DNA from: Candidatus Gottesmanbacteria bacterium
Lineage (GTDB): Bacteria > Patescibacteriota > Microgenomatia > UBA10105 > UBA927
Direction: 5' to 3'
Length of the DNA stretch: 64,000 nucleotides
Assembly: GCA_963701185.1 (NCBI GenBank)
Contig: OY969569.1
Span: forward strand, 859,548 to 923,547
Below the pieces are notes generated by a model. It was given only the letters and a program-made list of their open reading frames with translations, made no database searches and was not told the DNA's origin. Both the position numbers and the translations under genes were made by a program. How positions within the stretch are numbered: the first letter of the stretch is position 1; each line of letters opens with the position of its first letter. Shown here in pieces: positions 1-64,000 of the stretch.

Positions 1-183
1 TATACTTCCGTACACAAAAAGTATAACGCTCTCGTTAACCGGTTTTACGTACAATCTTGACCGGAAAATTCTTACCAAGGGGTCATCTCTTGGCGTGAGC
101 AATGAACTTGTCGGTAAACAGGGGGTCATTCAGTTGTTTTCCGGAAAAGCCTGGGTGATCGAAAGTAATGACTGATTTGGGGT

Positions 184-189
184 ATAATA
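184..189 (+). promoter_or_regulatory. -10 box TATAAT 9 nt upstream of tRNA-Ser(GCT)
   Basis: GGGGTATAAT read directly; same arrangement recurs at the other tRNA genes. Confidence 0.5.
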
Positions 190-197
190 TGCACTAC

Positions 198-285
198 GGA
201 GAGTGGGCAGAACGGTAATGCACGAGTTCGCTAAACTCGCGGGATGAATAGTCTCGAGTGGGTTCGACTCCCACACTCTCCGCCA
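198..285 (+). tRNA. tRNA-Ser (anticodon GCT), long variable arm, CCA encoded
   Basis: Acceptor GGAGAGT/ACTCTCC; anticodon loop TCGCTAA; long variable arm; T-arm GTGGGTTCGACTCCCAC; discriminator G + CCA. Confidence 0.8.
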
Positions 286-286
286 G

Positions 287-373
287 GGAGAGGTCGCATA
301 GTGGTTTAGTGCGTTAGTCTTGAAAACTAATGTCGGCGCAAGCTGACCGTGGGTTCGAATCCCACCCTCTCCG
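287..373 (+). tRNA. tRNA-Ser (anticodon TGA)
   Basis: Acceptor GGAGAGG/CCTCTCC; anticodon loop CTTGAAA; long variable arm; T-arm GTGGGTTCGAATCCCAC; starts 1 nt after the previous tRNA. Confidence 0.8.
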
Positions 374-552
374 CATAAGGTCTTCGGTTGCTCCAAGACC
401 CATCTACTATACTCGATTAGCCCTATGTGGCTTGCTAAAAAGGCGATGGAAAACACAAGTATCCCAAACATAGCCTGTAATGCACAAAATCGCTGGAAAG
501 CCCCTCAAGGTATTTGCGCCCGGTTCTAAGCTTTCATTGATATAATGTTGTT

Positions 553-1551
553 ATGAAGAAAACATTAAAAGTCTGGATAGAAAAACAAGGATTTAGTATC
601 GATAAAGATATTGCTTTTACTATAGATAAAAGCACGAATGGAACCATTAAAAATACTGATAATCCCTACAAAACCATAGAATTTCTCCTTGAAAAAGAGA
701 TTTCGGTAAAAGAGTACCAAAGTGGATTTATAGGCAAATACAAAAATGAGCTCGCCTCATACTTGTTACGTTTCTTACAGTCATATGGGATTAAAAACGG
801 ATTGACCATCGTAATTGACCCCTCAGAGGTTCAGTCAAATGAGACCGAGTTATATGAAATATTTCGTTCTTACTGTACTGATAATCACTTAGATCCTTTA
901 TTAAAACCCACAGGCGGAAGTGTTGAATTTGTTTACGAAGAACTTCACTCAACCGATGTTGTCGATTTAGCTAAGCAGAATTTTACTTCTGACCCATATT
1001 TAATTTCAGCGATTGATTGGTATAACACTGGATTAATACAAACTCATTCTACAAATAAATTTCTTCATTTTTTTATTCCACTAGAAATTCTTGCAGGAAG
1101 ATTTATTACTGAAGTTAAAACGAATTGGAAAAAAGAAAATCCAGAGGCCTATAAGGGTATTAAATATTTCCTCGAAAAAGCGTTAGAAAGCAAAGATGAA
1201 GACATGCTCCAACGCTTGATGAACGATCTTTCAAGATTTTCTTTCCCGAAGCAACTAGAGCGATACTTTAATTTTTTGTTTTCAGAACAAGAGCTCGTCA
1301 ACTTTTGGGAAGATGATAGCGATATTACATTTAATGGTAAGCACCAATGGAAAACATATCGACTAATGAGTAAGCAAACTACAACTAAAGACAAAGTGCA
1401 TGTACTATCTATTATGAAAAAAATGTATCTAATCAGAAATAATATAGTTCATAAAGGATTGCAAAATGTTTCTTTCGAGGAAATTGTAGTTTTGGAAAAT
1501 ATTCTAAGGCGAGTTATCAAAAAACAATCTGAAAAACTAGCTAAGCATTAG
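553..1551 (+). CDS. Hypothetical protein with C-terminal HEPN-like Rx4H motif (possible Abi-type RNase)
   Basis: 332 aa; C-terminal LIRNNIVHKG matches Rx4-6H; AT-rich island cargo; TATAAT at 541-546 only 7 nt before the ATG, so leaderless. Confidence 0.35.
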   Translation: MKKTLKVWIEKQGFSIDKDIAFTIDKSTNGTIKNTDNPYKTIEFLLEKEISVKEYQSGFIGKYKNELASYLLRFLQSYGIKNGLTIVIDPSEVQSNETELYEIFRSYCTDNHLDPLLKPTGGSVEFVYEELHSTDVVDLAKQNFTSDPYLISAIDWYNTGLIQTHSTNKFLHFFIPLEILAGRFITEVKTNWKKENPEAYKGIKYFLEKALESKDEDMLQRLMNDLSRFSFPKQLERYFNFLFSEQELVNFWEDDSDITFNGKHQWKTYRLMSKQTTTKDKVHVLSIMKKMYLIRNNIVHKGLQNVSFEEIVVLENILRRVIKKQSEKLAKH

Positions 1552-2859
1552 CTCCCTGTTCATTAGTTTAAATTTTGAAGTAACACCTTTGAGGATTTTG
1601 AGTCTTTCCTCTGGAGTTCCAAATTGTAGAACGTGGAGTAAATATTCTTTGAGCATTTCAGTGTGAGTTTCACTATATTCTCTCGGACTCTGGTCACCTG
1701 TATTGTGAGGAGTAATTTCAACTTGTGGTATATAGTCACTAATCACGCTTGCTTTAAAATGTTGCAGTCGTTTTACTTCCACTTCAAATTCTTGCATTAG
1801 GTACGAAGTGTTAAGTTTGATTCTTGGTAGATAACCAATTAATTGTTTGATCAATTCTTGCTCTGTAATATAGGGCTCGGGGCAGTCATATTTTTTGATG
1901 CGATTGCAATGATAATAGATATGCGAGTTCACGATATTAGCTTTTGTTCTTCGATACTTTAGTTCAGCGGTGACGCTTCCTCCGCATAATCCGCAAGTAC
2001 AAATTTTCTTGAACGGAAACAGCTGTTTATTCCACTGTCTCGGAGCCACTTGCAGTTGAATCTGTACTTTTTCAAAGAGTGCTTTTGTAATCAATGGTTC
2101 GTAAGTTCCCTTGTACCATATGCCTCCGTATTGGAATTCACCGTAATAAAAAGTATTTTGTAATGCAACGTAGATTTTACTCAGTGGCATTTTACACCCA
2201 CTCTTTGTGGTGAATCCTATGTCATCTAACCACTTTTTAACCATGCGTCCTGAAAATCCTTGATCAGCAACTTTATGAAAAATTTGTTTAATAACAGGTG
2301 CTCGTTCAGGATCAAATTCCACTGTTGAAATACGATTTACTTTTAAGACGTTTCTATACCCAATTGGTGCAACTCCTGGTCTAATTCCAATCTGGCATTT
2401 GTTTCGTAACCCACGTTTAACATTGACACCTCGATTATCATTTTCTAATTTTGCTTGAGAGCAGAGAATCATAAGCAGGAATTTTTCATTTGGATTATCT
2501 GTAAAGGACTGCGAATATGTTTTGATGTGGGTCAGTTTTCCTTGATCCATTAAATCCACGATTCTTCCCAAGTCTCCCGCATTTCGAGATAACCGATCAG
2601 GTGCCCATGTCAAAATACTGTTGTATTTTCCTTCAATTACTCCATGGAGAAGATTATTAAACTCTGGTCGTTGTCCTGACTCTTTGGCTGAATGGCTTTC
2701 TGTAATTGTTTCTGTAATATCGAGCTTTTCTCGCTTTGCAAGAATTTGCATTTCTTTAAGCTGACCATCAATTGACATTGCCTGTCGCTCATCCGATTCG
2801 CTTGATTTGCGGGCATATAAGCAATACTTTAGCCTGGTGGTATCTTTCATCAGGTACAA
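1537..2859 (-). CDS. Large serine recombinase (resolvase/invertase catalytic domain, recombinase domain, zinc ribbon)
   Basis: N-terminal YARKSSESDE...DGQ catalytic-serine region, SRN motif; central recombinase domain; C-terminal CTCGLCGG...C zinc ribbon; 440 aa. Confidence 0.8.
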   Translation of the reverse strand: MYLMKDTTRLKYCLYARKSSESDERQAMSIDGQLKEMQILAKREKLDITETITESHSAKESGQRPEFNNLLHGVIEGKYNSILTWAPDRLSRNAGDLGRIVDLMDQGKLTHIKTYSQSFTDNPNEKFLLMILCSQAKLENDNRGVNVKRGLRNKCQIGIRPGVAPIGYRNVLKVNRISTVEFDPERAPVIKQIFHKVADQGFSGRMVKKWLDDIGFTTKSGCKMPLSKIYVALQNTFYYGEFQYGGIWYKGTYEPLITKALFEKVQIQLQVAPRQWNKQLFPFKKICTCGLCGGSVTAELKYRRTKANIVNSHIYYHCNRIKKYDCPEPYITEQELIKQLIGYLPRIKLNTSYLMQEFEVEVKRLQHFKASVISDYIPQVEITPHNTGDQSPREYSETHTEMLKEYLLHVLQFGTPEERLKILKGVTSKFKLMNRELMLS

Positions 2860-2952
2860 TGTACCGCAAAGGTTTGGGAAGTCCAGTCCTGAAAAATTCT
2901 TTCTTTAAGGCTGAAAATTAGCTATAATAGAAGAGTAAATTGGATTTTCCAT

Positions 2953-3750
2953 ATGTTTAAAAACCGAAAGAACTTACCCATCGCGCCTTTGTTATTAGTA
3001 GCAATTTTTATTATTTTTGGCGTTTATTACTACGCAAAAAATGGCCAGGTCTGGTTTGAGGGAAATGATAACAAAAGTTTACCTATTACGACTGATGGAT
3101 CACAAAAAACGATAGGTTGTGTCCGAACAACAAGACTTGAAAATGCACCACAGTACGATAGGGCATTAAGTCTTATCCGACAAAGGGTAGATGAAAATAA
3201 TAAATGGTGGAATAAGTATGGAGAAAAAGAAGATGGGAGATTTAAATATTTCCCTCCAGAACTTGTTAACTGTATAAAGATATCCGAAGAAGATATAAAA
3301 GACGCACCAGAGGTAGAGGGCTATTTTATATTCAATAGTGAAGACATAAAAACGGATTATTACCCCATTACCGTAAGTTCTGATTATCGTTATGCAGACG
3401 ATATCGTAACTGCAATTCTTTTATCGCATGAGATGACACATGTTCAACAATATATAAAGTCTGTCAATGAAAAGGATAGTCTATCTTGTATTGATAAAGA
3501 AATTGAGGCCTTCAGAGCTCAATTAGATTTTTATGTTCTTTTAAACAATGAAGAAAATAGTTCTGTCTATCACAGAATTCAAAGCGATAAGAATTTGCAT
3601 CCTGAGCTCCAGATGCTAGATGCAATGATGACAATAAATCGTGATTCAAATTGTAAGTTTGATAAGAGTTGCACGGATGCAAATTTACTGAGTAAACTTC
3701 GAGCAATGCTTATTGATGATAGTTATTATAAAAAGCAATGCAAATTGTAG
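2953..3750 (+). CDS. Membrane-anchored protein with HExxH zinc-metallopeptidase motif
   Basis: N-terminal TM helix (LPIAPLLLVAIFIIFGVYYY); LLSHEMTHVQ HExxH motif with downstream Glu; first gene of an overlapping three-gene operon. Confidence 0.4.
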   Translation: MFKNRKNLPIAPLLLVAIFIIFGVYYYAKNGQVWFEGNDNKSLPITTDGSQKTIGCVRTTRLENAPQYDRALSLIRQRVDENNKWWNKYGEKEDGRFKYFPPELVNCIKISEEDIKDAPEVEGYFIFNSEDIKTDYYPITVSSDYRYADDIVTAILLSHEMTHVQQYIKSVNEKDSLSCIDKEIEAFRAQLDFYVLLNNEENSSVYHRIQSDKNLHPELQMLDAMMTINRDSNCKFDKSCTDANLLSKLRAMLIDDSYYKKQCKL

Positions 3751-4256
3751 GTAAATACGTAAACTTAATAGCAGTCGACCATGCCTCTCAATGGAATGAA
3801 ACATTATCTAAAAAAAGCGAGCTCCGAGGTTATTTAAACAAAATAATTGAAAGTTGCTCCGTTGATTTAATTGGAGAGGAGTTTTCAATTGAAGCGTTGC
3901 AAGGATTGCCTAATAGCACCGAAGCAACTATTCCCCAAAAAGTCGCAAAGGAATTCCACATAAGACATGAATTCTGTGATCCTGATGAGAAAACACGAGA
4001 AAGAATTGGTTATCCTTCACAAAAACAATTACGAGTTAAGTTTGGTTTAAAATCAGCAATTGAAGGAACCAAAGAGCATAGTAGAAGGAAAGAGTATGAG
4101 AAATGTTTCTGGCCTATACGAGAGAAGTATTGGTTAGCTCAAATTCACAACATTATAGCTAAAAACATTATATTTATCTGCGGTTCTAGCCATTTAGAAA
4201 GCTTCAAATCTATTTTGACTGAAAATAGATATAGGGTTACAACAACAAAAATATGA
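3738..4256 (+). CDS. Hypothetical protein, operon partner 2
   Basis: 172 aa, no recognisable motif; overlaps the upstream gene by 13 nt and the downstream gene by ATGA. Confidence 0.3.
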   Translation: MQIVGKYVNLIAVDHASQWNETLSKKSELRGYLNKIIESCSVDLIGEEFSIEALQGLPNSTEATIPQKVAKEFHIRHEFCDPDEKTRERIGYPSQKQLRVKFGLKSAIEGTKEHSRRKEYEKCFWPIREKYWLAQIHNIIAKNIIFICGSSHLESFKSILTENRYRVTTTKI

Positions 4257-4711
4257 ACGATCCTATCCAAATAATTTTTTCTGCTTTGACTCTACTTGGT
4301 ATTGGAGGTATTGTTGGTGCTTATGTGTCTTCCTTGCTTGATAAAAAGAAAGAGTTGGAATTTAAACTACTAGAGCAAAAGGAAAGAAGATATAAATCTT
4401 GCCTTTTATATATGGATGCCTTTTTTGAACCTAAAAATATAAAATACCTCTCAAGCAGACAACCAGATATTGATAATTCGCATGATGTAATCGAATATTT
4501 AAAAATGGAATATCACGAGATGATGCTCTATGCCTCGAAAGCAGTGATACTTTCAGTTAAAGTGTTTATAGAAAAACCAACAAGAGAGAATTTTTTAAGG
4601 ACGATTCTTTGTATGCGACAAGATTTATGGGTCAACAAGAGAGATTTAAACCTAAGAGAGATCAAAATTGAGTTTCAAGCCCCAAAAGGCGGAAGAACCT
4701 CTAAAAAATGA
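4253..4711 (+). CDS. Hypothetical membrane-anchored protein, operon partner 3
   Basis: N-terminal TM (IIFSALTLLGIGGIVGAYVSSLL), then charged coiled region; ATGA overlap with the upstream gene. Confidence 0.3.
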   Translation: MNDPIQIIFSALTLLGIGGIVGAYVSSLLDKKKELEFKLLEQKERRYKSCLLYMDAFFEPKNIKYLSSRQPDIDNSHDVIEYLKMEYHEMMLYASKAVILSVKVFIEKPTRENFLRTILCMRQDLWVNKRDLNLREIKIEFQAPKGGRTSKK

Positions 4712-4745
4712 GACACCCTTTTTATAGTGTCTCATTTGTCTCATT
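4710..4745 (+). terminator. Putative intrinsic terminator
   Basis: GAGACAC-10 nt loop-GTGTCTC hairpin overlapping the stop codon, followed by ATTTGTCTCATTT. Confidence 0.4.
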
Positions 4746-4837
4746 TAGCCTCACCAATGAGACACTTAAATTGCAGTTATAAGGATGAAATATCCCGAAT
4801 TTGGTACAATACTAGTTATGGAGCTTATGGGATGCTT

Positions 4838-4864
4838 GGGGTTCCAGACCTACCCTCTCCGCCA
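4838..4864 (+). repeat. Degenerate copy of tRNA-Ser 3' end (T-arm plus acceptor), att-like
   Basis: GGGGTTCCAGACCTACCCTCTCCGCCA versus tRNA-Ser(TGA) 3' end GTGGGTTCGAATCCCACCCTCTCCGCA, about 21/27 identical; last 12 nt identical to Ser(CGA)/Ser(GGA) ends. Confidence 0.5.
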
Positions 4865-5014
4865 TTACATACAAAATAATAAACGGGGTATTCCGGCAAT
4901 CCGGAGCGGCAGAAAAGCACGTTCTAACTGAAAAATGCATTTAGCCTGACAGGGGGCGGGATTTGAACCTAACGGTGTAATCAGTTTACGAATTTAAATG
5001 TTGCACGGGTAATT

Positions 5015-5524
5015 ATGAACAACTTTCGTTTTAGCCCAATAAAAAATAAAGCGCAAATGATGCAAGCGCTGGAATATATTCATCTTTCTTGCCATCAACT
5101 GTGCAAACAATCGATGGGGAAATATTTACCGGTTGCTGGGAATATAGGTATATTTTGTCACCAAGATGATGAATTTGATTTCCTTAAACAGCTGCAGTCA
5201 GATTTAACGGATTTAACCAAGTACGTTTATGGAAAATATTATTTGCTCCATACTCCCATAGTTATTCCACAAAAAGACGGTATTCCGGAGGCGATTTATA
5301 AATATCTTTATATTCGGAAACCAGATACAAATAAACCACAAGTTGGAGATTTGGATTTCTATATGGCATCGGAGAAATACGCAGCCTTAAAACAGTCATT
5401 GCAGGAAGGAAAAGTAATAAACGGTGCTAGAATACTCCCAAATCGTCCCGATCTGGATTTAATTGAACTATCCAATCCGAATATAGATGCGGTTGGCTTT
5501 ATAGGAGATAAGTTTTGGAAGTAA
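5015..5524 (+). CDS. Hypothetical protein
   Basis: 169 aa ORF, AT-rich, no recognisable motifs. Confidence 0.3.
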   Translation: MNNFRFSPIKNKAQMMQALEYIHLSCHQLCKQSMGKYLPVAGNIGIFCHQDDEFDFLKQLQSDLTDLTKYVYGKYYLLHTPIVIPQKDGIPEAIYKYLYIRKPDTNKPQVGDLDFYMASEKYAALKQSLQEGKVINGARILPNRPDLDLIELSNPNIDAVGFIGDKFWK

Positions 5525-5602
5525 AATAGTTTTGAGCTTCCTCTACCGCTCGGAGTCAGTAGGTTTAGCTACTTATAGGTGTTTATTGGAGAGTTAATCG
5601 AC

Positions 5603-5674
5603 TATAATTTAATTGTTCCGTGGGCAGGCTCGCAGTTCTAAAATAGGTTATAACTTTGTAAATGGTTCTCCGCC
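5603..5674 (+). repeat. Direct repeat copy 1, about 72 bp, ending in TCTCCGCC
   Basis: Shares a 20-bp block (ATAATT.AATTGTTCCGT) and an exact 35-mer AAAATAGGTTATAACTTTGTAAATGGTTCTCCGCC with 6550-6621. Confidence 0.7.
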
Positions 5675-5796
5675 TTCGCCTCGCTGAAGTTCCGCCAAAG
5701 GCGGAACGAAAGCGGGCTTCGCCCGTTTCAGCTCGGCTTCGGCGAGACGCTGTCCGCCATTGTTTCGCCATAGCTTTAGCGACGGCGAATAAATCT
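5675..5796 (+). ncRNA. GC-rich, highly structured ~120-nt element of unknown function
   Basis: Local GC above 60% in an AT-rich context; nested perfect hairpins (GTTCCGCC-AAA-GGCGGAAC; GCGGGC-TTC-GCCCG; CTCG-GCTTCGG-CGAG; CGCC..GGCG). Confidence 0.3.
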
Positions 5797-6039
5797 ATGT
5801 TTTATGTCTACATTTTAAAATGTTCAGATAACCGTACGTATATAGGCTGCACCGATGACTTAAAAGATCGAGTTGACCGTCATCAAAAAGGTAATGTTGC
5901 CGCCACTAAAGATCGATTACCGATAAAACTCATTTCCTACTTTGCTTTCTCCAACAAATATACGGCGTTTAATTTCGAAAAATATCTGAAATCAGGATCT
6001 GGGAGAGCGTTTTTGAGGAAACATGATATTATTGGTTAA
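5797..6039 (+). CDS. Small GIY-YIG nuclease family protein (UPF0213/YhbQ-like)
   Basis: FYVYILKCSDNRTYIGCTDDLKDRVDRHQ matches the GIY-x10-YIG core; about 80 aa, single-domain family. Confidence 0.65.
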   Translation: MFYVYILKCSDNRTYIGCTDDLKDRVDRHQKGNVAATKDRLPIKLISYFAFSNKYTAFNFEKYLKSGSGRAFLRKHDIIG

Positions 6040-6044
6040 TTAAT

Positions 6045-6554
6045 ATGTTTTCTTCAGATCAAATCCGACAGTATTTGCAAATTACCATCGATGAAGCAGA
6101 GATAGCCTTAGAAGAAGGTAATTATCCAATTGGTTCTGCAATAGTCGATGTAGAAGGGAAAATATTGTCGACAGATAGAAACAAAAGTTTTACTAATGAG
6201 GATGTTTCCGCACATGCGGAAATCTTAGGAATTAGAAAGCTTGGCAATAAAGTAAATAAGGATACGCCTGGAGAATATTTTTTATTTTCCTCCCTTGAGC
6301 CATGTTTTGGATGCAGTTTCTTTATAGCTAGAACCAATATTAAACATATAACTTCTGCTTTAAAAGATCCCCATAAAGGCGGAATGAGTGATTTGCATAA
6401 ACTGGATCAGTTTAATTATTTTTTCAAACACATCGAAATTATTAATGAGCCTTTCGAGGATTTAAAGGAACAGTCTCGACGATTGATGGTAGAGTATTTT
6501 TTGAAATTAGGACGAAAAGATGCAGCAAAATTTTACGGGTATACAGGAGAATAA
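6045..6554 (+). CDS. CMP/dCMP-type (CDA fold) zinc deaminase, TadA/guanine-deaminase-like
   Basis: HAEILGI ... EPCFGCSF zinc-binding H(A)E / PCxxC motifs. Confidence 0.6.
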   Translation: MFSSDQIRQYLQITIDEAEIALEEGNYPIGSAIVDVEGKILSTDRNKSFTNEDVSAHAEILGIRKLGNKVNKDTPGEYFLFSSLEPCFGCSFFIARTNIKHITSALKDPHKGGMSDLHKLDQFNYFFKHIEIINEPFEDLKEQSRRLMVEYFLKLGRKDAAKFYGYTGE

Positions 6555-6621
6555 TTCAATTGTTCCGTAGGTAGCATAGTGGTTTTAAAATAGGTTATAA
6601 CTTTGTAAATGGTTCTCCGCC
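6550..6621 (+). repeat. Direct repeat copy 2, about 72 bp, ending in TCTCCGCC; right edge of the AT-rich island
   Basis: Exact 35-mer plus 20-bp block shared with 5603-5674; overlaps the stop codon of the deaminase gene. Confidence 0.7.
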
Positions 6622-6644
6622 CGAGAATTTGATACGATCACTAC

Positions 6645-6965
6645 ATGAACACATCCTCACATCTTCATGGTTCGCTTGACGAACACATACATTATCAGGA
6701 AGGATCCGTCGTCAGTAAAGAGATTTTTAAAAATCAATCAGGCACAGTGACGCTCTTTGCGTTTGATCAGGGGCAGGGTTTAAGTGAACATAAGACGCCT
6801 TACGAAGCATTGGTTTACATTGTTGACGGGGAAGCCCAAATAACACTATCCGGAAAAGTGAATGAAGTAAAAGCAGGAGAAATCATTCAGATGCCGGTCG
6901 GCCAACCCCATGCCCTTCAAGCAAAGAAACGGTTCAAGATGTTGTTAATTATGATGAAAGCGTAA
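6645..6965 (+). CDS. Cupin domain protein
   Basis: Cupin-like pattern GxxxEH...P...Y...G read from the translation. Confidence 0.5.
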   Translation: MNTSSHLHGSLDEHIHYQEGSVVSKEIFKNQSGTVTLFAFDQGQGLSEHKTPYEALVYIVDGEAQITLSGKVNEVKAGEIIQMPVGQPHALQAKKRFKMLLIMMKA

Positions 6966-6966
6966 T

Positions 6967-7503
6967 TTGATATATACTGAATTCATGGTCGATACTGCCG
7001 ACGACACACAGGAAAAAGTCAAACAAGAGGTACTTCTGTCCTGGGCTTCTCCATCCCGTTTGTTCAAACGACGGGACAAAGAGTATTTCACCAATATCGG
7101 GGCGATTGTGTTTCTTCTTATCATTATTTTGGTATTTGCCCGGGAGTTTCTCCTTATTGCGGCCGTCGTATCCATCGTATTTCTGATTTACGTCCTTTCC
7201 ACCGTGCCGCCGGAGGAAGTGAGCCACCGGATTACGAATCTTGGGATCGAAAGTGCCGGGCACTATTACCGGTGGGAAGAGCTCTCCGAATTTTGGTATG
7301 AGGAGCAGTGGGGTCAGGCACTTTTGGTTCTGCGGCCGATCCTGGGAACCCGGATTATTATCCTTTTGGGAGCCCAGGATAAGGCACTCGTCCGCAAGCT
7401 TATCGCAGAATATATCCCGTACCGGGAAAATCCGGAGAAAAGCTGGGTAGATAACGCATCCTCCTGGTTGTCGAAGAAAATTCCCCTGGAGAAGCCTTCA
7501 TAG
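6967..7503 (+). CDS. Hypothetical membrane protein
   Basis: Two TM helices (IGAIVFLLIIILVF / LLIAAVVSIVFLIYVL). Confidence 0.4.
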   Translation: MIYTEFMVDTADDTQEKVKQEVLLSWASPSRLFKRRDKEYFTNIGAIVFLLIIILVFAREFLLIAAVVSIVFLIYVLSTVPPEEVSHRITNLGIESAGHYYRWEELSEFWYEEQWGQALLVLRPILGTRIIILLGAQDKALVRKLIAEYIPYRENPEKSWVDNASSWLSKKIPLEKPS

Positions 7504-7514
7504 CCGTTTTGCGG

Positions 7515-7520
7515 TATAAT
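7515..7520 (+). promoter_or_regulatory. -10 box TATAAT 10 nt upstream of the tRNA-Arg/tRNA-Ser pair
   Basis: GCGGTATAAT read directly. Confidence 0.45.
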
Positions 7521-7530
7521 AAGCCCTATT

Positions 7531-7605
7531 GTTCCTGTAGTTCAATGGATAGAATACGTCCCTGCGAAGGATGTGATTGCAGTTCGACTCTGCACAGGAA
7601 CGCCA
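7531..7605 (+). tRNA. tRNA-Arg, anticodon read as GCG (atypical for bacteria)
   Basis: Acceptor GTTCCTG/CAGGAAC, discriminator G, CCA encoded; anticodon stem CGTCC/GGATG, loop CTGCGAA; T-arm TGCAGTTCGACTCTGCA. Confidence 0.7.
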
Positions 7606-7608
7606 TTT

Positions 7609-7697
7609 GGAGAGGTGCAGGGAATGGTTATCCGGACAGTCTCGAAAACTGTTACCCCGCAAGGGGTTTGTGGGTTCGACTCCCACCCTCTCCGCCC
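7609..7697 (+). tRNA. tRNA-Ser (anticodon CGA)
   Basis: Acceptor GGAGAGG/CCTCTCC; anticodon stem-loop ACAGT-CTCGAAA-ACTGT; long variable arm; T-arm GTGGGTTCGACTCCCAC. Confidence 0.75.
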
Positions 7698-8111
7698 ATG
7701 ACTATCACCATCTGCGGCAGTATGCAGTTTCATCATGAAATGACCCAAATCCAGCTTTCGCTGGAGGATCAGGGGCATACGGTGTTGGTACCCAAAGATC
7801 TGACGATTCTTGAACAGAACGAGTCATATATGGGGACGGACGAAGAACGGATTTCCTCTAAAATTGAACACGATTTTATCCGCGAGCATTTTAAAAAGAT
7901 TGAAAAATCCGACGCGATACTCATACTCAATTACGAAAAAAAGAACATTGTCGGATATGTGGGGGGAAATACGTTTTTGGAAATGGGGTACGCGTTCGGG
8001 CTGGGGAAGAAGATTTATCTTTTATATCCGGTTCCGGAGATGGATTACAAGGTTGAAATGCATTCCATGAAGCCGGTTGTGTTACACGGGGATCTTTCAA
8101 CGCTACAGTAA
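7698..8111 (+). CDS. Nucleoside 2-deoxyribosyltransferase-like (Rcl/DNPH1 fold) protein
   Basis: GGNTFLEMGYAFGLGKKIYL matches the family G..E.G.A.G.GK motif; true ATG at 7698, the ORF-track N-terminus overlaps the tRNAs. Confidence 0.5.
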   Translation: MTITICGSMQFHHEMTQIQLSLEDQGHTVLVPKDLTILEQNESYMGTDEERISSKIEHDFIREHFKKIEKSDAILILNYEKKNIVGYVGGNTFLEMGYAFGLGKKIYLLYPVPEMDYKVEMHSMKPVVLHGDLSTLQ

Positions 8112-10097
8112 CACGTCTTCCCCGTCTTTTTTATCCTGATGAATGAGCGTTCGAATTATTTTTCCCGCGCTGTCCAGAATCTCGAGCGTTCCGCCGTTTT
8201 GCCCCGTGAGCCGATCGTTGTACGTTTGTTCTGCGGCGCCCGTCCGGTCATCTGCCCGTATGTACCGTCCTGTTGCCGGAGTGAGTGTGATTCCCGGATA
8301 TGACAGGAGGGTCTCACGGACTTCGGCTGTTATAGGATGCGGCAAAATGCCGATTGCCGCCGGCCAGTCGGGCTGGCTGTTGACCATATACCGGTGGTAC
8401 AGGTTCACGGCGCTGTTCCCCGGAGGCCCCCCGAAAAGTTTTTCCAGGTATATAAGCATCTCCTGTTCGCGTGCAGGTTCAACTTTTTGAGGCGTTATCC
8501 ACACCATGTAGCTGGGGAAATCTGATGCAAGCACGGTCCCCTGACTGATAAGCGATCCGCGTCTTCCCGGTATCACGGTCGTTTTGAGGGAGTCGCCCCC
8601 GGTAAACCCCGCAATAAGGTACTGCGGCTGCCACGGAATGCGCCACCTGTTGTTTTCGTTGACAATAGGAAGACGGATTTTTTCCGTAAACCCACCCAGA
8701 TTTCTCGTGGTGTATGTTACCTCCAGTACTATGTATTGCGGACTGGCAAATTGTTTCCATGCGACCGGTTCGGCAGTAATGCTGATGGATTCAATATCTC
8801 CGTCCTTTATAATCCGCTGCATGTTCCGATGAAATGCATGTCTTGCCTCGGTTCTCTTTGTACTGTCGGTAAAGCGTTCATACATATCCTGGAAAAATCC
8901 GTGTTTCCAGTCGTAGAGAAACTGCCCGACGTCAGCTTCCGGCGTGGGAAATACGGCGTGCCAACCGGCATAGGCATTGAAAAACAGAAGGCTGCATGCG
9001 CAGGCGACAACCACCCATGTAGGTTTGAACGTCCGGATTGCAACAGCAGCCCCGATATACAAAAACGGAACAGTTAGGAGTAAATACCGCGTCCAGAAAG
9101 GAACAAACGTATAGAAGAGCATGATGAAAAAGACGGAGACCCAGATGGTGGCAACCCACATATTTTTCCGCGTCCTGTATGCCGTGTATGCGGAAAGAAT
9201 TGTGATAATCGGCCATGCTACGCTCCACTCCGGCACGGGTTGCCAAAGTTTGGTGAAGAGGTTTTGGGAGCGGTCAAAGAGTAGGGTCGTCCAGATACTT
9301 CCGATATTGGACTCCAATCGACTATTGGTGTAGAACATAAACATCCATTTTTGAACGCGCAGCCAATCAAGAAGCGTATGGCCCAACAAAAAATAGCGGG
9401 CATAGGAGAGCACATACATGCCTATTGCTGATACAAGAAAGATTAGTATATTGCGCGTTGAGCGTGTTTTTTTCCAGATATAATACCCGCCGACTGTCAG
9501 TAATATGACGGATAAAATCGGATACTTGATCGCAGAAAAAATACCCAGCGCAAGGCCTGCAGATGCGACACGCATGGGTCTGTATGGTTGGCCGACCGAA
9601 TAATGCAGCAGAATAAAGAACAGAAGGAGTGCAGAAAGATGCAGCGTGTCCAGCATAGTAGCCGTCCATTGTGACAGGAATATGAGATCAAAGGAGAACC
9701 AGGTGGCGGCAAGAAGCGCGTAGGTCGTATTCTTCAGTATGATTTTTGCCAAAACATAGAATAACAGTGCGGCCATAATCGATGTTGTTACCCCGTACCA
9801 ATATCCGTTTCCCGCAAGTTGTATGACGGCACCAATTGCGTATTTCCCCAACGGGGGAATCTCCGCGTTGTATTTTGTCGGATCAATGCCATAGACGAGT
9901 TGATACCCTTCATAGGCGTATAGCCCGTTATCACCGAGTGTTCTGTCGGAAAGAGGCAATTGCCATTGGGAATGTTCAAACCGGTCTTTCCAATACACAG
10001 CATCATAGGGGGACATAAGCTGCGCCCGGTTGGCCCAGAACAGTACGCCGGCAAGAAGAACGAGGAGTATAACGAGTACGACGTTCAATTTTTTCAC
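8103..10097 (-). CDS. Polytopic membrane glycosyltransferase, PMT/ArnT (GT39/GT83)-like, with C-terminal soluble domain
   Basis: At least 10 predicted TM helices in the N-terminal 400 aa, extracytoplasmic C-terminal domain; GTG start. Confidence 0.4.
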   Translation of the reverse strand: MKKLNVVLVILLVLLAGVLFWANRAQLMSPYDAVYWKDRFEHSQWQLPLSDRTLGDNGLYAYEGYQLVYGIDPTKYNAEIPPLGKYAIGAVIQLAGNGYWYGVTTSIMAALLFYVLAKIILKNTTYALLAATWFSFDLIFLSQWTATMLDTLHLSALLLFFILLHYSVGQPYRPMRVASAGLALGIFSAIKYPILSVILLTVGGYYIWKKTRSTRNILIFLVSAIGMYVLSYARYFLLGHTLLDWLRVQKWMFMFYTNSRLESNIGSIWTTLLFDRSQNLFTKLWQPVPEWSVAWPIITILSAYTAYRTRKNMWVATIWVSVFFIMLFYTFVPFWTRYLLLTVPFLYIGAAVAIRTFKPTWVVVACACSLLFFNAYAGWHAVFPTPEADVGQFLYDWKHGFFQDMYERFTDSTKRTEARHAFHRNMQRIIKDGDIESISITAEPVAWKQFASPQYIVLEVTYTTRNLGGFTEKIRLPIVNENNRWRIPWQPQYLIAGFTGGDSLKTTVIPGRRGSLISQGTVLASDFPSYMVWITPQKVEPAREQEMLIYLEKLFGGPPGNSAVNLYHRYMVNSQPDWPAAIGILPHPITAEVRETLLSYPGITLTPATGRYIRADDRTGAAEQTYNDRLTGQNGGTLEILDSAGKIIRTLIHQDKKDGEDVLL

Positions 10098-10105
10098 GTT
10101 AGGGG

Positions 10106-10111
10106 TATAAT
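10106..10111 (+). promoter_or_regulatory. -10 box TATAAT 9 nt upstream of tRNA-Arg(CCG)
   Basis: AGGGGTATAAT read directly. Confidence 0.45.
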
Positions 10112-10120
10112 AGGCTCTAA

Positions 10121-10193
10121 GCTCTCGTAGTTCAATGGATAGAATACGCCCCTCCGAAGGGTGTGATTGCAGTTCGACTCTGCACGAGAGCGC
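10121..10193 (+). tRNA. tRNA-Arg (anticodon CCG)
   Basis: Acceptor GCTCTCG/CGAGAGC; anticodon stem-loop CGCCC-CTCCGAA-GGGTG; D- and T-arms nearly identical to the tRNA at 7531. Confidence 0.8.
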
Positions 10194-10194
10194 A

Positions 10195-11106
10195 TTACCT
10201 GCTTACCCAATCTTTTACTTCCTGCAGGAGTCCCGAGCCGCTGGTAATCACAATACCAACAAGAACAAGGGCGGTGCCGAAAACAAACGCCGGTGAGATA
10301 GCTTCCTTCAGTACTGCGACATTGACGAGAATGGAGAAAACCGGCCCGATATAATTCTGAAGCGATGCGGTCGTTGCCGATGAGTGCTTAATTGCCCATT
10401 GGTACAAAAGATATGTGGCGACGGTAACGATCACGCCCAAGTGAAGAACAAGCAAAATCGTTGAAGGTTGAAGAAGAGTCGGTATATACGAAGGTTTAAA
10501 CGTAAACAGACTGATGACGAAAAATACGGCGGTTGTCGTAAATAAAAACATGCTTGTGACGGCGACAGGAGAGTACCCTTTATCTGCAATGGCCCGGCGT
10601 GAGCTGATTGTATAAAAGGACCATGCTATTGTGGCACATACAAAAAAGATATTTCCCGTTATGTTCCCTGAAACTGACTCACCCCGTGAAAAGGTCGGAA
10701 GAAAGGCTATAAAAAGAATTCCTGCAAATCCCACAAGAATACCTGTGAGTTTTTGCCTATTCAACCGTTCACCGATAAGATAGTGAGCTAAAATCGCGGT
10801 GAGCATCGGCGCGCCGGCGTAGGTGAGTGTCGCGGCATTGGCAGTGGAGAGTGATAATCCAAGATAATAAAAAAGGATGTTTATGGTGGCAAGAAGAGAA
10901 AAAGGGATGAGGTCGCGCATAAGATGCTTGCGTGTAACATTCGTTTTTAAAAAAATGGGCAAAATGACGAGTGAGGCTACAAAAAAACGAAGGAATGCGG
11001 CAAAATACGGGTCAAACTCCCGTACGATAATTTTGGAGAGCCCTGCGGTGGACCAGAGGAGCGAAGCCAGGATAATCGCAATAAGCGCTTTCGTGCGGGA
11101 AGACAT
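10195..11106 (-). CDS. EamA/DMT-family transporter
   Basis: 10-TM architecture with two EamA-like halves; starts 1 nt after the tRNA. Confidence 0.55.
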   Translation of the reverse strand: MSSRTKALIAIILASLLWSTAGLSKIIVREFDPYFAAFLRFFVASLVILPIFLKTNVTRKHLMRDLIPFSLLATINILFYYLGLSLSTANAATLTYAGAPMLTAILAHYLIGERLNRQKLTGILVGFAGILFIAFLPTFSRGESVSGNITGNIFFVCATIAWSFYTISSRRAIADKGYSPVAVTSMFLFTTTAVFFVISLFTFKPSYIPTLLQPSTILLVLHLGVIVTVATYLLYQWAIKHSSATTASLQNYIGPVFSILVNVAVLKEAISPAFVFGTALVLVGIVITSGSGLLQEVKDWVSR

Positions 11107-11119
11107 GCCCCTATTATAG

Positions 11120-11125
11120 TATAAT
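11120..11125 (+). promoter_or_regulatory. -10 box TATAAT 9 nt upstream of tRNA-Ser(GGA)
   Basis: TATAGTATAAT read directly. Confidence 0.45.
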
Positions 11126-11134
11126 TAGCCTATT

Positions 11135-11223
11135 GGAGAGGTGTGATAATTGGTAGTCGCCTCGCTTGGAAAGCGAGTGTCCTGGAAACGGGATTAGGGG
11201 TTCGAATCCCCTCCTCTCCGCCC
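11135..11223 (+). tRNA. tRNA-Ser (anticodon GGA)
   Basis: Acceptor GGAGAGG/CCTCTCC; anticodon stem-loop CTCGC-TTGGAAA-GCGAG; long variable arm; T-arm AGGGGTTCGAATCCCCT. Confidence 0.75.
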
Positions 11224-11227
11224 GAAT

Positions 11228-11545
11228 ATGGATATACATGATTTAACGGAAAAAATTGAAAAGATATCGGAGAATTACTCGAAAAAATATCAATTCGAGC
11301 GTGACCCCGATTGGTTTGTGCTGAAGCTTCAGGAAGAGCTCGGTGAGCTTATTCAGGCGTACCTTATGGTGCAAGGCAAAGCGCGGCAAAAAGGTAAAAG
11401 CAAAGAACAAATCCGGGATGATTTCGAAAATGAGGTAGCAGATGTATTGGCGCATACCCTTCTTCTGGCCAAACATTTTCACGTTGACCTGGATAAGGTT
11501 TTTGAAGGGAAATGGCTGAAGTGGGCTCAAAAGGAAGACGCATGA
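11228..11545 (+). CDS. MazG-like nucleotide pyrophosphohydrolase
   Basis: EELGELIQA and ENEVADVLAHTLLLA helices typical of the MazG NTP-PPase domain. Confidence 0.6.
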   Translation: MDIHDLTEKIEKISENYSKKYQFERDPDWFVLKLQEELGELIQAYLMVQGKARQKGKSKEQIRDDFENEVADVLAHTLLLAKHFHVDLDKVFEGKWLKWAQKEDA

Positions 11546-12012
11546 TTACCTGCACGTTTGAAAAGGGAAATGCCGCGCGTCTGCGGCATGTGGTGGTGCA
11601 TGCCATTATTGAGATGGATGGGAAGCTGCTTTTGGAGAAACGGACCGGCGACCTTTTAGAGAGCGGTAAATGGAGTTTACCCTCAGGATTTCTGGACCGC
11701 GATGAGACGGCAGCCGAAGGCATTGTGCGGGAGGTGAAAGAAGAAACAGGATGGGATTGCAAAGTTATCTCTTTGTTCCGCATCAACACCAACCCCAACC
11801 GGCCGCATGAAGACCGTCAGAATGTTTCGATTGAATTTTTGGTGAAAGCAATTAAAAAAACCGGTGAAAAGGACGCCGAGTCATCCAAGGTTGAATGGAT
11901 TCCGATTGATAAGCTTATCCCGCTATCTGATTTCGCGTTTGATCACGGGGAAAGTATAGGATTGTACCTCACGTACAGGAAAACTCCGTTTCCACTCCCG
12001 ATTATGGTATAG
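11512..12012 (+). CDS. NUDIX hydrolase
   Basis: Nudix box GKWSLPSGFLDRDETAAEGIVREVKEETG; true start may be the internal Met at 11542. Confidence 0.7.
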   Translation: MAEVGSKGRRMITCTFEKGNAARLRHVVVHAIIEMDGKLLLEKRTGDLLESGKWSLPSGFLDRDETAAEGIVREVKEETGWDCKVISLFRINTNPNRPHEDRQNVSIEFLVKAIKKTGEKDAESSKVEWIPIDKLIPLSDFAFDHGESIGLYLTYRKTPFPLPIMV

Positions 12013-12022
12013 TTGCCCTGCT

Positions 12023-13762
12023 ATGGCTGACACAGATGAGATTAAATCCCGCATCAATATCGTTGACTATATCGGAAAGCGCGTAACGCTTAAAAAAACC
12101 GGCAGGAATTATAAGGGCTTGTGTCCGTTCCACAACGAAAAAACGCCGTCATTTATCGTATCTCCGGAGCGCCAAACCTTCCATTGCTTCGGTTGCTCCA
12201 AGGGTGGGGACATATTCGCATTTGTCATGGAATATGACCATGTGGATTTTGTCGAGGCGCTTGCGGAACTGGCGGAGATTACCGGCGTAAAGCTTACCCG
12301 CCGCGCGGGGGATACTCCGGAAGTCAAACTCAAGCAAAAAATATTTGAAGTCAACCATCTGGCGAGCGAGTACTATCAGTACATCCTCACCAAGCACAAG
12401 CTGGGTGAAAAGGCACGTGACTATCTCAAACACCGCGAGGTTAGCGACAAATCCATAAAAACATTTGCCTTAGGCTACAGCCCGAACAGCTGGGATGCCG
12501 CATCATCCTATTTAAAGAAAAAAGGATATGAAGAAAAACTTCTGGAGACGGCAGGGCTAACGATCAGGGGAAATAGAGACTACTATGACCGGTTCCGCGG
12601 CCGCGTCATGTTTACCCTGAAAGATCACAGAGGAAATGTCGTGGGGTTTTCCGGACGGGTTCTGGATTCTACGGCTAAAGAGGCAAAATACATTAATACA
12701 TCCGAAACGCCGGTCTATATCAAAGGGAATGTCCTTTATGGATTGGATGTGACCAAAGCTGCAATACAAAAAGAAAATGAGGCAATCGTTATGGAAGGGG
12801 AACTGGATTGTATTTCTTCATTTCAGGCGGGGATCAGTAACGTTGTGGCGATTAAAGGGTCTGCGCTCACCGAGGGGCATGTCAATCTCATCCGCCGGTA
12901 TACCGAAAAATTATTGTTTGCCCTCGATAGCGACATGGCAGGGGACGCCGCGGCGCGGCGCGGCATAGAGATGGCCGACCGCGCGGGGCTGGACATGCGC
13001 GTCGTGACCTTGCCGTCCGGGAAAGATCCTGATGATGCGGTGCGGGAAAACGCGGCTGCCGTGAAAAAAGCCATCAAAAACGCGATTCCCATCTATGATT
13101 ATTTCATAGCATCCGCCGTCAAACGCTTTGACGCGCAAACTGCGTTCGGGAAGAAAAAAGTAAGTGAGGAGCTCCTGCCGATTTTGGCAAAGATTGAAAA
13201 TCCGATCGTCCAGGGGCATTACATCAAAAAGCTGGCGGGCGCTCTGGATGCATCGGAGGAAACTGTTACGGAGAGTATGCGGAGGCTCCATAAAGGTGAG
13301 GGGTTTAGTGCCGTGAAAGGGGAAAAAACAGAGAAAATCACGACCCGTTCGCAAAAATTGGAGACGTACATGCTGGCATTGGTTCTGCAGGGGAAAACGG
13401 CTGAATTGTTTGAAGAATTATCAGAGAGGATTACCCTTGCGGACGTTGCCAATCCTGCCGTGCAAAAAATTTTGGAGCAATTACAATCGTTTTTGGCTGC
13501 CAATAAGGTATTTCTTATCAAGGATTTTGCCGATTCCCTGCCGGTTGAACTTGTTCCGACGCTGGACGAGGCGTTTTTATGGGACATTGGAGATCAACTG
13601 GGAGATGGGGAACTTTTTGCCCGCGAATGGATGTCGGTATTGCGGGAGATGGAGCGTGTCTTGGTGAAGCGGGAAATTCACATACTTACACGTGATCCGG
13701 ATCATGCAGATCAGCTTCGGGCGCTTACGGACCGCCTAAAAGCACTGGAAAAAGAAGGATAA
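12023..13762 (+). CDS. dnaG: DNA primase DnaG
   Basis: CHC2 zinc finger CPFHNEKTPSF...HCFGC; TOPRIM EGELDCISSFQAG; 579 aa; precedes rpoD. Confidence 0.9.
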   Translation: MADTDEIKSRINIVDYIGKRVTLKKTGRNYKGLCPFHNEKTPSFIVSPERQTFHCFGCSKGGDIFAFVMEYDHVDFVEALAELAEITGVKLTRRAGDTPEVKLKQKIFEVNHLASEYYQYILTKHKLGEKARDYLKHREVSDKSIKTFALGYSPNSWDAASSYLKKKGYEEKLLETAGLTIRGNRDYYDRFRGRVMFTLKDHRGNVVGFSGRVLDSTAKEAKYINTSETPVYIKGNVLYGLDVTKAAIQKENEAIVMEGELDCISSFQAGISNVVAIKGSALTEGHVNLIRRYTEKLLFALDSDMAGDAAARRGIEMADRAGLDMRVVTLPSGKDPDDAVRENAAAVKKAIKNAIPIYDYFIASAVKRFDAQTAFGKKKVSEELLPILAKIENPIVQGHYIKKLAGALDASEETVTESMRRLHKGEGFSAVKGEKTEKITTRSQKLETYMLALVLQGKTAELFEELSERITLADVANPAVQKILEQLQSFLAANKVFLIKDFADSLPVELVPTLDEAFLWDIGDQLGDGELFAREWMSVLREMERVLVKREIHILTRDPDHADQLRALTDRLKALEKEG

Positions 13763-13765
13763 ATC

Positions 13766-13774
13766 TGGTATAAT
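13766..13774 (+). promoter_or_regulatory. Extended -10 promoter TGGTATAAT for rpoD
   Basis: TGnTATAAT in the dnaG-rpoD spacer, about 60 nt before the rpoD ATG. Confidence 0.5.
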
Positions 13775-13835
13775 CTTCTGTGAAGCGTGATTCATTGTTT
13801 CCACTCAAGGCGGAGGCAGGGATCTACGGAAATTT

Positions 13836-14927
13836 ATGGCTACCAAACCGAAAACCCTCGCTACTGTTGCCGATCTTATCAAAGAAGGAAAAAATAACGG
13901 TTTTGTCACGCAGGATGACATTCTCTTCCTATATCCCAAGCCGGAAGATCATATTAAAGAGCTCGATGATCTCTACGGGAAGCTTATCCATGCAGGGATT
14001 GACGTTTTTGAAACAACCTCCCAGGACATTGAGAAAGAAGCAAGCAAATCCATTCAGGATCTGGAAAAAGAAATAGAGGCGCTGGTGCGTGCATCCGCAG
14101 AGGGGGTTTCCGATCCGGTCCGTATGTATCTCAAGGAAATAGGCCGCATCCCTCTTCTGACGTTTGCCGATGAAATCTCGCTTGCCAAACGCTATGAAAA
14201 AGGCGACAGACGCGCCAAGAAAAAACTTATTGAATCAAACCTCCGTCTGGTCGTTTCCATTGCAAAAAAGTACATCGGCCGCGGCATGAGCCTTCTTGAT
14301 CTTATCCAGGAGGGGAATCAGGGGCTGATCCGTGCTGTCGAGAAATACGACTGGCGTAAAGGCTATAAGTTTTCAACGTACGCCACCTGGTGGATCCGGC
14401 AGGCCATTACCCGCGCGATTGCCGACCAGGCACGTACCATCAGAATTCCCGTACATATGGTGGAGACGATTAACCGGTTTGTCCGCGCCTCCCGCCGCCT
14501 CATGCAGGACCTCGGCCGCGAGCCTACGCCGGAGGAAATTGCCAAAGTCATGGAAGTGGATGTGACAAAGGTTCGGGAAATCATGAAAGTGTCCCAGGAG
14601 CCGACGAGCCTTGAAACGCCGGTGGGCGATGAGGAAGATTCGCATCTCGGCGATTTTATTTCCGATCCCGGTCCCACGCCGTATGAACAGACGTCGCGTC
14701 AGCTTCTCAAAGAACATATGGAAGAAGTTCTCACCACGCTTTCCGACCGCGAGAAAAAAGTACTCATTCTTCGTTTTGGTCTGGAAGACGGGCGCCCCCG
14801 GACGCTTGAAGAAGTCGGGGCGCAGTTCGGCGTCACCCGCGAACGCATACGACAAATCGAGGCAAAGGCGCTACGAAAACTTCGTCACCCCTCAAGAAGT
14901 AAAAAATTAAAAGATTATCTTGAGTAA
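13836..14927 (+). CDS. rpoD: RNA polymerase sigma-70 factor RpoD (compact)
   Basis: Region 2 [37 protein letters not shown]; region 4 [29 protein letters not shown]. Confidence 0.9.
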
Positions 14928-16080
14928 AATTTTTCTTTTCATTCTTTTTCTTGTTGCCGGTGCGTTAAGCGCCGTTGGGCTTATGTATGGTTTGGGCGCG
15001 TCTCCGGTAAGGTTTGATAATCCCATTCTTACCACATTTGACGTAAAAAAACCGGAGATTGTCGGATTCTTACCATACTGGCTCATCAGTAAAACGGATA
15101 AAGATTATTCAAAATACATTACGACGCTTACGTACTTCGGGCTGACACTCAATAGCGACGGCACGGTTAAAAAACTCACCAATCCTCAGGAGGAAGAACC
15201 GGGGTGGACCGCCCTCAAGGCGGATACGTACCAGAAATACAATGCAAAACAGTCGCTGCTTGTTGTAAGCGGCGATGACGGCGCCATCGGCGATATGATC
15301 GGCAATCCCGTTGCCAGCGCGAACAATTTAATCGCGGACGTTGCCCCGATTATGAAAGAAAAGGGATTTACCGATTTAAACCTCGACATCGAAACATTTA
15401 TGGACGCATCGGAAAGTGCCCGCACCAACTTTACGTTGTTTGTGCAGACGGTGACAGAGCAGATAAAAGACCAAAAATTGGGGACGGTCACGCTTGACCT
15501 CATTCCCATAGCTCTGGTAAAAAGCAAAATCTATGACGCAAAAGCCCTCGGTGCGATTGTCGATCGCGTGGTGCTTATGACGTATGACTACCATTATACC
15601 GGGTCGTTTACGTCCGGTGCCAACGCACCGATCGGGGGAGCGGAGGTCACGATAGAATATGATACCCAAACGGCAGTGAAAGAAGCGCTCAAGGTGATGC
15701 CGCCGCAAAAAATACTTTTAGGAATTCCGCTTTATGGCTATGAATGGGAAACCCTAGGTTCCGCTCCCGAGTCGGCAACGATTCCCGGCGGATCATCTAT
15801 TGCCAGCGTTCGACGGGTTGCAGATCTTTTATCAGCCTGTGCAACATGTTCAGCTCAAATTGATCAAGTCGCCAAAGAACCATACGTCATTTATCAGGAC
15901 AATGATTACTTTAACCAGATTTATTTTGAAAATGAGGACTCGATGAAGGAAAAAATAGCGATGGCTCAAACATATCATCTCGGCGGTGTTGCCCTGTGGG
16001 CATTGGGATATGAGGACAGTACGATGCTTACGCCCTTATCAACATACAAAAACACGTTGGATTTATCTAACCTGTATTAA
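14920..16080 (+). CDS. Glycoside hydrolase family 18-like secreted protein
   Basis: Signal peptide; DLNLDIE (variant of GH18 DxDxE) and YGYEW motifs; TTG start overlapping the rpoD stop. Confidence 0.5.
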
Positions 16081-16716
16081 AACCACTGTTCGCGCCTCGT
16101 CATCGATATTTGCCCGTTGACCGGCTTTCATAGTCCATACCCGCGTATTGTTATCCATATCCACAAGCGCAAATTTTACTGACCCGGTTTTGACGGTGAT
16201 AGACAGGTCACTATCAATGATAGTGATTGTTGTATCTCCGGGACCTATGGTTACCAGCGTATGAAGCGCGCGTACGGAAACCGGTTGGGTGACAAGATAT
16301 TCTATTTTTCCCGACTTTTGCTGGAGAACGAAATTGACAGGAAATAGGTTGGCAAACACAAGTTCCGCTACCGGCCCCATATTGATATTGGCGATGCCTT
16401 GTACAATGGCAGTAGCAGTCGAATTTTCCTTCGTCGCCACGGATTCCCCAAGCAAAATCTGTGCTCCTGTTGATGATTCTTTATACTCAGTATCCCCTCG
16501 GGAAAATTTTTGGGCATGTCCTCCGGTGACGGTGAGTGTCCCCGATACCGCCTGTGACGGAGGCACAAGGGCGAATGTCGGTTCCGGCGTGGGTTTGACC
16601 GCAGGTGTTTTGATTACTGGCGCAGTCTGTCTGTCGCGGATATATTGGTATCCTAAGACCCCGCCAAAACCGAGGATAAAGGCGACCAGTACCGGAAGAA
16701 TGTTTTTCATAGTCAA
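16063..16716 (-). CDS. Secreted hypothetical protein
   Basis: Signal/TM N-terminus MTMKNILPVLVAFILGFGGVLG, Pro/Thr-rich linker. Confidence 0.4.
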   Translation of the reverse strand: MTMKNILPVLVAFILGFGGVLGYQYIRDRQTAPVIKTPAVKPTPEPTFALVPPSQAVSGTLTVTGGHAQKFSRGDTEYKESSTGAQILLGESVATKENSTATAIVQGIANINMGPVAELVFANLFPVNFVLQQKSGKIEYLVTQPVSVRALHTLVTIGPGDTTITIIDSDLSITVKTGSVKFALVDMDNNTRVWTMKAGQRANIDDEARTVVLIQVR

Positions 16717-16728
16717 ATTTTTTCCTTT

Positions 16729-16802
16729 ATCGTCTAATTTTGTCTAAGTTGATAACCATGTAATTTAGTCTTAAATAAGAGTGATCGTCTAATTTTGTCT
16801 AA
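16729..16802. repeat. Two exact 19-bp direct repeats ATCGTCTAATTTTGTCTAA (16729-16747, 16784-16802) plus extra GTCTAA motifs
   Basis: Read directly; in the 100-bp spacer upstream of the 16063-16716 gene. Confidence 0.7.
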
Positions 16803-16815
16803 ATTGTCTAATGTA

Positions 16816-18255
16816 TTAGTATTTAGTCTCATAGTATGTACTACTAGCACTCCCTTTTTGTTTAATTAAACCGAAGCTTACAAGTTTATTTAAATCGTTA
16901 ATTATTGTAGCCCTAGAACTATCGGGAAAAAGTCCTTGACATTCTCTAGAAGTAAGGTGCTTCTTCTCCAGAAGTACGTTCCAGATCATAATTTGTCGTT
17001 CGTTCAGCCCTTTAAATTTTTTTCCAAGTAAAATTACTCTAAAAGTATTTGACATATTTTTGAATATTGGATCTAACAAACCCCATTCAGACATTTTAGA
17101 AAATACTATATCTATTCCTCTTCCATATTCTTCTAAATAATCCATATCTTTAAGAATTTGAGCAATTATTTCGTTTCTACTGAATTGGGAGTCCTTTATA
17201 TTTTCTATTGTTACCCCAGGAGGAAGATTCCCCGGGTTGGAGATTTCCAGTCTATTTGAAAAAATATTAACTTGTGTATAAGTTTCTGTAATCATATAAT
17301 CTCTGTGAATAACTGCATTAGCGATAAGTTCGCGAATCGCATTTTCAGGATATTCGTACTGCTCAACTCGTTTAGTTCCTATAATTTTTGCACTCAATTC
17401 GATATTTCGTAGAATAAATTTCTGCATCATTTCAATGTGCTGATCCAGTGTTCCGTTTACATCTAATTTATCTACAATTGGGCTTGCAACAGAATCACCT
17501 TGGTATCTGACACATCGGACAATATATCTTGAAAAGGATTTTATTTTTTGAGGAATATATTTTGAAAAAATAAGATAGCCGCCTACTGTTGGGAATGTTC
17601 CATCTTCATATTCATCTGTTATTCCTAAGTTCCGCATTACTTCTTGTGAGGGGTGATTATTAACAGTTCCAATTCTGCCAGATTTAACAGCACTTTTTGT
17701 TAAAAAATCTTGAATTTTTTCTTTAGCAAGTTGATCAATTGTTGTACCTAAAGCTTTTGTCCTGTCAAACTTAAAAACCGAAGTATTTCTGATAAAATCC
17801 CGCATTTCTTCATCTGTGATTACTCTGTCAGTATTTCCTTCTCTGATGCAAGCACCTCGTGGAAGACTAAGATTATATAAATAGCATGGTTTCTTTTCAT
17901 CTGGTGTCTCATCGATAAATAAAGCTAATAAAGAGCGCCCACGATAAGAGAAGACTCGGAGATCGTAGCTTCCTACATTCCTCATCCCTTCATTCAAAAG
18001 AGAAACAATTTTTTCCTGAAGTATGGCTAAATCAAGACCACCTATGAAGTTTAATGTCCCAGACGGTCTGTTTTCTTTTACTCCAAAGATAATTACGCCC
18101 CCTTTGGGTCTATGTGAAAATGAGGATACCGGTTTCCAAAGATCACCGGGTATTCCCCCTCTTGCATCTTTGAATTCTATATTTGTTGTTTCAGTGCGAT
18201 TTGTTTCTGCCTTTTGTATTAGATTAAGAAGTTCGTCATCTGTCATGTTAATCAT
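16816..18255 (-). CDS. AlbA_2/Schlafen-like divergent-AAA ATP-binding protein with C-terminal HTH (RecG-C-terminal-like regulator family)
   Basis: N-terminal IEFKDARGG...GGVIIFGV block; central HATPase-like region; C-terminal wHTH; markedly AT-rich versus flanks. Confidence 0.45.
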   Translation of the reverse strand: MINMTDDELLNLIQKAETNRTETTNIEFKDARGGIPGDLWKPVSSFSHRPKGGVIIFGVKENRPSGTLNFIGGLDLAILQEKIVSLLNEGMRNVGSYDLRVFSYRGRSLLALFIDETPDEKKPCYLYNLSLPRGACIREGNTDRVITDEEMRDFIRNTSVFKFDRTKALGTTIDQLAKEKIQDFLTKSAVKSGRIGTVNNHPSQEVMRNLGITDEYEDGTFPTVGGYLIFSKYIPQKIKSFSRYIVRCVRYQGDSVASPIVDKLDVNGTLDQHIEMMQKFILRNIELSAKIIGTKRVEQYEYPENAIRELIANAVIHRDYMITETYTQVNIFSNRLEISNPGNLPPGVTIENIKDSQFSRNEIIAQILKDMDYLEEYGRGIDIVFSKMSEWGLLDPIFKNMSNTFRVILLGKKFKGLNERQIMIWNVLLEKKHLTSRECQGLFPDSSRATIINDLNKLVSFGLIKQKGSASSTYYETKY

Positions 18256-18349
18256 ATGTCATATTCTATCACTTTATTTCCTTACATCTCAGTGATAGAT
18301 ATTCGGTAAGAAAAGGGGTTCTAGGTTGGTGGTATTCTCCAAACGTCAA

Positions 18350-18358
18350 TGGTATAAT
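18350..18358 (+). promoter_or_regulatory. Extended -10 promoter TGGTATAAT for tRNA-Asn
   Basis: TGnTATAAT 19 nt upstream of the tRNA 5' end. Confidence 0.5.
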
Positions 18359-18376
18359 GTTTACGTTCCTTAATAT

Positions 18377-18630
18377 TCCCCTGTAGCTCAACGGTAGAGC
18401 GGCTTCCTGTTAAAAAGGCAGCTTTCCGTAGTAATACGGATTGAAAAATCGGGCTAATTCGGGGGACTCCCGACGTAATGTCGGGATTATCCCGAGCTAA
18501 TAAAAATGTGTAGAGACTATATACCCGAGTCTCGATCTTTTGATCGGACATGAGATAGTCCAGTCCTTTTGGTAACAAGAGGGGTTCTGTAAGAAGAAGG
18601 TTGGAGGTTCGAATCCTCCCGGGGGAGCCA
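18377..18630 (+). tRNA. tRNA-Asn (anticodon GTT) interrupted in the anticodon loop by a ~179-nt intron
   Basis: 5' exon TCCCCTGTAGCTCAACGGTAGAGCGGCTTCCTGT(T); 3' exon (T)AAGAAGAAGGTTGGAGGTTCGAATCCTCCCGGGGGAGCCA; joined exons give a canonical 75-nt tRNA-Asn with loop CTGTTAA, G73 and CCA. Confidence 0.75.
18411..18590 (+). ncRNA. Putative self-splicing (group I-like) intron in the tRNA-Asn anticodon loop, position 35/36-37
   Basis: At least six perfect hairpins; upstream exon ends in U; intron begins AAAAAGGCAG, which can pair with exon CUGUU as a P1/IGS helix with U.G; intron can end in G (CUG|U). Confidence 0.5.
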
Positions 18631-18676
18631 GTAAGAAATAACCTCATGGTCTTGCGTTCCCATTGTTATTTTTACT

Positions 18677-19789
18677 ATGATGGAGATGATGGGTGAATCC
18701 ACTTTTTTCCACAATAAATTTTTGACAGCCTTTTTGATTATTGTCGGAGTTATTATACTTCTTGCCGCATACTTTATATTCGTCCCTCAAAGAATGCGTG
18801 GTGGTCCGAGACCTGCCGGTTGGGGACAGCGGTCCGGTGACATGGAACAGTATTCTCTCGACACTCTCAAGCCCAAAGTAAAACCTCCTGCCCAGAAAAT
18901 CTCTGTGTATAAAGGTTTTTGGATGCCCTGCTCCTTTATGGATGATTCCTGCCAACCAATGAATGATCCAAAAATATTACAAGCTGCAGGAGCAAACATC
19001 GTAGGTATCGCTCCAAATATTGTCATTAACGAAAAGGGTGAAATTAACGCGTTGCCTTTGGACTATTTGGATAAGCGTCTCAATGAGCTGACTGAGCGGT
19101 ATTACAAAGCCGGTATAAGAGTTTTTATGTCGCCGGAGCTTGATTATACGACCGACTTACACAGTAGGTCCCGCGGTGAGCCGCGGCCGATTCCGAAAGA
19201 TATTGCGGCAAGACCGGGTTTTATGGACAAATATAATGTATTGGTCGAAGATTTAGCAAAATTAGCGGAAAAATATCAATTTGAGTTTTTTTCACCGCTC
19301 AACGAAGCAGACATGAAACTGGGGCCTGGAGTGGCATCAGCGTGGGGTCAGGAAATATTGCCGAAAATAAAGGAGAGATATAAGGGAAAAGTATTATGGA
19401 AAGTGGGACTGGGTGTCGGCTCGGAAATGCAGCAGATTAATTTTAAAGGGTACGATATGCTGGGAATTGACTTTACCGCATCCGGAGGAGATGAGGCGCA
19501 GAGTTTGTCCTCGTTTCCATCTATCGTAACAAACGCAATTGAGAATGCCAGAAGGATTGCCAACAGAGACGGCGTTTCCCAAGTACTATTGGCCGAAGTG
19601 GGCGTGTGGGGCGGGGCATTGCGTTTCAGCGAAGAAGGGAAGGCGAGAATTCATGATATCATCTTTGAGCAAGGGAAAGGAATTGTGAGTGGATTTATTA
19701 TTCTCGATCCGCCGGCAGATTTAGGAGGATGGACGATAAAGAATTCTACATCATTAGAAGAAATAAAAACGTGGTTTGGAAAGCTATGA
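18677..19789 (+). CDS. Membrane-anchored putative glycoside hydrolase-like (TIM-barrel) protein
   Basis: N-terminal TM; alternating beta/alpha pattern with conserved acidic residues (NEAD, LAEVG); weak call. Confidence 0.3.
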   Translation: MMEMMGESTFFHNKFLTAFLIIVGVIILLAAYFIFVPQRMRGGPRPAGWGQRSGDMEQYSLDTLKPKVKPPAQKISVYKGFWMPCSFMDDSCQPMNDPKILQAAGANIVGIAPNIVINEKGEINALPLDYLDKRLNELTERYYKAGIRVFMSPELDYTTDLHSRSRGEPRPIPKDIAARPGFMDKYNVLVEDLAKLAEKYQFEFFSPLNEADMKLGPGVASAWGQEILPKIKERYKGKVLWKVGLGVGSEMQQINFKGYDMLGIDFTASGGDEAQSLSSFPSIVTNAIENARRIANRDGVSQVLLAEVGVWGGALRFSEEGKARIHDIIFEQGKGIVSGFIILDPPADLGGWTIKNSTSLEEIKTWFGKL

Positions 19790-20193
19790 AAAATTTATGG
19801 ATAGCCATGGCTATTCTGATTGCCTTCGTCGTAGGGTATAGTGCCGGAAATCTTATTCCTTTTACCGGGTTTGCGTTTGCCGGAAAGAGCATAGAAGGTA
19901 CTGCGAAACTGGAAGTGAAACTGGTTCTGGACAACGGAATGCCCATCCCAAAAATTGAGGTTGATGTTGCAGATAAAACAGGCCCGCCGCCAAAAGGAGG
20001 GGTTGCGGTCACTGACGATAACGGTGTCGCCACTTTCAATATCAAACCCGGCAGTTACGTTATTTATTTTAACCTAGGCACGTTTCCTAAAAATCTTGAT
20101 TGGCCCCAAGGAGGGCCGGTAACTAGTATTCAGGTTTCAGATGGTGCTGTGAATCAAAAGATTCTTGTGTTGAAAGCAAAAAAAGGGAGTTAG
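19786..20193 (+). CDS. Membrane-anchored protein with Ig/carboxypeptidase-regulatory-like beta domain
   Basis: TM anchor; VTDDNGVATFNIKPGSYVIY beta-sandwich signature; ATGA overlap with the upstream gene. Confidence 0.35.
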   Translation: MKNLWIAMAILIAFVVGYSAGNLIPFTGFAFAGKSIEGTAKLEVKLVLDNGMPIPKIEVDVADKTGPPPKGGVAVTDDNGVATFNIKPGSYVIYFNLGTFPKNLDWPQGGPVTSIQVSDGAVNQKILVLKAKKGS

Positions 20194-20268
20194 GTTTCTG
20201 GTTTTGCAATTTTTTATTTCCTCCCACCGTTGCCTCATTTCACCAAAAGTTTTTGCTATACTGGTTCT

Positions 20269-20463
20269 ATGGGAATCATTAAGACGGAAGCAACATTAAC
20301 GTGTCCTAAGTGTGGCAAAGAACAATCAGTTACTATGCCCACCGATGCCTGTCAACACTTTTATAGGTGTATCCACTGTGGAGAAATGCTGAAACCCAAG
20401 GATGGTGATTGTTGTGTGTTTTGTTCTTATGCCGACAGCAAATGTCCGCCGAAGCAAATTTAA
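20269..20463 (+). CDS. Small Cys-rich zinc-ribbon protein
   Basis: CPKCG...CxxxxxCxHCG...GDCCVFCSYADSKCPP; extended -10 TGCTATACT at 20244-20252. Confidence 0.45.
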   Translation: MGIIKTEATLTCPKCGKEQSVTMPTDACQHFYRCIHCGEMLKPKDGDCCVFCSYADSKCPPKQI

Positions 20464-20465
20464 AT

Positions 20466-21185
20466 ATGCCTGCCACATCTTTCAAATACGCGTATCTTAT
20501 CGCAAACATCTTCTTTTTTGCAGTTTGGCTTTTTATCTTCCGGCGGGCCAAAAAATTGCGAAAGCCCATGCTTATCATGAGCCTGATTACCGCTTCATTT
20601 GGTCCTATTTCCGAGTTTTGGTATTTTGCTGATTATTGGAAACCGGCAATTGCGCTCCCTCTGCCAATCGGCGGGGTTGAGGATTTGCTTTTTGGCTTCT
20701 CCATCGGCGGGATTGGTGCGTTTGCGTATGAGTCGCTGTTTGTACGGGGTATCTGTAAGTGCGAAGAAAAGAAACTGAAACGCGAGTGGTTTTTGTTCGT
20801 GTTTTTTGCAGTCGTTGGTGTTTTAATGATCGTCCTCAATAATCTTTTAGGGCTAAACTCAATTTTTGCCAGCTCAATCGGAATGATTGTTGTTGCAATA
20901 ATTATGCTTTATATACGGCCGGATTTGATTCCGAATGCACTGGGATCGGCGCTTATGGTTGCCGGTGTGATGTTTGCTATCTATTTTGTAGGACAGGAAG
21001 TATTTCCGGGCGGTCATGCCTGGATGCTCCGTATATGGAAATTATCCAATACGCCTGAGGGGATCATTATTTTTAAGCATATACCATGGACGGAAATGCT
21101 CTGGGGGCTTTCATGGGGACTTGTCTGGGGTCCGATGTATGAATTTCTCGTGGGAGCACGGACGATGACGTTTCGAAAGAAGTAA
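20466..21185 (+). CDS. Polytopic membrane protein, hypothetical
   Basis: 6-7 TM helices. Confidence 0.4.
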   Translation: MPATSFKYAYLIANIFFFAVWLFIFRRAKKLRKPMLIMSLITASFGPISEFWYFADYWKPAIALPLPIGGVEDLLFGFSIGGIGAFAYESLFVRGICKCEEKKLKREWFLFVFFAVVGVLMIVLNNLLGLNSIFASSIGMIVVAIIMLYIRPDLIPNALGSALMVAGVMFAIYFVGQEVFPGGHAWMLRIWKLSNTPEGIIIFKHIPWTEMLWGLSWGLVWGPMYEFLVGARTMTFRKK

Positions 21186-21235
21186 CAGACGGAATAAACT
21201 GTTACGTTTTTCATCTTCCCCCGTTATAGTAGTAT

Positions 21236-21805
21236 ATGAACAAAAAATCTCTTCTGTTCTTCGTCGTGGGGTTCCTGTTAGCTTTCAGCCCGACAATGGT
21301 GTTTGCCAAAGATCGGAATACCGGTCATTTTGGAGATTTTAATCTGACTCGATTTTTTTCATCCGACCGCTCGGATGATAAAACTGTCGGCGGCAAGCAC
21401 GAACAAAACTTTTTTGGCCCCATTTCAGCGATGGGTACAGACGCTATTACCGTCAATGGACAGGTAATCACGCTTAACTGTGCAGGCATCAATACGGAAT
21501 CACGCGGAGTCTTAACCGTAGGTCAGTCTGTTCATGTCAATACCAGAGTAGTCGGCGACACGTTCTGTGCAAAAGAAATCAACCTTCGGGAGACTGATGA
21601 AACTGATGAAAATGAAAAAACTGATGAAAATGAGAAAGGTCCGTCGGGGGCAACAGGAATAATCGGTCCGACGGGAACCACAGGTGCGACCGGAACGACC
21701 GGCGCCACCGGGGCATCAGGAGCAACCGGCTCAACCGGCGCCACCGGAATGACAGTGGAAAACCTGTTGCAACTTATCTTGAATTTCCTCCAGTCACACC
21801 GCTAA
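21236..21805 (+). CDS. Secreted collagen-like (GxT triplet-repeat) protein
   Basis: Signal peptide; [14 protein letters not shown] acidic repeat; 15 G-x-T/G-x-S triplets. Confidence 0.6.
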
Positions 21806-21887
21806 GAATCAGCCGGGGCAATTCTTACCCCTCCCTGACGTCTTGTGTTTGGTATCCTATAATTGTATACTACTATCCCACACCTCT

Positions 21888-22658
21888 ATGGATTTACCGA
21901 AAACCGGCATTATCTATCTGTATGAAAGGACGCAAACCGCACCGGCATATGCAGTGCCGATCAAAGAGATTCGTCCAGGACGATCGGTGTTCGGGGTAAG
22001 ATGGAGAAAAGTGGCTGCGTTGGTACTGCTCGCTGTTACCATCGACGGGCTTATCATTTCGTACTACCCCAGGGTTACGCTGGAGGCCAGGTACGTTCTG
22101 AGCCAGGCAAGAAATAAAATTTTTGATGCAGCTACTCCCGTCAGGATTGCGGCTTCGCCGAACAAACCGGTGATTGACCCGCTGAAAACCGCCAACGGGT
22201 CGGTGATACGTCCGGTCAACACCGATTTTGCCATAGTCGTTCCCAAGATCGGGATCAATGCGCCGATTACGGCGGGTGTCGATCCGACCAACCCCAAGGA
22301 ATATACGAAGGTGCTGGATACAGCAGTGGCACAATCTTCAACAAGCTTTACACCGGACAAATCAGGCACGGTGTATCTGTTTTCCCACTCGACGAATTAT
22401 GACTGGTTTGTCAATGATTTAAATGCGGTATTTTACCTTCTAAAAAATTTAGAGCACGGGGATTATATTGTGCTTTTTTACAAAGGCGTCCGCTACACAT
22501 ACCGGCTGACCGAAAAACGGATCGTACAGCCGGGTGAAATTTCGTATTTGGTTCCGCAGGTCGGCAAAAGAAACCTTATTCTTCAAACATGTTGGCCGCC
22601 GGGGAGTGTTAGTGAACGACTACTTCTTTTTGCCGATTTGGTTGAAGAACAAAAATAA
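21888..22658 (+). CDS. Sortase family transpeptidase
   Basis: N-terminal TM; C-terminal LILQTCWP active-site Cys (TLxTC-like) and conserved His/Arg spacing. Confidence 0.55.
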   Translation: MDLPKTGIIYLYERTQTAPAYAVPIKEIRPGRSVFGVRWRKVAALVLLAVTIDGLIISYYPRVTLEARYVLSQARNKIFDAATPVRIAASPNKPVIDPLKTANGSVIRPVNTDFAIVVPKIGINAPITAGVDPTNPKEYTKVLDTAVAQSSTSFTPDKSGTVYLFSHSTNYDWFVNDLNAVFYLLKNLEHGDYIVLFYKGVRYTYRLTEKRIVQPGEISYLVPQVGKRNLILQTCWPPGSVSERLLLFADLVEEQK

Positions 22659-25515
22659 ACAGCAACGGAAGGGGCAGTAGGATAAATCCGAACCACTCAA
22701 GAAGTTGGGGAATAAAAAAGAGTACGACGGAAGAATCGTCGAATCCTGCTGACGGCAACACCCAACCATTCGCCCAATTATTGACCATTACGTGCTCTTT
22801 GATCTCAGTTCCAAATATAAAGGGAAATGTCATATGAAACCAATTTTTAAATTGAGAATCCGATGGTTGAATATAATACGCTTTCCAACCCCGGTGATAC
22901 GCCTGGTTCAGAATCAGCGTGCGCGGTTCTTTTTGGGGTTCTATTGCCACCAGGTAGTATGACGGATTGGGATGGGTTACCCCAATGACGTTTTCAGGAA
23001 CAATTTTTCCTGTTATTCCTGACCCCGATGACTCATGCACTATTTCACGATAAGGGATTTTATAAAACACAATGGATGCAATATCGTTCACCGTTTCCTG
23101 TGTTCCGATTGCGTCGTTTGCAATATACACGGTATAGCCCGATCCGTCGGAAGTCAGGGGCGGCAACACGAGGTAGCTTGCGGTCCATCCGGAAGCGCCG
23201 GGAAGGTAAATTTCAGTTTCGATGTGTTTGGCGGTTTGATTGATAAGGGACAGCATAAGCGGCCGCCCGCTGACGTGGCGGCTGTTGACTACAGCCAAAT
23301 ACCCCTCTTGATGCGTGAGGTTAGGGATGCCGAATGATAAACACCCGCGTTGGTCCGTACTGGTGAAACGCAGGAATTCTCCGTTCCCGGCGTCTCCCGC
23401 TGCCGCCGGGCCGGTTTTTAGTAATCCGCACCTTGTAACGTTCTTTGCAAGTAAATCGTTATGAGCGGTGGCCTCATATCGGAGATTGTTTTTCTTCGGG
23501 ATAGTGATTGTTGCGGTGTGAGTAACATCCGAGATGGTAAGTCCGGTTTGCGACTCCTTAACCGTAAATGTTTTTTCCGCGGGCGTTCTTTTGGTGAATA
23601 GATCCCGGAACGGATACGTATATGTCGCGGTCATTTGTTGGTTCGTGTAATCTCCGAGAGTTTGGAAAGCCACATCGTTGTCGGTCCAGGAGTACGTAGG
23701 GGATACCGCGGGTAAAGCACCGATTAATCGTACAAATGATCGGGAGGTGGGACCGGTGTATTCATACAGCCTCAGTTTGTTGAACGCGTTGAGGAAAGTA
23801 ATTTCAGGTATATGGGAAAGTAAATTTTCGGATTCCGGGATGAGAAGCGCCCGGTCATTACTTTGAGAGATGATGTTTTCATCAAGGATGATATAGCGGA
23901 TGCCGTATTTGGAAAATACAGCTGCAAGCGCCCGGGCGTCTTTACTGTAGAGCGCACGTGACAGTTCCCAGAAGTAATTTTCGTTATAGCTGCTCCACGG
24001 ATCAAAAGCCCTGTCCATGAGCGGTTGTGCGAGCCCATACCAGACAAATCCTGACCCGCGGTAGCCGAAGCGGTACTGTTTCCAGCTCCAGAAGTCCGGT
24101 TGGGGCAGATATGCAGTACGTCCGGACGGATCTAACGATGCCATTCTGGCGAAAAGTTGTTGATATTCGGTAGGAATCTGAAGCCGGAGATTGGGGTAGA
24201 GAAAAGATCCCCTGAATGCCGGGATAGCCTGGCTGATGACACATAGTCCCAGGACTATCATGAAAAGTTTTTTGAACAGTTGGTGGCGTCCGGGGAAAAG
24301 TCCGAGGATCGAATTCATCCCGGAAGCAAGAAGAACGCTATACGCGAAGGCAAATAACAAGCTGAATTTTGTGAACGGGAAGCGGAATGCTTCGGTAAAG
24401 AAAGGTATGCTCCGTTGCAGGAATATTGTGAGTTCTTCAACGAGGGGGGTATTATTGGCTAACAGTACAAAGGCGGCAAGCCAGATGATGGCAAATGCCG
24501 CTGTTTTCCGATAGCGAAAACCAGTATATAGCCCGATGAGCGTCAGAGAGATAAGTGTTCCGGAGAGTGCGGTAACCACAGGATAATTCCACCAGATTTT
24601 CCAGGGGGCAAGCATAAATCCGAATGTGCCGCCGGAGGTCAGGTCGGTAAAATCCAGGCTGAATCCGCGGAGTAAGAGAACATCTGTGAGATCCCCGAAG
24701 ATTTGGTTCCGGCGGAAGACTTCGTCCGTAGACATGAGGTTAATTTTGGCATTGGCAATCACAGGTGCATTGCCCGGTAATCCCGCTATATACGGAAGGA
24801 GCCAAAACGCATTGATGAGTAAAAACGTGATTGACGCAAAAACAATGTTTTTCCAATAACGCCTGCTGTCTCTCAGTAGATAAGTGAGAGAAATAACGCC
24901 CAGGAGTAATACAACGGGAAGACCCAGCGTGGTGACAAAAAATTGCGGGGTTGTCAGGAATGAAACCAGCATAAATAAGCCGAGGGCTTTCCGGCTATGT
25001 GTTTCAATAAGTTGGATGAGTGAGAGTGCAAGCCACGGGAGAGCGGCAAAATGAACAGAGAATGCTTCCAGGGGTGTATAAAACATTTGTATCGTTGCAG
25101 GATTTAAGAGGTAGAAGAGACTTCCTATAAACGCAAGCGGCTCCGCATGTGTTTGTTTTGAAAAAAGTTTTTTCAATACAGTATATGCCCCCACTCCTCC
25201 CAGGAAATGCATGAGGAAAGTGAATACGTACCGTAAGGTGTTTTGCGGCAGGAAGAGCGACAGTGTCCATACCAATGCCGTATGCGGAAGATTGGCAATA
25301 TGACTCATGCCGTCATATAAACCAAGTCCACGGTGCTCCTGCCAAACTCCCCATATGCTGCGTTTGAAATTTTCAAGAAAATTAAACTCGGGTATGACGT
25401 TATCCCAACCGATGAGAAATGTGCCGTGCGTGTAGTTTGCACCGATTAAAAAAAGTTCAATCAGGACTAATCCCAGAAACGGCCAATAGGTAGCCACGAA
25501 CTGTTTGAGCTTCAT
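22609..25515 (-). CDS. Large polytopic membrane protein (968 aa), putative YfhO/AftD-like glycosyltransferase
   Basis: About 14 TM helices in the N-terminal 450 aa, then a large extracytoplasmic domain and a C-terminal TM; next to a GT2 gene. Confidence 0.3.
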   Translation of the reverse strand: MKLKQFVATYWPFLGLVLIELFLIGANYTHGTFLIGWDNVIPEFNFLENFKRSIWGVWQEHRGLGLYDGMSHIANLPHTALVWTLSLFLPQNTLRYVFTFLMHFLGGVGAYTVLKKLFSKQTHAEPLAFIGSLFYLLNPATIQMFYTPLEAFSVHFAALPWLALSLIQLIETHSRKALGLFMLVSFLTTPQFFVTTLGLPVVLLLGVISLTYLLRDSRRYWKNIVFASITFLLINAFWLLPYIAGLPGNAPVIANAKINLMSTDEVFRRNQIFGDLTDVLLLRGFSLDFTDLTSGGTFGFMLAPWKIWWNYPVVTALSGTLISLTLIGLYTGFRYRKTAAFAIIWLAAFVLLANNTPLVEELTIFLQRSIPFFTEAFRFPFTKFSLLFAFAYSVLLASGMNSILGLFPGRHQLFKKLFMIVLGLCVISQAIPAFRGSFLYPNLRLQIPTEYQQLFARMASLDPSGRTAYLPQPDFWSWKQYRFGYRGSGFVWYGLAQPLMDRAFDPWSSYNENYFWELSRALYSKDARALAAVFSKYGIRYIILDENIISQSNDRALLIPESENLLSHIPEITFLNAFNKLRLYEYTGPTSRSFVRLIGALPAVSPTYSWTDNDVAFQTLGDYTNQQMTATYTYPFRDLFTKRTPAEKTFTVKESQTGLTISDVTHTATITIPKKNNLRYEATAHNDLLAKNVTRCGLLKTGPAAAGDAGNGEFLRFTSTDQRGCLSFGIPNLTHQEGYLAVVNSRHVSGRPLMLSLINQTAKHIETEIYLPGASGWTASYLVLPPLTSDGSGYTVYIANDAIGTQETVNDIASIVFYKIPYREIVHESSGSGITGKIVPENVIGVTHPNPSYYLVAIEPQKEPRTLILNQAYHRGWKAYYIQPSDSQFKNWFHMTFPFIFGTEIKEHVMVNNWANGWVLPSAGFDDSSVVLFFIPQLLEWFGFILLPLPLLFIFVLQPNRQKEVVVH

Positions 25516-26435
25516 ATGAACGAGAATGCATAGCGAATGATTGCGGGTAAGGACAGGCGGAAGCGGACGGGTTTAAATCGCAGGTGAAACCGGAATTTTT
25601 TCATACCCCTGGCATGTAAATAGAGCGGTAACAGGAATGAACTCGGTAACACAAAGGCGACGCAGTACTGGACCAAAAACATCGGGATTGCGCGCATGGG
25701 GAACGTATAATTCAATTTTTTAACAGCCTGAAGTCTGATGCGGCTGATGGTTAAGAATCGACCCCGCAGATTTTCCAGTGAACTGTTTGCCCCGTGAATG
25801 CGGTAGGAGAAAAGTAATTCCCCAATATTGGCAAACTTACCGTAACTGAGAAGATTGAACAGAGTATAGTAATCACTGTTAACGCCAAATTGCGTGTGGT
25901 AGAGATAGTCGCGATGGGGTAGTAGATTGCGCCTGATCATACACGATGGGTGGATAATCGGGTTGACGAGTGCAAATGCTTTATAAATACTCTGATGATC
26001 GCAGGGGTAAATTTTTGCTCCGGTTGTTCTGCCTCTTCCATCGATAATTTTAGCATTGGTGCCGACGAGAATGACGTCCGGGTGTGACTCCAGAAAGTTT
26101 ACTTCTTTCTCAAGCCGCTGCGGGTGGCTGATATCATCGGCGTCCATAGGTGCGATATATGCGCCTTTCACTATCGGGAACAGGAGATTCGCCGCCGCAA
26201 ATGCACCGGTTTGTTCCGGCTTCCGGTATATGCGGATGTTATCAGGATATTTTTGTTTGATTGTATTGAGGATTTTCCACGTGTCGTCGGTGGAACCGTC
26301 ATCGATGACCAGCAGTTCAAAGTTCCGGTAGGTTTGACACATGATGCTCTCAATGGCAGATTTCACGAAGCGGGACCCGTTGTGAATGGGCATAAGGACT
26401 GATACAAGCGGTGGGGAATAGCTTCGCCCTGCCAT
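25512..26435 (-). CDS. Glycosyltransferase family 2
   Basis: VLMPIHNG...LVIDDGSTDDT...DADD motifs; 4-bp overlap with the downstream gene. Confidence 0.75.
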   Translation of the reverse strand: MAGRSYSPPLVSVLMPIHNGSRFVKSAIESIMCQTYRNFELLVIDDGSTDDTWKILNTIKQKYPDNIRIYRKPEQTGAFAAANLLFPIVKGAYIAPMDADDISHPQRLEKEVNFLESHPDVILVGTNAKIIDGRGRTTGAKIYPCDHQSIYKAFALVNPIIHPSCMIRRNLLPHRDYLYHTQFGVNSDYYTLFNLLSYGKFANIGELLFSYRIHGANSSLENLRGRFLTISRIRLQAVKKLNYTFPMRAIPMFLVQYCVAFVLPSSFLLPLYLHARGMKKFRFHLRFKPVRFRLSLPAIIRYAFSFI

Positions 26436-26437
26436 TT

Positions 26438-27076
26438 TTAGAATATTCTCGGGCTGACGAAATTAGAATCCGGGATGCCCAGATCCGGCCGGCCCGGGCG
26501 CTGTGCCCGTATGATAGTACTTAGGAATTGTTTTTCCTGCGTACCCCATTGTTTTTCGAAAAGCCCGAGATCGCCGACATACACCACTTTTGTGTGGAGA
26601 TGTGCCGTATTTTCGGCGTGTTTGCGGGCCATCGCATCAAGGGCGGGGTCGCCGCCGTACTTGGACATTTGATAGACATCAAATCGATCGCCGCCCAAGG
26701 CTTTGTTGAACTGAACTGTTTCCAGATCCGTCCGTTTAATCCCGACCACGCGGGTTACTTTGACTTCGCCGGCAGGCTGATAAATTTTAAGCGCACCGGT
26801 CGGAATGTCGCCCTGGAAATCCAGCCCGAAGATGGTATCAACATCCGGTCCGAGTGTGCCCATGTCAATATCCTGAAATACCGGGTACAATGCTTTCGCT
26901 ACCTCGACAAACTGGTACGGGAATGTTTGATATTTTCCGTTTTCATACGGAAGGTTTATCGCTTCAGTTTCTTTTTGCAGTCCTTCCGGAAGTCGTACCC
27001 CGGCAAGCGTCATCCCTGCTATTATCCCACCGGCCCCTTTTATAAAATCTCTACGCGATAATTCTTTATTTGCCAT
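26438..27076 (-). CDS. Hypothetical protein with twin-arginine (Tat) signal
   Basis: SRRDFIKGAGGIIAGMTLAG Tat consensus. Confidence 0.4.
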   Translation of the reverse strand: MANKELSRRDFIKGAGGIIAGMTLAGVRLPEGLQKETEAINLPYENGKYQTFPYQFVEVAKALYPVFQDIDMGTLGPDVDTIFGLDFQGDIPTGALKIYQPAGEVKVTRVVGIKRTDLETVQFNKALGGDRFDVYQMSKYGGDPALDAMARKHAENTAHLHTKVVYVGDLGLFEKQWGTQEKQFLSTIIRAQRPGRPDLGIPDSNFVSPRIF

Positions 27077-27093
27077 ATAACCTCCTTTTTAAC

Positions 27094-27669
27094 TTATTTT
27101 TTTAATAATAATGCCAATCCGCCGACTCCGGACAGGGCGCTTATCGATACTATCCAGAAGTCATTTACCCCTGCTACCGGCAGAGTTGCTCCCAAAACTT
27201 GACCGGTGACGCAGATCTGTGCCGTATCATAGTCGCCGTTAGGCCGCTCTGTCGCGGAAACTGCGGAATAATTGACGGCACACTGGCCGCTGACAATCGT
27301 ACCCGTTACTTTTGCGGTAATGTCAAAAACCCGGTTTTGACCGGCAGGCAGGTTATCTATAGTGAAATTCAGCGTCCGGCTTCCGGCGTCGTACGCGCCC
27401 GAACCACTGACGAAGGCCATAGTCTCCGGGAAGACGTCACGGATCTTCAGGTTGTGGAACGTCTCGCCGCTGCTGTTTTTGATGATCAGCCGGAACGTAA
27501 ATTCGCGGCCGGACGCAAATGAAGATGCGGAAACAGAGAGATTATCAAAGAAATTACTTGTTGAGAGGTCTTTAATTTGTTTGTCGATGGTGAGGTCTAC
27601 CGGTTGGCAACTCTGGCCGCCGCCGTACTGGGTCGTGCAATTTTGCGCATTGGCTTTTGGCGTCAGCAC
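27094..27669 (-). CDS. Cell-surface beta-domain protein with C-terminal LPxAG sorting signal (likely sortase substrate)
   Basis: Signal peptide; DUF11-like conserved-repeat domain; C-terminal LPVAG, hydrophobic stretch, then LLKK. Confidence 0.45.
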   Translation of the reverse strand: MLTPKANAQNCTTQYGGGQSCQPVDLTIDKQIKDLSTSNFFDNLSVSASSFASGREFTFRLIIKNSSGETFHNLKIRDVFPETMAFVSGSGAYDAGSRTLNFTIDNLPAGQNRVFDITAKVTGTIVSGQCAVNYSAVSATERPNGDYDTAQICVTGQVLGATLPVAGVNDFWIVSISALSGVGGLALLLKK

Positions 27670-27784
27670 GATAAAAGCAAACAGGAAAGAAACAAGAATA
27701 AATGCAAAACGAGAGGTGAATCGATATCTATTTTTTATAGGTTTCGGGCAAGTGATGAGAAGATATCACACTAGTACGCTCCTG

Positions 27785-28060
27785 TCAACTATTATGGGAT
27801 TGATCGGCTGCCTCAGCTTCCTTTTCCATCTGTTCTAAACGGGTGTAGTAGTCGGAGAATTCGTTAAGATGCGCCAGCGCAATTTTTCCCGTCAGCAATA
27901 AATCGTCATTCGTGACATTTGTCAGGGGACTGACCGTCCCATGTTCCAATTCCACGTTCATGCCTATGGTGAACTGACCAATGTCGAATTTACTCCAGTC
28001 AATACCCAAGCGCTCACCGGTGGATTTTGCTTCTGCCTCCGTAATGTATTTTTTTGTCAT
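27785..28060 (-). CDS. Hypothetical small protein
   Basis: 91 aa ORF. Confidence 0.3.
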   Translation of the reverse strand: MTKKYITEAEAKSTGERLGIDWSKFDIGQFTIGMNVELEHGTVSPLTNVTNDDLLLTGKIALAHLNEFSDYYTRLEQMEKEAEAADQSHNS

Positions 28061-28148
28061 TTTTGTAAGAGATACGTATTTGTATCAGTATACACGTTTT
28101 ACGCATCTGTGATAAGCTGACTATAGGGGCAAAAGGAGGTGACATAAC

Positions 28149-28610
28149 ATGACGGAACAAAATGCAGACGTACAGGAAGTAACGACGGTTTCGACGCCGA
28201 CTACGACACAACGGGTTGTTCAGCAAACGAGGACAGTAAAACCAGCGATAGCGACAGGATCTCCACAAAAAACGTATGAAACCAAAAAAGCAATTTTCCG
28301 CGTGTATCAGATTATCTGGTACATTCTGGGTGTCATTGAGGTGATTCTGGCGTTTAGGGTCATTCTCAAGCTCCTTGGGGCAAATGCCGGGAGCGGGTTT
28401 ACCAATTTTATCTATACGGTGAGTAATCCTTTCGCGTTGCCGTTTGCGGGGATATTGGGTGTTACGGGTATTTCGGATATGACGTTTGAATGGTCAACGA
28501 TCATTGCCATGGTGGTCTATGCCATTGTTGCGTACGGAATCGTTGCGCTTTTCCAGATGGTGAAGCCGACAAATCCGCAGGAAGTAGATCAAACAGTTGA
28601 TAATCAATAA
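28149..28610 (+). CDS. YGGT-family membrane protein
   Basis: Two YGGT-like repeats (VYQIIWYILGVIEVILAFRVILKLL ...); SD AGGAGGTGA. Confidence 0.6.
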   Translation: MTEQNADVQEVTTVSTPTTTQRVVQQTRTVKPAIATGSPQKTYETKKAIFRVYQIIWYILGVIEVILAFRVILKLLGANAGSGFTNFIYTVSNPFALPFAGILGVTGISDMTFEWSTIIAMVVYAIVAYGIVALFQMVKPTNPQEVDQTVDNQ

Positions 28611-28631
28611 CCATAAGGAGGTGAAACATAT

Positions 28632-28835
28632 ATGACAACGATCGTCAATAACCCCCCTCCCGCCAAAGAGTCGGGAGGAGGCATGGGATGGATCATTGCA
28701 CTTATTGTGATTCTGATCGTCGGGTATCTGTTTATTATGTACGGGATTCCGGCTTTGAGACAAATACAGCTGGGAAGTCCGCAGATTACTCTACCGAGTA
28801 AAATCGACGTCAATATTAATCAGCCGGCTAAATAA
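28632..28835 (+). CDS. Small membrane protein
   Basis: 67 aa, one TM; SD AAGGAGGTGA. Confidence 0.4.
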   Translation: MTTIVNNPPPAKESGGGMGWIIALIVILIVGYLFIMYGIPALRQIQLGSPQITLPSKIDVNINQPAK

Positions 28836-28866
28836 TATGCCATGAGAGAAGGGAGGTGAAGAAACT

Positions 28867-29121
28867 ATGGGTATTTTATTGTGGATTATTTTCGGGGCGC
28901 TTGCAGGATGGATCGCATCCGTCATCATGAAAACCAATGCGAATCAAGGGACATTGATGGACGTCATTATGGGTATCGTCGGAGCCGTGGTGGGAGGATT
29001 TTTGATGAACCTGATCGGTCAATCAGGCGTTTCGGGATTTAACCTGTATAGCCTTGTTGTTGCCGTACTTGGTGCCATTGTCGTTATTGCAATTGGCCGC
29101 GCGTTGCAAAGAAACAGGTAA
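28867..29121 (+). CDS. GlsB/YeaQ/YmgE-family (transglycosylase-associated) membrane protein
   Basis: GILLWIIFGALAGWIA...GIVGAVVGGFL motifs; SD GGGAGGTGA. Confidence 0.65.
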   Translation: MGILLWIIFGALAGWIASVIMKTNANQGTLMDVIMGIVGAVVGGFLMNLIGQSGVSGFNLYSLVVAVLGAIVVIAIGRALQRNR

Positions 29122-29158
29122 CGCGAGGGAGCGAGGGGAAGCAAGGGAGGTGAGAAAC

Positions 29159-29302
29159 ATGAATATTTCTACGACGAGTTTAAGTCCGTTAGCTTCGCTG
29201 GTGTTTGGCGTCTTGATCCTTATCTTTCCGAAATTTCTTAACTATTTTATCGCTGCGTACCTGATTATTGTCGGCATTATCGGATTAGGGTTGATACGGT
29301 GA
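29159..29302 (+). CDS. DUF3096-like small membrane protein
   Basis: 47 aa, two TM; SD GGGAGGTGA; ORF-track N-terminal extension with TTG rejected. Confidence 0.4.
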   Translation: MNISTTSLSPLASLVFGVLILIFPKFLNYFIAAYLIIVGIIGLGLIR

Positions 29303-29311
29303 CAGCGTGTT

Positions 29312-29539
29312 TTAAAAATAAAGAAGAATTCCCAGTACTCCATGAATGAGTGCAAGCGTTATGGAGAGAGCGGCCATCCCCGGATGCCACCGAAAAGGAA
29401 TTTTGTGATTGCCCTTGAAGTTTAAAAACCCGATGAGGGCAGTGAACAAAAAAGAAAGAAGAGTCAAAATCCCCATATACATAATGAGGGGTTTCCCGAA
29501 TATCAAAAAGTAACTGACATTCCGTAACATGTTACTCAA
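29312..29539 (-). CDS. Small membrane protein
   Basis: 75 aa, two TM. Confidence 0.35.
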   Translation of the reverse strand: MSNMLRNVSYFLIFGKPLIMYMGILTLLSFLFTALIGFLNFKGNHKIPFRWHPGMAALSITLALIHGVLGILLYF

Positions 29540-29912
29540 CCACGATTTTCCCCTTCATGGAAGGATGAATACTACAACTATAATCAAACGTGCCCTTTGA
29601 AGTAAACGTAAAATCAAAGCTGTCTCCCCGGTTTAAGTCAGACGAATGAAACGAATCAGACGTAATTGTATGAGTCGCTGGATCCTGATTTATCCAGGTC
29701 ACCTTTGTCCCCTGCGGGACCGTCAGGGTATCGGGAGTAAACGAGAAATTCTTAATGGTTATTGTATCGGCCGCAACTTGGGTTTGCGGCTGCTCTGTTG
29801 CTGCCGGCTGTTGTTGGCTTGGTTGATATTGTTTTTGGGTGAAGTAGAATACACTGCCGACAACAACAATCACGACGACAATTCCGATAAGTATTTTATT
29901 ATTTATAATCAT
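29532..29912 (-). CDS. Membrane-anchored cupredoxin (plastocyanin/halocyanin-like blue copper protein)
   Basis: N-terminal TM; type-1 copper ligands H...C-S-I-H-P-S-M (CxxHxxM). Confidence 0.6.
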   Translation of the reverse strand: MIINNKILIGIVVVIVVVGSVFYFTQKQYQPSQQQPAATEQPQTQVAADTITIKNFSFTPDTLTVPQGTKVTWINQDPATHTITSDSFHSSDLNRGDSFDFTFTSKGTFDYSCSIHPSMKGKIVVE

Positions 29913-29938
29913 TCACCTCCCTCATATACATTAGTATA

Positions 29939-30727
29939 TCACGACTTCCGTCGTACATAGGCGACACCTGCAATAATACCCCATGCAACCGCTACTGCAA
30001 GAATTTGATAGGCGAGGATTTTATCCATTTTTAAGGTTAGGCTTGTAGGGTCCGGGGTCGGCGTGGGGGATGGAGTGATTGCGGTTCCGAGGACTTGGGT
30101 TTCCGCTGGAGACGGCAGGAAAGAACCGAATGTCCGTTGGGCAGGGGTATCGGCCAGAGGCCAATCAGCCTTTGGCTGAGGCGTTAGTGTGGGAGTAGGT
30201 ATTTTAGTAGGGAAGGGTGTAGGGTTTGCGGTGGGCGACGGTTGGGGACAATCATTATTTGTATTGAAGGTGGCAGTAGTGCACGTTACCCACGTTCCGC
30301 CGCCGTCTACACTTCGCCCCATAGAGTTATCGTATCCCAGGGTGCTTGGGTAACTTTGGCTGTCGATCAGAGTAGAAGGAGTTTTTTCATCAAAGAGTTG
30401 TACGGTATCTCCCCGTATAGAGAATCTCATATTCATTTGGTATCCGGTAAGCGTTAAAAACCCGTGAGGTGGTATTTTTGCGTTGATGCCAAAAGGAAAT
30501 TTGTCACCCTCGGCATTTTGAAGCATCCACCCGTTGAGTGATTTTGAATCCGGCCCATCGTCGGTGTTGTAAAGTTCAACCCATTCTACGTCGGGATTCT
30601 TATCTAACGGCATAAGTTCATTAATGACGATTGCGGCGCGGATCGGGGTATTGATGAAAAAAGGAGTGAGCAAAAACAGTGTCATACTACCGATGAGAGG
30701 CAAGAGATTGAAGGATCGTTGAATCAC
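29939..30727 (-). CDS. Lamin-tail-domain (LTD) secreted protein with C-terminal membrane anchor
   Basis: AAIVINELMP...VEWVELYN...LNGWML LTD signature; Pro/Thr-rich linker; C-terminal TM. Confidence 0.5.
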   Translation of the reverse strand: MIQRSFNLLPLIGSMTLFLLTPFFINTPIRAAIVINELMPLDKNPDVEWVELYNTDDGPDSKSLNGWMLQNAEGDKFPFGINAKIPPHGFLTLTGYQMNMRFSIRGDTVQLFDEKTPSTLIDSQSYPSTLGYDNSMGRSVDGGGTWVTCTTATFNTNNDCPQPSPTANPTPFPTKIPTPTLTPQPKADWPLADTPAQRTFGSFLPSPAETQVLGTAITPSPTPTPDPTSLTLKMDKILAYQILAVAVAWGIIAGVAYVRRKS

Positions 30728-30745
30728 GTACCGGTATTATACTCG

Positions 30746-31312
30746 TTAATCGTCGATTTTACCTTCTTCCGGTTTATCCCGTTTTTTCTCTTCTTCATGT
30801 TCCAGTGACTTAATGAATGTTTTATGTTCGGTCAGTACCGTATTTATTGTCTCATGGGAAACATCTTTTCGTTTTTCTATTTTTTTGATATCGTCATTTA
30901 AGTTGGTTATCGATGCATCGATAACTTTTTGGTTTCCCTGAATTTGGGCATGTTGAATTTCGTCGATTCGGCGGGAAATGATAGAGCTTGCGACCGTGGT
31001 TTTCAACGATTCGGTCGGGGATAAGGTAAGGGCGACCTGTTCACTGAGTACTTTAATAGGGTAAAGAGAGCTATTAGGAAGGCTTCCTTGCGCGGCGTAC
31101 ACAGCGCCGGCGGATAAGATAACGGTTGCGATCGCAGTACCCAGCGTGTAGCCAAAAACTCTCGGGCGCCGGTACCAGCTGACACGCAGAGGGTGCGGGT
31201 TTGTTACCGCATTGATAATTCGGATGCGCGCATTATTGCGGAATGTATCCGACGGCGTAGCCTCCTGTTTCAGGCTGTGCAGCATGTTTTCTATGTCAGA
31301 TGTGTTATTCAT
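30746..31312 (-). CDS. Putative anti-sigma factor (single-pass membrane)
   Basis: Directly downstream of and overlapping the ECF sigma gene; central TM; cytoplasmic N-terminal domain. Confidence 0.45.
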   Translation of the reverse strand: MNNTSDIENMLHSLKQEATPSDTFRNNARIRIINAVTNPHPLRVSWYRRPRVFGYTLGTAIATVILSAGAVYAAQGSLPNSSLYPIKVLSEQVALTLSPTESLKTTVASSIISRRIDEIQHAQIQGNQKVIDASITNLNDDIKKIEKRKDVSHETINTVLTEHKTFIKSLEHEEEKKRDKPEEGKIDD

Positions 31313-31847
31313 GGTCGACTACTGTCCGTAACTTTTGTACTGCGCGGCTCTGGAGTACCCGTACGTGCGCCAGTGGTTTATCCAGAAGCCCGCTGATTTC
31401 TTCATTCGTTTTGTCCTCAATGTATTTAAGAATGATGATTTCCTGATATGATTCCGGCAGTTTCCGGATGCAGTCCATAATATATTCTTTGGTTAATTTC
31501 CGTTCGGTTTCCCGCTCGGGATTTTGCTTTTCGTCAGGGACATCTGCCGATTCCGCGAGTGATACCGTTTTTTTTGTACTCCGGTAATAATCAATAATTT
31601 TATTGCGGGTAATCCTGTATACCCAGGCCTCAAACGGCAGCCCCCGCTCATTATAGTCACGTATGTGCTCAAAGATGCTGACAAATGCCGCTTCCGCAAT
31701 ATCTTCCGCATCTTCCCGTGTACTTACACGAAAAAAGACGAACCTGTAAACGGCGTCTATAAAAGTATCATACAAAACACCCACGGCTTCTTTGTCGCCG
31801 TTGCGGGCATCGTGAACGAGTTTTTTAATATTCACGCGTGTCCTCAT
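31305..31847 (-). CDS. ECF-type RNA polymerase sigma factor
   Basis: Region 2 FVSIFEHIRDYNERGLPFEAWVYRITRNKIIDYYR; region 4 EISGLLDKPLAHVRVLQSRAVQKLR; ATG at 31847. Confidence 0.75.
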   Translation of the reverse strand: MRTRVNIKKLVHDARNGDKEAVGVLYDTFIDAVYRFVFFRVSTREDAEDIAEAAFVSIFEHIRDYNERGLPFEAWVYRITRNKIIDYYRSTKKTVSLAESADVPDEKQNPERETERKLTKEYIMDCIRKLPESYQEIIILKYIEDKTNEEISGLLDKPLAHVRVLQSRAVQKLRTVVDHE

Positions 31848-31982
31848 ATATAGAACGGATTTGTAGTATAAAACGTAACAGGCGCAATTACCATGGTGGT
31901 CAGGCAAAGATAGCCTATATAGTGTATAATAGCCGTGTTCTGCCCTAACGGCCCCGACTTAGCGTCGGGGTATTACGTGTTT

Positions 31983-33806
31983 ATGGATATACGAAATATT
32001 GCTATTATCGCGCACGTGGATCACGGAAAAACAACCCTCGTAGACGGGATGCTCAAACAGACCCATACGTTCCGCGCCAATGAGAAGGAAATGACCCAAA
32101 CGACCATCCTTGACAGTAATGCCCTGGAGCGGGAAAAAGGGATTACGATCCTCGCCAAAAATACGGCGGTCATGTACCATAAAACGAAAATAAACATTAT
32201 TGACACGCCCGGCCATGCGGATTTCTCCGGCGAGGTAGAGCGGGTTATCAACATGGCGGACGGCGCCCTCCTTGTTATCGATGCGGCGGAAGGACCCCTC
32301 CCGCAAACGCAATTTGTTCTTCAAAAAGCACTGGAACACAACCTTAAGCTGATTGTTGTTATCAATAAAATCGACCGCAAAGATGCGCGCCCGGACGAGG
32401 TTCTCCGTGAGACGGAAGAACTTTTCCTCCATATTGCCTCTCATTCGCACCATCTGGATTTTCCCGTGCTCTATGCCATCGGCCGTGAGGAAAAAGCATG
32501 GAGTTCGTATCCCGGCGATATGAATGAAAAAACAGATTTAACATCGCTGTTTGATGCAATCATCAAATATATTCCGGCGCCTATCGTTGATGCAACTAAA
32601 CCGTTTAAAATGCTGGTTTCTACCCTGGATTTTGAATCCCATAAGGGAACCTTTGCTATCGGCAAAGTCGGCCAGGGATCTGTGAAACCCGGACAAAAGG
32701 TATTTCAGATGCTGGAGGATAAAAAGCTCGGGGCATTCACCGTCGGTGAGGTATTTACGAGCGTTGGTTTGAAGCGGGTTCCGGCTGAATTAGGGGAAAC
32801 CGGGGATATCATTGCTATTACCGGTATACCGGATGTTGGTATCGGTCAGACACTTACGGACCCTTCTGATCCGGTCGGATTTCCGGCTATTCATCTTGAA
32901 GAGCCTACTCTCAAAATTCTGGTGTCCGCAAATACGTCTCCGTTTGCCGGACGCGAAGGGAAATTTTCGACGGCCCGCCAGATCCACCAGAGGCTCATTA
33001 AGGAAAAACAGACGAATATCGGACTCCGCATCACGGAAAATCCGGAAGGCACGGGATTTATCGTCGCCGGACGGGGAGAGCTTCATTTGGCAATTCTTTT
33101 TGAAAATTTGCGCCGCGAGGGGTATGAATTTCAAGTAGGCAAACCCGAGGTTATCTTAAAAGAAGAGGGCGGTGTGATTCAGGAACCATTTGAAGAAATT
33201 ACGATAGAAATAGATAATGCGTACGTCGGCGTCATCAGTGAAGAAATTGGTCGGCGCCGCGCCATGATGCTTGATACACACACGAATGAACGCGGTGTGA
33301 CCAAAATGGTATACAAAGTGTCCAGCCGCAACCTTCTTGGATTCCGCGGCGATATTCTAACGAAAACACGCGGGAACGGCATATTTGCCACGCGGTTTAT
33401 CGGATATTTCCCAATGACACCACATATTGCGAAACTCCGAAACGGCGTCCTCGTGTCTTTGGAAACGGGTAAATCCACGGGCTATGCGCTCACGACCGTG
33501 CAGGAACGGGGAAAACCATTTATCGGTCCCGGCATACCGGTGTATGAAGGCATGATTATCGGCCTCAACAACCGGTCGGAAGATATTGATATCAACGTCT
33601 GTAAGATTAAGAAATTAACTAATATTCATAGTGCGAATGCGGATGTTGCCATCCAACTGGATCCGCCGATGGTGTTATCTCTCGAACAGGCTCTGGATTT
33701 TATTGAAGACGATGAGCTTCTGGAAGTAACCCCGTTACATTTGCGGCTCCGCAAAAAATTCCTCACCCACACCGACCGCGTCCGCCACGCGCGGGCGAAC
33801 ACCTAG
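31983..33806 (+). CDS. typA: Translational GTPase TypA/BipA
   Basis: IRNIAIIAHVDHGKTTL, DTPGHADF, NKID G-motifs; length and C-terminal domain fit BipA; GTG-extended ORF-track start rejected. Confidence 0.85.
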   Translation: MDIRNIAIIAHVDHGKTTLVDGMLKQTHTFRANEKEMTQTTILDSNALEREKGITILAKNTAVMYHKTKINIIDTPGHADFSGEVERVINMADGALLVIDAAEGPLPQTQFVLQKALEHNLKLIVVINKIDRKDARPDEVLRETEELFLHIASHSHHLDFPVLYAIGREEKAWSSYPGDMNEKTDLTSLFDAIIKYIPAPIVDATKPFKMLVSTLDFESHKGTFAIGKVGQGSVKPGQKVFQMLEDKKLGAFTVGEVFTSVGLKRVPAELGETGDIIAITGIPDVGIGQTLTDPSDPVGFPAIHLEEPTLKILVSANTSPFAGREGKFSTARQIHQRLIKEKQTNIGLRITENPEGTGFIVAGRGELHLAILFENLRREGYEFQVGKPEVILKEEGGVIQEPFEEITIEIDNAYVGVISEEIGRRRAMMLDTHTNERGVTKMVYKVSSRNLLGFRGDILTKTRGNGIFATRFIGYFPMTPHIAKLRNGVLVSLETGKSTGYALTTVQERGKPFIGPGIPVYEGMIIGLNNRSEDIDINVCKIKKLTNIHSANADVAIQLDPPMVLSLEQALDFIEDDELLEVTPLHLRLRKKFLTHTDRVRHARANT

Positions 33807-33832
33807 CTTACGATCTGTTGTATTATAGATGT

Positions 33833-35515
33833 ATGAACCTGTCCAACGAGCAGCTGGCGTTGCTCGTGTCTCAAAGCAACATAGATCAAGCTAAACTGGC
33901 AAGCGCTGTTGAGTTTGCTAAATCCGCAAACGTACCGCTGTCTGCCGCCCTCGTTGAAAAAGAAGTGCTTTCAGACGAGCAGCTCGGAACTATTGTTGCG
34001 GCCTACTATAAAGTTCCCTTTATTGAGTTGTCCAAGAGTACCATCATGGAGGATGTGTTTCACATCGTGCCGGAAAAAGTTGCCCGTAAGCAAAGCGCGA
34101 TTGCGTTTGCCCGCGATAGTACGGGAATTAAAATTGCCATGTCGGACCCCACGAATCTTTCGATCGTGGAAATGGTGGCCAAAAAAACAGGGCAACAGGT
34201 CATGATCCACTACGCGACCGAACGTGACATAGAAAATACACTTCAGGTATATAAAAAAGTCCTTCAGAAAACGATCGATGAGCTTCTCAAGGAAGATATC
34301 AAAAAGGCAACCACATCGGTGTATGACGATTTGCCGATTGCTAAAATTGTCGATGTGTTAATCGACGCGGCATATCAGGATAAAGCATCGGATATTCACA
34401 TTGAGCCGGAGGAAAATAATTCCCTTATTCGGTTCCGCATCGACGGCGTTCTTCACGAGGTGCTGCGTGTTCCCAAAATCCTGCATGACCGCATCATTAC
34501 CCGCATTAAGGTGCTTTCGGGACTCCGGACTGATGAACATATGAGCGCGCAGGACGGGAAAATGCGTTTGAGCCTTGAAGAAGAAAATCTCGACATCCGG
34601 GTGTCCATTATCCCTATCGCCGAAGGGGAGAAAGTCGTGCTGCGGCTGCTGTCGTCCCGATCCCGCGAATATACCCTTACCGATTTGGGCATGAGCGAGA
34701 ACGATCTGAAGAAAGTGAAAGCCGCATACAATAAATCGTACGGCATGATTCTTTCGACCGGGCCGACGGGATCCGGGAAGACGACGTCAATTTACGCTAT
34801 ACTGAAAATTCTCAACACCCGGGAAAAGAACATCACCACAATCGAGGACCCTATTGAATACAGGATTAAAGGCGCCAATCAGGTGCAGGTAAACCCGAAA
34901 ACAAACCTGACGTTTGCCAACGGCTTGCGGTCAATCCTCCGGCAGGATCCCAATATTATTTTCGTCGGTGAAATCCGGGATTCGGAAACGGCAGGTATCG
35001 CCGTGAATGCAGCCCTTACCGGCCATTTGGTTCTTTCAACGCTGCACACCAACGACGCGGCGACGGCAATTCCGCGGTTGACCGATATGAAAGTGGAACC
35101 GTTTCTTGTCGCCTCCACCGTGAATATTATCATTGCGCAGCGTTTGGTGCGTAAAATATGCGATATGTGTAAAACAACGGACGACATGACGATGGATGAA
35201 CTAAAAAAACATCTACCGGAGGAAATTATTAAAAAACATTTCGGCGGCTCGGAGAAATTGACGCTCTACAAAGGAAAGGGTTGTAAAATTTGTCATACCA
35301 CAGGCTATAGCGGCCGCTTGGGAGTTTTTGAAGTATTGGAAGTGACCAAAACGATACGGCAGCTTATTACGGAACGGAGCGACTCCGATGTTATTAATCA
35401 AAAGGCGATAGAAGAAGGCATGACGACAATGCTTGATGACGGGCTGGATAAAGTCCGTAAGGGCTTAACGACCATCAAAGAGGTTGTCCGTGTTACGAAA
35501 GTAGAGTCCTTATGA
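33833..35515 (+). CDS. pilB: Type IV pilus assembly ATPase PilB/GspE family
   Basis: GspE-N domain; Walker A GPTGSGKTT; Asp/His boxes; C-terminal CxxC tetracysteine. Confidence 0.8.
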   Translation: MNLSNEQLALLVSQSNIDQAKLASAVEFAKSANVPLSAALVEKEVLSDEQLGTIVAAYYKVPFIELSKSTIMEDVFHIVPEKVARKQSAIAFARDSTGIKIAMSDPTNLSIVEMVAKKTGQQVMIHYATERDIENTLQVYKKVLQKTIDELLKEDIKKATTSVYDDLPIAKIVDVLIDAAYQDKASDIHIEPEENNSLIRFRIDGVLHEVLRVPKILHDRIITRIKVLSGLRTDEHMSAQDGKMRLSLEEENLDIRVSIIPIAEGEKVVLRLLSSRSREYTLTDLGMSENDLKKVKAAYNKSYGMILSTGPTGSGKTTSIYAILKILNTREKNITTIEDPIEYRIKGANQVQVNPKTNLTFANGLRSILRQDPNIIFVGEIRDSETAGIAVNAALTGHLVLSTLHTNDAATAIPRLTDMKVEPFLVASTVNIIIAQRLVRKICDMCKTTDDMTMDELKKHLPEEIIKKHFGGSEKLTLYKGKGCKICHTTGYSGRLGVFEVLEVTKTIRQLITERSDSDVINQKAIEEGMTTMLDDGLDKVRKGLTTIKEVVRVTKVESL

Positions 35516-36564
35516 ATGAACAGCAGACGACGCTTGGCAACAGCGATAAAGTTGCCCTTATCGGAAGTTTAGCGACCATGTTGTCTGCCGGCATTCCCAT
35601 TCTTGACGTCGTCAATTCGCTGCTGGAGGATTCCAAAGGAGGACAGCTGAAAATTCTTACGGCACTTCACGAAGATCTTATGCAGGGAAAGCATATCTAT
35701 GTGACGTTTTCAAAATTCCCTCGCGTGTTTGATAAAGTGACGGTATCGGTTATCAAGGCATCGGAGGAGGCGGGGACGCTCGATGTCACGCTTCGGGATC
35801 TGAAACAAACCATTCAAAAGGAAATCGAATTCAGCGATAAAGTACGGTCCGCCATGATTTATCCGGTGTTTATTATTTTTATTTTTTTGGCGGTACTCCT
35901 GATGATTCTTATTGTCGTCGTGCCGAAAATTTCAACGGTTTTTTTGAGACTTAAAGTCGATTTACCCCTGCCGACACGCATTTTGATATTTCTTTCCGAT
36001 CTTTTAGTGAAAAATACGGTATTTGTTTTGGGCGGCCTTGCTCTTCTTATTGTAGGGGGGATCTTTGTATACCGGAGAAAACAGAAGACCATCATGAATA
36101 TAGTCTATGCACTTCCTATCATTTCAAAGTTAATTCAGGAGATTGATATTACGCGGTTTACCCGGAGCCTGCATTTATTGTTATCTTCGGGCTTGCCGAT
36201 AACGGCCGCCCTGGAGTTGACGAGCGATGTCGTCAACCGGAAGAAGACGGCGGACATTATCCGCCGGTCGCGCGACATGGTATTTGCGGGGAAGAAGCTT
36301 TCCGAGGGATTCCGGATGTCCAAAGGATATATTCCGGCACTGATGATTAAGCTCATGGAAGCAGGGGAAAAAACCGGTACGCTTGATAAGTCCATGCAGG
36401 ACATATCGGAATATTACGATTATGAAGTAACGACGACACTCAAAACTATCACAGCGCTTCTTGAGCCGATTCTCCTTGTCGCCGTGGGCGTCGTTGTCGG
36501 CGGGATGATGCTTGCCATTATTTCGCCGATCTATGGCCTCATCAGTCAGGTCGGGCGGCATTAA
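35512..36564 (+). CDS. pilC: Type IV pilus platform protein PilC/GspF family
   Basis: Two T2SS-F repeats with three TM; ATGA overlap with pilB. Confidence 0.7.
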   Translation: MNEQQTTLGNSDKVALIGSLATMLSAGIPILDVVNSLLEDSKGGQLKILTALHEDLMQGKHIYVTFSKFPRVFDKVTVSVIKASEEAGTLDVTLRDLKQTIQKEIEFSDKVRSAMIYPVFIIFIFLAVLLMILIVVVPKISTVFLRLKVDLPLPTRILIFLSDLLVKNTVFVLGGLALLIVGGIFVYRRKQKTIMNIVYALPIISKLIQEIDITRFTRSLHLLLSSGLPITAALELTSDVVNRKKTADIIRRSRDMVFAGKKLSEGFRMSKGYIPALMIKLMEAGEKTGTLDKSMQDISEYYDYEVTTTLKTITALLEPILLVAVGVVVGGMMLAIISPIYGLISQVGRH

Positions 36565-36565
36565 T

Positions 36566-36970
36566 ATGCGAAAAATACAGGGTTTTACCATCATTGAACT
36601 GCTCATTGTCATGGGCATTTTTGCCGCGCTCACAGCCATTGGGTACATCCGTTCGGTGGATATTGAGCGGCGTGCTCCCATCGGCGCCACCGTGGACACG
36701 CTTATTGCGGATCTTCGCGGTGTTCAGACGAAAGCCATGATCGGAGTCAATCAAAATAGTTATCGTATTTCTATTCCGTCCTATCCTGCCCCCGCACATA
36801 TTACGATATCCACGACATTTCCGGGGTCCGTTATTGAATTTGCAAAAGGAAGCGGTGATATAACAGGATTTACCGCGGGAAACAACACTGTGACAATTAC
36901 TCAAACGCTTACCGGAGAGCATAAAATCATTACGATTAATCGCTATGGAGCAGTTACATCGGTACAATAA
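36566..36970 (+). CDS. Prepilin-type minor pilin (pseudopilin)
   Basis: MRKIQG|FTIIELLIVMG class III signal with Glu+5. Confidence 0.65.
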   Translation: MRKIQGFTIIELLIVMGIFAALTAIGYIRSVDIERRAPIGATVDTLIADLRGVQTKAMIGVNQNSYRISIPSYPAPAHITISTTFPGSVIEFAKGSGDITGFTAGNNTVTITQTLTGEHKIITINRYGAVTSVQ

Positions 36971-38876
36971 TCAGGGGCAATTGCTGGTAGAACTTCTTGT
37001 CGCGCTCGCCGTTGCGGCAATCCTCATTCCTGCGATTATCACAGGATTTATCGCAACGCGCCAAGGAGTGTCACAGGCGCGGCAGCGGTTGGAAGCGACA
37101 GCCCTCGCCCGGGAAGCGAGTGATGCGGTGCTTATTGTGCGTGATGCAGGGTGGAGTAATGTCGCGATTCCCGGGATATATCATCCGGTCGTTACAGGAG
37201 CCACATGGACGCTTGCCAGCGGATCGGCAGTAGTAAACGGGTATACGGAGTCTCTGGTTATTTCTGATGTGTCCCGTGATACATCGGGCGCCATAGTGAC
37301 GACCGGCGGCACGGTTGACCCCTCGACAAAAAAAATTACGGCAACAGTATCCTGGGGTCTGCCGATTGTGTCATCCGTTGTTGAATCTTTTTATATAACC
37401 CGGCTGACAAACCTTTCATGGATTCAAACCACGCAGGTCGATTTTGACGGAGGGACAAAAAACGGAGTCATTACGACAAATACGTGGGACGGCGAGGTGA
37501 CGTTGGGCGCCGGCGGAAAGGGGGATTGGTGCGGGCCGAATTTATCGATTGCAACCGTGGATCTTCCCAAAAACGGCGTTGCCAATGCGGTAAGCGCTAT
37601 TCCCAATCAGGTGTTTGCCGGAACAGGCGACAATGCATCCGGCGTGTCCTATGCGACCGTCACTATCAATGACGCAGATCCTCCGGTTGCGACAATCTCC
37701 GGTACATTTGACGGATTTAAAACGAATGGGATTTTTGGAGAACAACAATATGCCTACCTGGCTACGGATAATAATGTCAAAGAAATAGAAATAATAAATT
37801 TGACAACGAATCCGTATTCGGAAGCAGGCTATTTTAACGCGCCGGGTCAGGGGAACGGCGATAGTATTTATGTATCGGGCAATGTTGGATACATGACCAG
37901 CGGTACGACATTTTATACATTTGACCTCACGAGCCGGTTGGGCGAACGGTCGACCCTGGGGTCAGTACCCCTCGACGGGAAAGGAGTGAAAATCGTTATT
38001 GTAGGCGCCTACGCGTATGTAGCCATCAGTTCCACAACAACACAAATGGATATCGTGGATATTTCAGATTCAGCAAATCCTAAACTTGTTGCCAAGGCAA
38101 ATCTGAATACAGGAGCAGGAACGGACGTTTTTGTAAATTCGACAGGGACACGGGCATATGTTTCGTCCGTATATACTGCGGGTAAACCGGAGTTTTCAAT
38201 CGTCAATACCTCGATAAAATCCGGAACACTTAGCTCCATCGGGTCATATACGACCGACGGAATGAGCCCCAAAGCAGTCACCATCGTTCCCGGCAATAAG
38301 GCAATTATTGTGGGTACCGGAGGCAGTCAACAATATGTTGTTTTAGACATTCTCGATGAAACCTCCCCTATTCATTGCACAAGTCACGGCAGAAGCGGAG
38401 GACTTGCAATTCCGACTGGCGTCCATGGTGTCGCGTCCGTTATTGAAGCTGACGGCGATACATTTTCATATATCATTACCGGGGATGCTTCTTCGGAATT
38501 AAAGATCATTCAGGGTGGTCCGGGCGGCGCGTATGCGACAAACGGGACCTTTGAGTCCAGTACGCTTACGGCCACAAACAGCGCGGTATTTAACCGTTTT
38601 ATTCCCAATGGATTTGTGTTGCCAAATACGACAATACAGTATCAGGTGGCAGGTGCCGATATGATGGGCGACAGCTGCAACGGGGTAAGTTTTACGTATG
38701 TGGGACCGGACGGAACGGGAAATACGAAGTTCGCGACCGGGAGCGCCATACCGATGTCTCCGGGCCCAGGATACAAAAATCCGGCACAGTGTTTCCGGTA
38801 TAAAGCATTTCTGGCAACATCGGACACGTTTTCCGAGCCGGTATTCACTGATATGACAATAAACTATTCACCATGA
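36945..38876 (+). CDS. Large pilin-like protein: prepilin N-terminus fused to an LVIVD-repeat beta-propeller-like domain
   Basis: NNQG|QLLVELLVALAV prepilin signal; repeated motifs such as YAYVAISS...MDIVDISD and AYVSSVY...FSIVNTS (LVIVD-type). Confidence 0.5.
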   Translation: MEQLHRYNNQGQLLVELLVALAVAAILIPAIITGFIATRQGVSQARQRLEATALAREASDAVLIVRDAGWSNVAIPGIYHPVVTGATWTLASGSAVVNGYTESLVISDVSRDTSGAIVTTGGTVDPSTKKITATVSWGLPIVSSVVESFYITRLTNLSWIQTTQVDFDGGTKNGVITTNTWDGEVTLGAGGKGDWCGPNLSIATVDLPKNGVANAVSAIPNQVFAGTGDNASGVSYATVTINDADPPVATISGTFDGFKTNGIFGEQQYAYLATDNNVKEIEIINLTTNPYSEAGYFNAPGQGNGDSIYVSGNVGYMTSGTTFYTFDLTSRLGERSTLGSVPLDGKGVKIVIVGAYAYVAISSTTTQMDIVDISDSANPKLVAKANLNTGAGTDVFVNSTGTRAYVSSVYTAGKPEFSIVNTSIKSGTLSSIGSYTTDGMSPKAVTIVPGNKAIIVGTGGSQQYVVLDILDETSPIHCTSHGRSGGLAIPTGVHGVASVIEADGDTFSYIITGDASSELKIIQGGPGGAYATNGTFESSTLTATNSAVFNRFIPNGFVLPNTTIQYQVAGADMMGDSCNGVSFTYVGPDGTGNTKFATGSAIPMSPGPGYKNPAQCFRYKAFLATSDTFSEPVFTDMTINYSP

Positions 38877-39346
38877 AAAAACAGGTGGGATTTACCATTG
38901 TTGAGCTTCTCATCTATATGGGTCTTCTGACGATACTCATGACTATTGTGACGCGCCTGTTTACCGCCACAATTGATGTGCAGTTGGCGAGTGAAGCCAT
39001 AGGAGGTGTTGAAGAAGACAGCAGATTCATCTATTCGCGCCTGGCCCATGATCTTTCACGGGCTGACAGTATCGTGACGCCGGCAATCCCCGGTGCAACG
39101 TCGACCTCCTTAACCATCATGGTAGGATCTGTGCCATATACGTATAGTCTCAGCGGAACGAATTTAATGCTGGGATCGGCGTCACTGAATAGCTACATGA
39201 CCGGTATTTCAAATATAACGTTTACCATGCTCGGACCGGATGACGGTAAAAAATCAATACAGGTGAAATATACTGTAACCAGCACGATTCAATCGTCATC
39301 GGGTACGGTTACAAGAAACATAGAGACGACGATTGCACAGCGATGA
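38873..39346 (+). CDS. Prepilin-type minor pilin
   Basis: MKKQVG|FTIVELLIYMG. Confidence 0.65.
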   Translation: MKKQVGFTIVELLIYMGLLTILMTIVTRLFTATIDVQLASEAIGGVEEDSRFIYSRLAHDLSRADSIVTPAIPGATSTSLTIMVGSVPYTYSLSGTNLMLGSASLNSYMTGISNITFTMLGPDDGKKSIQVKYTVTSTIQSSSGTVTRNIETTIAQR

Positions 39347-39723
39347 AAAAGAATCAACAAGGACAAGCTCTGGTTATTCTTCTTGTTTTCATGGTCGTTG
39401 CCATTATCATGACGACCATGGCGGTCGCGCTGGTCAGTATTAACGCCACAGCTGCCAGTCAGGTTGAGCAGGGGGATATGGCGTTGAAACTCGCCGAATC
39501 CGGCGCAGACAACGCGCTTCTTCGCCTGATGCGCAGCCCCGCATATTCCGGCACCGAAACATTTACCCTGGGTTCAGGCCAGGTTACCGCTACCGTTTCG
39601 GGAACCAATCCTATTATAATTATGTCAGAGGGGAGACAGGGTACGTTTGTGCGGACGGCATCTGTTTCGGCAAGTTTCGTCAATACCGTACTGACGGTAC
39701 ATTCCTGGCGGGAGGTATTGTAA
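39343..39723 (+). CDS. PilX-like minor pilin / pilus assembly protein
   Basis: MKKNQQG|QALVILLVF hydrophobic N-terminus without Glu+5. Confidence 0.45.
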   Translation: MKKNQQGQALVILLVFMVVAIIMTTMAVALVSINATAASQVEQGDMALKLAESGADNALLRLMRSPAYSGTETFTLGSGQVTATVSGTNPIIIMSEGRQGTFVRTASVSASFVNTVLTVHSWREVL

Positions 39724-40397
39724 TGTTCAGACAAAGCTCATCCATTGTTGTCGTTTTTATCGACCGGAACCGCCTGCAGTTTTACGGGAGCAGGCTTCCG
39801 GATATTCTGACGCTTGATATACCCGCTACGCTTTCCAAAGATCTGGATATTCTCAACAAAGACGGGTTTTATACATTTGTGAATCAGTGGGTAAAGCAAA
39901 ATAACCTGGGCGGCGCAGTACTTTTTTTTATCCTTTCTCCGATGACGTATTTTGAACGGATTATCACCGCGGCTGAAGAAAGCCGGCAGGAGACAGATAT
40001 CCTGTCATTTTATAATTCCGTGCCGTTTGAGGAGCTTGCAACCAGGGTGTTGACCATAGAGGGGAAAAAGCACGCCATCGCCGCCAACCGCGAATTTATA
40101 GAAAGCATCCGGCATGCATTTATGCTCCAGGGGTATCAGGTAATGAGTGTTGTACCCGCCGTCTTATTGGGGACCCTTTCGGCCAAACGGTGGCTGGATA
40201 AAGAGACGGGAGCATATGTTGTCAAACATATTGAGACGCTTACCGCACAAAACATTGCGGAATCTGATGAACAGAGTATAGCTCCGACCGTTTCCCGTGT
40301 GCCGACGGAGAAAAATAATCCGCGGCTTATGATCATGGTGGGAATATTCGGTGTTCTGCTGTTAGTTCTCATTGTTGTTCTCTTTACACGGCATTAG
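39723..40397 (+). CDS. Hypothetical pilus-locus protein with C-terminal TM anchor
   Basis: 224 aa, single C-terminal TM; follows the pseudopilins. Confidence 0.3.
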   Translation: MFRQSSSIVVVFIDRNRLQFYGSRLPDILTLDIPATLSKDLDILNKDGFYTFVNQWVKQNNLGGAVLFFILSPMTYFERIITAAEESRQETDILSFYNSVPFEELATRVLTIEGKKHAIAANREFIESIRHAFMLQGYQVMSVVPAVLLGTLSAKRWLDKETGAYVVKHIETLTAQNIAESDEQSIAPTVSRVPTEKNNPRLMIMVGIFGVLLLVLIVVLFTRH

Positions 40398-40437
40398 CAC
40401 TTGACAGGTATCATAGGGTACGATACGGTAGAAACAT

Positions 40438-40929
40438 ATGAAACATTACTGTCCCGCCGGGCGTCGTGGTTTTACGCTCATTGAACTTTTAGTTGTCATC
40501 GGGATTTTGGCGGTCCTTTTGGCAATTACATTAATCGCCATAAATCCTGCACGGCAGTTCTCGCAGGCGAATGATACAAAGCGCGCAAGCGACGTCAACG
40601 CGATTCTAAACGCGATTGACCAGTACGCAGCCGATAACAAAGGCGCCCTGCCGGGTGGCGATACTATTCCGACAACGGCAGCTGTTATCGGATCAGCCGT
40701 TGGTCAGGTCGACCTGTGTAGCGCACTGGTTACCAAATATCTTGCTGCGCTTCCGGTCGATCCGTTGACCAATAACGGAACACCGATATCACTGGATCCT
40801 GCGACTGGTGCGTGCCCGACGACGTATAACACCAACTATACGGTGTTTAAAAGCGCTGCGGATAACCGTATAACGGTATCTGCACCGGCAACAGAGATTG
40901 CAGCTCAGGATATCTCCGTGACCAGGTAA
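40438..40929 (+). CDS. pilA: Type IV major pilin (PilA-like)
   Basis: RRG|FTLIELLVVIGILAVLLAI class III signal; small C-terminal domain with a Cys pair. Confidence 0.65.
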   Translation: MKHYCPAGRRGFTLIELLVVIGILAVLLAITLIAINPARQFSQANDTKRASDVNAILNAIDQYAADNKGALPGGDTIPTTAAVIGSAVGQVDLCSALVTKYLAALPVDPLTNNGTPISLDPATGACPTTYNTNYTVFKSAADNRITVSAPATEIAAQDISVTR

Positions 40930-40950
40930 ACAGAGGAATTAAGAGTATAA

Positions 40951-40984
40951 AACAAAAATCCCGCGCAAGCGGGGTTTTTGGTGG
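40951..40984. terminator. Bidirectional intrinsic terminator (copy 1 of an identical 34-bp element)
   Basis: AACAAAAATCCCGCGCAAGCGGGGTTTTTGGTGG: CCCGC-GCAA-GCGGG hairpin with A-run and T-run; between convergent pilA and uppP. Confidence 0.7.
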
Positions 40985-41026
40985 AAAATAAAGTAGTTAT
41001 AAAAAATGCTATAGCATAAAAAATAA

Positions 41027-41782
41027 CTACTTCAAAATAAATATCCAGAATACTGCTGCAGCAACGATTCTGTAAATGGCGAAAGGGATGAAGGTGTGGG
41101 TTTTCACAAACTCGATAAACCATTTCACCGTGATTAGAGCCGTAATGAATGCGCCGATGAAGCCGATGGCCAAGAGTTCATATTGAGATCCGGTAAAATT
41201 CCTGCCGCTTTTTATAAGATCCAGTCCCGTGGCCGCCGCCATCGTGGGGATGGCAAGCAAGAATGAAAATTCCACTGCCTCATCTCGCTTCATTCCGAGG
41301 AGTCTGGCTCCCACAATTGTTGCGGCGGCACGGGAAACGCCGGGAATAACGGAGAGGGATTGGGCGATTCCGATAAGAAAAGCATCGGACAAACTCATTT
41401 TGCGTTGTTTTTCTTTTTGGAATTTTTCAAGAAGTATGAGAAGTACGCCCCCGATTCCCAAACTCCAGACGACAACCCATGGATTTCCCAGTAGTACGTC
41501 TTTAATAAACTTATACAGGACGAGCCCCACGATTGCTGTCGGAATAAATGCAACGGCTACGCGGATGAATGTTTCCTTATCCGTCAATAACTTTTTCCAA
41601 TAGAGAAGTAATACAGCGAGGATTGCCCCAAGCTGGATAATAATTTCAAAACTTTTGACGAAATCCGTTTCAGAAATTTTCAAAATCGTACTTGCCAAAA
41701 TCATATGGCCCGTCGATGAAACGGGGAGAAATTCTGTAACCCCCTCGATTATCGAGAGGATGACTGCCTGAATGAAGGTCAT
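41027..41782 (-). CDS. uppP: Undecaprenyl-diphosphatase UppP/BacA
   Basis: EGVTEFLPVSSTGHMIL signature, 7-8 TM, about 250 aa. Confidence 0.85.
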   Translation of the reverse strand: MTFIQAVILSIIEGVTEFLPVSSTGHMILASTILKISETDFVKSFEIIIQLGAILAVLLLYWKKLLTDKETFIRVAVAFIPTAIVGLVLYKFIKDVLLGNPWVVVWSLGIGGVLLILLEKFQKEKQRKMSLSDAFLIGIAQSLSVIPGVSRAAATIVGARLLGMKRDEAVEFSFLLAIPTMAAATGLDLIKSGRNFTGSQYELLAIGFIGAFITALITVKWFIEFVKTHTFIPFAIYRIVAAAVFWIFILK

Positions 41783-42177
41783 ATATTTTTGAGGAGGTAG
41801 CGCTTTATGTATGTTGCCCCGCCGGTTGTCGTGGTGGTAATAGTAAGCGACGCGCCGGTAATGCCGTAATGCGGTGTACAGACTCCTTTACTGCAGGTGC
41901 CGAAATAAAGATCCCGCGAGTCGTTGCTGCCGCTTGGAACAAATGCCCCGACGACGCCCTGTGGAATGCCGTTGGCGGAATAATTTAATACGTAATCAAA
42001 ACGCGATACACCGGGGATGGCATAAAATGTCGCGATGACGCTATGGGTTCCCCGCGACAGTTTTACGGAGGAATAGACTGCGCGAGCGGCGCGGATGCGT
42101 TTTTTAAGAGCGAAGGCTGGTTTGGAAAAAATAAAGAGTGCGGCTATAATGAGAGTTAATGCAAAAATTTTCTTCAT
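41779..42177 (-). CDS. Secreted hypothetical protein
   Basis: Signal peptide MKKIFALTLIIAALFIFSKPAFA. Confidence 0.4.
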   Translation of the reverse strand: MKKIFALTLIIAALFIFSKPAFALKKRIRAARAVYSSVKLSRGTHSVIATFYAIPGVSRFDYVLNYSANGIPQGVVGAFVPSGSNDSRDLYFGTCSKGVCTPHYGITGASLTITTTTTGGATYIKRYLLKNI

Positions 42178-42734
42178 GGACTAAGTATATCATTATTGCC
42201 GTTCTGGTTATTGTTCTAGCAGGCACCGGAGTGTATATATATTCAAAAAAAAGTATACCAGTGGTTTCGCCGGGCGAGACAGTAACCTCAACACCGACTC
42301 CCACCCCGGCAGTCGAACTGACGACGTGGAACGATCCCGCGGGTTTTTCATTCCAATATCCGAAAGATCTCTCAGTCAATAAACATGAGGAAGATCCGGA
42401 TAATTATGCCCATGTTGAGCTGACAAATAAAGCCCACCCGGGCAGTATTATTGTCTGGGCAAGTGATGTATCATCTGCGTGGCCCCCCAAAGGGGGAACA
42501 CATATTGATACGACTCTGGGCGGTATACCGGCAAAGAAAATCCTTATTGCGAGTCCCAGCGCAAAACTGATTGTCGGGGCAATAAGCGACGGGCTTTTGT
42601 TTAAAATTGAAGGAACGTATGCAGATAAACAGTATTGGCAGCCGATAGAGGATACTGTCATAAAAAGTTTTATGTTTGTCACAGATACGTCTGCACCTGT
42701 CTCCGCGGCGGATGAGGAAGAAGTTGTCCAGTAG
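42159..42734 (+). CDS. Membrane-anchored hypothetical protein
   Basis: N-terminal TM, Thr/Pro linker; 5' end overlaps the divergent gene by 19 nt. Confidence 0.35.
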   Translation: MQKFSSWTKYIIIAVLVIVLAGTGVYIYSKKSIPVVSPGETVTSTPTPTPAVELTTWNDPAGFSFQYPKDLSVNKHEEDPDNYAHVELTNKAHPGSIIVWASDVSSAWPPKGGTHIDTTLGGIPAKKILIASPSAKLIVGAISDGLLFKIEGTYADKQYWQPIEDTVIKSFMFVTDTSAPVSAADEEEVVQ

Positions 42735-42743
42735 CCCCTAATA

Positions 42744-42752
42744 TGGTATACT
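42744..42752 (+). promoter_or_regulatory. Extended -10 promoter TGGTATACT with ~80-nt leader for the RRM protein gene
   Basis: TGnTATACT; downstream SD AAGGAGAAAGGAG. Confidence 0.4.
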
Positions 42753-42834
42753 ATCCCTACCTTGGAAAGAAGTGTGGAAGGCGGTCTCTTTAGGCACGTA
42801 TCCTCTTTAAGTCCTAAGGAGAAAGGAGTCCCAT

Positions 42835-43101
42835 ATGGCAACTAATCTATTTGTAGGGAATCTTCCCTATGCGATGGACAATGACAAACTTGCGCAATTG
42901 TTTGCGGAAGCTGGAACTGTTACAAGCGCAAAAGTGATCTCAGATAAATATTCTGGACGGTCACGCGGTTTCGGATTTGTCGAAATGGCATCCGAAGAGG
43001 AATCGAAGAAAGCTATTGAAATGTTCAATGGCAAAGACGTTGAAGGCAGAGCACTGGTCGTCAACGAAGCCAGACCTCGCGAAGAGCGACCTCGACAATA
43101 A
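42835..43101 (+). CDS. RRM-type RNA-binding protein
   Basis: RNP-2 LFVGNL and RNP-1 RGFGFVEM. Confidence 0.85.
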   Translation: MATNLFVGNLPYAMDNDKLAQLFAEAGTVTSAKVISDKYSGRSRGFGFVEMASEEESKKAIEMFNGKDVEGRALVVNEARPREERPRQ

Positions 43102-43122
43102 TAGTAAGAAATTACAATTATT

Positions 43123-43156
43123 AACAAAAATCCCGCGCAAGCGGGGTTTTTGGTGG
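43123..43156. terminator. Bidirectional intrinsic terminator (copy 2, identical 34 bp)
   Basis: Exact duplicate of 40951-40984. Confidence 0.7.
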
Positions 43157-43171
43157 TAGGAGAGGAAAAAA

Positions 43172-44650
43172 TCACTCGTTTGTTAGTAGTTTAAAGATAA
43201 AATCATTCTTATTAAAACCATAAATGTTCCCTGAATCGAGACTCATTATGAAATTTTTTTCTTGGACAGGTGTTGATGAATAATACACAGCTCCCGTGAA
43301 TTGTATAAGTTTTTCGGATAACACTTTTGGGTTAGAAATACGATAACCTAAATACACGTTAATTTTTCCCTGAAGTTCTGGCTGGAGCCTGCTGTCAGTT
43401 TTTTCTGCTTCAAATTTGCCGCTCAAAAAACTTGTTGGCACCAATGTGATTAAATCTTTATCCGTGTCCAATATACGCAGCCCCGTATTCCAAGCTTGAG
43501 CTTCCGTTACTGATTTTATTTTTTCTTTTGAAATAGAAATGTTGATGAAATCTTTATTCTTTGAAAGTAAATCGTCAATATTTAAATCAGGTATAGTTTG
43601 TGGTAATCTAACATCATAACTTTTTATTTCATTCAGTAAATTTGTTTGAGTATTATAAGCGTAATACGTATTACCGTTGACGTGTTTGTTTTCTGAGTAG
43701 ATGTTGGTATTCGTTTTATTGGATAAATAAATCATGTTGCCAAATATCCAGATATTTTTTATATCCTTTGGCATATTTGAGGGAGATATGAGGTCGGTTT
43801 TCATTCCTTGGGGAGAAATTTTATAGAGATTTAAATATGTGTCATTAATATCTTGAATTTGTGACCATTTGTGCTTAGACGCAATGATATTATTATCTAT
43901 GAACCCGATAAATGAGTCTGAAGTATCATGACAGCCATTCGTATATGCAAAAATATTATTTACGATGTTGCTAGTAAGGTTATAGTTAAATATTTTTCCG
44001 GAGCTCCAGCAGGCATCTCCCGCTTCCTGCATTAAGAGAAATTCATTGTCAGATATAGTTTTTACCAGCTGTGGACGGGAACAATAGATTCCGCAACTCG
44101 CATCGAGTTGAGTTACCCTTATTAGGGTATAAGTTTTTTTATTAAAAAGGTAGCTCCCATAATCCGTATAATTGCTTGCGAACCCAATAAGAAAAAATTT
44201 ACTATTAAGTTCATCAATACTGATATCAAAAGGATTACCTTTGTCTACGGCTGCCTCGAGATCGGTTGGTAATGAAATATTTTTAATTACTTTTGTTTGT
44301 TTATCATATACGTCTAATAATTTTCCATTCTTAAAAATGATTAAATTGGAAAGAATTGGATTTTCTCTAAAATAATTTTCTTCTGTAGACTTAATATTGC
44401 TATATTGATCAATCATGGTGCGATGGATTTGTTTTTCTCCCGTTGTCGTATTAAGTGATATTGTCATGATTGTTTTTATCGGAATTTCTATGTGACCAAC
44501 CTTGTATTGTTTATGGTAGTACCATTTAAAGGAAAATAAGGCTGCGATTATAAATACAACGATGAATGCAAAAATAATAAAAACAGAAAGTTTTTTACCC
44601 TGTTTGATTATTGGTGTTTTCGTAAGTTCAGTGGTTTCAACATTTACCAT
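43172..44650 (-). CDS. AT-rich Asn-rich membrane-anchored hypothetical protein
   Basis: N-terminal TM; GC about 30% versus about 50% in neighbours. Confidence 0.4.
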   Translation of the reverse strand: MVNVETTELTKTPIIKQGKKLSVFIIFAFIVVFIIAALFSFKWYYHKQYKVGHIEIPIKTIMTISLNTTTGEKQIHRTMIDQYSNIKSTEENYFRENPILSNLIIFKNGKLLDVYDKQTKVIKNISLPTDLEAAVDKGNPFDISIDELNSKFFLIGFASNYTDYGSYLFNKKTYTLIRVTQLDASCGIYCSRPQLVKTISDNEFLLMQEAGDACWSSGKIFNYNLTSNIVNNIFAYTNGCHDTSDSFIGFIDNNIIASKHKWSQIQDINDTYLNLYKISPQGMKTDLISPSNMPKDIKNIWIFGNMIYLSNKTNTNIYSENKHVNGNTYYAYNTQTNLLNEIKSYDVRLPQTIPDLNIDDLLSKNKDFINISISKEKIKSVTEAQAWNTGLRILDTDKDLITLVPTSFLSGKFEAEKTDSRLQPELQGKINVYLGYRISNPKVLSEKLIQFTGAVYYSSTPVQEKNFIMSLDSGNIYGFNKNDFIFKLLTNE

Positions 44651-44790
44651 AATATTATTATGGCAGACATGCGATATGAAATAAACTTGTTACGGCGGAG
44701 GAGTGGGAGTGAGGGGCGGCGTGGGGAGCAGCGGCAGCCGGCAACGGCGTCATAACAGGAAATGCGGTTTTTTGGTATAATAATCTTCTT

Positions 44791-45261
44791 ATGTTTCAGA
44801 GCCCTACATTCGGTAATCTCGAACTTTCGGAGATTAGGGAAAAGATTCTTGAATTTTTATTAAAAGACTCTCATGCACAATATCAGCTCGTTGTCGGAAC
44901 CGATTCCCAGCCGCATAACGGGTCGGGGGTGGATTTTGTTACGGCAATCGTTGTCCACAGGCTCGGGACCGGAGGGATTTATTTCTGGAAACGGGTGGTG
45001 AATAAAAAAAAGTACGTGCTGCGGGACCGGATGTATGAGGAGGCGACCATGTCCCTGGAAATGGCGGAAACGGTGTTGACACTTCTGCACCGCGACGGCA
45101 TCACGAAATACGATGTGGAAATTCATGTGGACATCGGAAAATTCGGCGATACGCATGACATGATCAATGAAATAACCGGCATGATCAGGGGATCCGGATA
45201 TCGGGTCAAAATTAAGCCGGAAAGTTACGCAGCCAGTAAAGTTGCGGACAGGTATACGTAA
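44791..45261 (+). CDS. RNase H-like YkuK/DUF458-family protein
   Basis: LVVGTDSQ...VHR...IHVDIG acidic-residue pattern; TGGTATAAT 9 nt upstream of the ATG, so leaderless. Confidence 0.4.
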   Translation: MFQSPTFGNLELSEIREKILEFLLKDSHAQYQLVVGTDSQPHNGSGVDFVTAIVVHRLGTGGIYFWKRVVNKKKYVLRDRMYEEATMSLEMAETVLTLLHRDGITKYDVEIHVDIGKFGDTHDMINEITGMIRGSGYRVKIKPESYAASKVADRYT

Positions 45262-45328
45262 AGACCCTAAAATAATCCTACGTTCCGATCAAATCGGGAC
45301 TTCGGCGGGCGAGGGAGGTGAATAATGC

Positions 45329-45541
45329 ATGAATAACAGATTGTTCCTTTGGCTTGTTGTATTGGCAGGGATCGTCCTTATTGGTTGGGTTTATTTTACA
45401 AAACGGCCATCGTCTCCCGCATCAGTCGATAAAACAGTTGAGGTTTCTCCCACACCGGCAGGGTCTAATCTTGGTCCGCCGGAAGACGTATCGGGCATAC
45501 CCGGTAATGGTTTGGAAAAAGGCGGAGTTCCGTCGAAATAA
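45329..45541 (+). CDS. Small membrane-anchored protein
   Basis: 70 aa, one TM. Confidence 0.3.
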   Translation: MNNRLFLWLVVLAGIVLIGWVYFTKRPSSPASVDKTVEVSPTPAGSNLGPPEDVSGIPGNGLEKGGVPSK

Positions 45542-45543
45542 TA

Positions 45544-47826
45544 TTACACGCCGGGAGTCGGTGTTGCGGATGGTGTCGGGATCGGGGCACACCGGCCGCC
45601 GGGCGGCTCCGTGCCTTTGATGAAATATTCCGCCCGGTTAAAGTAACAGGGAATGGCAATCACGTCGGCTGGTTGAGCGGTTATTTCATCGGATTTATCC
45701 TTCAGAAATTCCGCCATGATGTCATGCCAGATCGGGGCTGCACCGGTGACTCCGGATGTGAGCAGGGGGTTCATGGGGGCATTATTATTATTACCTACCC
45801 AGACAGCAGTTAAGAGTGACGGTGTGTATCCGATGGTCCAGTTATCGCGTTTACTGTCGGTTGTTCCGGTTTTAACCGATACGGTTTTCCCGGGGATAAC
45901 AAGACTTGAGGCGGGACCGAATGCAGCCGTTCTTGCCGAGTTATCGCTTAATATATTGCTGATAATCCATGCGACCTCCGGTCTCACGGCAGCAATGCCG
46001 GGCTTCTTGGTATTTTTTTCCAATACATGGCCGGAATAATCAGTGACTTCCAGAATCGGCCGGAGATCCACCCGGGATCCTCCGTTGGCAAGTGTTCCGA
46101 ATACCCGCGCCATATCAAGCATCGTGACCTCGCCGCCGCCCAGCGTGAGGGATAATCCGAACCGGCCCGGATCCGTCCAGGAATCAATACCCATCGCACG
46201 TCCTTTTTCAACCATTGCCGAAACGCCGATTTTCGCAAGAGTTTTAACGGCGGGGATATTATAGGAATTTGCAAACGCATACCGCAGTGGCGTAGGCCCG
46301 TGAAATTTTCCGTCGTAATTCATCGGCGCATACGCAGGACTGCCGGGGCTCTGATAGACAACCGGAGAATCGTCGAGAATGGTTGCTGCGGTAAACTCGT
46401 TTTCGAGTGCTGCCGCGTAATTGACGACTTTGATACTGGACCCCGGTTGTCGAAGACTCGTCGTGACATTTACGTTGCCGTCTTCCGCAGTATCAAAGTA
46501 ATTCTTACTGCCGACCATGGCAAGTATTTCTCCTGTTTTTGGATTGGTAACCAGTGCCGCTCCGTTACCGACCCGAAGGCCGGCAAGTGCATCAAGTTGT
46601 GTGCGGACAATCGTTTCAGCTTTTTCCTGCATGTCACTATCCAGAGATGTGGTAATACGAAGCCCTCCCTGTTCGACCAGCCGGGGGCCGTACTGTTCTT
46701 CGAGTAAATCCTTCACATACATGACGAAATGAGGCGCACGGATGGGCACATGGGGAGTGGCAAATTTAATGGGAGTAGCAAGTGCTTGTTGTTCCTGTTC
46801 GGGGGTTATGTAGCGGTCTTCCGTCATCCTACGGAGTACTTCTCTCTGCCGTTCAAATGCTTTTTCCGGGTGACTGTTGAACGGGGAATATTCCGACGGT
46901 GCAGCGGGAAGGCCGGCCAGAATGGCCATTTGCGCCAGATTAAGGTTCGCGACCGATGTCCCGAAATATGTTTGGGCAGCCGCCTCTATACCCCAGGCAG
47001 TGCCGCCGTACGGCACCTGGTTTACATACATTTCCAGAATCTGATTTTTGCTGTACAGGCGTTCCGCCCAAAACGCAAGGATGATCTCTTTCACCTTTCG
47101 CGGGATAGTCACTTCAGGCGTCAGCAGTGCGGATTTTATGAGCTGCTGCGTTATGGTTGATCCTCCCTGAATCTGCTTGTTGAGTATGGTTTCGCGGGCC
47201 GCCCGAAGAATCCCCGTGACGGAGAATCCGGGATGCTGATAAAAGTTTTTATCTTCGATGGCGATTGTTGCCTCCTGCATGAGTTTGGGAATTTGGGCGA
47301 GTGGGAGCGGAGTGCGGTTTTGATCGGTATATATTTCATATAAAAGGACGCCGTTGCGGTCAAAGATTTTTGTCGTGACCTCCAGATCCCGCCGGGTTAA
47401 GAGTTGCGGGTTAGGGAGAGCTTTGAGCCACAGGTATGCGTTGTATGGAAGGATAAAGAATAGCACCGTTACGCATATGCCGGCGATAAATGATTTTATT
47501 TGTTCAGTTTTTGTCGGCCACATACGGATGACAGCCGGCGGCGGCGGAAGGCGGCGTAACCGTCTTTTGAATTTCGGCGGTTTTGGAAGATGAATGGCTG
47601 GAAGCGAGAAGCGCGGAAAATGGAGCATGGCGACGGCACGGAGGGTTTCGCGGATAACAATGCCGGAAGTTACGATGGTTGGAGATAAAACATGGAATAC
47701 AAGAGATGCAATGAAACGGACTGTGTCGCCGATGGCAATCAACGCACGCGGGAAAAATAATAAAAATGTTATAAAGAGATATTCGTGTGGAGATTTTTTT
47801 TCGTTTAGCTCTTTCCGGCGCGCCAT
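45544..47826 (-). CDS. Class A penicillin-binding protein (PBP1A-type transglycosylase/transpeptidase), paralog 1
   Basis: GT51 motifs EDKNFYQHPG, GGSTITQQL; transpeptidase SxxK/SxN/KTG-like blocks. Confidence 0.85.
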   Translation of the reverse strand: MARRKELNEKKSPHEYLFITFLLFFPRALIAIGDTVRFIASLVFHVLSPTIVTSGIVIRETLRAVAMLHFPRFSLPAIHLPKPPKFKRRLRRLPPPPAVIRMWPTKTEQIKSFIAGICVTVLFFILPYNAYLWLKALPNPQLLTRRDLEVTTKIFDRNGVLLYEIYTDQNRTPLPLAQIPKLMQEATIAIEDKNFYQHPGFSVTGILRAARETILNKQIQGGSTITQQLIKSALLTPEVTIPRKVKEIILAFWAERLYSKNQILEMYVNQVPYGGTAWGIEAAAQTYFGTSVANLNLAQMAILAGLPAAPSEYSPFNSHPEKAFERQREVLRRMTEDRYITPEQEQQALATPIKFATPHVPIRAPHFVMYVKDLLEEQYGPRLVEQGGLRITTSLDSDMQEKAETIVRTQLDALAGLRVGNGAALVTNPKTGEILAMVGSKNYFDTAEDGNVNVTTSLRQPGSSIKVVNYAAALENEFTAATILDDSPVVYQSPGSPAYAPMNYDGKFHGPTPLRYAFANSYNIPAVKTLAKIGVSAMVEKGRAMGIDSWTDPGRFGLSLTLGGGEVTMLDMARVFGTLANGGSRVDLRPILEVTDYSGHVLEKNTKKPGIAAVRPEVAWIISNILSDNSARTAAFGPASSLVIPGKTVSVKTGTTDSKRDNWTIGYTPSLLTAVWVGNNNNAPMNPLLTSGVTGAAPIWHDIMAEFLKDKSDEITAQPADVIAIPCYFNRAEYFIKGTEPPGGRCAPIPTPSATPTPGV

Positions 47827-47876
47827 AGTGTGTGAGTTATATCACAAACTCCAGCCTCGGGACAAGGGGAAAGAAA

Positions 47877-50108
47877 TTATTTAATAAACACGGATTTGCC
47901 GGCGGGGTGGGGGCAATCCAGGCACCAGCGTGATATACCGTCGCTTATTACCTGATGATCCTGCATTTCCACGTTTGCATTTGGTTTATTGGGCTCAACG
48001 AGATCGCCGGTATCTTTATCGATGACGACTGTTTGTTTAAGATTTTCCCGTTCTGTGGGAATGGTTCCCTTGATAAAGTATTCGAATCGTGTCGAACAAC
48101 CTTTGTCGCCTGCGTTTGGGTCAGGATTCGGCGGCAGCAGCCCTGAGATGCTGCAGACTTGCGCCCCGACAATGCCGTCCGGTTGTTTGGGCCAAATGTC
48201 GGGTTTGCCCTTTAAAGCCTGCACCATGAGTTTGTGCCAGATTGGTGCCGCGCCGGTGATACCGGACACCAGATACGGATTCATCGGCGAGTTATCATTG
48301 TTTCCTACCCACGCGGCGACTAATATCTGCGGGGTAAATCCGATGGTCCAGTTGTCGCGAAGATCATTCGTTGTTCCGGTTTTCACCGAGACGGCACGGT
48401 TGGGAATGTAAAGCTCCGACGCGGGGCCGAACTCTTCCTGGCGCGCGTTATTGTCAAGAAGTATATGGGAAATGAGAAATGCGGTTTCGGTCGATATCAC
48501 CCGTGGCCCGTTCATGAGGAGCTGCGACGGGATGTCTTTGTCTAAATTCGGATCTTTGTATTCCGAAAGTATTTTTCCGGTTTTATCCACAACCTTGAGA
48601 ATAGAGACAAGATCATGCCGGATGCCGCCGTTGGCAAATACGCCGAATGCCGTTGCCATATCGGTCATATGGATTTCACCTCCGCCCAGTGTGAGCGATA
48701 GTCCATAATGACTCGGGTCTTTAAACGTCGTTATGCCGAATGCACTGGCGGAGGCAACCATATCAGTGACGGTATTCATATAGAGCATTTTGACCGCCGG
48801 AATATTAAATGAATTGCCCAATGCCATCCGCAGTTGCACCGGACCGTGGAATTTCCCGTCGTAGTTGACGGGGCAGTACGGCGGTTTTCCGATATTTCCG
48901 AAACACGTCGGTTCATCAATAAACATTGTGGCGGGGGTGACGATACGTTTTTCCAGTCCGATAGCGTAGTTAATGGGTTTGATGCTTGAGCCGGGCTGGC
49001 GCAGCGCCGTGACGACGTTATAATTTCCGGACGGAGACGCGAAATAATCCACGGAACCGACCATGGCAAGGATTTCGCCTGTTGCGGGTTTGGTAATGAG
49101 TGCGGCACCGTTGGAGACCTGATAGTTTTTTAATTTCGCCACCTCCGCAGCAACGGTTGCCTGGGCGTACTCCTCTAAATCCAGGTCCAGCGTGGTCGTT
49201 ACTTTCAGCCCTCCCTTTGCCACCAATGCCTCTCCGTATTGTTGAACCAATTGTTCTTTGACGTACATAACAAAATGCGGGGCTTTGATGCCGGTTTCAT
49301 TTTTAAACACCAGCGGCTGCGATGCAGCCTGGTCGGCTTGTTCTTTGGAAATATATTTATCTTCCACCATGCGCTTCAGTACTTCTTTTTGGCGGCTGAC
49401 GGCAAGGAGAGGATGTGCTCCGAACGGGGAATATAATGTCGGGGCTTGCGGCAGGCCGGCCAAAAGTGCAGCCTCGGCGAGGGTCAGATCCTCAACTTTT
49501 TTGCCGAAATATTGTTCGCTCGCGGATTCGACTCCCCAGGCCGTGCCCCCGTAGGGGACTTGGTTTAAATACAGTTCCAATATCTTATCTTTGGGGTACA
49601 GTGCTTCCACCCAAAAGGCGAGGATGATTTCTTTGATTTTTCGTATGATGGTGCGCTCAGGAGACAGGAGTGCGGATTTGACGAGTTGTTGGGTAATAGT
49701 GGACCCCCCCTGCAGTTGTCCGCGTGTGATATCGGCGGCTAGCGCCCGTAAGATGCCGCCGACGATATTCACCCCTTGATGTTGGTAGAAGTTTTTATCT
49801 TCTATGGAAATTGTGGCTTCCTGCAGATTTTTAGGAATTTCCGAAAGCGGGACAGGCGTGCGGTTTTGGTCGGCAAAAATATCAAACAGGAGTTTTCCGC
49901 TGCGGTCATAAATTTTTGTGGAAATTGGGATATTATATTGGGCTAATTTTGCCGGTGACGGAAGATCTTTGAAAATTAAAAGATATGAGGTTAACACCAG
50001 AAAAAAGGGTAAAAACCAAAATGCCCATGCCCAGCGAGGAATTTTTTTACCTGATTTCGGAACGACCTTTACACGTTTTTTCAGCCACGAAATGATTGAG
50101 CGGTACAT
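47877..50108 (-). CDS. Class A penicillin-binding protein, paralog 2
   Basis: Same GT51 and TP motifs; collinear with the downstream paralog. Confidence 0.85.
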   Translation of the reverse strand: MYRSIISWLKKRVKVVPKSGKKIPRWAWAFWFLPFFLVLTSYLLIFKDLPSPAKLAQYNIPISTKIYDRSGKLLFDIFADQNRTPVPLSEIPKNLQEATISIEDKNFYQHQGVNIVGGILRALAADITRGQLQGGSTITQQLVKSALLSPERTIIRKIKEIILAFWVEALYPKDKILELYLNQVPYGGTAWGVESASEQYFGKKVEDLTLAEAALLAGLPQAPTLYSPFGAHPLLAVSRQKEVLKRMVEDKYISKEQADQAASQPLVFKNETGIKAPHFVMYVKEQLVQQYGEALVAKGGLKVTTTLDLDLEEYAQATVAAEVAKLKNYQVSNGAALITKPATGEILAMVGSVDYFASPSGNYNVVTALRQPGSSIKPINYAIGLEKRIVTPATMFIDEPTCFGNIGKPPYCPVNYDGKFHGPVQLRMALGNSFNIPAVKMLYMNTVTDMVASASAFGITTFKDPSHYGLSLTLGGGEIHMTDMATAFGVFANGGIRHDLVSILKVVDKTGKILSEYKDPNLDKDIPSQLLMNGPRVISTETAFLISHILLDNNARQEEFGPASELYIPNRAVSVKTGTTNDLRDNWTIGFTPQILVAAWVGNNDNSPMNPYLVSGITGAAPIWHKLMVQALKGKPDIWPKQPDGIVGAQVCSISGLLPPNPDPNAGDKGCSTRFEYFIKGTIPTERENLKQTVVIDKDTGDLVEPNKPNANVEMQDHQVISDGISRWCLDCPHPAGKSVFIK

Positions 50109-50170
50109 GCGAGTATTATATCAGGTGTATAATATAACCATAAATATTCATATATAAAAGGAGGTTCCCT

Positions 50171-50770
50171 ATGTTTACTTTACCGGATTTACCCTACGCC
50201 TATAATGCGTTGGAACCCTATATTGATGAGGCGACGATGCATATCCATCACGATAAGCATCATGCAACCTATGTTAAAAATCTTAACGATGCCCTTGCCG
50301 GTTCGTTTGACGGTATTTCCGTTGAAGAATTATTAACCAAACTGAATGATGTTCCTGAGGTGATCCGCACAAAAGTAAAAAACAATGCCGGCGGGCACGC
50401 AAATCATTCTTTGTATTGGCAAATAATGGCTCCAAAAGCCGGCGGGAAGCCTACGGGAAACCTTGCGGCGGCCATTGATGCGACGTTTGGATCGTTCGAA
50501 AAATTTCAAGAGCTTTTCAGCGCTGCTGCTCTCAATCACTTCGGCAGCGGGTGGGCATGGTTAGTTTCTGAGAACAGGAAATTGACTATCATCGACACAT
50601 CCAATCAGGATAGTCCGCTGACCGATGGGAAAACCCCGATTCTTACAATTGATGTGTGGGAACATGCGTACTATCTCAAATATCAAAACATGCGGGTTGA
50701 GTATATAAAAGCATGGTGGAACGTGGTGAACTGGGCTGAGGTTAGTAAGCGGTTCCAAGCTCTCGCATAA
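50171..50770 (+). CDS. Fe/Mn superoxide dismutase
   Basis: [10 protein letters not shown]...HHDKHH...DVWEHAYY motifs. Confidence 0.9.
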
Positions 50771-51474
50771 TGAAACCCGACGATTTTTTCGGTATACCCC
50801 GTCATGAAAAACCCAAAGACGTTATTCTCTTTGCCGGAAAAAACTTTGTCCACTCTACTGACGAGTGTTTCATCATCGCTGATGGGTACCCCGGGTTGCC
50901 GCATGCGAATGAGGCGGAACAATTAACCCGGCAGACGGGACTCTGGGCATATCATATGGTCCGTCAACGACCATTTTATTGGAACAGTAAAGCTTTTTTA
51001 TTAAAACGGATTTTCAGATCAACAAATCTCCGGCTCTGGCAGAAGCGCCGTGATCCCGGATTTGACGCCGGCCTCGCGTCGGCGCTCACTGTTCTTATCG
51101 TGATCGGAGATTTTTTTTGGCTCGGGACGGCGGGAAACTGTAATACATATCTGTATCGTGAAGGACTTATTGATATTCTCACGCCCCGCGATGTCGATGA
51201 TGACGGCATGCTGACGAAAGCCGTGGGATTTGCCCGCAAGCAGCTTATCCCCGCCATGCATTCGGGAAAATTACTGGAGGGTGACATCATTCTTCTTGCC
51301 ACAGACAGCGTTGCCAATTACGTAGGTGAGGACGATATGCGCAGGATTTTAGAAGAGGTAGGAATGACAACGGAATCCCTGCAAATTGCAATTGAGAAAT
51401 TAATAAGTGTTGCCAAATCAGCAGGCAGTACGGATTCCATGTCGGCGTGTATGGTCAAACGGATCGTGATATGA
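50770..51474 (+). CDS. PP2C-like domain protein with degenerate metal-binding residues (possible pseudophosphatase)
   Basis: IADGYPG in place of DGMGG; AGNCNTYLY in place of GDSRxY; LLATDSV resembles LLCSDGL; ATGA overlap with sod. Confidence 0.35.
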   Translation: MKPDDFFGIPRHEKPKDVILFAGKNFVHSTDECFIIADGYPGLPHANEAEQLTRQTGLWAYHMVRQRPFYWNSKAFLLKRIFRSTNLRLWQKRRDPGFDAGLASALTVLIVIGDFFWLGTAGNCNTYLYREGLIDILTPRDVDDDGMLTKAVGFARKQLIPAMHSGKLLEGDIILLATDSVANYVGEDDMRRILEEVGMTTESLQIAIEKLISVAKSAGSTDSMSACMVKRIVI

Positions 51475-51481
51475 TGGAGAC

Positions 51482-52966
51482 ATGTCCGAAGAATTTTTTG
51501 AACCAATCTCCGACACCGCCACTCCGCCGACCTACAAATTTTTTAACGGGTCCGCGTGGGTAACCGGAACGGGGGGTAAAACCACTCAAATTATTTCTCC
51601 TATTGACCAAAGCGTTGTCGGAAATCTTCCCGTGGCAGCGACAGGGGAAATCGATGAAATTCTTAAAAAATTAAAAGCCGCGCAGCCAGCGTGGGAAGCA
51701 GTCCCCCTGAACAAACGTGTAAAGATGATGCATTTGGCCGCCGATTGGGTGAGGCACTACGAAGAATATCTTACGACCTTACTTGTCCGTGAGATCGGCA
51801 AGTCCGTGGGGGAATCCAAAAGCGAAATCGTGCGCACCGCGGAGCTTACCGATTATTTTGCCGATGAAGTGCAGTCCGTTCATGGGGAAGTGATCAGCAG
51901 TGATGATTTTCCCGGGTATGACAAAGGAACGACGGCGATGGTTGAGCGTGCCGCCCACGGCGTCGTTTTGTGTATTGCCCCGTTCAATTACCCTGTAAAC
52001 CTTGCGGCCAGCAAAATTGTACCGGCACTTCTCATGGGCAATACGGTACTGTTTAAGCCGCCGACCCAGGGGGGAGTGAGCGGCCTGCACCTGGCGCGTC
52101 TATTTGAAAAAGCCGGCCTTCCGCCCGATATTTTTGCCTGTGTGACCGGCGGCGGATCAGAAATCGGAGATTATCTGGTTTCTCATAAACACATAGATGC
52201 CGTGGCGTTTACCGGAAGTTCAGATACGGGAGTTGCTATCGCCGGTCGCGCGCCGATGAAGCCGCTTCTTTTTGAGTGCGGAGGCAATAATCCCGCAATC
52301 ATATTTCCCGATGCGGATATGAATCTCACCGCAAAAGAAATCGTTAAGGGTGGATTCTCCTATGCGGGACAACGGTGTACCGCAATTAAATATGTATTGG
52401 GAACGAAGGGTGTCCTTGATACGCTTATTCCCGTAGTGTTGGCTCAGATGAAGGAACTTATTCACGTCGGTGATCCGCGAAGTCCCGAAACGAAACTCGT
52501 GGGACCCGTGATTTCTCCCGATGTTGCCCAAAAAATTCAGGGATGGATTGATGAGTCAGTAAAATCAGGGGCAAAGGTCGTTACTGGAGGCGGCCATAAT
52601 GCCGCATATATAGAACCGACAATTCTGACAAATGTTACGCCCATGATGCCGGTTGTGGTGAACGAAGTATTTGGTCCGCTGGTGTCTTTTATTGAAATAA
52701 CGAACATGGGAGACGCCGCTACTATAATAAATCAAACACGGTTCGGGCTGCAGGCATGCGTATTTACCAAAGACGAGGGAACGGGGATAGTCTTCGCAAA
52801 ATCACTCAATGTCGGAACGGTGCAGATAAACGGTTCGCCCCAGCGCGGTCCTGACCATTTTCCGTTCCTCGGTGTCAAACACTCCGGCATCGGCGCGCAG
52901 GGCGTGAGGTATTCCTTAGAAGCAATGAGCAGATTGAAACCGGTCGTCCTCAATAAACCGCAGTAA
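51482..52966 (+). CDS. Aldehyde dehydrogenase family (non-phosphorylating GAPDH GapN-like)
   Basis: ALDH catalytic Cys AGQRCTA and Glu box FECGGNNP; about 494 aa. Confidence 0.65.
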   Translation: MSEEFFEPISDTATPPTYKFFNGSAWVTGTGGKTTQIISPIDQSVVGNLPVAATGEIDEILKKLKAAQPAWEAVPLNKRVKMMHLAADWVRHYEEYLTTLLVREIGKSVGESKSEIVRTAELTDYFADEVQSVHGEVISSDDFPGYDKGTTAMVERAAHGVVLCIAPFNYPVNLAASKIVPALLMGNTVLFKPPTQGGVSGLHLARLFEKAGLPPDIFACVTGGGSEIGDYLVSHKHIDAVAFTGSSDTGVAIAGRAPMKPLLFECGGNNPAIIFPDADMNLTAKEIVKGGFSYAGQRCTAIKYVLGTKGVLDTLIPVVLAQMKELIHVGDPRSPETKLVGPVISPDVAQKIQGWIDESVKSGAKVVTGGGHNAAYIEPTILTNVTPMMPVVVNEVFGPLVSFIEITNMGDAATIINQTRFGLQACVFTKDEGTGIVFAKSLNVGTVQINGSPQRGPDHFPFLGVKHSGIGAQGVRYSLEAMSRLKPVVLNKPQ

Positions 52967-52969
52967 GTA

Positions 52970-54487
52970 TTATTCCCATTCCATTGTCGCGGGGGGTTTG
53001 GTGGTAATGTCATAGACGACACGGGAGACATCCGGCACTTCGTTGACAATCCGCGATGAAATGATTGCTAAAACTTCATAGGACAGACGCGCCCACTGGC
53101 TGGTCATAATATCGCGCGATTCATAGGCGCGCAGAGCGACGACCTCAGCAAACACCCTGCCGTCCCCTTTGACCGCGGTGGAGTGCGCTCCGGTCATCAC
53201 CGCAAAACACTGGAACACGGTGTCATACACACCAGCCTTTTTGATTTCTTCCAGAACGATCGCGTCTGCCTGTTTTACCTGTGCGAGACGTTTTTGGGTA
53301 ACCTCTCCCCTGATGCGGATAGCAAATCCTGGGCCGGGGAACGGGTGCGCGGCGATAATGTCTTTTGGCAATCCCGCGAGTCTGCCGATTTCGCGCACTT
53401 CATCTTTATATAAATGGCGCAGCGGTTCAACGAGCGTCATATGCAAGGAAGCGGGGAGTCCCCCGACGTTGTGATGGGACTTGATGTGTGAGGCGAGTTT
53501 ACTTCCTTTGGACTCGATGACATCGGAATAGATTGTTCCCTGTCCGAGGAACGCCGCGTTGGAATATTTTTTTGCCTGCTCCTGAAATATATCAACATAT
53601 AATTTGCCGATTGTTTTCCGTTTCACTTCCGGATCGGTTATCCCCGCCAGGGCGGCAAGAAACCTTTTTTTTGCGTCCACAATGACGAGGTTTGCACGGA
53701 TGAGTCTGGTAAAAATATAGCGGACTTTTGTATCGGTATCGGGGCGCATCAGGCCGCTTTCGACATAGACGGGAATGAGATTTTTTCCGATTGATTTGCC
53801 GATCAAAAAAGCAGTCACTGTGGAATCCACACCGCCGGATACGGCGCAAATAACTTTGTTGTTTCCTACAGTTTTTTTGATTTCTTCAATAATTTGTTTA
53901 GGATTTCGGGTAAGAGGGTTCAGTGTTTCGCGGCAAACATGTACCGCAAAATTTTTCAACAGATCCAGTCCGTATTCGGTATGATCTGCTTCGGGGTGGA
54001 ACTGAACACCGAACAATGAATCTTTTTCATTGACGACGGCAGTATTTTTTACTTCCCGAGTTGATCCCGCGACGACAAATCCGTCCGGAAGGCGGGTCAC
54101 GGTATCGCCGTGGGAGACGATGACCTTGAATTCATTTTTCGGTAATGCGAATATGCCTGTGCGGGATCTAAGAGACAGTGTTTGCGGCCCATACTCTTTT
54201 GCCGTATTTTTAACGGCACCCCCGAGTTTTAAGGCCATGAGCTGCCATCCGTAACAAATACCCAATATGGGAATATGAAACGAAAATATGTTTGTGGGAA
54301 TCGTGGGAGCCCCGTGTTCATAGACGCTGGACGGTCCGCCGGACAATATAATTCCTTTTGGTTTTATTTTCCGGATGATGGCAACGGCGTCGTCGGGATC
54401 GGTGTATTCGATTTCAACACCGAGCTGCCGGAGACGCCTGCCGATGAGATGAGCAGTCTGTGATCCGAAATCGACGATACATATCAT
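52970..54487 (-). CDS. guaA: GMP synthase (glutamine-hydrolysing) GuaA
   Basis: GATase N-domain; PP-loop SGGVDS; C-terminal dimerisation domain ending ...PPATMEWE. Confidence 0.9.
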   Translation of the reverse strand: MICIVDFGSQTAHLIGRRLRQLGVEIEYTDPDDAVAIIRKIKPKGIILSGGPSSVYEHGAPTIPTNIFSFHIPILGICYGWQLMALKLGGAVKNTAKEYGPQTLSLRSRTGIFALPKNEFKVIVSHGDTVTRLPDGFVVAGSTREVKNTAVVNEKDSLFGVQFHPEADHTEYGLDLLKNFAVHVCRETLNPLTRNPKQIIEEIKKTVGNNKVICAVSGGVDSTVTAFLIGKSIGKNLIPVYVESGLMRPDTDTKVRYIFTRLIRANLVIVDAKKRFLAALAGITDPEVKRKTIGKLYVDIFQEQAKKYSNAAFLGQGTIYSDVIESKGSKLASHIKSHHNVGGLPASLHMTLVEPLRHLYKDEVREIGRLAGLPKDIIAAHPFPGPGFAIRIRGEVTQKRLAQVKQADAIVLEEIKKAGVYDTVFQCFAVMTGAHSTAVKGDGRVFAEVVALRAYESRDIMTSQWARLSYEVLAIISSRIVNEVPDVSRVVYDITTKPPATMEWE

Positions 54488-54488
54488 G

Positions 54489-55274
54489 TCATTTTGTGGT
54501 TACTGTTACACTCTCATGCACGGTAACTTGAGAACTTTTGGGAGATGTCAATGTCGGTTTTTCCTCGGTTGCAGGAGATGGCGAAAAAATTGTTCCATGT
54601 ACGAGAAATCCCCAACCGGTGTCCTGCGACAATTTTTTCCCGTGTTGTTTTTCCCCTTTTTGATCCGGCAGACATATATGATCTCCTTTATTTACATTTT
54701 TAATATAATGTCTTCGGACAAATCCGATTTGATCTTCTGTGTAATCGAGTTTCTGTAGGAATTTCTGAATCTCCGCTTTTGATTTACCGGCTTCCTGCAT
54801 TTGCTTTGTAATGAGAAGAATCATTTCCGTCGGTTCGTACGGGAATAAAATCCATTTGGTTGTTTGTTTCGCAAAATAATCGGGACGGTAGACAGAGTGG
54901 GGCTTATAAAACATGGTGGCAGTGGCGATATGTTTCGGTCCGCAGCGTTTCAGATATTTGATCGCGCGTATGAGCGTTTTTCCTGAATCCGATACGTCGT
55001 CAACCAGAAGAATATGTTTATGTTTTATCGAGTTCTGCAGTTTTGCGGTGAGAACCGCTTCGCCGCTTGCCTGAATATCGGTGTAGCTTTGGATGGTAAT
55101 AACCGAGATGGGAATCCGCAGTAAGTCGGTTAACAGATGTCCGAGCGTCAACCCTCCGCGGGAAATTGCAACGATTTGATCAACGGGTGTGGCGTGATCT
55201 AAAATGGCCGCGGCGAGTTTTCTTGCTGTTTCGTGGTAGGTTTTCCAGGAGACGGGGAGATAGTGGATTGCCAT
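54489..55274 (-). CDS. Purine phosphoribosyltransferase (Xpt/Gpt/Hpt-like) with C-terminal extension
   Basis: PRPP-binding ILLVDDVSDSGKTL; ATG at 55274, GTG-extended start rejected. Confidence 0.6.
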   Translation of the reverse strand: MAIHYLPVSWKTYHETARKLAAAILDHATPVDQIVAISRGGLTLGHLLTDLLRIPISVITIQSYTDIQASGEAVLTAKLQNSIKHKHILLVDDVSDSGKTLIRAIKYLKRCGPKHIATATMFYKPHSVYRPDYFAKQTTKWILFPYEPTEMILLITKQMQEAGKSKAEIQKFLQKLDYTEDQIGFVRRHYIKNVNKGDHICLPDQKGEKQHGKKLSQDTGWGFLVHGTIFSPSPATEEKPTLTSPKSSQVTVHESVTVTTK

Positions 55275-55295
55275 ATAATAGTATATAATACACAC

Positions 55296-55799
55296 ATGAA
55301 TAAAGGCAAATTCCTCAAATACTCCAGTGTCGCCATTTCCGGCAGACCCGGCGCGGGCCGCTCCACACTTCTGAAAAATTTAAAACCGATTGTGGAGCCT
55401 CTCGGATGGGAAATATTTTCCGGCGGAGACTGGGCCAGACAATTTGCCATTAAATCCGGTAAACACAAGGCCGATGATATTACGCACCATTTTGCAACGG
55501 ATTATGGGGATGAGATTGATCATCAGATCGATGCCGCAATGCGCAAAAAACTTAGTGACCCCAATACGCATGTCGCGGTAGAATCCTGGATTGCCGGGTG
55601 GAACATGCGTGGGTTAAAGCACGTTTTAAAAGTTCTTCTGATGTGCGACGATGCACTCCGCATTGACCGCGTGGTCAACCGCGATACCATTTCGGTGGCA
55701 GAGGCAAAAAAGCATTTATGGGAACGGGAAGAAAAGAATCTAGCTAAATGGAAACGGATGTACGGCGTCCACGGATTTCTGGGATCCGAAATATTATGA
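55296..55799 (+). CDS. P-loop kinase, cytidylate-kinase-like
   Basis: Walker A ISGRPGAGRST; leaderless, TATAAT 7 nt upstream of the ATG. Confidence 0.45.
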   Translation: MNKGKFLKYSSVAISGRPGAGRSTLLKNLKPIVEPLGWEIFSGGDWARQFAIKSGKHKADDITHHFATDYGDEIDHQIDAAMRKKLSDPNTHVAVESWIAGWNMRGLKHVLKVLLMCDDALRIDRVVNRDTISVAEAKKHLWEREEKNLAKWKRMYGVHGFLGSEIL

Positions 55800-55876
55800 T
55801 CTCGTCATCAACACCTACTCCCACGGCCCGCTGGAAACGTTGGATTTAGTTCTTCAAGCTTTAGGCTACTATTCTC

Positions 55877-57055
55877 TCAATGGGCAGAAACCGGCTCATG
55901 TTTGAGGAACCGGGTATAGATAAAAAGCAATACTCCTGAAAAAAGTGCAATCCCGGCGGAGAAGTAGAAGGGCGCGGCGGGGGAAATTTTATCCCACAGT
56001 AATCCCGCAATAAAACTTGCCGGCAGCGTTACGAGTCCCACGAGCGAATTATATAATCCGTACGCTTTTCCCCGGTGTCCCGATGCCACCTGGTCGGCAA
56101 TATATGCCTTTACCACTCCTTCCGTCGTTGCATAATAAATGCCGTAGAGGGCAAACAAGAGCCAGGCCTGATAGCTTTTATTCGCCAGTCCGAATCCGAG
56201 ATACGAGAGCGCGTAAAAAAACCATCCGATGAAGATGACTTTTTCCCGTCCGATTTTATCGGAGAGGCTCCCCAGAGGTATAGAAGCAGATGCGTAGACC
56301 GCATTAAATAATGCATAGACCAGAGGAATGCCAAGGAGGCTGACGCCCAAATTTTGGCTGCGTAAAATCAAAAACGTGTCAGAAGAATTGCCGAGGGAAA
56401 ATATTACTATGATACCCAAAAACAGGAAAAACTTTTTTGGTAATTTCTGTATGTTTTCAAATAATTCCGGATTCTGTACCGGTGCTTCTTTGACAAAAAA
56501 AGATAAGATGCTTAACGTGAAGAGTAATGGAATAGCGGCAATAAAGAAGATGTAATGATATTTGAGGGTGTTATTTTTTAATACATATAAAAGAAAAAAA
56601 AGAATTAAAGGTCCCGCAACAGATCCGAGCGTATCCAATGCCCGGACAATACCGAATCCTTTCCCGCGTGAGGTGACTTGTGTTGAATCGGCAATGAGCG
56701 CATCTTTCGGAGAATCTTTGACACCTTTTCCGACGCCGTCCAAAAAACGTAAACCCATAACTCCGATTCCGGATGTGGTGATGGCCAAAAGCGGTCGGCT
56801 TATAAATGAAAGGAGATATCCGGCAAATACAATAGGTTTGTTTTTTCTCAATTTGTCCGACAATAATCCTGCAACAATCCGGAAAACGCTGGCGCTGCTG
56901 GTGACCAACCCTTCAGTAAGGCCGATAAATGCTTTGTCAAAATGAAGGACGTTGGCAAGATACAATGGTAGTACCGGAACAAAAATATCCTGGCTGATCC
57001 CGCCGAAGAAACTTAACAGTCCGATATAAAAGACATTAGAAAACCGTTTTTTCAC
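55877..57055 (-). CDS. MFS transporter
   Basis: 12-TM topology. Confidence 0.6.
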   Translation of the reverse strand: MKKRFSNVFYIGLLSFFGGISQDIFVPVLPLYLANVLHFDKAFIGLTEGLVTSSASVFRIVAGLLSDKLRKNKPIVFAGYLLSFISRPLLAITTSGIGVMGLRFLDGVGKGVKDSPKDALIADSTQVTSRGKGFGIVRALDTLGSVAGPLILFFLLYVLKNNTLKYHYIFFIAAIPLLFTLSILSFFVKEAPVQNPELFENIQKLPKKFFLFLGIIVIFSLGNSSDTFLILRSQNLGVSLLGIPLVYALFNAVYASASIPLGSLSDKIGREKVIFIGWFFYALSYLGFGLANKSYQAWLLFALYGIYYATTEGVVKAYIADQVASGHRGKAYGLYNSLVGLVTLPASFIAGLLWDKISPAAPFYFSAGIALFSGVLLFIYTRFLKHEPVSAH

Positions 57056-57080
57056 AGGTTGATATATTATAATACATTGT

Positions 57081-57602
57081 ATGATTCCGACAGAAGTACA
57101 GGCGAAAGCATTATGGGAGAAGTATAAACTTCCTCAGCAAAAGCGTATTCATGTCGCGCTGGTTGCCAAAGTTGCGATGGTTTTTGCATCGAAAATTCAG
57201 GTGGATAAAAAATTGCTTTTTGCTGCAGCACTTCTTCATGATATTGATAAGGCAGTGGGAGGAAAACATCCCGAATGTGCGGTTACCATATTGCAGAAAG
57301 AGGGGATGAATGAAGTTGCAGAAATAGTGAAGACACATTCCCTGCATTCAATTCTTGATCCACAAGGATCACCGAAAACATGGGAGCAGAAGCTTTTGTA
57401 TCTCGCGGATAAGATGGTTAAGTATGATATAGTCGGCGTTGATAAACGGTTTGCCGTATGGAATGCGGAAAAGTTGCCGCCCGACGCGCAGAAAATATTG
57501 GACATGAGTTACCCGAAAGTGAAGAAACTGGAACAAGAAGTGCTCAAACTTGCACAAATATCGCTTGATGATATACTAAAGATGAAAGAGGTGCTCATAT
57601 GA
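57081..57602 (+). CDS. HD-domain phosphohydrolase
   Basis: H...HD...D motif (LLHDIDK); TATAAT 7 nt upstream of the ATG. Confidence 0.6.
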   Translation: MIPTEVQAKALWEKYKLPQQKRIHVALVAKVAMVFASKIQVDKKLLFAAALLHDIDKAVGGKHPECAVTILQKEGMNEVAEIVKTHSLHSILDPQGSPKTWEQKLLYLADKMVKYDIVGVDKRFAVWNAEKLPPDAQKILDMSYPKVKKLEQEVLKLAQISLDDILKMKEVLI

Positions 57603-58144
57603 AAAATATTGTTTTGTTTCTTACTACGCTTCTTTTTCCTGTTATGGTTTTTGCCGCGACCGCAACGAGTGCGGGTGAACCAACCGGGTCACCCACGCCC
57701 GCACCGGTCCAATACGAACTTCCGTATCCGGGTATGTTGCCGGATAACCCTCTGTATGTTCTTAAGCAAATTCGAGACTGGATACTCGACAAGATGATTA
57801 CGGATTCCTTGAAGAAGACGGAATTTTATATTCTGCAGGGGGATAAGAGGCTCGCGATGGGGGTCATGCTTTCTTCAAGCGGGAATAGCAGGCTTTCGGA
57901 ACAAATAATCTCCAAGGGGGAGAAGTATATGAATAATGCGGTGACGACGCTTCTTACGCTCAAGGCGCAGGGGAAAGATGTTCCTGCATATGTGACGGAC
58001 AGGCTGACGCAGTCGCTTGCAAAACACGCAGAAGTGCTTAGGTCTGAGATTGCCAAAACAACAGATGCGTCCATAAAGGCCGGGCTCACAGGATCATTGG
58101 ATTTAGTGAGTACACTTCAAACTCAGGTACAAAAATTAAAATAA
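57599..58144 (+). CDS. Secreted hypothetical protein (DUF5667-like)
   Basis: Signal peptide; PYPGMLPDNPLY motif. Confidence 0.4.
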   Translation: MKNIVLFLTTLLFPVMVFAATATSAGEPTGSPTPAPVQYELPYPGMLPDNPLYVLKQIRDWILDKMITDSLKKTEFYILQGDKRLAMGVMLSSSGNSRLSEQIISKGEKYMNNAVTTLLTLKAQGKDVPAYVTDRLTQSLAKHAEVLRSEIAKTTDASIKAGLTGSLDLVSTLQTQVQKLK

Positions 58145-58225
58145 TTTTCCCCGTACTTTTTCCTCATCAACGGATCAGCAGCTTCATAGGAAAATGTTGC
58201 ATATTTTTGATATAGAAGTTGCTAG

Positions 58226-58254
58226 TTGACGCTCTCCATTTAGTGTCTTAGTAT
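58226..58254 (+). promoter_or_regulatory. Sigma-70 promoter, TTGACG-17 nt-TAGTAT, for the nrdR-nrdJ operon
   Basis: Both hexamers read directly; about 95-nt leader to the nrdR ATG. Confidence 0.5.
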
Positions 58255-58350
58255 GATTTTGAGCACCACATATAGCGTTTTATATTTCATTCGTGAAAAG
58301 AGAGCACACGTATTTATTGACTCCTTGAAAATTTAATAAAAGCGTTTATA

Positions 58351-58809
58351 TTGGAAAGTCCGATGAAGTGTCCGTATTGTAATTTTGATAATACTGATGT
58401 TATTGAAACGCGCGACAGCGAAGACTTGTCAGTGACGAGGCGCAGACGTACATGCACGAAATGTGAAAAGCGGTTTACGACGTATGAGCGGGTGGAATCG
58501 GTGCCGATTACGGTCGTCAAAAAAGATGAACGCAGGGAAACATTTGACCGGGAGAAACTGAAACGGGGTATCTGGAGGGCAAGCGGAAAAACAACCATTA
58601 AGGCGGCGGACGTAGATCGGATTGTCGATGAGGTGGAGCGGGAACTCATCGCCGGAGACACAACCGAGGTGCCCAGTAAAAAGATCGGAGAGCTGGTTGC
58701 CCGGCGTCTGAAAAAATTAGACAAACTTGCGTACATCCGGTTTGCAAGCGTGTTCAGACAGTTTGTGGATATAGAAGATTTTGAAAAAGAAGTAAAGAAA
58801 CTGTTATAA
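58351..58809 (+). CDS. nrdR: Transcriptional repressor NrdR
   Basis: MKCPYCN...CTKC zinc ribbon, then ATP-cone. Confidence 0.9.
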   Translation: MESPMKCPYCNFDNTDVIETRDSEDLSVTRRRRTCTKCEKRFTTYERVESVPITVVKKDERRETFDREKLKRGIWRASGKTTIKAADVDRIVDEVERELIAGDTTEVPSKKIGELVARRLKKLDKLAYIRFASVFRQFVDIEDFEKEVKKLL

Positions 58810-58834
58810 CAATTATAAAAATAATAAACTTTAT

Positions 58835-61234
58835 ATGGAATTAACAGGCATCCGTAACACTGTATTTTTAGACCGTTATGCTGTAAAAGATGAGACGGGA
58901 AAACCCGTCGAACAGATCCCTGAAGAAATGTGGCGGCGGGTTTCTCATGCCATTGCCCAATCCGAACATAAAAAAGACCGGGGTTTTTGGGAAGAAAAAT
59001 TCTTCCAAGCCATGCAGGATTTTGCGTTTGTCCCGGGTGGCAGAATTTTATCGGGAGCAGGCACCGGATACAAAGTAACCTTTTATAATTGTTTTGTCAT
59101 TCCTTCTCCTCACGATTCGCGCGGCGGAATTTTGAAAACCCTCTCAAACATGGTGGAAATTATGTCGCGCGGGGGCGGGGTAGGCATCAATCTTTCGAGT
59201 CTGCGGCCCCGCGGGGCACGGGTCAATAAAGTGAACGGGTTTTCTTCCGGTCCGTGTAATTGGGCGGAACTCTTCAGCGTCGCAACCAAAGATATTATCC
59301 AGCAGGGCGGCTCGCGGCGGGGGGCCCTCATGCTTATGCTGTGGGATTGGCATCCGGACATAGAAGAATTTGTCACCGTGAAACAGGATCTGTCCCGCAT
59401 TAACGGCGCCAATCTCTCTGTTTGTGTTTCGGACGCGTTTATGGAAGCAGTGAGGACCGACGCGGATTGGAACTTGGTATTCCCCGACAAAACGGATCCG
59501 GAGTATGACACAAAATGGGATGGATATCTGCCTAATTGGATTAAACTGGGGAAAAAGGTCATTATCAAAAAAACCATCAAAGCGCGTGCGTTGTGGGACC
59601 TCATTGCCACAGCCGCGTGGAAAAGCGCCGAGCCCGGAGTGGTGTTCATGGAGCGGTACAACAAGTGGTTTAACAATTATTATTATGAATATATCAATTG
59701 CGTTAATCCGTGCGGTGAGGAAGGACTACCGAATTGGGGAGTGTGCAACCTCTGTTCGATCAATGTATCAGCATTAGTCAATGATCAGGGGGAAATGGAC
59801 TATAAGAGATTGGCGGATATTGCCAAAACCGGTGTGCGGTTCCAGGACGACGTGATTGACGCGGATTTTTATGTTTTTGATGAAATCCGCAACGTGCAAA
59901 AACAGGGAGAACGGCGTATAGGGTTGGGAACCATGGGGTTGGGCGACGCGCTGATCAAAATGCATCTTCGCTACGGAAGCAAAGAAAGTCTTCCCGTAAT
60001 TGATAAAATCTACAAAATTATCAGGGATGCGGCGTATGAGGCGTCGGTGGAAATCGCTGCGGAGAAAGGGCCGTTTCCTAAAATTCAAATTAAAAAGCAT
60101 TTGGAAGGGTATTTCATCAAGCAGCTGCCGGAATCAGTCCGCAAGGGGATTAAAAAATACGGAATCCGTAATTCGCTTATTTTGCAGCAGGCGCCGACCG
60201 GGAGTACGTCACTGATGGCCGGAGTCTCCAGCGGCATCGAGCCCGTGTACGAATTTGAATTTATCCGCCGGGACAGGCTTGGAGAACATGTGCTCCGGCA
60301 TCCGTTATATGACGCCTGGTGGGATGAATTTAAAAAGACGCACGGGAGAGAGCCTACGCGGGAAGATCGCCCTGCATGGTTTGTATCCGCCAATGATTTG
60401 ACGCCGGAAGATCACGTCTATGTGCAGGCGGCCATTCAAAAATATGTGGATGCCTCCATCAGCAAAACCGTCAATGCTCCGGCCACTCATACGGTTGAGG
60501 ATGTGAAACGCCTGTATACGCTGGCATATGAGCAAGGGTGTAAAGGTATTGCCTACATGCGGGAAGGAAGTAGAGCAGGTGTTCTTACCCGTAAAGAAGA
60601 AAAGAAGGTTGAAGAAGTGAAACAATTGCTTGCGGCGCCGGAAGTAAAACCGAGACCCATGGTCTTGCATGGGTCTACCTACCGAGTGGAGACGCCGGTG
60701 GGAGATGCGTATGTAACGGTCAATACCAACGGCGGCAACCAGCCCGTAGAAATGTTTATCAGTGTCGGGAAGGCGGGCAGTGACGTGACGGCTATGGCTG
60801 AGGCATTGGGGAAAATTATTTCCCTGACGCTTCGCATGGCATCGCCCATTCCGCCGATGGAACGGGCGCATAAAATCGCCTCCATGCTGATCGGTATCGG
60901 AGGGGCGCGCAGTTTAGGATTCGGAGAAAACCGCGTCAGGAGTCTACCCGATGCCATTGCAAAAGTGATCGACCGGCATTTCGGATTTTTCCAGAAGCAC
61001 CGGGTCGATGTGGCTAATGGGAATGGGCATTCTCCGGTAACAGTACAAGAGGCTGTGGCAAAATTAACATCTGCGGTTCCCGTAGCCCCCGTATTTGCCG
61101 AAGAATCCAAGCCGGCGGTTGCCACATCAAAACGAATGGTGACGGTCGATCTATGCCCGAAATGCGGAGAAGCAAGTCTGGTTTTTGAAGAATCCTGCAA
61201 GAAGTGCTACAGTTGCGGCTACTCTGAGTGCTGA
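58835..61234 (+). CDS. nrdJ: Adenosylcobalamin-dependent (class II) ribonucleotide reductase
   Basis: 799 aa monomeric class II architecture; catalytic-Cys blocks; C-terminal CPKCG...CYSCGYSEC zinc ribbon; flanked by nrdR and a B12 adenosyltransferase. Confidence 0.75.
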   Translation: MELTGIRNTVFLDRYAVKDETGKPVEQIPEEMWRRVSHAIAQSEHKKDRGFWEEKFFQAMQDFAFVPGGRILSGAGTGYKVTFYNCFVIPSPHDSRGGILKTLSNMVEIMSRGGGVGINLSSLRPRGARVNKVNGFSSGPCNWAELFSVATKDIIQQGGSRRGALMLMLWDWHPDIEEFVTVKQDLSRINGANLSVCVSDAFMEAVRTDADWNLVFPDKTDPEYDTKWDGYLPNWIKLGKKVIIKKTIKARALWDLIATAAWKSAEPGVVFMERYNKWFNNYYYEYINCVNPCGEEGLPNWGVCNLCSINVSALVNDQGEMDYKRLADIAKTGVRFQDDVIDADFYVFDEIRNVQKQGERRIGLGTMGLGDALIKMHLRYGSKESLPVIDKIYKIIRDAAYEASVEIAAEKGPFPKIQIKKHLEGYFIKQLPESVRKGIKKYGIRNSLILQQAPTGSTSLMAGVSSGIEPVYEFEFIRRDRLGEHVLRHPLYDAWWDEFKKTHGREPTREDRPAWFVSANDLTPEDHVYVQAAIQKYVDASISKTVNAPATHTVEDVKRLYTLAYEQGCKGIAYMREGSRAGVLTRKEEKKVEEVKQLLAAPEVKPRPMVLHGSTYRVETPVGDAYVTVNTNGGNQPVEMFISVGKAGSDVTAMAEALGKIISLTLRMASPIPPMERAHKIASMLIGIGGARSLGFGENRVRSLPDAIAKVIDRHFGFFQKHRVDVANGNGHSPVTVQEAVAKLTSAVPVAPVFAEESKPAVATSKRMVTVDLCPKCGEASLVFEESCKKCYSCGYSEC

Positions 61235-61237
61235 TCT

Positions 61238-61768
61238 ATGCCAATCTACACCCGCACCGGCGATGACGGTACTACTTCCCTTTTCGGTGGCAAGCGCGTT
61301 TTAAAGTGCGAGGAGCTCGTCGACGTGTACGGATCGATTGATGAGCTGAATAGTTGGGTGGGACTTATCAGCACTCAGTCGGAATTTCCTCTTTCACATA
61401 TACAATCAGACCTTCTTACTATCGGCAGTTCCCTCTCGGGCAGTAAAAAAAATCTGACAATGCTTGAAGGGCGAATTACGGACATGGAACAGTACATAGA
61501 TGAGATGGATAAAGAATTGCCGAAGCTTACAAATTTCATTTTACCGGGAGGATCGGAGTTGGCATCACAGATCCATATTGCGCGTAGTATCTGCCGGCGG
61601 GTGGAGCGGCAGGCGGTTGCGCTGTCAAAAAAACAACACCTTGATCCGGTGATCGTAAAGTATCTTAACCGTTTATCTGACTTGCTATTTATGCTTGCGA
61701 GGTTTATAAATAAGCGAGGAAAAGTTAAGGAAATAATTTGGTCAGGTCAAAAGCTCCGAATCCCGTGA
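61238..61768 (+). CDS. PduO-type ATP:cob(I)alamin adenosyltransferase
   Basis: Family-defining N-terminus MPIYTRTGDDGTTSL. Confidence 0.85.
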   Translation: MPIYTRTGDDGTTSLFGGKRVLKCEELVDVYGSIDELNSWVGLISTQSEFPLSHIQSDLLTIGSSLSGSKKNLTMLEGRITDMEQYIDEMDKELPKLTNFILPGGSELASQIHIARSICRRVERQAVALSKKQHLDPVIVKYLNRLSDLLFMLARFINKRGKVKEIIWSGQKLRIP

Positions 61769-61860
61769 AACTCGGGGACTGTACCGCAACTGTAAAGTCA
61801 GATCGCAGGCTTTTGACGCAATGAGCATATCCTTCGGGTGAAAGGAAACGCGGTATCAAA

Positions 61861-61884
61861 CTTCTCACCCGAGAAGTTTTTTTA
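61861..61884 (+). terminator. Intrinsic terminator
   Basis: CTTCTC-ACCC-GAGAAG hairpin followed by TTTTTTT. Confidence 0.6.
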
Positions 61885-61895
61885 TTGTAAAAATT

Positions 61896-63575
61896 ATGGC
61901 TGGATGCAATTGTAATAAAGAAACAGATTTGAAGGCATATCAGGATTTGACGGAAACGCTGAAAACACAGCACTTTGACTGGTCCTCTCCGCAGGTTCGC
62001 AGAGAAGCAGCCAAGATATTTCGACCTCAATACCGGCAAAATGCAGACTCTAGAAGGCAGGAATTATCTGGCGCGAAAGAATACGATGGGACGGATTTTA
62101 CATATAGCGCAGAAGGAGATATCCGTTTTACATATGGAGATGGCTCAATGGGGCTTTTAGAATTTCATGAACGTCAGCTTCGATTAACACCTGAAGCATA
62201 CTCCGAAGCGCAACATCAAACATCATTATTAATCGATCAAGCGTTTCGAAGCGGAGCGACTGAGGTGGTGACGTCATACTTAGAGCCCAGTGGTCAACGC
62301 GATATTGTCGTTATGACGCTCGACCGCGCGACCGGTAAAGGGAAGATGCGCATAATCAATACACTGAACGATCATACGATGCCGGAAATGAGGTCTCTCA
62401 TAAAAAGTAACTTTTCGCATTTATCTGAAATCCGTCCAACAACCAAAGCATTTATCTTAAGCGATAAACCAGTGTCTCGGGAACAAATCCAGCAAAAATT
62501 CATTCTGTTAGACCGGCAGATTCATGCAGTTTTAAAGGAGACAGCCGGCGCTGTAAAAAATACAGTACACGAAATACAATATACCGCGGTATCAGTCGAT
62601 AAATTTATTCATCGACCAGTTGAGAAAATATCAGAAGCACATCTACACATGATCGGCGAATCATTTATTCATCATGTACGGCCGATGTTTGAACATAAAG
62701 AAGATAGAAAAGTTGAAGTATTAGAGGCAAAGAAACATCAAATTAATTTGCTTGATCGTTCACCGGAGAGAGAGGAAAAAAATACTCAGCCTATTCAAAT
62801 ACCATTAGAATCTGATAAAAAAATTAAAAGAGAAAAGTTGAAGCACCAAAGAAGTAAAAAGGAAAATACGGTAGTAGTGCATTTACGCAAATACGACGTT
62901 CGACGAAAAGAAAAGACGTCCATATTCCGGATGAATGAAGGTTTCAACAAGTTGACCAGAAAAGATCAACCTTTGTTCCGCCGAACGGAAAAAGAGATTC
63001 ATGTTAAGGAGACAAAAATATTACGGCATAAAAAACAGAGAAACAAGCAAAAAAAAGAAATATTGTTTCAAAAGTTGGAAAGAAAATTATTTTTGCGTAA
63101 AGAACGAAAGAGTGTCCAAAAGAAAGAAAAAATATTATGGAATACGTTGAAACGATTAGTTCAAAAGGCTGAGCGGCAATTTATATTCAGGAAAATAAAA
63201 CAAAAAGAAAAATTGCAGAAAATCAACACGATAAAAAAAGAAAACAGGATAGTCGTAATACGAAAAGAGCATCAAAAAAAGAAACAGGAAAAACAATACG
63301 TCATTGATTTTTCGGTTGCACTGGTTATTTGGTTTCTTTTGCGCCTGCCGGAAAAACGACCGGATATACGTGTGATTAAACACGAAAAACAAAAAAAACT
63401 TATTGAGAAAGAGTCTTTCCCATGGATCCTTTTTGCCATCATCTGGCATCTTGCGATGATCCGGGAAAGCGGCATGACAACACAGAACAAACCAAAAAAA
63501 GTTAAGAAGAAGCATATACACAATTATCCCCTCCAATTGCCGCCACAAGGGGTAATATTTGCCTTTGCTTCATGA
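61896..63575 (+). CDS. Lys/Glu-rich low-complexity protein with C-terminal TM helices
   Basis: 559 aa; C-terminal third dominated by K/E/R-rich repeats (KKEKILWNTLKRLVQK...), then two TM helices. Confidence 0.35.
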   Translation: MAGCNCNKETDLKAYQDLTETLKTQHFDWSSPQVRREAAKIFRPQYRQNADSRRQELSGAKEYDGTDFTYSAEGDIRFTYGDGSMGLLEFHERQLRLTPEAYSEAQHQTSLLIDQAFRSGATEVVTSYLEPSGQRDIVVMTLDRATGKGKMRIINTLNDHTMPEMRSLIKSNFSHLSEIRPTTKAFILSDKPVSREQIQQKFILLDRQIHAVLKETAGAVKNTVHEIQYTAVSVDKFIHRPVEKISEAHLHMIGESFIHHVRPMFEHKEDRKVEVLEAKKHQINLLDRSPEREEKNTQPIQIPLESDKKIKREKLKHQRSKKENTVVVHLRKYDVRRKEKTSIFRMNEGFNKLTRKDQPLFRRTEKEIHVKETKILRHKKQRNKQKKEILFQKLERKLFLRKERKSVQKKEKILWNTLKRLVQKAERQFIFRKIKQKEKLQKINTIKKENRIVVIRKEHQKKKQEKQYVIDFSVALVIWFLLRLPEKRPDIRVIKHEKQKKLIEKESFPWILFAIIWHLAMIRESGMTTQNKPKKVKKKHIHNYPLQLPPQGVIFAFAS

Positions 63576-63587
63576 TATGATAAGACT

Positions 63588-63962
63588 ATGAATGACCTGC
63601 CTGTCCCCGTACAGGGGACGAGTCCGTCCATTAATAAAGAACAGGAAACCGGAGGAATAGGTGCTGATGCTCCGTTTCGTCCGACCGGAGCGGAAACCGA
63701 GATATCGCCGGAAGTAGCCTCATCAGGAGTGAAAGTCCAGCCGACGACTATCCCCATCCCGCCGCCCGTGCAACAGATGGGCGTACGTCCGGCCGGACAA
63801 AATATTCCTCCGGCGGCACCTGCCGTTACCTTACCGCTATCAGATGATCAGATTGCATTAGGATTAAAACAAAGTGTGTGGAGTTCCTGGCATTGGCTGG
63901 CCCAGTGGTGCGTCCGGAAATTAAAACAAATACACAGGAATTTCACGCGTGTGAGACAATGA
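63588..63962 (+). CDS. Pro-rich hypothetical protein
   Basis: 124 aa ORF. Confidence 0.25.
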   Translation: MNDLPVPVQGTSPSINKEQETGGIGADAPFRPTGAETEISPEVASSGVKVQPTTIPIPPPVQQMGVRPAGQNIPPAAPAVTLPLSDDQIALGLKQSVWSSWHWLAQWCVRKLKQIHRNFTRVRQ

Positions 63963-64000
63963 TGCTATGCCGACAGAAGCGTTGGATGATTTCTACAGAA

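Follow-up and report, generated by a model that had tools for sequence, protein, structure and literature searches.

Organization of the tRNA-Ser locus

The window, a 64,000-nt stretch of DNA from a Gottesmanbacteria-like bacterium of the candidate phyla radiation (CPR), contains a tandem pair of tRNA-Ser genes. tRNA-Ser(GCT) is located at positions 198 to 285 and tRNA-Ser(TGA) at 287 to 374; both were called by ARAGORN and scored 47.3 and 62.6 bits, respectively, with the Rfam tRNA model. tRNA-Ser(TGA) is intact, and its 3' end is the presumed target of integration (the attL side). The variable AT-rich block that follows it is genuine mobile DNA. It is made up of three consecutive units, each with a terminus that resembles the tRNA-Ser 3' end: unit 1 (375 to 4864), which encodes a large serine recombinase, unit 2 (4865 to 5674), and a GIY-YIG cassette (5675 to 6621). 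All features described here are on the positive strand, except for the recombinase gene.

An earlier, sequence-only reading of this DNA had described an AT-rich island, and the base composition bears this out. The GC content is 0.35 to 0.38 over positions 375 to 6621, as opposed to 0.47 in the host (0.353 in unit 1, 0.380 in unit 2, 0.354 in the GIY-YIG gene, and 0.343 in the deaminase gene versus 0.467 in the remaining window, 7504 to 64000). GC3 agrees, with values of 0.28 to 0.33 for the island genes and 0.55 to 0.59 for the DUF178, PBP, DnaG, and RpoD genes. The block is interrupted by a 122-nt GC-rich patch (5675 to 5796, GC 0.58), which was absent from that description. Nor does the GC content return to the host level exactly at 6621, as had been proposed: the cupin gene at 6645 to 6965 (Pfam Cupin_2) is intermediate (GC 0.427, GC3 0.43), and composition is host-like from 6967.

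No homologue of the cupin gene was found at the same position in L002, L013, L033, L040, or L099 (L numbers designate the loci used for comparison), and the gene belongs to the variable region, outside of the conserved backbone. The gene for a DUF178-like membrane protein (6967 to 7503; 91% amino acid identity to L002 and L040) is a conserved host neighbor, present 3' of tRNA-Ser/GIY-YIG in about 20 of the fetched loci, and with it the variable region ends on the right.

The sequence-only reading had also placed the same core at all tRNA-Ser 3' ends of the window. The core motif TCTCCGCC does occur nine times in the window versus 1.7 expected, but tRNA-Ser(TGA), the gene that abuts the island, terminates in TCTCCGCA, as it does in a relative without the island. 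The core common to that junction is therefore TCTCCGC. The attL junction reads CCCACCC-TCTCCGC-ATAAGG, the junction at the right end of unit 2 (repeat R1) reads AAATGGT-TCTCCGC-CTTCGCC, and the unoccupied state in L040 reads CCCACCC-TCTCCGC-CTTCGC. Far less DNA was found at the locus in relatives: L040 and L033 have the GIY-YIG cassette directly 3' of tRNA-Ser(TGA), and L002 has an unrelated 1.1-kb gene there. Homology between the window and L040 or L002 breaks at 374/375 and restarts at the cassette (about 5666) or at the DUF178 gene (6967). The closest relatives are other species, so these junctions were rebuilt across species; no circular or empty-site form of the window's own genome was found.

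A large serine recombinase adjoins tRNA-Ser genes

Unit 1 begins with a conserved left arm (the P' arm, 375 to 534), which holds the imperfect palindrome TCTTCGGTTGCTCCAAGA. The arm is followed by a 332-amino-acid cargo open reading frame (ORF; 553 to 1551), the recombinase gene on the negative strand (1537 to 2859), three cargo ORFs of 265, 172, and 152 amino acids (2953 to 4711), and the F element (4702 to 4864). None of the cargo ORFs matched a family in Pfam, PHROGs, or NCBIfam, and the latter three had no homologues in related loci. The recombinase, the presumed integrase of unit 1, matched the Pfam domains Resolvase (6.6e-19), Recombinase (7.3e-12), and Zn_ribbon_recom (6.8e-7) and the PHROG integrase family (2e-57). 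In agreement with the earlier reading, it was the sole recombinase among the scanned island ORFs. At least 8,000 homologues exist, with identities of 64 to 92% among the best 120 listed. The family occurs across Patescibacteria, and the few named homologues among those 120 are Patescibacteria/CPR.

Six independent loci, which represent five anticodon classes (ARAGORN calls), have a member of this recombinase family beside a tRNA-Ser 3' end. Five of them have a recognizable left arm, and one has F at the right end. In L099 to L102, where the recombinase is 92% identical to that of the window and the cargo is different, the order is tRNA-Ser(TGA), a 160-nt left arm (77% identical to window positions 375 to 534), recombinase, cargo, F (77% identical to 4702 to 4862), and, directly after it, the conserved DUF178 gene, tRNA-Arg, and tRNA-Ser(CGA). 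The recombinase is also found beside tRNA-Ser(CGA) in L103, tRNA-Ser(GCT) in L105, tRNA-Ser(ACT) in L114 to L116, and tRNA-Ser(GGA) in L118 to L120, always in the same orientation and, except in L118 to L120, with a recognizable P' arm. When the left arm was aligned with six further loci, it could be recognized in L099, L103, L105, L114, and L104 but not in L118; its identity was 77% to the sequence beside tRNA-Ser(TGA) in L099/L101 and 87% to L104. In L118 to L120, the recombinase is preceded by a weak terminase match and a ParB-methylase gene; therefore, some members of the family are probably prophages. Unit 1 is a true site-specific integrative element.

The F element contains a terminator-like hairpin, the promoter-like TTGGTACAAT, and a tRNA-Ser-like stub (GGAGC...GGGGTTCCAGACCTACCCTCTCCGCC). 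This stub, 26 nt at 4839 to 4864, is the tRNA-Ser T-arm/acceptor copy that had been reported as 27 nt long. It matches the 3' part of tRNA-Ser(TGA) at 20 of 26 positions (hand alignment) and is 81% identical to tRNA-Ser(GCT) (alignment tool); the exact run in common is ACCCTCTCCGC (11 nt). Rfam made no tRNA call here at E ≤ 1. F is also present in L073, and in L022 to L024 it is fused to a GIY-YIG cassette. The imperfect 26-nt repeat is most plausibly the element's own arm, which resembles the tRNA target, and not a long duplication.

A GIY-YIG cassette fused to tRNA-Ser genes

The rightmost unit begins right after ...TCTCCGCC with a GC-rich hairpin leader (5675 to 5796), whose predicted minimum free energy is -62 kcal/mol (z = -4.7 and -5.4 in two runs). 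Pairing is retained in 20 distinct arm pairs. Homologues of the leader lie 3' of tRNA-Ser genes in 56 loci; none were found in control loci, and there was no Rfam match. The leader is followed by a gene for a stand-alone GIY-YIG nuclease-domain protein of 80 amino acids (5797 to 6039; Pfam GIY-YIG, 2.2e-11; PHROG "homing endonuclease with GIY-YIG motif," 2e-4). The cargo of the unit is a deaminase of the nucleoside/tRNA-adenosine type (6045 to 6554; Pfam dCMP_cyt_deam_1, 3.5e-14), which scored 47.8 bits against NCBIfam TadA, under the 150-bit cutoff. Its 115 homologues are mostly 41 to 82% identical and carry the names of several Microgenomates-group candidate phyla. A deaminase gene is found 3' of the GIY-YIG gene in L013 (80% amino acid identity) and, more distantly related, in L034/35. 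No recombinase is encoded in this unit.

The JGI metagenomes contain at least 283 relatives of the GIY-YIG protein, and the 80 that were fetched are 71 to 93% identical to it. A same-strand tRNA ends 78 to 235 nt upstream of the GIY-YIG match in 58 of these 80 loci. In 56 of the 58, it is tRNA-Ser, with every isoacceptor type represented, and in 57 of the 58 (L060 being the exception) the junction is ..CCGCC/TT(C/T)G.. or ..CCGC/TTTCA.., where the slash marks the tRNA end. The leader and the 80-amino-acid gene abut the tRNA-Ser 3' end (...CCGCC/TTCG...) in 56 of the 80 loci, the closest relatives included. Most loci without an upstream tRNA are at a contig end or have decayed tRNA-like stubs. 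The family lacks an integrase in dozens of loci. The tRNA-Ser-linked GIY-YIG nuclease cassette is widespread and apparently undescribed.

The right-hand unit is no insertion private to this genome: in L013, another Gottesmanbacteria genome, the GIY-YIG and deaminase pair is found at the same locus (77% nucleotide identity), and the cassette is fused to tRNA-Ser across many CPR contigs. Since the divergence of the pair from L013 is about equal to that of host genes, vertical inheritance of an old pair is possible despite the low GC content.

Unit 2 and the R repeats

Between unit 1 and the cassette, unit 2 contains a 169-amino-acid ORF (5015 to 5524) and the repeat R1 (5603 to 5674); a search of its ORFs for a recombinase found none. 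The 169-amino-acid protein belongs to a CPR-wide hypothetical family (359 homologues at E ≤ 0.001, with identities of 51 to 75% among the best 120 listed), which in other genomes lies within small-gene arrays with no adjacent R. The left end of the unit (ATTACATAC...) is unlike both the recombinase P' arm and the GC-rich leader.

The two direct repeats noted earlier as 72 bp long are present, aligning over 71 nt at 5604 to 5674 and 6551 to 6621. R2 (6550 to 6621), which overlaps the stop codon of the deaminase gene and terminates in ...GGTTCTCCGCC, matched the R profile best (4e-20). The repeats are 87% identical (matched by 0 of 100 shuffles); their final 36 nt are identical, and they differ over a central 20-nt stretch. 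They are not simple in situ att duplications, as had been supposed, but belong to a conserved family, R, whose 35-nt core reaches 97% identity between contigs, against about 77% for the neighboring genes.

The GIY-YIG loci searched (376 kb) contain about 20 distinct copies of R, each on the same strand as GIY-YIG; this sample was biased by the retrieval of loci via GIY-YIG. Control CPR loci (218 kb) and the remainder of the window had no copies, and one weak core was found in L109, with no GIY-YIG within 5 kb. R is usually located at the end of cargo genes; it lies directly 3' of the GIY-YIG gene (L031/32 and L055) or after one or two cargo genes. The order in L034/35 is GIY-YIG, deaminase, R; the 35-nt core is 97% identical to that of the window, and the GIY-YIG genes are 77% identical. 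In L040, L033, and L013, no R was detected 3' of the GIY-YIG gene. Between the window and L013, R1 is kept with the block to its right and not with the differing DNA to its left. As an account of this pattern, R as a stub that travels before the cassette is no worse than R as the end of the upstream unit.

A proposed history of the locus

We favor a model, which we consider reasonably probable as a whole, wherein the 3' end of tRNA-Ser(TGA) is an insertion hotspot with three stacked units. The GIY-YIG cassette, with its hairpin leader, 80-amino-acid nuclease, deaminase cargo, and terminal R2, would be the oldest layer, originally touching the tRNA as in the closest relatives (...CCCTCTCCGCC/TTCGC..., with the slash at the junction). 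The 0.8-kb unit, lacking a recombinase and ending in R1, would have been added next and now separates tRNA and cassette. The 4.5-kb element would be the most recent layer. Its recombinase itself would have recombined an attP of the putative form F arm-CTCCGC-ATAAGGTCTTCGGTTGCTCC... with the tRNA-Ser 3' end, leaving the intact tRNA and the P' arm on the left and the tRNA-like F arm and the DNA that formerly flanked the tRNA on the right. With F and R as end sequences of units, the three "tRNA 3'-end copies" would be the distal ends of the three units, F of the recombinase-element type and R of the GIY-YIG type. The R-ended units may have been moved by a GIY-YIG homing-like process or by a recombinase in trans, or they may reflect decay of tRNA copies.

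This last option can be extended to a separate explanation, which we consider rather unlikely. R, and perhaps F, would be decayed, internally deleted tRNA-Ser copies, left by double-strand-break repair during homing of the GIY-YIG cassette between tRNA-Ser genes and persisting as a promoter plus tRNA-like 3' end before downstream genes, not as recombination arms. Long R copies do start with TATAAT, and about 10 nt further on they have a segment similar to the 5' part of tRNA-Ser; GCATAGTGGTTT in R2 is identical to tRNA-Ser(TGA) positions 296 to 307, and GTGGGCAG in R1 is as in tRNA-Ser(GCT). However, R gives no Rfam tRNA call at E ≤ 1, folds no better than shuffled sequence (z of +0.3 to +1.7), and is conserved in its core (97% versus 77% for the neighbors) far above the expectation for a decaying pseudogene. 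The layout of F (TTGGTACAAT, GGAGC..., a T-arm-like hairpin, and CTCTCCGCC) is that of the window's true tRNA promoters, but in L099 F can be shown to form the far end of a recombinase element. Decayed stubs ending in ..CCGCC/TTCG precede the cassette in L019, L041, L050, L061, L064, and L077; the GC-rich leader lies directly 3' of R in the window (R1), L013, L019, and L030, with remnants in L109; and R1 is conserved jointly with the right-hand cassette in L013. Yet about 15 of 20 R copies precede unrelated AT-rich DNA or the host DUF178 gene and not the cassette.

A role for R in the expression of local small accessory genes, as a cis-regulatory or transcript-boundary element (a promoter, a leader, or a 3'-end signal) with an incidental tRNA-like end and copies made by local duplication or gene conversion, is quite improbable. 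R is positioned exactly at gene boundaries: it overlaps the deaminase stop codon, the cupin start is 24 nt away, and in L034 it stops right at the ATG of the downstream ORF. The identical 36 nt of R1 and R2 next to the differing central 20 nt suggest gene conversion and not one clean duplication. Despite the TATAAT hexamer of the long copies, the most conserved part of R (AAAATAGGTTMTAAC..TGTAAATGGTYCTCCGCC) appears to lack a good -35/-10 pair, and R has no terminator hairpin, its folding z-scores being positive. Confinement to GIY-YIG loci, with 0 copies among the 218 kb from other CPR loci, would also be odd for a general expression signal.

Least probable, and already disfavored, are the serial tyrosine-integrase islands of the sequence-only reading, each duplicating the tRNA-Ser att core and later losing its integrase, with the serine recombinase as a bystander: a tRNA gene with displaced direct-orientation 3' fragments is the typical signature of such islands, but positions 375 to 6965 encode zero tyrosine recombinases (ORF list and Pfam), the rightmost unit belongs to a family-wide, integrase-free cassette, and a lost integrase is unnecessary given that the serine recombinase family itself adjoins tRNA-Ser 3' ends in six loci (left arm in five, F in one). 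The tyrosine reading draws support from the Islander paper (PMC4383910), according to which tRNA genes are not among the known targets of serine-family integrases; under the stacking model that we favor, the recombinase of unit 1 would be a serine-family integrase with such a target.

Composition and borders of the integrated block

The tandem genes near the start of the window, tRNA-Ser(GCT) (198-285, scored with Rfam) and tRNA-Ser(TGA) (287-374, 62.6 bits in Rfam), are followed by three consecutive units (unit 1, 375-4864; unit 2, 4865-5674; and unit 3, 5675-6621). The sequence-only reading had described a composite integrated region at tRNA-Ser, which is essentially right, and the observation behind it is real. 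The drop in GC content begins at position 375, with values of 0.353 in unit 1 and 0.380 in unit 2; the GIY-YIG and deaminase genes of unit 3 have 0.35 and 0.34, respectively, and the remaining 56 kb of the window 0.467. GC3 is 0.28 to 0.33 in the block genes versus 0.55 to 0.59 in the DUF178, PBP, DnaG, and RpoD genes. Contrary to the earlier claim, the recovery is not sharp at 6621, since the cupin gene (6645-6965) is still intermediate at 0.427, and the block is not uniformly AT rich, a GC-rich patch of 122 nt (5675-5796) lying inside it.

An intact tRNA-Ser(TGA) at one end and a 3' tRNA fragment in the same orientation at the other (4839-4864) agree with the proposed island type. In a hand alignment, the fragment matched the 3' part of tRNA-Ser(TGA) at 20 of 26 positions, with 11 nt exact. 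The two direct repeats, 5604-5674 and 6551-6621, each span 71 nt and share 87% identity, including a final 36 nt without differences, and shuffled sequence yielded no match like this pair. The motif TCTCCGCC occurs 9 times in the window, where 1.7 occurrences are expected. The shared core had also been placed at the end of the abutting tRNA; tRNA-Ser(TGA) terminates in TCTCCGCA, and does so likewise in a relative free of the block.

A scan of GTDB species representatives, a set from which the source genome is absent, matched the PBP-like protein to Candidatus Gottesmanbacteria and other Microgenomates. The backbone around the block runs from thiamin pyrophosphokinase, tRNA-Ser(GCT), and tRNA-Ser(TGA) through variable DNA to a DUF178-like membrane protein, tRNA-Arg(GCG), and tRNA-Ser(CGA). 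This order is common to the window and the comparison loci L002, L013, L033, and L040, and partly to L099 (L-numbers denote fetched loci). The variable slot differs in size: L013 has about 9 kb there and the window 6.6 kb, as against 1.1 kb in L002 (a single unrelated ORF of 358 aa) and about 0.8 kb in L040 (a GIY-YIG cassette and a NUDIX gene). Homology of the window to L040 and L002 ends at 374/375 and restarts at DUF178 (6967); homology to the cassette restarts at about 5666. Related genomes lack the island at this site: in L040 and L033, the nearest relatives of the locus, the cassette directly abuts a true tRNA-Ser(TGA), and L002 carries the unrelated ORF.

A serine recombinase at the 3' ends of tRNA-Ser genes

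Unit 1 encodes a large serine recombinase (1537-2859) with the three-domain Pfam architecture Resolvase, Recombinase, and zinc ribbon (PF00239, 6.6e-19; PF07508, 7.3e-12; PF13408, 6.8e-7); the ORF also matches a phage integrase PHROG. By eye, its N terminus (...YARKSSESDERQ) fits what we take to be the catalytic-serine region. It was the sole recombinase found with Pfam; no island ORF matched Phage_integrase, the tyrosine recombinase family. The cargo ORFs of 332, 265, 172, 152, and 169 aa had no match in Pfam, PHROGs, or NCBIfam.

The recombinase has at least 8,000 homologues; the best 120 listed are 64 to 92% identical, and the few named ones among these come from Patescibacteria or CPR lineages. 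We inspected the genomic context of seven relatives. Six independent loci, namely the window, L099, L103, L105, L114, and L118, have the recombinase gene beside the 3' end of a tRNA-Ser gene, always in the same orientation, and the neighbors of the recombinase gene include tRNA-Ser(CGA) in L103, (GCT) in L105, (ACT) in L114 to L117, and (GGA) in L118 to L120. The loss of a tyrosine integrase had been one of two options considered earlier; the probable integrase is the serine recombinase already present, whose family sits at tRNA-Ser 3' ends in these six loci.

In L099 to L102, where the recombinase is 92% identical, tRNA-Ser(TGA) is followed by 160 nt homologous to the left (P') arm of unit 1 (375-534, 77% identity) and then by the recombinase gene. 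Unrelated cargo, including an MFS transporter, comes next, followed by sequence 77% identical to window 4702-4862 and, at once, by DUF178, tRNA-Arg, and tRNA-Ser(CGA). This layout mirrors that of the window. The right-end module of unit 1, termed F (4702-4864), recurs in L073, and in L022 to L024 it is fused to a GIY-YIG cassette, the expected product of integration into a cassette-bearing tRNA-Ser gene. The 27-nt tRNA-like copy noticed earlier, which is indeed present, is therefore the core-proximal part of the element's own arm.

On the left side, the alignment placed CTT(C)GGTTGCTCCAAGACCCA 8 to 10 nt past ..CCGC(C) in the window, L099, L103, L105, L114, and L104, with no recognizable left-arm similarity in L118. 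In L104, an IMG/VR contig with a 94% identical recombinase, a tRNA-like stub takes the place of the tRNA ahead of the left arm, and this contig could represent either an attP that has not integrated or an element inserted into a decayed tRNA. Because a weak terminase match and a gene for a ParB-methylase precede the recombinase in L118 to L120, some members of the family are probably prophages.

The att alignments position the core CTCCGC between the conserved P and P' arms, and we infer that the crossover falls within it. The reading of unit 1 as a putative element that integrates by means of its serine recombinase is supported, with family-wide evidence behind both the enzyme and its sites. 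The predicted attP junction of the excised circle is ...GGGGTTCCAGACCTACCCTCTCCGC|ATAAGGTCTTCGG..., and excision would restore the site ...CCCACCCTCTCCGCC|ATTACATACAAAAT....

According to the Islander paper (PMC4383910), no integrase of the serine family is known to target tRNA genes. Given their position at tRNA-Ser ends, the present recombinases look like an exception to that rule, as set against the part of the later literature that was covered; a full-text search of incomplete coverage returned no description of tRNA-Ser-targeting serine integrases in CPR. The family is abundant and highly conserved in Patescibacteria and consistently found at tRNA-Ser 3' ends. If confirmed, it would add tRNA-specific enzymes with a compact, predictable target, of use in mapping islands of candidate-phyla-radiation genomes and possibly as tools.

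A GIY-YIG cassette joined to tRNA-Ser genes

The right-hand third of the block, previously regarded as part of a private island, turned out to be a widespread tRNA-Ser-linked cassette (56 of 80 loci) consisting of a GC-rich hairpin leader and a gene for an 80-aa bare GIY-YIG domain protein (5797-6039; PF01541, 2.2e-11). The protein displays the motifs Y..YIG, Arg, and Glu by eye (MFYVYIL..TYIGCT..DR..NFEKY). Its domain spans residues 1 to 64 of the 76 scanned, and Pfam revealed no separate DNA-binding domain; the relatives are 79 to 99 aa long.

In JGI metagenomes, at least 283 relatives of the GIY-YIG protein were detected; the 80 loci fetched are 71 to 93% identical. A tRNA on the same strand ends 78 to 235 nt upstream of the GIY-YIG match in 58 of them, and all but two of these tRNAs (56 of 58) are tRNA-Ser, with all isoacceptors represented. 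The GC-rich intervening sequence begins exactly at the tRNA end (..CCGCC|TT(C/T)G.. or the variant ..CCGC|TTTCA..) in 57 of the 58, the exception being L060. The other 22 loci were mostly cut at the contig end or had decayed tRNA-like stubs with the same junction. The occurrence of the cassette is sporadic; it is absent after tRNA-Ser(TGA) in L002 and L099.

L013 carries the GIY-YIG and deaminase pair at the same locus (83% and 80% amino acid identity, respectively; 77% nucleotide identity); ahead of the pair are a Fic gene and an R-like sequence. The 115 homologues of the deaminase, most of them 41 to 82% identical, bear names from several candidate phyla of the Microgenomates group, and the protein scores below the NCBI TadA cutoff. 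Several CPR tRNA-Ser genes were assigned the anticodon ACT by ARAGORN, with the loop TTACTAA (L021, L036, L045, L049, L053, L064, L114, and L116). A tRNA-Ser with A34 normally requires deamination, and deaminase genes recur beside the cassette; a link between the two is possible.

The window leader (5675-5796) folds with -62 kcal/mol and a z score of about -5, and the median z over 45 distinct leaders is -2.8. Leader modules (window, L019 to L098) consist of a 7-nt arm, GAA, an inner hairpin, GAA, and the second arm. Twenty distinct arm pairs stay paired by means of two-sided changes (GCC/GGC, GCT/AGC, GAC/GTC, and GTC/GAC), and swapping arms between modules lowered pairing from 29% to 10%. 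The modules were seen only between tRNA-Ser (or R) and the GIY-YIG gene and were not found in control loci or Rfam. In several minimal leaders, the nucleotides immediately ahead of the start codon (GCGAAGGAGAG) seem, on visual inspection, able to pair with the tRNA 3' end and trailer (CTCTCC..TTCGC).

The combination of hairpin leader and GIY-YIG gene is undescribed in Rfam and in the literature searched, and the full-text search, incomplete in coverage, produced no account of GIY-YIG genes fused to tRNA-Ser genes. This silence is a weak argument for the novelty of the cassette and of the putatively tRNA-Ser-targeting recombinase. The leader and its tiny protein form a very widespread module, joined base for base to tRNA-Ser gene ends. 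It may represent a novel type of selfish element or else a novel means of expressing a gene from a tRNA promoter.

The R repeat family

The direct repeats of the block had been interpreted as att duplications. They belong instead to a conserved family of end sequences, R, with about 20 copies across GIY-YIG loci; R1 (5603-5674) ends unit 2, and R2 (6550-6621) ends unit 3, at a spacing of 947 nt. When 376 kb of GIY-YIG loci were scanned with a profile of six copies, about 20 distinct ones emerged, every one on the GIY-YIG strand; the profile found none in 218 kb of other CPR loci or elsewhere in the window. The conserved core reads AAAATAGGTT(A/C)TAAC..TGTAAAT(G/A)GT(T/C)CTCCGCC; in long copies, it is extended by TATAATTCAATTG(C/T)TC and roughly 20 nt of variable sequence. 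R stands right after the GIY-YIG stop codon (L031/32 and L055) or past one or two cargo genes, and in L034/35 a GIY-YIG gene, a deaminase gene, and R are followed by two more R copies about 950 nt apart. The window and L034/35 share 97% identity in the R core as opposed to 77% in the GIY-YIG genes, and the core is therefore either under constraint or recently spread. The GC-rich leader or its remnants follow R in five places (window R1, L013, L019, L030, and L109). The 169-aa ORF of unit 2 belongs to a CPR-wide family, and in three other contexts it has no R after it and no tRNA-Ser nearby.

The reading of R as a folded tRNA-like RNA or an attC-like hairpin was rejected. The fold z scores of R1 and R2 relative to shuffles are +0.3 to +1.7, and F, R1, and R2 had no match to Rfam RF00005 (cmscan, E<=1, 1-12000) and none by ARAGORN; the 3' ends of R copies, although acceptor-like, lack a 5' strand to pair with. 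Comparison of the last bases of R with the acceptor strand of the unit's left tRNA gave no clear signal of target site duplication, as generally only CCGC(C) is shared, with TCTCCGC in some loci. The 3' part of R, TTGTAAATNGTTCTCCGCC, had three matches in IMG/VR that are unrelated to R beyond the pattern, their reverse strand reading as coding sequence for GGEPFT.

The window has exact matches in two Logan contigs from ERR10755943, with L012 covering 5645-6610 and L001 covering 6614-7690. L001 starts exactly at TCTCCGCC, but it was rejected as an alternative junction or empty site, because L012 ends at 6610 within R2-specific sequence; the gap at 6611-6613 suggests that R2 carries a small polymorphism in the sampled population. 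At the position of the window's ATGGTT, other R copies read ATAGTT.

A promoter-like motif, TTxGxGGTATAATAxGCxCTA, stands before each tRNA transcription unit (176-196, 7508-7528, and 10099-10119) and ends 1 to 2 nt ahead of the tRNA 5' end. A similar arrangement, resembling that of the tRNA units, is seen in F (TTGGTACAATACTA) and in long copies of R (TATAATTCAATTG). Tiny inserts were noticed in two loci: about 130 nt after tRNA-Ser(GCT) in L070 (~4330-4480), bounded by an exact repeat, 17 nt long, of the end of the tRNA (AATCCCACCTCCTCCGC), and an element of about 75 nt with terminal inverted repeats directly after an R copy in L054 (~820-900). In view of these, ..CCGCC| appears to be a general insertion hotspot.

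Proposed assembly of the block and possible movement of R-ended units

The simplest history would start from a state like that of L040, in which the cassette is fused directly to tRNA-Ser(TGA). The 169-aa ORF with R1 (unit 2) and later the recombinase element would then have inserted at the tRNA 3' end, each insertion shifting the older DNA rightward. The junctions at attL (CCCACCC-TCTCCGC-ATAAGG), at R1 (AAATGGT-TCTCCGC-CTTCGCC), and in L040 (CCCACCC-TCTCCGC-CTTCGC) fit such stacking.

Several processes could have moved the R-ended units. In a homing-like process driven by the GIY-YIG nuclease, R would act as a tRNA-like right homology arm; alternatively, the units may be mobilized in trans by a recombinase. 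That R marks a right terminus is favored by the unrelated DNA that follows most copies and by the recurring layout of GIY-YIG gene, cargo, and R. R may otherwise be a decayed tRNA-Ser stub that travels ahead of cassettes, for which speak the conservation of R1 with a cassette on its right in L013 and the resemblance of both R and F to a tRNA promoter plus tRNA fragments.

Building on the homing-like process, it is possible, if doubtful, that the tRNA-Ser-linked cassette represents an undescribed class of mobile elements in candidate-phyla-radiation bacteria. The bare 80-aa protein, a predicted nuclease, would break tRNA-Ser genes at or near the 3' end, and the cassette would be copied in by repair with the tRNA as left homology. 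R, a conserved mimic of the tRNA-Ser 3' end borne by the element, would provide a portable right homology arm, so that the cassette could enter any tRNA-Ser gene regardless of the downstream DNA. Successive rounds would generate integron-like arrays of R-ended single-gene units, and the covarying leader would tie expression of the nuclease to the tRNA transcript or serve as the structured substrate of the nuclease.

The conservation of R and the arrays of single-gene units that end in it suggest a mechanism of gene capture in very small bacterial genomes, where the routes of gene gain are poorly understood.

Other features of the window

A group I intron interrupts a tRNA gene on the plus strand (18378-18630), with Rfam Intron_gpI scoring 54.8 bits against a gathering threshold of 50 at 18396-18582. 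The exons, TCCCCTGTAGCTCAACGGTAGAGCGGCTTCCTGTT ... AAGAAGAAGGTTGGAGGTTCGAATCCTCCCGGGGGAGCCA, were read as tRNA-Asn(GTT), and ARAGORN miscalls the 3' part as a 95-nt tRNA-Thr(GGT); the CPR loci L109 and L112 have a tRNA-Asn(GTT) without the intron downstream of DnaG-RpoD. Just upstream of this tRNA lies a second stretch of low GC content (16001-18255, 0.38) with a 479-aa minus-strand ORF containing Schlafen/AlbA_2 and HATPase_c_4 domains. A perfect, terminator-like direct repeat of 34 nt, AACAAAAATCCCGCGCAAGCGGGGTTTTTGGTGG, bounds about 2.2 kb (40951-40984 and 43123-43156), which may be another small insertion; GC content is 0.40 in 42001-44000.

Comparison with known systems

The block resembles Islander/TIGER tRNA islands in having an intact tRNA-Ser at one end, tRNA-3'-like fragments in direct orientation at the distal ends of its three consecutive units, foreign composition, variable cargo, and inserts missing in relatives. 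As in tandem arrays of such islands, the presumably newest unit lies nearest the tRNA. It differs from them in that its sole integrase is a large serine recombinase (cf. PMC4383910), two of the three units have no integrase, and the inferred crossover is at the very 3' end (CTCCGC), so that no part of the tRNA needs restoring.

The recombinase shares the Resolvase/Recombinase/zinc ribbon architecture of the phiC31, Bxb1, A118, TP901-1, and CcrAB enzymes, although its scores against the NCBIfam equivalogs CcrB and XisF are far below the cutoffs. Like phiC31-type and SCC integrases, it is encoded near one end of the element, which shows a short common core and no long duplication; like temperate-phage integrases, some of its relatives lie beside weak terminase-like and ParB-methylase genes. 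Its apparent target is set apart from theirs, being the 3' ends of several tRNA-Ser isoacceptors and not a protein-coding gene. F, the arm borne by the element, is a conserved module of 150 nt with a promoter-like hexamer and a mini tRNA-like stub, and thereby greatly exceeds a typical attP of about 50 bp.

SegB of phage T4 is encoded by a free-standing GIY-YIG homing endonuclease gene in a tRNA gene cluster (PMC2330249). The cassette gene is similar, lying beside tRNA genes and occurring sporadically among relatives. The spread of the cassette across many paralogous tRNA-Ser genes is as expected of a selfish gene for a predicted nuclease. Unlike SegB-type proteins, the cassette protein is just 80 aa long, a bare catalytic domain with no DNA-binding domain; its gene always follows a structured GC-rich leader, which begins precisely where the tRNA ends, and its units often terminate in the conserved tRNA-like repeat R.

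The R-ended units differ from integrons in having no IntI tyrosine recombinase, and R, unlike attC, forms no stable hairpin (fold z > 0). They nevertheless recall integron cassettes, as arrays of short units that carry one gene each, share one orientation, and have a conserved element of about 40 to 70 nt behind every unit; L034/35, with three R copies spaced by about 950 nt, and the window, with two, are examples. As in integrons, the array begins at a fixed platform, which here consists of a tRNA-Ser gene and a GIY-YIG gene.

Follow-up and report, generated by a model that had tools for sequence, protein, structure and literature searches.

The three overlapping genes at positions 2953–4711 of the analyzed window, a 64,000-nucleotide stretch of a Candidatus Gottesmanbacteria contig (OY969569.1), raise the question of whether a tightly coupled gene block on a mobile island is one functional system or the product of cargo insertion next to a resident gene. 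ORF1 (2953–3750), ORF2 (3738–4256) and ORF3 (4253–4711), all on the plus strand, code for proteins of 265, 172 and 152 amino acid residues, respectively. The ORF1/ORF2 overlap is of 13 nt (3738–3750) and the ORF2/ORF3 overlap is a 4-nt ATGA (4253–4256), exactly as given in the preliminary description of this DNA. Both overlaps are kept in another copy of the island, L002, with 85% nucleotide identity. The three genes lie in DNA of 33–35% GC; since stop codons are frequent in DNA of this composition, and since the reading frames have many homologues, with codon constraint in addition for ORF3, they are real genes and not chance ORFs. A divergent intergenic region of 93 nt (2860–2952), the presumed ORF1–3 promoter region, separates ORF1 from the recombinase gene. 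In a simple scan of the block no promoter or terminator was detected for the plus-strand unit, and the only sigma-70-like site in region 2860–2952, a weak one, was on the minus strand. It is thus from the overlaps alone that ORF1–3 are judged to be probably co-transcribed as one unit.

All three proteins stayed below the curated-family thresholds of Pfam, NCBIfam, PHROGs and PADLOC, in agreement with their earlier listing as unrecognized. PHROGs and NCBIfam gave nothing usable and Pfam sub-threshold matches only. PADLOC-DB at E ≤ 1 gave no match for ORF1, ORF2, ORF3, the recombinase or the product of the neighboring orfA, and sequence and profile searches against the PDB (queries A2, A3, A4 and A5) gave chance-level matches only. 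A phage origin was rejected, as IMG/VR contained no relatives of ORF2 or ORF3 and the INPHARED phages no match to ORF1 or ORF3; a plasmid origin was rejected too, as the PLSDB plasmids contained no match to ORF2 or ORF3.

The block belongs to a low-GC island of about 4.5 kb (about 359–4850) that sits inside the T-loop of a tRNA-Ser(tga) gene (287–374, plus strand), identified by ARAGORN and scoring 62.6 bits with the Rfam tRNA model. GC is 0.31–0.39 within the island and 0.45–0.54 beyond about 7 kb. The island integrase is a large serine recombinase of 440 residues, encoded on the minus strand (1537–2859), in which the Resolvase (PF00239, E = 6.6e-19), Recombinase (PF07508, E = 7.3e-12) and Zn_ribbon_recom (PF13408, E = 6.8e-07) domains were each above the Pfam cut-off. 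Since the left junction is in the T-loop (about 357–359), the 3' end of the present tRNA-Ser gene (about 359–374) comes from the island. The right junction is marked by an att-like repeat (4839–4864, plus strand), which agrees with the 3' end of tRNA-Ser(tga) (351–376) in 20 of 26 bases and whose host side (about 4851–4864) represents the displaced, degenerate original 3' end of the tRNA-Ser gene. Recombinase domains, GC drop, tRNA-Ser(tga) and att-like repeat all bear out the previous assignment of the locus to a horizontally acquired serine-recombinase island.

Because a search of five sister elements 3' of ORF3 revealed no direct repeats of the tRNA 3' end, the island boundaries were set by comparing copies; this absence fits a serine recombinase, an enzyme which makes no long duplications. 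The Logan contig L001 (4,389 bp) is identical to window positions 357–4745, and no overlap was found between its ends. DNA similarity to L002 covers 359–534 and 1565–4850, no similarity to L002, L020 or L037 extends past 4850, and all three contigs have the island ends (about 359 and 4850) in common. On the right, a conserved terminal segment (4706–4850, plus strand) ends in GGTTCCAGACC (4840–4850), the right end of the island, a sequence that recurs at the corresponding place in L002, L019, L020 and L037. The segment is opened by a 7-bp inverted repeat (GAGACAC...GTGTCTC, 4712–4735) directly 3' of the ORF3 stop codon. L020 has in common with the island two tRNA-Ser genes, the recombinase (92% amino acid identity), ORF3 (89%) and the terminal 146 nt (90%), which in L020 (8528–8672) lie 2 kb after ORF3; its recombinase-to-ORF3 interval contains an HTH and an HNH gene in place of ORF1 and ORF2. 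The recombinase is 90–93% identical in L002 and L020, and 30–44% identical in other ORF3-bearing elements. A tRNA-Ser gene adjoins the recombinase in six other loci (L020, L029, L033/34, L044, L059 and L089).

The interval from the left end to the 3' end of the recombinase gene (slot A) contains a variable cargo gene, orfA (553–1551, plus strand, 332 residues), which is replaced by unrelated genes in L002 (256 residues) and L020 (245 residues). The orfA product has an R-x4-H motif (RNNIVH) near its C-terminus and no match in Pfam, PADLOC, NCBIfam or PHROGs. In most related elements an HTH gene and a long non-coding region are present where this island has the short region 2860–2952, which contains neither, and no HTH homologue was found anywhere in the window.

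ORF1 has a single hydrophobic segment (residues 8–26) preceded by the basic residues K3, R5 and K6, and a HEMTH motif at residues 159–163 (nt 3427–3441), so that the transmembrane helix and the metallopeptidase motif reported previously were both found in place. All six cysteines are C-terminal to the transmembrane segment. In 28 homologues (32–69% identity) H159, E160, H163, E183 and four of the cysteines are invariant and the other two cysteines nearly so; E183 lies 20 residues after the HExxH motif, where a Glu serves as third ligand in zincins. The family comprises about 80 homologues, mostly in CPR bacteria, and has very few members outside CPR/Patescibacteria and TM6 genomes. The best Pfam match of ORF1 was DUF6782, with 14.4 bits versus a cut-off of 27, and a PDB profile search was empty. 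Weak sub-threshold Pfam matches within the family were to DUF6782 (10 of 28 members), PhageMetallopep (5 of 28) and eCIS_core (4 of 28). With these families (PF20573, PF18894 and PF13699, the last also named DUF4157) ORF1 shares the HExxHxxQ-type motif and the conserved Glu about 20 residues downstream, and the weak matches, which recur in many family members, are centered on the motif; unlike them, it is membrane-anchored at the N-terminus, and its extracytoplasmic domain of about 210 residues contains six conserved cysteines. ORF1 is thus most likely a cell-surface zinc metallopeptidase of the zincin type, as predicted from its motifs, anchored by the N-terminal helix in type II orientation, and its catalytic domain is probably extracytoplasmic and disulfide-bonded.

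No hydrophobic segment was found in ORF2. Its AlphaFold2 model (pLDDT 89) contains five strands alternating with helices. The TIKI/TraB/PrgY fold is of the alpha+beta type, with a central parallel beta-sheet flanked by helices, and has been solved for ChaN (2G5G), Bcr135 (3B55) and HopBA1 (5T09). Foldseek with the ORF2 model gave no significant match against the PDB, the TIKI member HopBA1 (5t09) appearing at rank 20 (E 0.11, TM 0.37). A profile search assigned ORF2 to a family that numbers 1,057 clusters or more. Among 51 diverse members H15, E47, E129, W132, G149 and H152 are invariant, and E48, R128 and R87 are nearly invariant. TIKI enzymes have a motif of two His and two Glu plus Arg, in the order His...Glu...Arg...His (PMC6254334). 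The same order is found in ORF2, with a spacing that resembles the published motif and with putative catalytic roles for these residues, and its motif blocks line up with GTAH, CLEW, ERD and GQAH of PrgY. The family HMM matched the pCF10 PrgY with 19 bits in the C-terminal half only (per-sequence P 4e-8; E 3.3e-4 among the 7,815 ORFs searched), and hhalign aligned the RE..GxxH block with a probability of 19%. TraB_PrgY_gumN was the commonest weak Pfam match in the family (4 of the 51 members, with a best E of 0.029 that missed the cut-off), and NCBIfam gave nothing. The preliminary finding of no recognizable motifs in ORF2 and ORF3 was therefore revised for ORF2, which has the TIKI/TraB motif set.

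Like the TIKI/TraB/PrgY/GumN-erythromycin esterase-ChaN superfamily (PF01963 and relatives), ORF2 is modeled as an alpha/beta protein with strands alternating with helices, and it has the His after strand 1, the Glu after strand 2, the helix Arg-Glu and the late-strand G-x-x-H of TIKI enzymes. Unlike TraB/PrgY domains, it has only about 170 residues, roughly half their size, and no transmembrane segment or signal peptide; it is also below every curated threshold and has no significant Foldseek match. The most likely identity of ORF2 is that of a small hydrolase of this superfamily located in the cytoplasm, either a peptidase or an esterase. Its closest homologues (57–61% identity) are found in three different contexts, each time preceded by a conserved protein of 231–240 residues with three transmembrane helices and a Cys-rich domain, unrelated to ORF1; in L090 the two genes overlap by 14 nt. 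A more distant relative adjoins the housekeeping gene TsaD on a short contig, and the contigs of the more distant relatives are in general too short for an informative context.

ORF3 has one hydrophobic segment (residues 7–25), in line with the membrane anchor proposed before, followed by a Lys/Arg-rich stretch; its predicted topology is N-out, C-in with a cytoplasmic helical domain. The AlphaFold2 model is all-helical (pLDDT 80) with a long cytoplasmic helix. Fold and family searches gave no match. At least 389 homologues were found at 70–93% identity across phyla, although taxon labels on short MAG contigs may be binning errors (for example Methanobacteriaceae on a 3.7-kb contig). In 41 copies the identities at the three codon positions were 0.83, 0.90 and 0.53, and ORF3 is 71–78% identical where the recombinase is only 27–44% identical. 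The gene has a low GC content of 0.31–0.41 regardless of the host, within loci of GC 0.32–0.58. By these measures ORF3 is under very strong purifying selection, and, since the protein is conserved although substitutions at third codon positions are close to saturation, the selection acts on the protein itself rather than on a DNA target. ORF3 always comes last in its unit, often translationally coupled to the cargo, and it is solitary between housekeeping genes in L025, L027, L063, L070, L094 and L095. DNA conservation begins within about 10 nt of its start codon, and no conserved junction motif was found upstream of the start beyond an A-rich stretch. A role as recombination directionality factor was rejected, because ORF3 has a membrane anchor and is often found where there is no recombinase.

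The complete trio ORF1-ORF2-ORF3 was found only in copies of one island: the identical L001, L002 and the degenerate L037. In about 19 other ORF1 loci, including those of the closest homologues (58–64% identity), no ORF2 or ORF3 was found nearby, even by profile search, and no ORF3 was found near the close ORF2 homologues. The genes had other neighbors in about 19 ORF1, 5 ORF2 and 66 ORF3 loci, and the conserved adjacency expected of a multi-gene system was not seen. The preliminary description had proposed the three genes as a candidate defense, toxin or immunity module and had named a lack of co-occurrence elsewhere as the result that speaks against it; this is essentially what was found, as the trio is confined to one island lineage and the genes occur elsewhere alone or with other partners. 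The PADLOC check, also proposed there, matched no defense-system model. Nor can the ATGA overlap be read as a sign of partnership, as had been done, because the same overlap joins ORF3 to five unrelated upstream families, including a GrpB protein and a methyltransferase.

The unit architecture of related elements is recombinase, HTH gene, variable cargo and ORF3. At least 24 unrelated cargo families precede ORF3 in 66 metagenome loci, with the HTH gene upstream in 24 and the recombinase in 15 of the 66; many of these loci are short contigs, so that the two association counts are lower bounds. Cargo assigned by Pfam includes HNH, APH, RibD_C/DHFR, methyltransferase and aldehyde dehydrogenase genes, as well as pairs such as an Rce1-like CPBP protein with GrpB and a HindVP restriction enzyme with a C5 methylase. 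Genes of the homing-endonuclease type flank ORF3 in about 15 loci (HNH and HNH_repeat in 10, GIY-YIG in 4, a faint LAGLIDADG in 1). Two ORFs of the recombinase–HTH interval, termed F5 and F6, were rejected as conserved proteins on account of their higher GC and lack of codon periodicity. In sister elements about 400 nt of conserved non-coding DNA adjoin the recombinase.

The reading that we consider likely is that the block is a mosaic on a tRNA-Ser serine-recombinase island, in which ORF1 and ORF2 are cargo and ORF3 is a conserved tail gene and not their partner. A large serine recombinase would have inserted the island of about 4.5 kb into the T-loop of tRNA-Ser(tga); ORF1 and ORF2 would fill its variable cargo slot, and ORF3 would be the fixed last gene of a large element family, able to travel alone as well. 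The gene overlaps would then result from cargo spliced against the ORF3 start codon and would not denote a shared function. ORF3 itself may have a self-contained function, for instance in exclusion, maintenance or membrane-linked protection, from which many hosts or the element itself would profit.

That the three genes form an undescribed defense, toxin or immunity system, with a membrane protease-like sensor or effector and two dedicated partners, appears very improbable. The overlaps kept in L002, the position next to the recombinase of a mobile island, the combination of two membrane proteins with a putative hydrolase, and the restriction-modification and HNH nuclease genes in the same slot of sister elements would all suit such a system; serine recombinases have in addition been reported as markers of defense loci, although the recombinases studied were small ones (PMC13552941). 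Against this, the absence of the trio from about 19 ORF1 and 66 ORF3 loci weighs heavily: the trio is restricted to one island lineage, each gene is found alone or with other partners, and the ATGA junction is generic to ORF3. PADLOC gave no match either, and the slot also holds metabolic and resistance-type genes which are not sensors (APH, DHFR-like, aldehyde dehydrogenase). A functional two-gene cassette of ORF1 and ORF2 with an independent ORF3, which by analogy might process or destroy a peptide signal or peptide toxin on both sides of the membrane, is less improbable but still doubtful. PrgY and TraB control enterococcal pheromone peptides, which offers a loose parallel, and such a cassette would agree with the TIKI/TraB-like motifs in ORF2 and with the 13-nt overlap retained in L002. 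Since a conserved membrane, Cys-rich protein of 231–240 residues precedes the close ORF2 homologues (with the 14-nt overlap in L090), ORF2-type genes tend to follow a membrane, extracytoplasmic partner. That partner is, however, unrelated to ORF1, about 19 ORF1 loci contain no ORF2-like gene by profile search, and a more distant ORF2 relative is found beside TsaD on its short contig; moreover, the ORF1-ORF2 pairing has a single evolutionary origin and its co-occurrence therefore carries no statistical weight.

The constancy of ORF3 allows further readings. As a generic adaptor or effector for any preceding cargo, it would be a membrane tether for cargo products or for their regulation, or a common executioner, and the operon would to that extent be a genuine system; this might account for its invariable last position, its frequent coupling to cargo, its extreme constraint, and its membrane anchor with a long cytoplasmic helix. 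We give this the smallest chance of all, since cargo ranging from restriction-modification to aldehyde dehydrogenase, APH and DHFR-like proteins offers no plausible common partner surface, and since solitary copies exist between housekeeping genes. Somewhat less remote, though unlikely, is a spread of ORF3 mainly through selfish elements, as a homing-endonuclease target or hitch-hiker whose position in the island is incidental and whose sharp conservation boundaries would arise in the same way. The endonuclease-type genes directly flanking it in about 15 loci, the onset of DNA conservation about 10 nt from the start codon and a GC content foreign to the hosts would agree with this; the near saturation of third codon positions in a conserved protein, and the lack of a nearby endonuclease gene in most loci, argue against it. 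There is, finally, a small but appreciable chance that ORF3 is an undescribed, exceptionally constrained and horizontally mobile membrane protein, and that it closes off, as a fixed border on the 3' side, a slot for cassette exchange in an undescribed family of compact tRNA-Ser-targeting serine-recombinase elements of CPR and other uncultured bacteria. In this case ORF3 would have a new element-level function (exclusion, maintenance or membrane-linked protection), the conserved non-coding region next to the recombinase in sister elements might be involved, and the family would be a functional analogue of the integron or defense hotspot with different machinery. Literature searches found no description of ORF3 or its element family.

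The mosaic reading can be set beside known elements. Large-serine-recombinase elements include those with the Ccr recombinases of SCCmec and TnpX of Tn4451, and prophages with phiC31/Bxb1-type integrases. Like them, the island has a Resolvase + Recombinase + Zn-ribbon recombinase, site-specific insertion, sharp ends and accessory cargo. Unlike them, it is only about 4.5 kb long, has no replication, transfer or phage genes, and belongs to a family in which the cargo is framed by ORF3 as constant tail gene and, in most members, by an HTH gene; the targeting of the tRNA-Ser T-loop is a habit typical of tyrosine integrases. Cargo hotspots between conserved genes are known from integron cassette arrays and from the defense hotspots of P2/P4-like elements. 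Similarly, the recombinase/HTH and ORF3 flanks enclose one to three genes from many unrelated families, restriction-modification and resistance-type genes among them. In contrast to integrons, the element family has no IntI-type tyrosine integrase, no attC-like repeats and no conserved junction motif upstream of ORF3.

The result is a corrective one, as overlap and island location alone had suggested a system that proved false, and the revealing test, neighborhood conservation examined from the side of each gene, is a cheap one. The clusters of minimal TIKI/TraB-like proteins, at least 1,057 in number, represent a family covered by no curated model. The identity of ORF3 across phyla (70–93%), as compared with about 30% for the recombinase, points to a strongly selected function. 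To our knowledge, few mobile elements have been described from CPR and other uncultured bacteria, and the compact tRNA-Ser-targeting serine-recombinase islands shuttle very diverse cargo among them.

The three overlapping plus-strand genes ORF1 (2953-3750, 265 aa), ORF2 (3738-4256, 172 aa) and ORF3 (4253-4711, 152 aa) were found exactly where the preliminary description had placed them, with a 13-nt overlap between ORF1 and ORF2 and an ATGA overlap between ORF2 and ORF3; homologues of all three proteins are under selection, and the pattern is not due to chance. The GC content of the region is 31-39%, vs. 45-54% beyond about 7 kb. Also present are the genes for tRNA-Ser(gct) and tRNA-Ser(tga) (198-374), a minus-strand gene (1537-2859) whose 440-aa product, a large serine recombinase, combines Resolvase, Recombinase and Zn_ribbon_recom domains, and a 26-nt copy of a tRNA 3' end (4839-4864, 20 of 26 bases matching).

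Window positions 357-4745 were identical to a Logan contig of 4,389 bp (L001). A second copy of the island (L002) showed 85-88% identity to window 359-534 and 1565-4850, with an unrelated 256-aa gene where the window has orfA (553-1551). A third relative, L020, adjoining the same tRNA-Ser gene pair, encodes a recombinase and an ORF3 that are 92% and 89% identical to the window proteins, and between them an HTH_3 regulator and an HNH endonuclease in place of ORF1 and ORF2; three additional genes follow its ORF3, and beyond these lies a terminal segment of 146 nt, 90% identical to window 4706-4850. Similarity to all relatives ends at GGTTCCAGACC (4840-4850), which occupies the equivalent relative position in L002, L019, L020 and L037. 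Since the similarity of the copies ends at common points, the island was delimited to about 359-4850. Its insertion point is the T-loop of tRNA-Ser(tga), for which it brings a replacement 3' end, the original 3' end having been displaced, as the two junctions suggest, to about 4851-4864. In six further loci the recombinase gene is abutted by a tRNA-Ser gene. At least three variable slots can be distinguished in the island: slot A is bounded by the left end and the 3' terminus of the recombinase gene, slot B by the 5' terminus of this gene and ORF3, and slot C follows ORF3.

The 332-aa orfA product contains near its C-terminus the R-x4-H sequence (RNNIVH) previously described as HEPN-like, and gave no family match; its slot, a second variable one, is filled in L002 and L020 by unrelated genes, of which that in L020 has a weak DUF5677 match. 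A degenerate right end of the island was observed in L037 (540-1323), where ORF2 is truncated and ORF3 is split in two, and inside it lie 79 nt of ORF1, 91% identical to window 3287-3365. In L023 (5951-5975) GGTTCCAGACC and a tRNA-like 3' end lie about 30 nt upstream of ORF3, not downstream, and in L025 ORF3 is preceded, at about 40 nt, by a tRNA 3' end; ORF3 can therefore stand on either side of the att-like/tRNA sequences. Just outside the island, a second low-GC block (4865-6700) contains a 169-aa ORF without assignment (5015-5524), a gene of GIY-YIG type (5662-6039) and one for a cytidine/dCMP-type deaminase (6045-6554), the last two bracketed by a 71-nt direct repeat (5604-5674 and 6551-6621, 87% identical) whose second copy matches the 5' part of tRNA-Ser over 17 nt. 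Homologues of this GIY-YIG gene adjoin ORF3 or tRNA-Ser in L030, L049, L083 and L094.

The N-terminal transmembrane helix and HEMTH motif attributed to ORF1 were both recovered, at residues 8-26 and 159-163, respectively. The basic N-terminus (K3, R5, K6) ahead of this single hydrophobic helix predicts a type II orientation, which would make the catalytic domain and all six cysteines extracytoplasmic. Among 28 homologues (32-69% identity) H159, E160, H163 and E183 are invariant, as are four of the six cysteines, the other two being kept in at least 90%; conserved cysteines in an extracellular compartment suggest disulfide bonds. The only recurrent Pfam signals across the family, all sub-threshold, were to three zincin families, DUF6782 (10/28), PhageMetallopep (5/28) and eCIS_core (4/28), and ORF1 is best described as representing a new, mostly CPR/TM6-restricted family of membrane-anchored HExxH zincin-like proteins. 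Tandem or nearby paralogues with about 27-33% identity were seen at L102:5001-6663, with a further large serine recombinase 1.2 kb away, and at L003:5983-6789 and 9673-10806.

ORF2 lacks a hydrophobic segment. In a full HMM search its family comprised 1,057 clusters at E <= 1e-3, of which 570 passed E <= 1e-10; most members are free-standing proteins some 170 aa long. Across 51 diverse members the residues H15, E47, E129, W132, G149 and H152 were invariant and Q18, E48, H77, C80, R87, R128, F146 and F156 nearly so. The confident AlphaFold2 model (pLDDT 89) showed five strands alternating with helices, and the motif blocks (strand-x-x-H, strand-EE, RE-x-x-W in a helix, strand-G-x-x-H) have one-to-one counterparts in the same order in PrgY (LVGTAH, VCLEW, VERDQY, VIGQAH), fitting the 2His/2Glu plus Arg active site of TIKI-superfamily enzymes (PMC6254334). 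When 7,815 translated ORFs were searched with the ORF2-family HMM, PrgY was the sole match from outside the family, scoring 19 bits (E 3.3e-4, per-sequence P 4e-8); the RE...GxxH block was aligned by hhalign, and TraB_PrgY_gumN and DUF5694 were among the few Pfam families weakly matching more than one member. Against this stands the Foldseek comparison, in which no PDB entry matched significantly and HopBA1, a member of the TIKI group, ranked only 20th. Membership of the TIKI/TraB superfamily is likely, and ORF2 is probably a minimal cytoplasmic protein of this type and a hydrolase.

ORF3 is membrane-anchored, as had been noted, by a single hydrophobic helix (residues 7-25) followed by DKKKELEFK...KERRYK, a charge distribution that predicts an N-out, C-in topology; in the model (pLDDT 80) this helix runs into a long helix and then a four-helix bundle. 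The 389 homologues found, 70-93% identical to the window protein, are assigned by their record labels to several CPR lineages, to Omnitrophota (L095, a contig of 131 kb) and to Margulisiibacteriota (L094, a contig of 573 kb); a further label, a Methanobacteriaceae bin with a 3.7-kb contig, is not trusted. Mean pairwise identity among 41 full-length copies was 0.83 and 0.90 at codon positions 1 and 2 vs. 0.53 at position 3, so that it is the protein on which selection acts. The gene is imported, since its GC content stays at 0.31-0.41 in loci of 0.32-0.58. Where both genes occur, identity to the window copy is 71-78% for ORF3 vs. 27-44% for the recombinase. Solitary copies stand among housekeeping genes, after the glycyl-tRNA synthetase gene (L027), in purM-ORF3-purD (L063) and leuS-ORF3-obg (L025), adjoining argG (L070) and upstream of thrS (L095), and homing-endonuclease-type genes flank ORF3 in about 15 loci (HNH 10, GIY-YIG 4, a faint LAGLIDADG match 1). 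Comparison with families, PDB and phage structures gave no informative match, and ORF3 was not found in IMG/VR, INPHARED or PLSDB. Its function would be self-contained, membrane-based, and either broadly useful or element-serving.

When 17 ORF1 loci from species-representative genomes and three with the closest homologues (58-64% identity) were searched by tblastn and profile HMMs, ORF2 or ORF3 was near ORF1 in L002 only. The neighbours of ORF1 vary, several loci being mobile, with other serine recombinases, MerR/HTH_17-type genes, Fic or a primase-like gene. A word-indexed search for ORF2 returned five relatives only. In L089 (itself a tRNA-Ser-associated serine-recombinase element), L090 and L091/L092, all different genomic contexts, these closest homologues are preceded by a three-TM protein of 231-240 aa (L089:5259-5954, L090:3218-3937, L091:5204-5926) with a duplicated Cys-rich C-terminal domain; its three copies share 73-75% identity, have no Pfam match and show no relationship to ORF1, and no ORF3 lies downstream in these loci. 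Of the 66 metagenome loci in which an ORF3 gene was called, 24 had a same-strand HTH_3 gene (65-75 aa) upstream, and a recombinase gene was present in 15. The cargo between HTH and ORF3 belonged to 24 different families, with Pfam confirming HNH with HNH_repeat, APH phosphotransferase, a RibD_C/DHFR-like protein, several SAM methyltransferases, aldehyde dehydrogenase, Rce1-like CPBP with GrpB, and HindVP restriction enzyme with C5 DNA methylase. ORF3 was always the last gene of the unit, and the ATGA overlap recurred with four unrelated upstream families besides ORF2, including a GrpB protein and an MTS methyltransferase.

Many sister elements have, between recombinase and HTH gene, a conserved stretch of 350-490 nt with a higher GC content (0.47-0.49) that reads as long ORFs, F5 and F6 (L029:3187-3675, L044:3962-4387, L059:4450-4875 and L053:690-1037, among others). 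Codon-position figures of 0.67/0.65/0.63 and 0.74/0.77/0.78 showed no periodicity, and the stretch, which had no Rfam match and is missing from the island in the window, probably represents conserved non-coding sequence or a structured RNA. In L033 (3-248, minus; 2680-3030, plus), and likewise in L034, two copies of it in inverted orientation bracket the HTH-cargo-ORF3 block, and the recombinase lies on the far side; an invertible segment, or elements arranged head to head, could explain this; L038:1587-1781 was noted alongside these copies.

Seen from the side of each gene, ORF1, ORF2 and ORF3 keep other neighbours elsewhere: they do not travel together, and the single module proposed in the preliminary description is in substance refuted. 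That the three genes make up a dedicated defence or toxin system is very unlikely; no defence model matches. That ORF1 and ORF2 work together is somewhat less improbable, yet still doubtful. We consider it quite likely that one transcript carries two cargo genes and a tail gene whose product acts independently. This transcript would be driven from the recombinase-ORF1 intergenic region and span all three genes, the cargo being a putative surface zincin-like peptidase (ORF1) and a putative cytoplasmic TIKI-like hydrolase (ORF2), with ORF3 as the tail gene of the element.

The island is a new member of the serine-recombinase islands, and ORF1 and ORF2 represent divergent zincin and TIKI-like families. 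No description of ORF3 or of the cargo-exchange architecture was found in the searchable literature.

Follow-up and report, generated by a model that had tools for sequence, protein, structure and literature searches.

A tRNA-Asn(GUU) gene of a Candidatus Gottesmanbacteria-like bacterium is, with a probability of about 0.88, split between U35 and U36 by an ORF-less 179-nt group I intron of the tRNA-Asn/Asp 35/36 class described in Patescibacteria. The assignment is carried by the exon/intron boundaries, by the fold and its covariation, by homology to self-splicing introns and by the taxon of the host. The gene lies at 18377-18630 on the + strand of the window (the whole stretch of DNA that was analysed, 64 kb in length) and, as read from the sequence, is interrupted by a 179-nt insert at 18411-18589. 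The RpoD protein encoded at a neighbouring gene shares 90-99% identity with proteins listed by NCBI under Candidatus Gottesmanbacteria or Patescibacteria group, which places the host in Patescibacteria; judged by this protein, it is a Candidatus Gottesmanbacteria-like member of the class Microgenomatia. From 95 complete Patescibacteria genomes, Nakagawa et al. 2026 reported 15 tRNA-Asn(GUU) and 3 tRNA-Asp(GUC) group I introns at position 35/36 (PMC13011429). Self-splicing in vitro was seen for an Asn intron of 234 nt and an Asp intron of 196 nt, and the 35/36 junction was confirmed when the ligated tRNA was sequenced (PMC13011429). The known classes of intron-split tRNA had been raised to 21 in the Williams 2020 preprint, and according to Nakagawa et al. 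'Asn.4Ug' is among Williams' classes (PMC13011429).

The gene is made up of the following parts, with a possible promoter element upstream.

18350-18358, + strand: candidate extended -10-like promoter element, TGGTATAAT, 18 nt upstream of tRNA position 1, read by eye
18377-18410, + strand: 5' exon, TCCCCTGTAGCTCAACGGTAGAGCGGCTTCCTGT, tRNA-Asn positions 1-35, with last bases C32 U33 G34 U35
18411-18589, + strand: ORF-less group I intron, 179 nt, identified by RF00028 and covariation
18590-18627, + strand: 3' exon, TAAGAAGAAGGTTGGAGGTTCGAATCCTCCCGGGGGAG, comprising U36 A37 A38, the 3' strand of the anticodon stem, the variable loop, the T arm, the 3' strand of the acceptor stem and G73
18628-18630, + strand: encoded CCA, directly after the 3' exon

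Joining the exons gives a 75-nt tRNA-Asn(GUU), which includes an unusual G27.A43 mismatch. The exact position of the intron cannot be read from the junctions alone, as TTAA/TAA is common to both and allows four equivalent cut positions that all yield the same product. The cut was therefore chosen by the group I rule that a U precedes the 5' splice site and that the intron's last base is G. Only one cut satisfies this rule, after U35 (18410) and with G18589 as the last base of the intron, so the insertion site is 35/36, within the anticodon. The first-pass annotation had placed the insert exactly after the anticodon, and this has to be corrected. The gene is thus split as CTGT/intron...G/TAAG and is canonical once the intron is removed, and the intron sequences published by Nakagawa et al. 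are divided in the same way (PMC13011429).

The upstream element TGGTATAAT could act as an extended -10 promoter for the tRNA gene, and an intronless relative (L241, see below) has TGATATAAT at the equivalent place. A simple promoter and terminator scan listed nothing on the + strand; TGGTATAAT went unlisted because it has no -35 hexamer.

Close relatives of the locus were located via the neighbouring RpoD gene, and they include genes both with and without an intron. Uninterrupted tRNA-Asn(GTT) genes are found in L241, whose RpoD is 99% identical to that of the window, and in L245 (Candidatus Gottesmanbacteria GCA_026396845.1). The 5' exon of the window is identical to the first 34 nt of both genes. 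Over their full length these genes equal the predicted ligated exons, G27.A43 included, and differ only by compensatory changes in the T-stem, which reads GGAGG/CCTCC in the window, CCAGG/CCTGG in L241 and GCAGG/CCTGC in L245. Apart from these T-stem changes, then, the intronless orthologues bear out the original description of two tRNA-Asn(GUU) halves that are separated by about 179 nt and join to a 75-nt tRNA. The L245 locus is syntenic and orthologous with that of the window, in the order DnaG-RpoD-GH18-o217-tRNA-Asn-sortase-o968-GT2, with proteins 78-98% identical. In L242-L244 (RpoD 97% identical) the exons are identical to those of the window, and a different intron of 195 nt occupies the same site.

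ARAGORN reads the locus in other ways. Its default mode gives a spurious tRNA-Thr(GGU) at 18536-18630 and no tRNA-Asn, and its intron mode gives a tRNA-Gln(CUG) with a 177-nt intron at 31/32. Taken at face value, these outputs would mean that the exons belong to another tRNA with other boundaries, and a TTCTG shortly before the 3' splice site does resemble the TCCTG of the 5' exon. The Gln parse, however, has a C preceding the 5' splice site and ignores P1, and the TTCTG mimic is missing from relatives that read GAACTG (L008) or TAAGTG (L125) at the equivalent place. The L241 and L245 genes, which lack the intron, read ...CTGTTAAGAAGA..., precisely what the Asn parse calls for. Since they match the Asn ligation product, the Gln and Thr parses are ruled out by these orthologues together with the intron-bearing relatives, and we give them practically no weight. 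Similar errors are on record for this intron class, as Nakagawa et al. found these tRNA genes to be missed or mislabelled by ARAGORN and tFind (PMC13011429).

The insert had been proposed to be a group I intron in the anticodon loop, in which exon CUGUU and intron GGCAG pair as P1, with a U.G pair and a terminal G; an Rfam covariance-model search had been suggested as a check, and failure to fold a P3-P7 core from the insert had been named as evidence that would count against the idea. In this search the Rfam family RF00028 reached 54.8 bits, above its gathering score of 50, and matched 18396-18582 over model positions 1-253; the E-value was 3.6e-11 for the window as a whole and 2.3e-13 for the local stretch. 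It was the sole non-tRNA RNA family detected in the 64 kb. Its predicted fold is also far more stable than those of shuffled sequences (MFE z-score -4.6 for the region). A core can be drawn from the insert that includes P3, P7 and P8, of which P3 and P8 covary. Rfam, covariation, intronless orthologues and self-splicing homologues (PMC13011429) all uphold the proposed identity. The elements of the fold are listed below, with the changes seen among aligned relatives.

18407-18421, + strand: P1, with pairs C18407-G18421, U18408-A18420, G18409-C18419, U18410.G18418 (the 5' splice-site wobble) and U18411.G18417 (first intron base), and loop AAAAA
18425-18440, + strand: P2, a 6-bp hairpin with the GUAA tetraloop L2 at 18431-18434; 6 of 6 pairs change on both sides in relatives
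18449-18453, + strand: 5' strand of P3, UCGGG, partner 18524-18528; double-sided changes in 3 of 5 pairs, 99.4% of cells paired
18459-18495, + strand: P4 enclosing P5; P4 is 18459-18464 with 18490-18495, P5 is 18468-18474 with 18480-18486, loop GUAAU
18496-18509, + strand: remnant of P6, in which G18496.U18509 and C18497-G18508 close a 10-nt A-rich loop
18513-18519, + strand: 5' strand of P7, with G18513, bulged A18514 and GACUA at 18515-18519; partner 18556-18561
18524-18528, + strand: 3' strand of P3, CCCGA, after a 4-nt J7/3 (UAUA) and followed at once by P8
18529-18549, + strand: P8, an 8-bp hairpin with bulged U18532 and loop UUUU; 7 of 8 pairs covary, and the distal part varies in length among relatives
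18550-18561, + strand: J8/7 (AUGAGA) and the 3' strand of P7 (UAGUCC); the GAGATAGTCC block is conserved and matches the Rfam consensus AAGAUAUAGUC
18562-18588, + strand: P9.0 (A18562-U18588, G18563-C18587) enclosing P9 (18564-18571 with 18576-18583), with the GUAA tetraloop L9 at 18572-18575
18589, + strand: omega-G, the last intron nucleotide; G in 35 of 35 relatives

Relatives were gathered by two core-pattern collection scans, which listed more than 240 loci, and 107 pre-tRNAs of the subfamily were parsed, with exon boundaries set by joint scoring of the acceptor, anticodon and T stems. Among the matches listed, these 107 relatives from public contigs comprise 92 tRNA-Asn(GUU) and 15 tRNA-Asp(GUC) genes, and every one is divided as CTGT/...G/N36. 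For covariation, 35 diverse members were aligned with MAFFT and the proposed structure was drawn on the window sequence. Standard pairs occupy 92.4% of cells, compared to 36-48% after the 3' partners have been shifted by 1-3 columns, although a structure drawn from the window sequence somewhat favours the unshifted register. Double-sided changes are seen in 49 of 76 pairs in these 35 relatives, and the covariation score of 0.464 (0.144 for shuffles) was reached by none of 500 shuffles.

We see covariation in P2, P3, P5, P8, P9, P9.0 and the inner pair of P1. At P1, the CTGT that ends the 5' exon is unchanged in 35/35 aligned relatives, and the four exon pairs, U.G included, are likewise invariant, while the inner pair covaries (CG 20, GC 9, UG 4, AU 2). 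All 7 pairs of P5 covary, as do 6 of the 8 pairs of P9 and the second pair of P9.0 (GC 14, AU 9, CG 5). The 6-bp P4 is invariant, in part since it was fixed by the search pattern; P7 is also invariant, its 5' strand being fixed by the search pattern, and the base of P6, likewise partly fixed by the search patterns, shows no variation, so that these three helices say nothing for or against the fold. The J4/5 internal loop is GA/UA. Overall, the P1-P9.0 fold is supported by covariation in the 35 relatives.

Five perfect hairpins had been listed in the insert by the first-pass annotation, and these fared unequally. CCGTA/TACGG corresponds to P2, and GATC/GATC to the distal part of P8. The strands of GAGACT/AGTCTC, GGAC/GTCC and TCGGGA/TCCCGA, in contrast, belong to different conserved helices; these three pairings show no compensatory change in the 35 relatives, with 61% pairing, the same as in shuffles, and they were rejected. 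The single-sequence MFE fold was not used as a model, as it contains GAGACU/AGUCUC and cannot show the P3/P7 pseudoknot.

The intron resembles the class of Nakagawa et al. in phylum, host tRNA, insertion site (CTGT/...G/TAA), the U.G and omega-G boundaries, misannotation by tRNA finders and the absence of a homing endonuclease gene. Its closest published counterparts are the Microgenomatia tRNA-Asp introns of GCA_001029755.1 (196 nt, self-splicing) and GCA_030583725.1 (184 nt), whose core blocks match its own. Its identity to the self-splicing 196-nt tRNA-Asp intron of GCA_001029755.1 is 72% over 172 aligned nt, and it shares with the Microgenomatia tRNA-Asp introns of Tables S3 and S4 the blocks GGCAGC, GGCTAATTCGGGG, ATCCCGAGCTAA, AAATGTGTAGAGACTATATACC and GAGATAGTCC. 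Among the sequences of Nakagawa et al. that were compared, the compact 'GGCTAATTCGGGG...GAGCTAA...AAATGTGTAGAGACTATATACC' subfamily is represented by tRNA-Asp introns only, and by none of those read from the 15 published tRNA-Asn introns. In metagenomes, on the other hand, the compact subfamily is found mostly in tRNA-Asn genes (92/107 parsed relatives among the matches listed).

What sets the intron apart from the published survey is its size and the deletion of the P6 hairpin, of which 2 bp are left. At 179 nt it falls below the range of 184-894 nt given for 333 bacterial tRNA group I introns (PMC13011429). It is nevertheless one of many compact forms: the 101 distinct relatives among the matches listed are 173-242 nt long (median near 191), five of the distinct introns in that set are shorter (two of 173 nt, and one each of 174, 176 and 178 nt), and eight, including that of the window, are exactly 179 nt. 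The suggestion that this could be a minimal ribozyme, smaller than the 205-nt Azoarcus intron, thus holds for the comparison with Azoarcus but not for a singular minimum, given the many compact relatives of 173-200 nt. In the P4-P5-P6 domain, P4 has 6 bp and P5 has 7 covarying pairs, but P6 has just 2 bp. GAGCTAA and AAATGTG are separated by 3 nt (TAA) in the window, L125 and L169, and by a hairpin-forming 13-31 nt in all others (98/101 distinct relatives among the matches listed). In the relatives that carry one, the P6 hairpin covaries.

The deletion raises the question of whether the intron is a decayed, catalytically dead relic, disabled by the loss of P6 and lodged in a tRNA-Asn pseudogene, with another tRNA-Asn outside the window in use. 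A P6 of only 2 bp, unlike that of 98/101 distinct relatives among the matches listed, would fit such a history, and so would the close relatives with an intronless tRNA-Asn, which imply that intronless alleles circulate in the lineage; moreover, a view of 64 kb leaves space for another tRNA-Asn elsewhere in the genome. Within the 64-kb window, however, there is no second tRNA-Asn, the gene stands at the orthologous tRNA-Asn locus, and Nakagawa et al. note that intron-bearing and intronless copies of one anticodon are seldom found together in one genome (PMC13011429). The exons are the same as those of orthologues that look functional, and the candidate -10 element is present. In the intron itself all helices except P6 are intact, as are the U.G wobble, the omega-G and P9.0.

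The other two hairpin-less introns speak most directly to this point. L169 (180 nt) has the same exons as the window and an intron 76% identical to it, which keeps 47/51 intron pairs and shows 14 double-sided compensatory changes. L125 (180 nt) has different exons and an intron 71% identical to that of the window, and it keeps 44/51 pairs, with 10 double-sided compensatory changes. Divergence of 24-29% accompanied by 10-14 compensatory double changes indicates that the hairpin-less form is maintained, its fold being kept under purifying selection. We therefore consider a dead relic very improbable. The introns nearest to that of the window among the matches listed, L226 (90% identical) and L154 (85%), both retain the P6 hairpin, which suggests that the hairpin was lost more than once.

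If the intron is a working group I ribozyme, the truncated P4-P6 domain might still leave it inefficient alone and in need of a protein or other cofactor in the cell. Many group I introns depend on helper proteins in vivo, CYT-18 and Mrs1 being examples, and the window intron has lost its P6 hairpin and encodes no protein of its own. Yet the 196- and 234-nt homologues self-splice without protein (PMC13011429), the GNRA tetraloops L2 and L9 are kept and could give tertiary stabilisation, proteomes in Patescibacteria are reduced, and no evident candidate cofactor gene adjoins the tRNA gene. We regard cofactor dependence as unlikely, albeit with somewhat more going for it than decay. A further-reaching proposition is that the hairpin-less copies of 179-180 nt (window, L169 and L125) are fully autonomous ribozymes, and that the P6 extension is dispensable in a natural group I intron and has been lost more than once; we see the chances of this as evenly balanced.

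Comparison with classical bacterial tRNA introns shows how far the shared anatomy extends. The pre-tRNA-Ile intron of Azoarcus sp. BH72 is reportedly a group I intron of subgroup IC3 and 205 nt, said to have been described by Reinhold-Hurek and Shub in 1992, with a crystal structure from Adams et al. in 2004. Like the window intron it is a small intron in the anticodon loop of a bacterial tRNA, limited to P1-P9 and P9.0 and bearing GNRA tetraloops on P2 and P9, and the J6/7-P7 segment GUGUAGAGACUA of the window is one that we take to be the same in Azoarcus. It differs in host tRNA and phylum, in being 26 nt longer, and in having P6/P6a where the window has a vestigial P6. Its site also differs: the first-pass annotation had put both introns at the same position, but the window intron is at 35/36 (class '4Ug') and the Azoarcus-type tRNA-Ile class, 'Ile2.5Ug', corresponds to 36/37 in Williams' numbering (Williams 2020 preprint). 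The cyanobacterial and plastid tRNA-Leu(UAA) intron (IC3, ~249 nt in Nostoc PCC 7120) is likewise self-splicing and inside the anticodon of a bacterial tRNA, and has the core motifs AAUUCGGGG, AUCCCGAG and GUAGAGACU in common with the window intron, but it sits at 34/35, is longer, has elaborated P6 and P9 and occurs in another host range.

The subgroup of the window intron is less clear than its class. With subgroup covariance models, Nakagawa et al. assigned nearly all Patescibacteria tRNA introns to IA and none to IC (PMC13011429). Against IA anatomy, the window intron has no room for IA-type P7.1/P7.2, with a J7/3 of 4 nt and P8 abutting the 3' strand of P3. Its P4 and P7 core sequence is common to many classical bacterial tRNA introns, and the core pattern AATTCGGGG..ATCCCGAG..GTAGAGACTA also picks out, among the matches listed, over 120 introns in tRNA-Leu, -Arg, -Ser and -Phe genes of Proteobacteria and Acidobacteria. 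Two Acidobacteriota tRNA-Ile2 introns labelled IC3 in Table S5 have core blocks near-identical to those of the window intron (PMC13011429). IC3 membership of the window intron is unconfirmed.

From the fold and by analogy with tested introns, the standard group I splicing pathway can be proposed for this copy. A pre-tRNA of ~254 nt would be transcribed, probably from TGGTATAAT 18 nt upstream, and the intron would fold into P1-P9.0, with the U18410.G18418 wobble in P1 setting the 5' splice site. The tetraloops L2 and L9, both GUAA, are likely to dock on P8 and P5, stabilising the small core as in other compact tRNA introns. A guanosine-binding G-C pair in P7 is known from group I introns (Tetrahymena G264-C311; Azoarcus), and we infer that G18515-C18560 plays this part here. 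Exogenous guanosine held at this pair would attack after U35; the omega-G18589, placed by P9.0, would then occupy the same guanosine site, and the freed 3'-OH of U35 would attack the bond before U36 (18590). In two tested homologues, changing the omega-G to C blocked exon ligation (PMC13011429). Ligation of the exons would give the 75-nt tRNA with the GUU anticodon restored and a predicted junction of CUGUUAAG. The usual J3/4-P6 triples may be weakened by a 2-bp P6, and this copy could be less active on its own than the tested homologues.

In short, the window intron is a new, slightly smaller, P6-hairpin-less member of a class whose description and experimental validation date from 2025-2026, and it leaves the published picture unchanged while extending it slightly. 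One practical consequence is that a tRNA-Asn missed or mislabelled by standard tRNA finders makes a genome bin falsely appear to lack tRNA-Asn, so that its completeness is scored too low; this annotation problem has already been raised by Nakagawa et al. for these tRNA genes (PMC13011429). If the hairpin-less copies are autonomous, they would belong with the smallest self-splicing group I introns in nature, shorter than both the 184-nt survey minimum and the 205-nt Azoarcus intron, although the relatives of 173-178 nt with a short P6 hairpin are smaller still. Our literature search found no published smallest group I intron, and the group I intron database paper states no minimum length. The compact 173-200-nt subfamily and its hairpin-less copies are natural experiments on the minimum size of a self-splicing group I core, and the subfamily could be used as short scaffolds in permuted-intron circular-RNA designs. 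Finally, the presence of the intron in one Gottesmanbacteria genome and its absence from the orthologous locus of another, with no homing endonuclease involved, makes this a convenient case in which to study intron gain or precise loss.

The tRNA-Asn(GUU) gene of the window is directly flanked on both sides by genes that are extra in comparison with the orthologous locus of L245 (Candidatus Gottesmanbacteria GCA_026396845.1):

16816-18255 (-), extra upstream ORF of 479 aa, in a low-GC stretch (0.38)
18677-21805 (+), four extra ORFs downstream of the tRNA-Asn gene and before a sortase gene

From the sequence comparison, these genes look like island insertions beside a tRNA gene. L241, whose RpoD is 99% identical and which is the closest relative, has small ORFs and a pair of serine recombinase/resolvase genes (L241:7384-9588) immediately after its intronless tRNA-Asn gene; these may represent an integrated element with tRNA-Asn as its target. 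Within its first 11 kb, the window also holds six further tRNA genes, some as adjacent pairs, comprising four tRNA-Ser (GCU, UGA, CGA, GGA) and two tRNA-Arg (GCG, CCG):

198-374, 7531-7698, 10121-10193 and 11134-11223, tRNA-Ser and tRNA-Arg genes

Some unusual features are seen in the tRNAs themselves. In the window gene, the uppermost position of the anticodon stem is a G.A mismatch (18402 and 18597, tRNA positions 27 and 43). Of 35 relatives, 27 likewise lack a pair here, as do the intronless genes of L241 and L245; judged from these genes, the mismatch is a lineage trait, not decay. The nearly universal U55 is replaced by C in the contigs L132, L122 and L230 (columns 306-312 of the alignment of 35 diverse intron relatives with their exons), and likewise in L160, L185, L211, L213, L223 and L234. 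In the 3' exon of the tRNA-Asn genes of contigs L141 and L204, the expected 7-nt T loop is replaced by approximately 27 nt between GTAGG and CCTAC, including the hairpin CCCCGCC-AT-GGCGGGG. Both genes carry an anticodon-loop intron too, and the extra T-loop sequence may reflect either a further insertion or damage to the gene.

Two metagenome contigs, L129 and L162, each contain two intron-bearing tRNA-Asn genes that are 1.2-3 kb from each other and lie on opposite strands, and the two introns of L129 differ in length (179 vs 194 nt):

L129, 7431-7681 (+) and 10391-10656 (-), intron-containing tRNA-Asn pair
L162, 11459-11722 (+) and 12898-13161 (-), intron-containing tRNA-Asn pair

Microgenomatia-type tRNA-Asp genes with introns of the same subfamily as that of the window occur on contigs L013 and L092, whose bins are labelled 'uncultured Gammaproteobacteria'; both contigs may be mis-binned.

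Among very close relatives, the same tRNA-Asn gene carries an intron in some, such as the window (18377-18630), and none in others. It is intronless in L245 (4650-4722), where the locus is syntenic with that of the window, and in L241 (7351-7425). In L242-L244, relatives with RpoD 97% identical, the exons are the same as those of the window gene but the intron, of 195 nt, is different. No homing endonuclease is involved, and the pattern suggests that introns are gained, exchanged or precisely lost fairly often.
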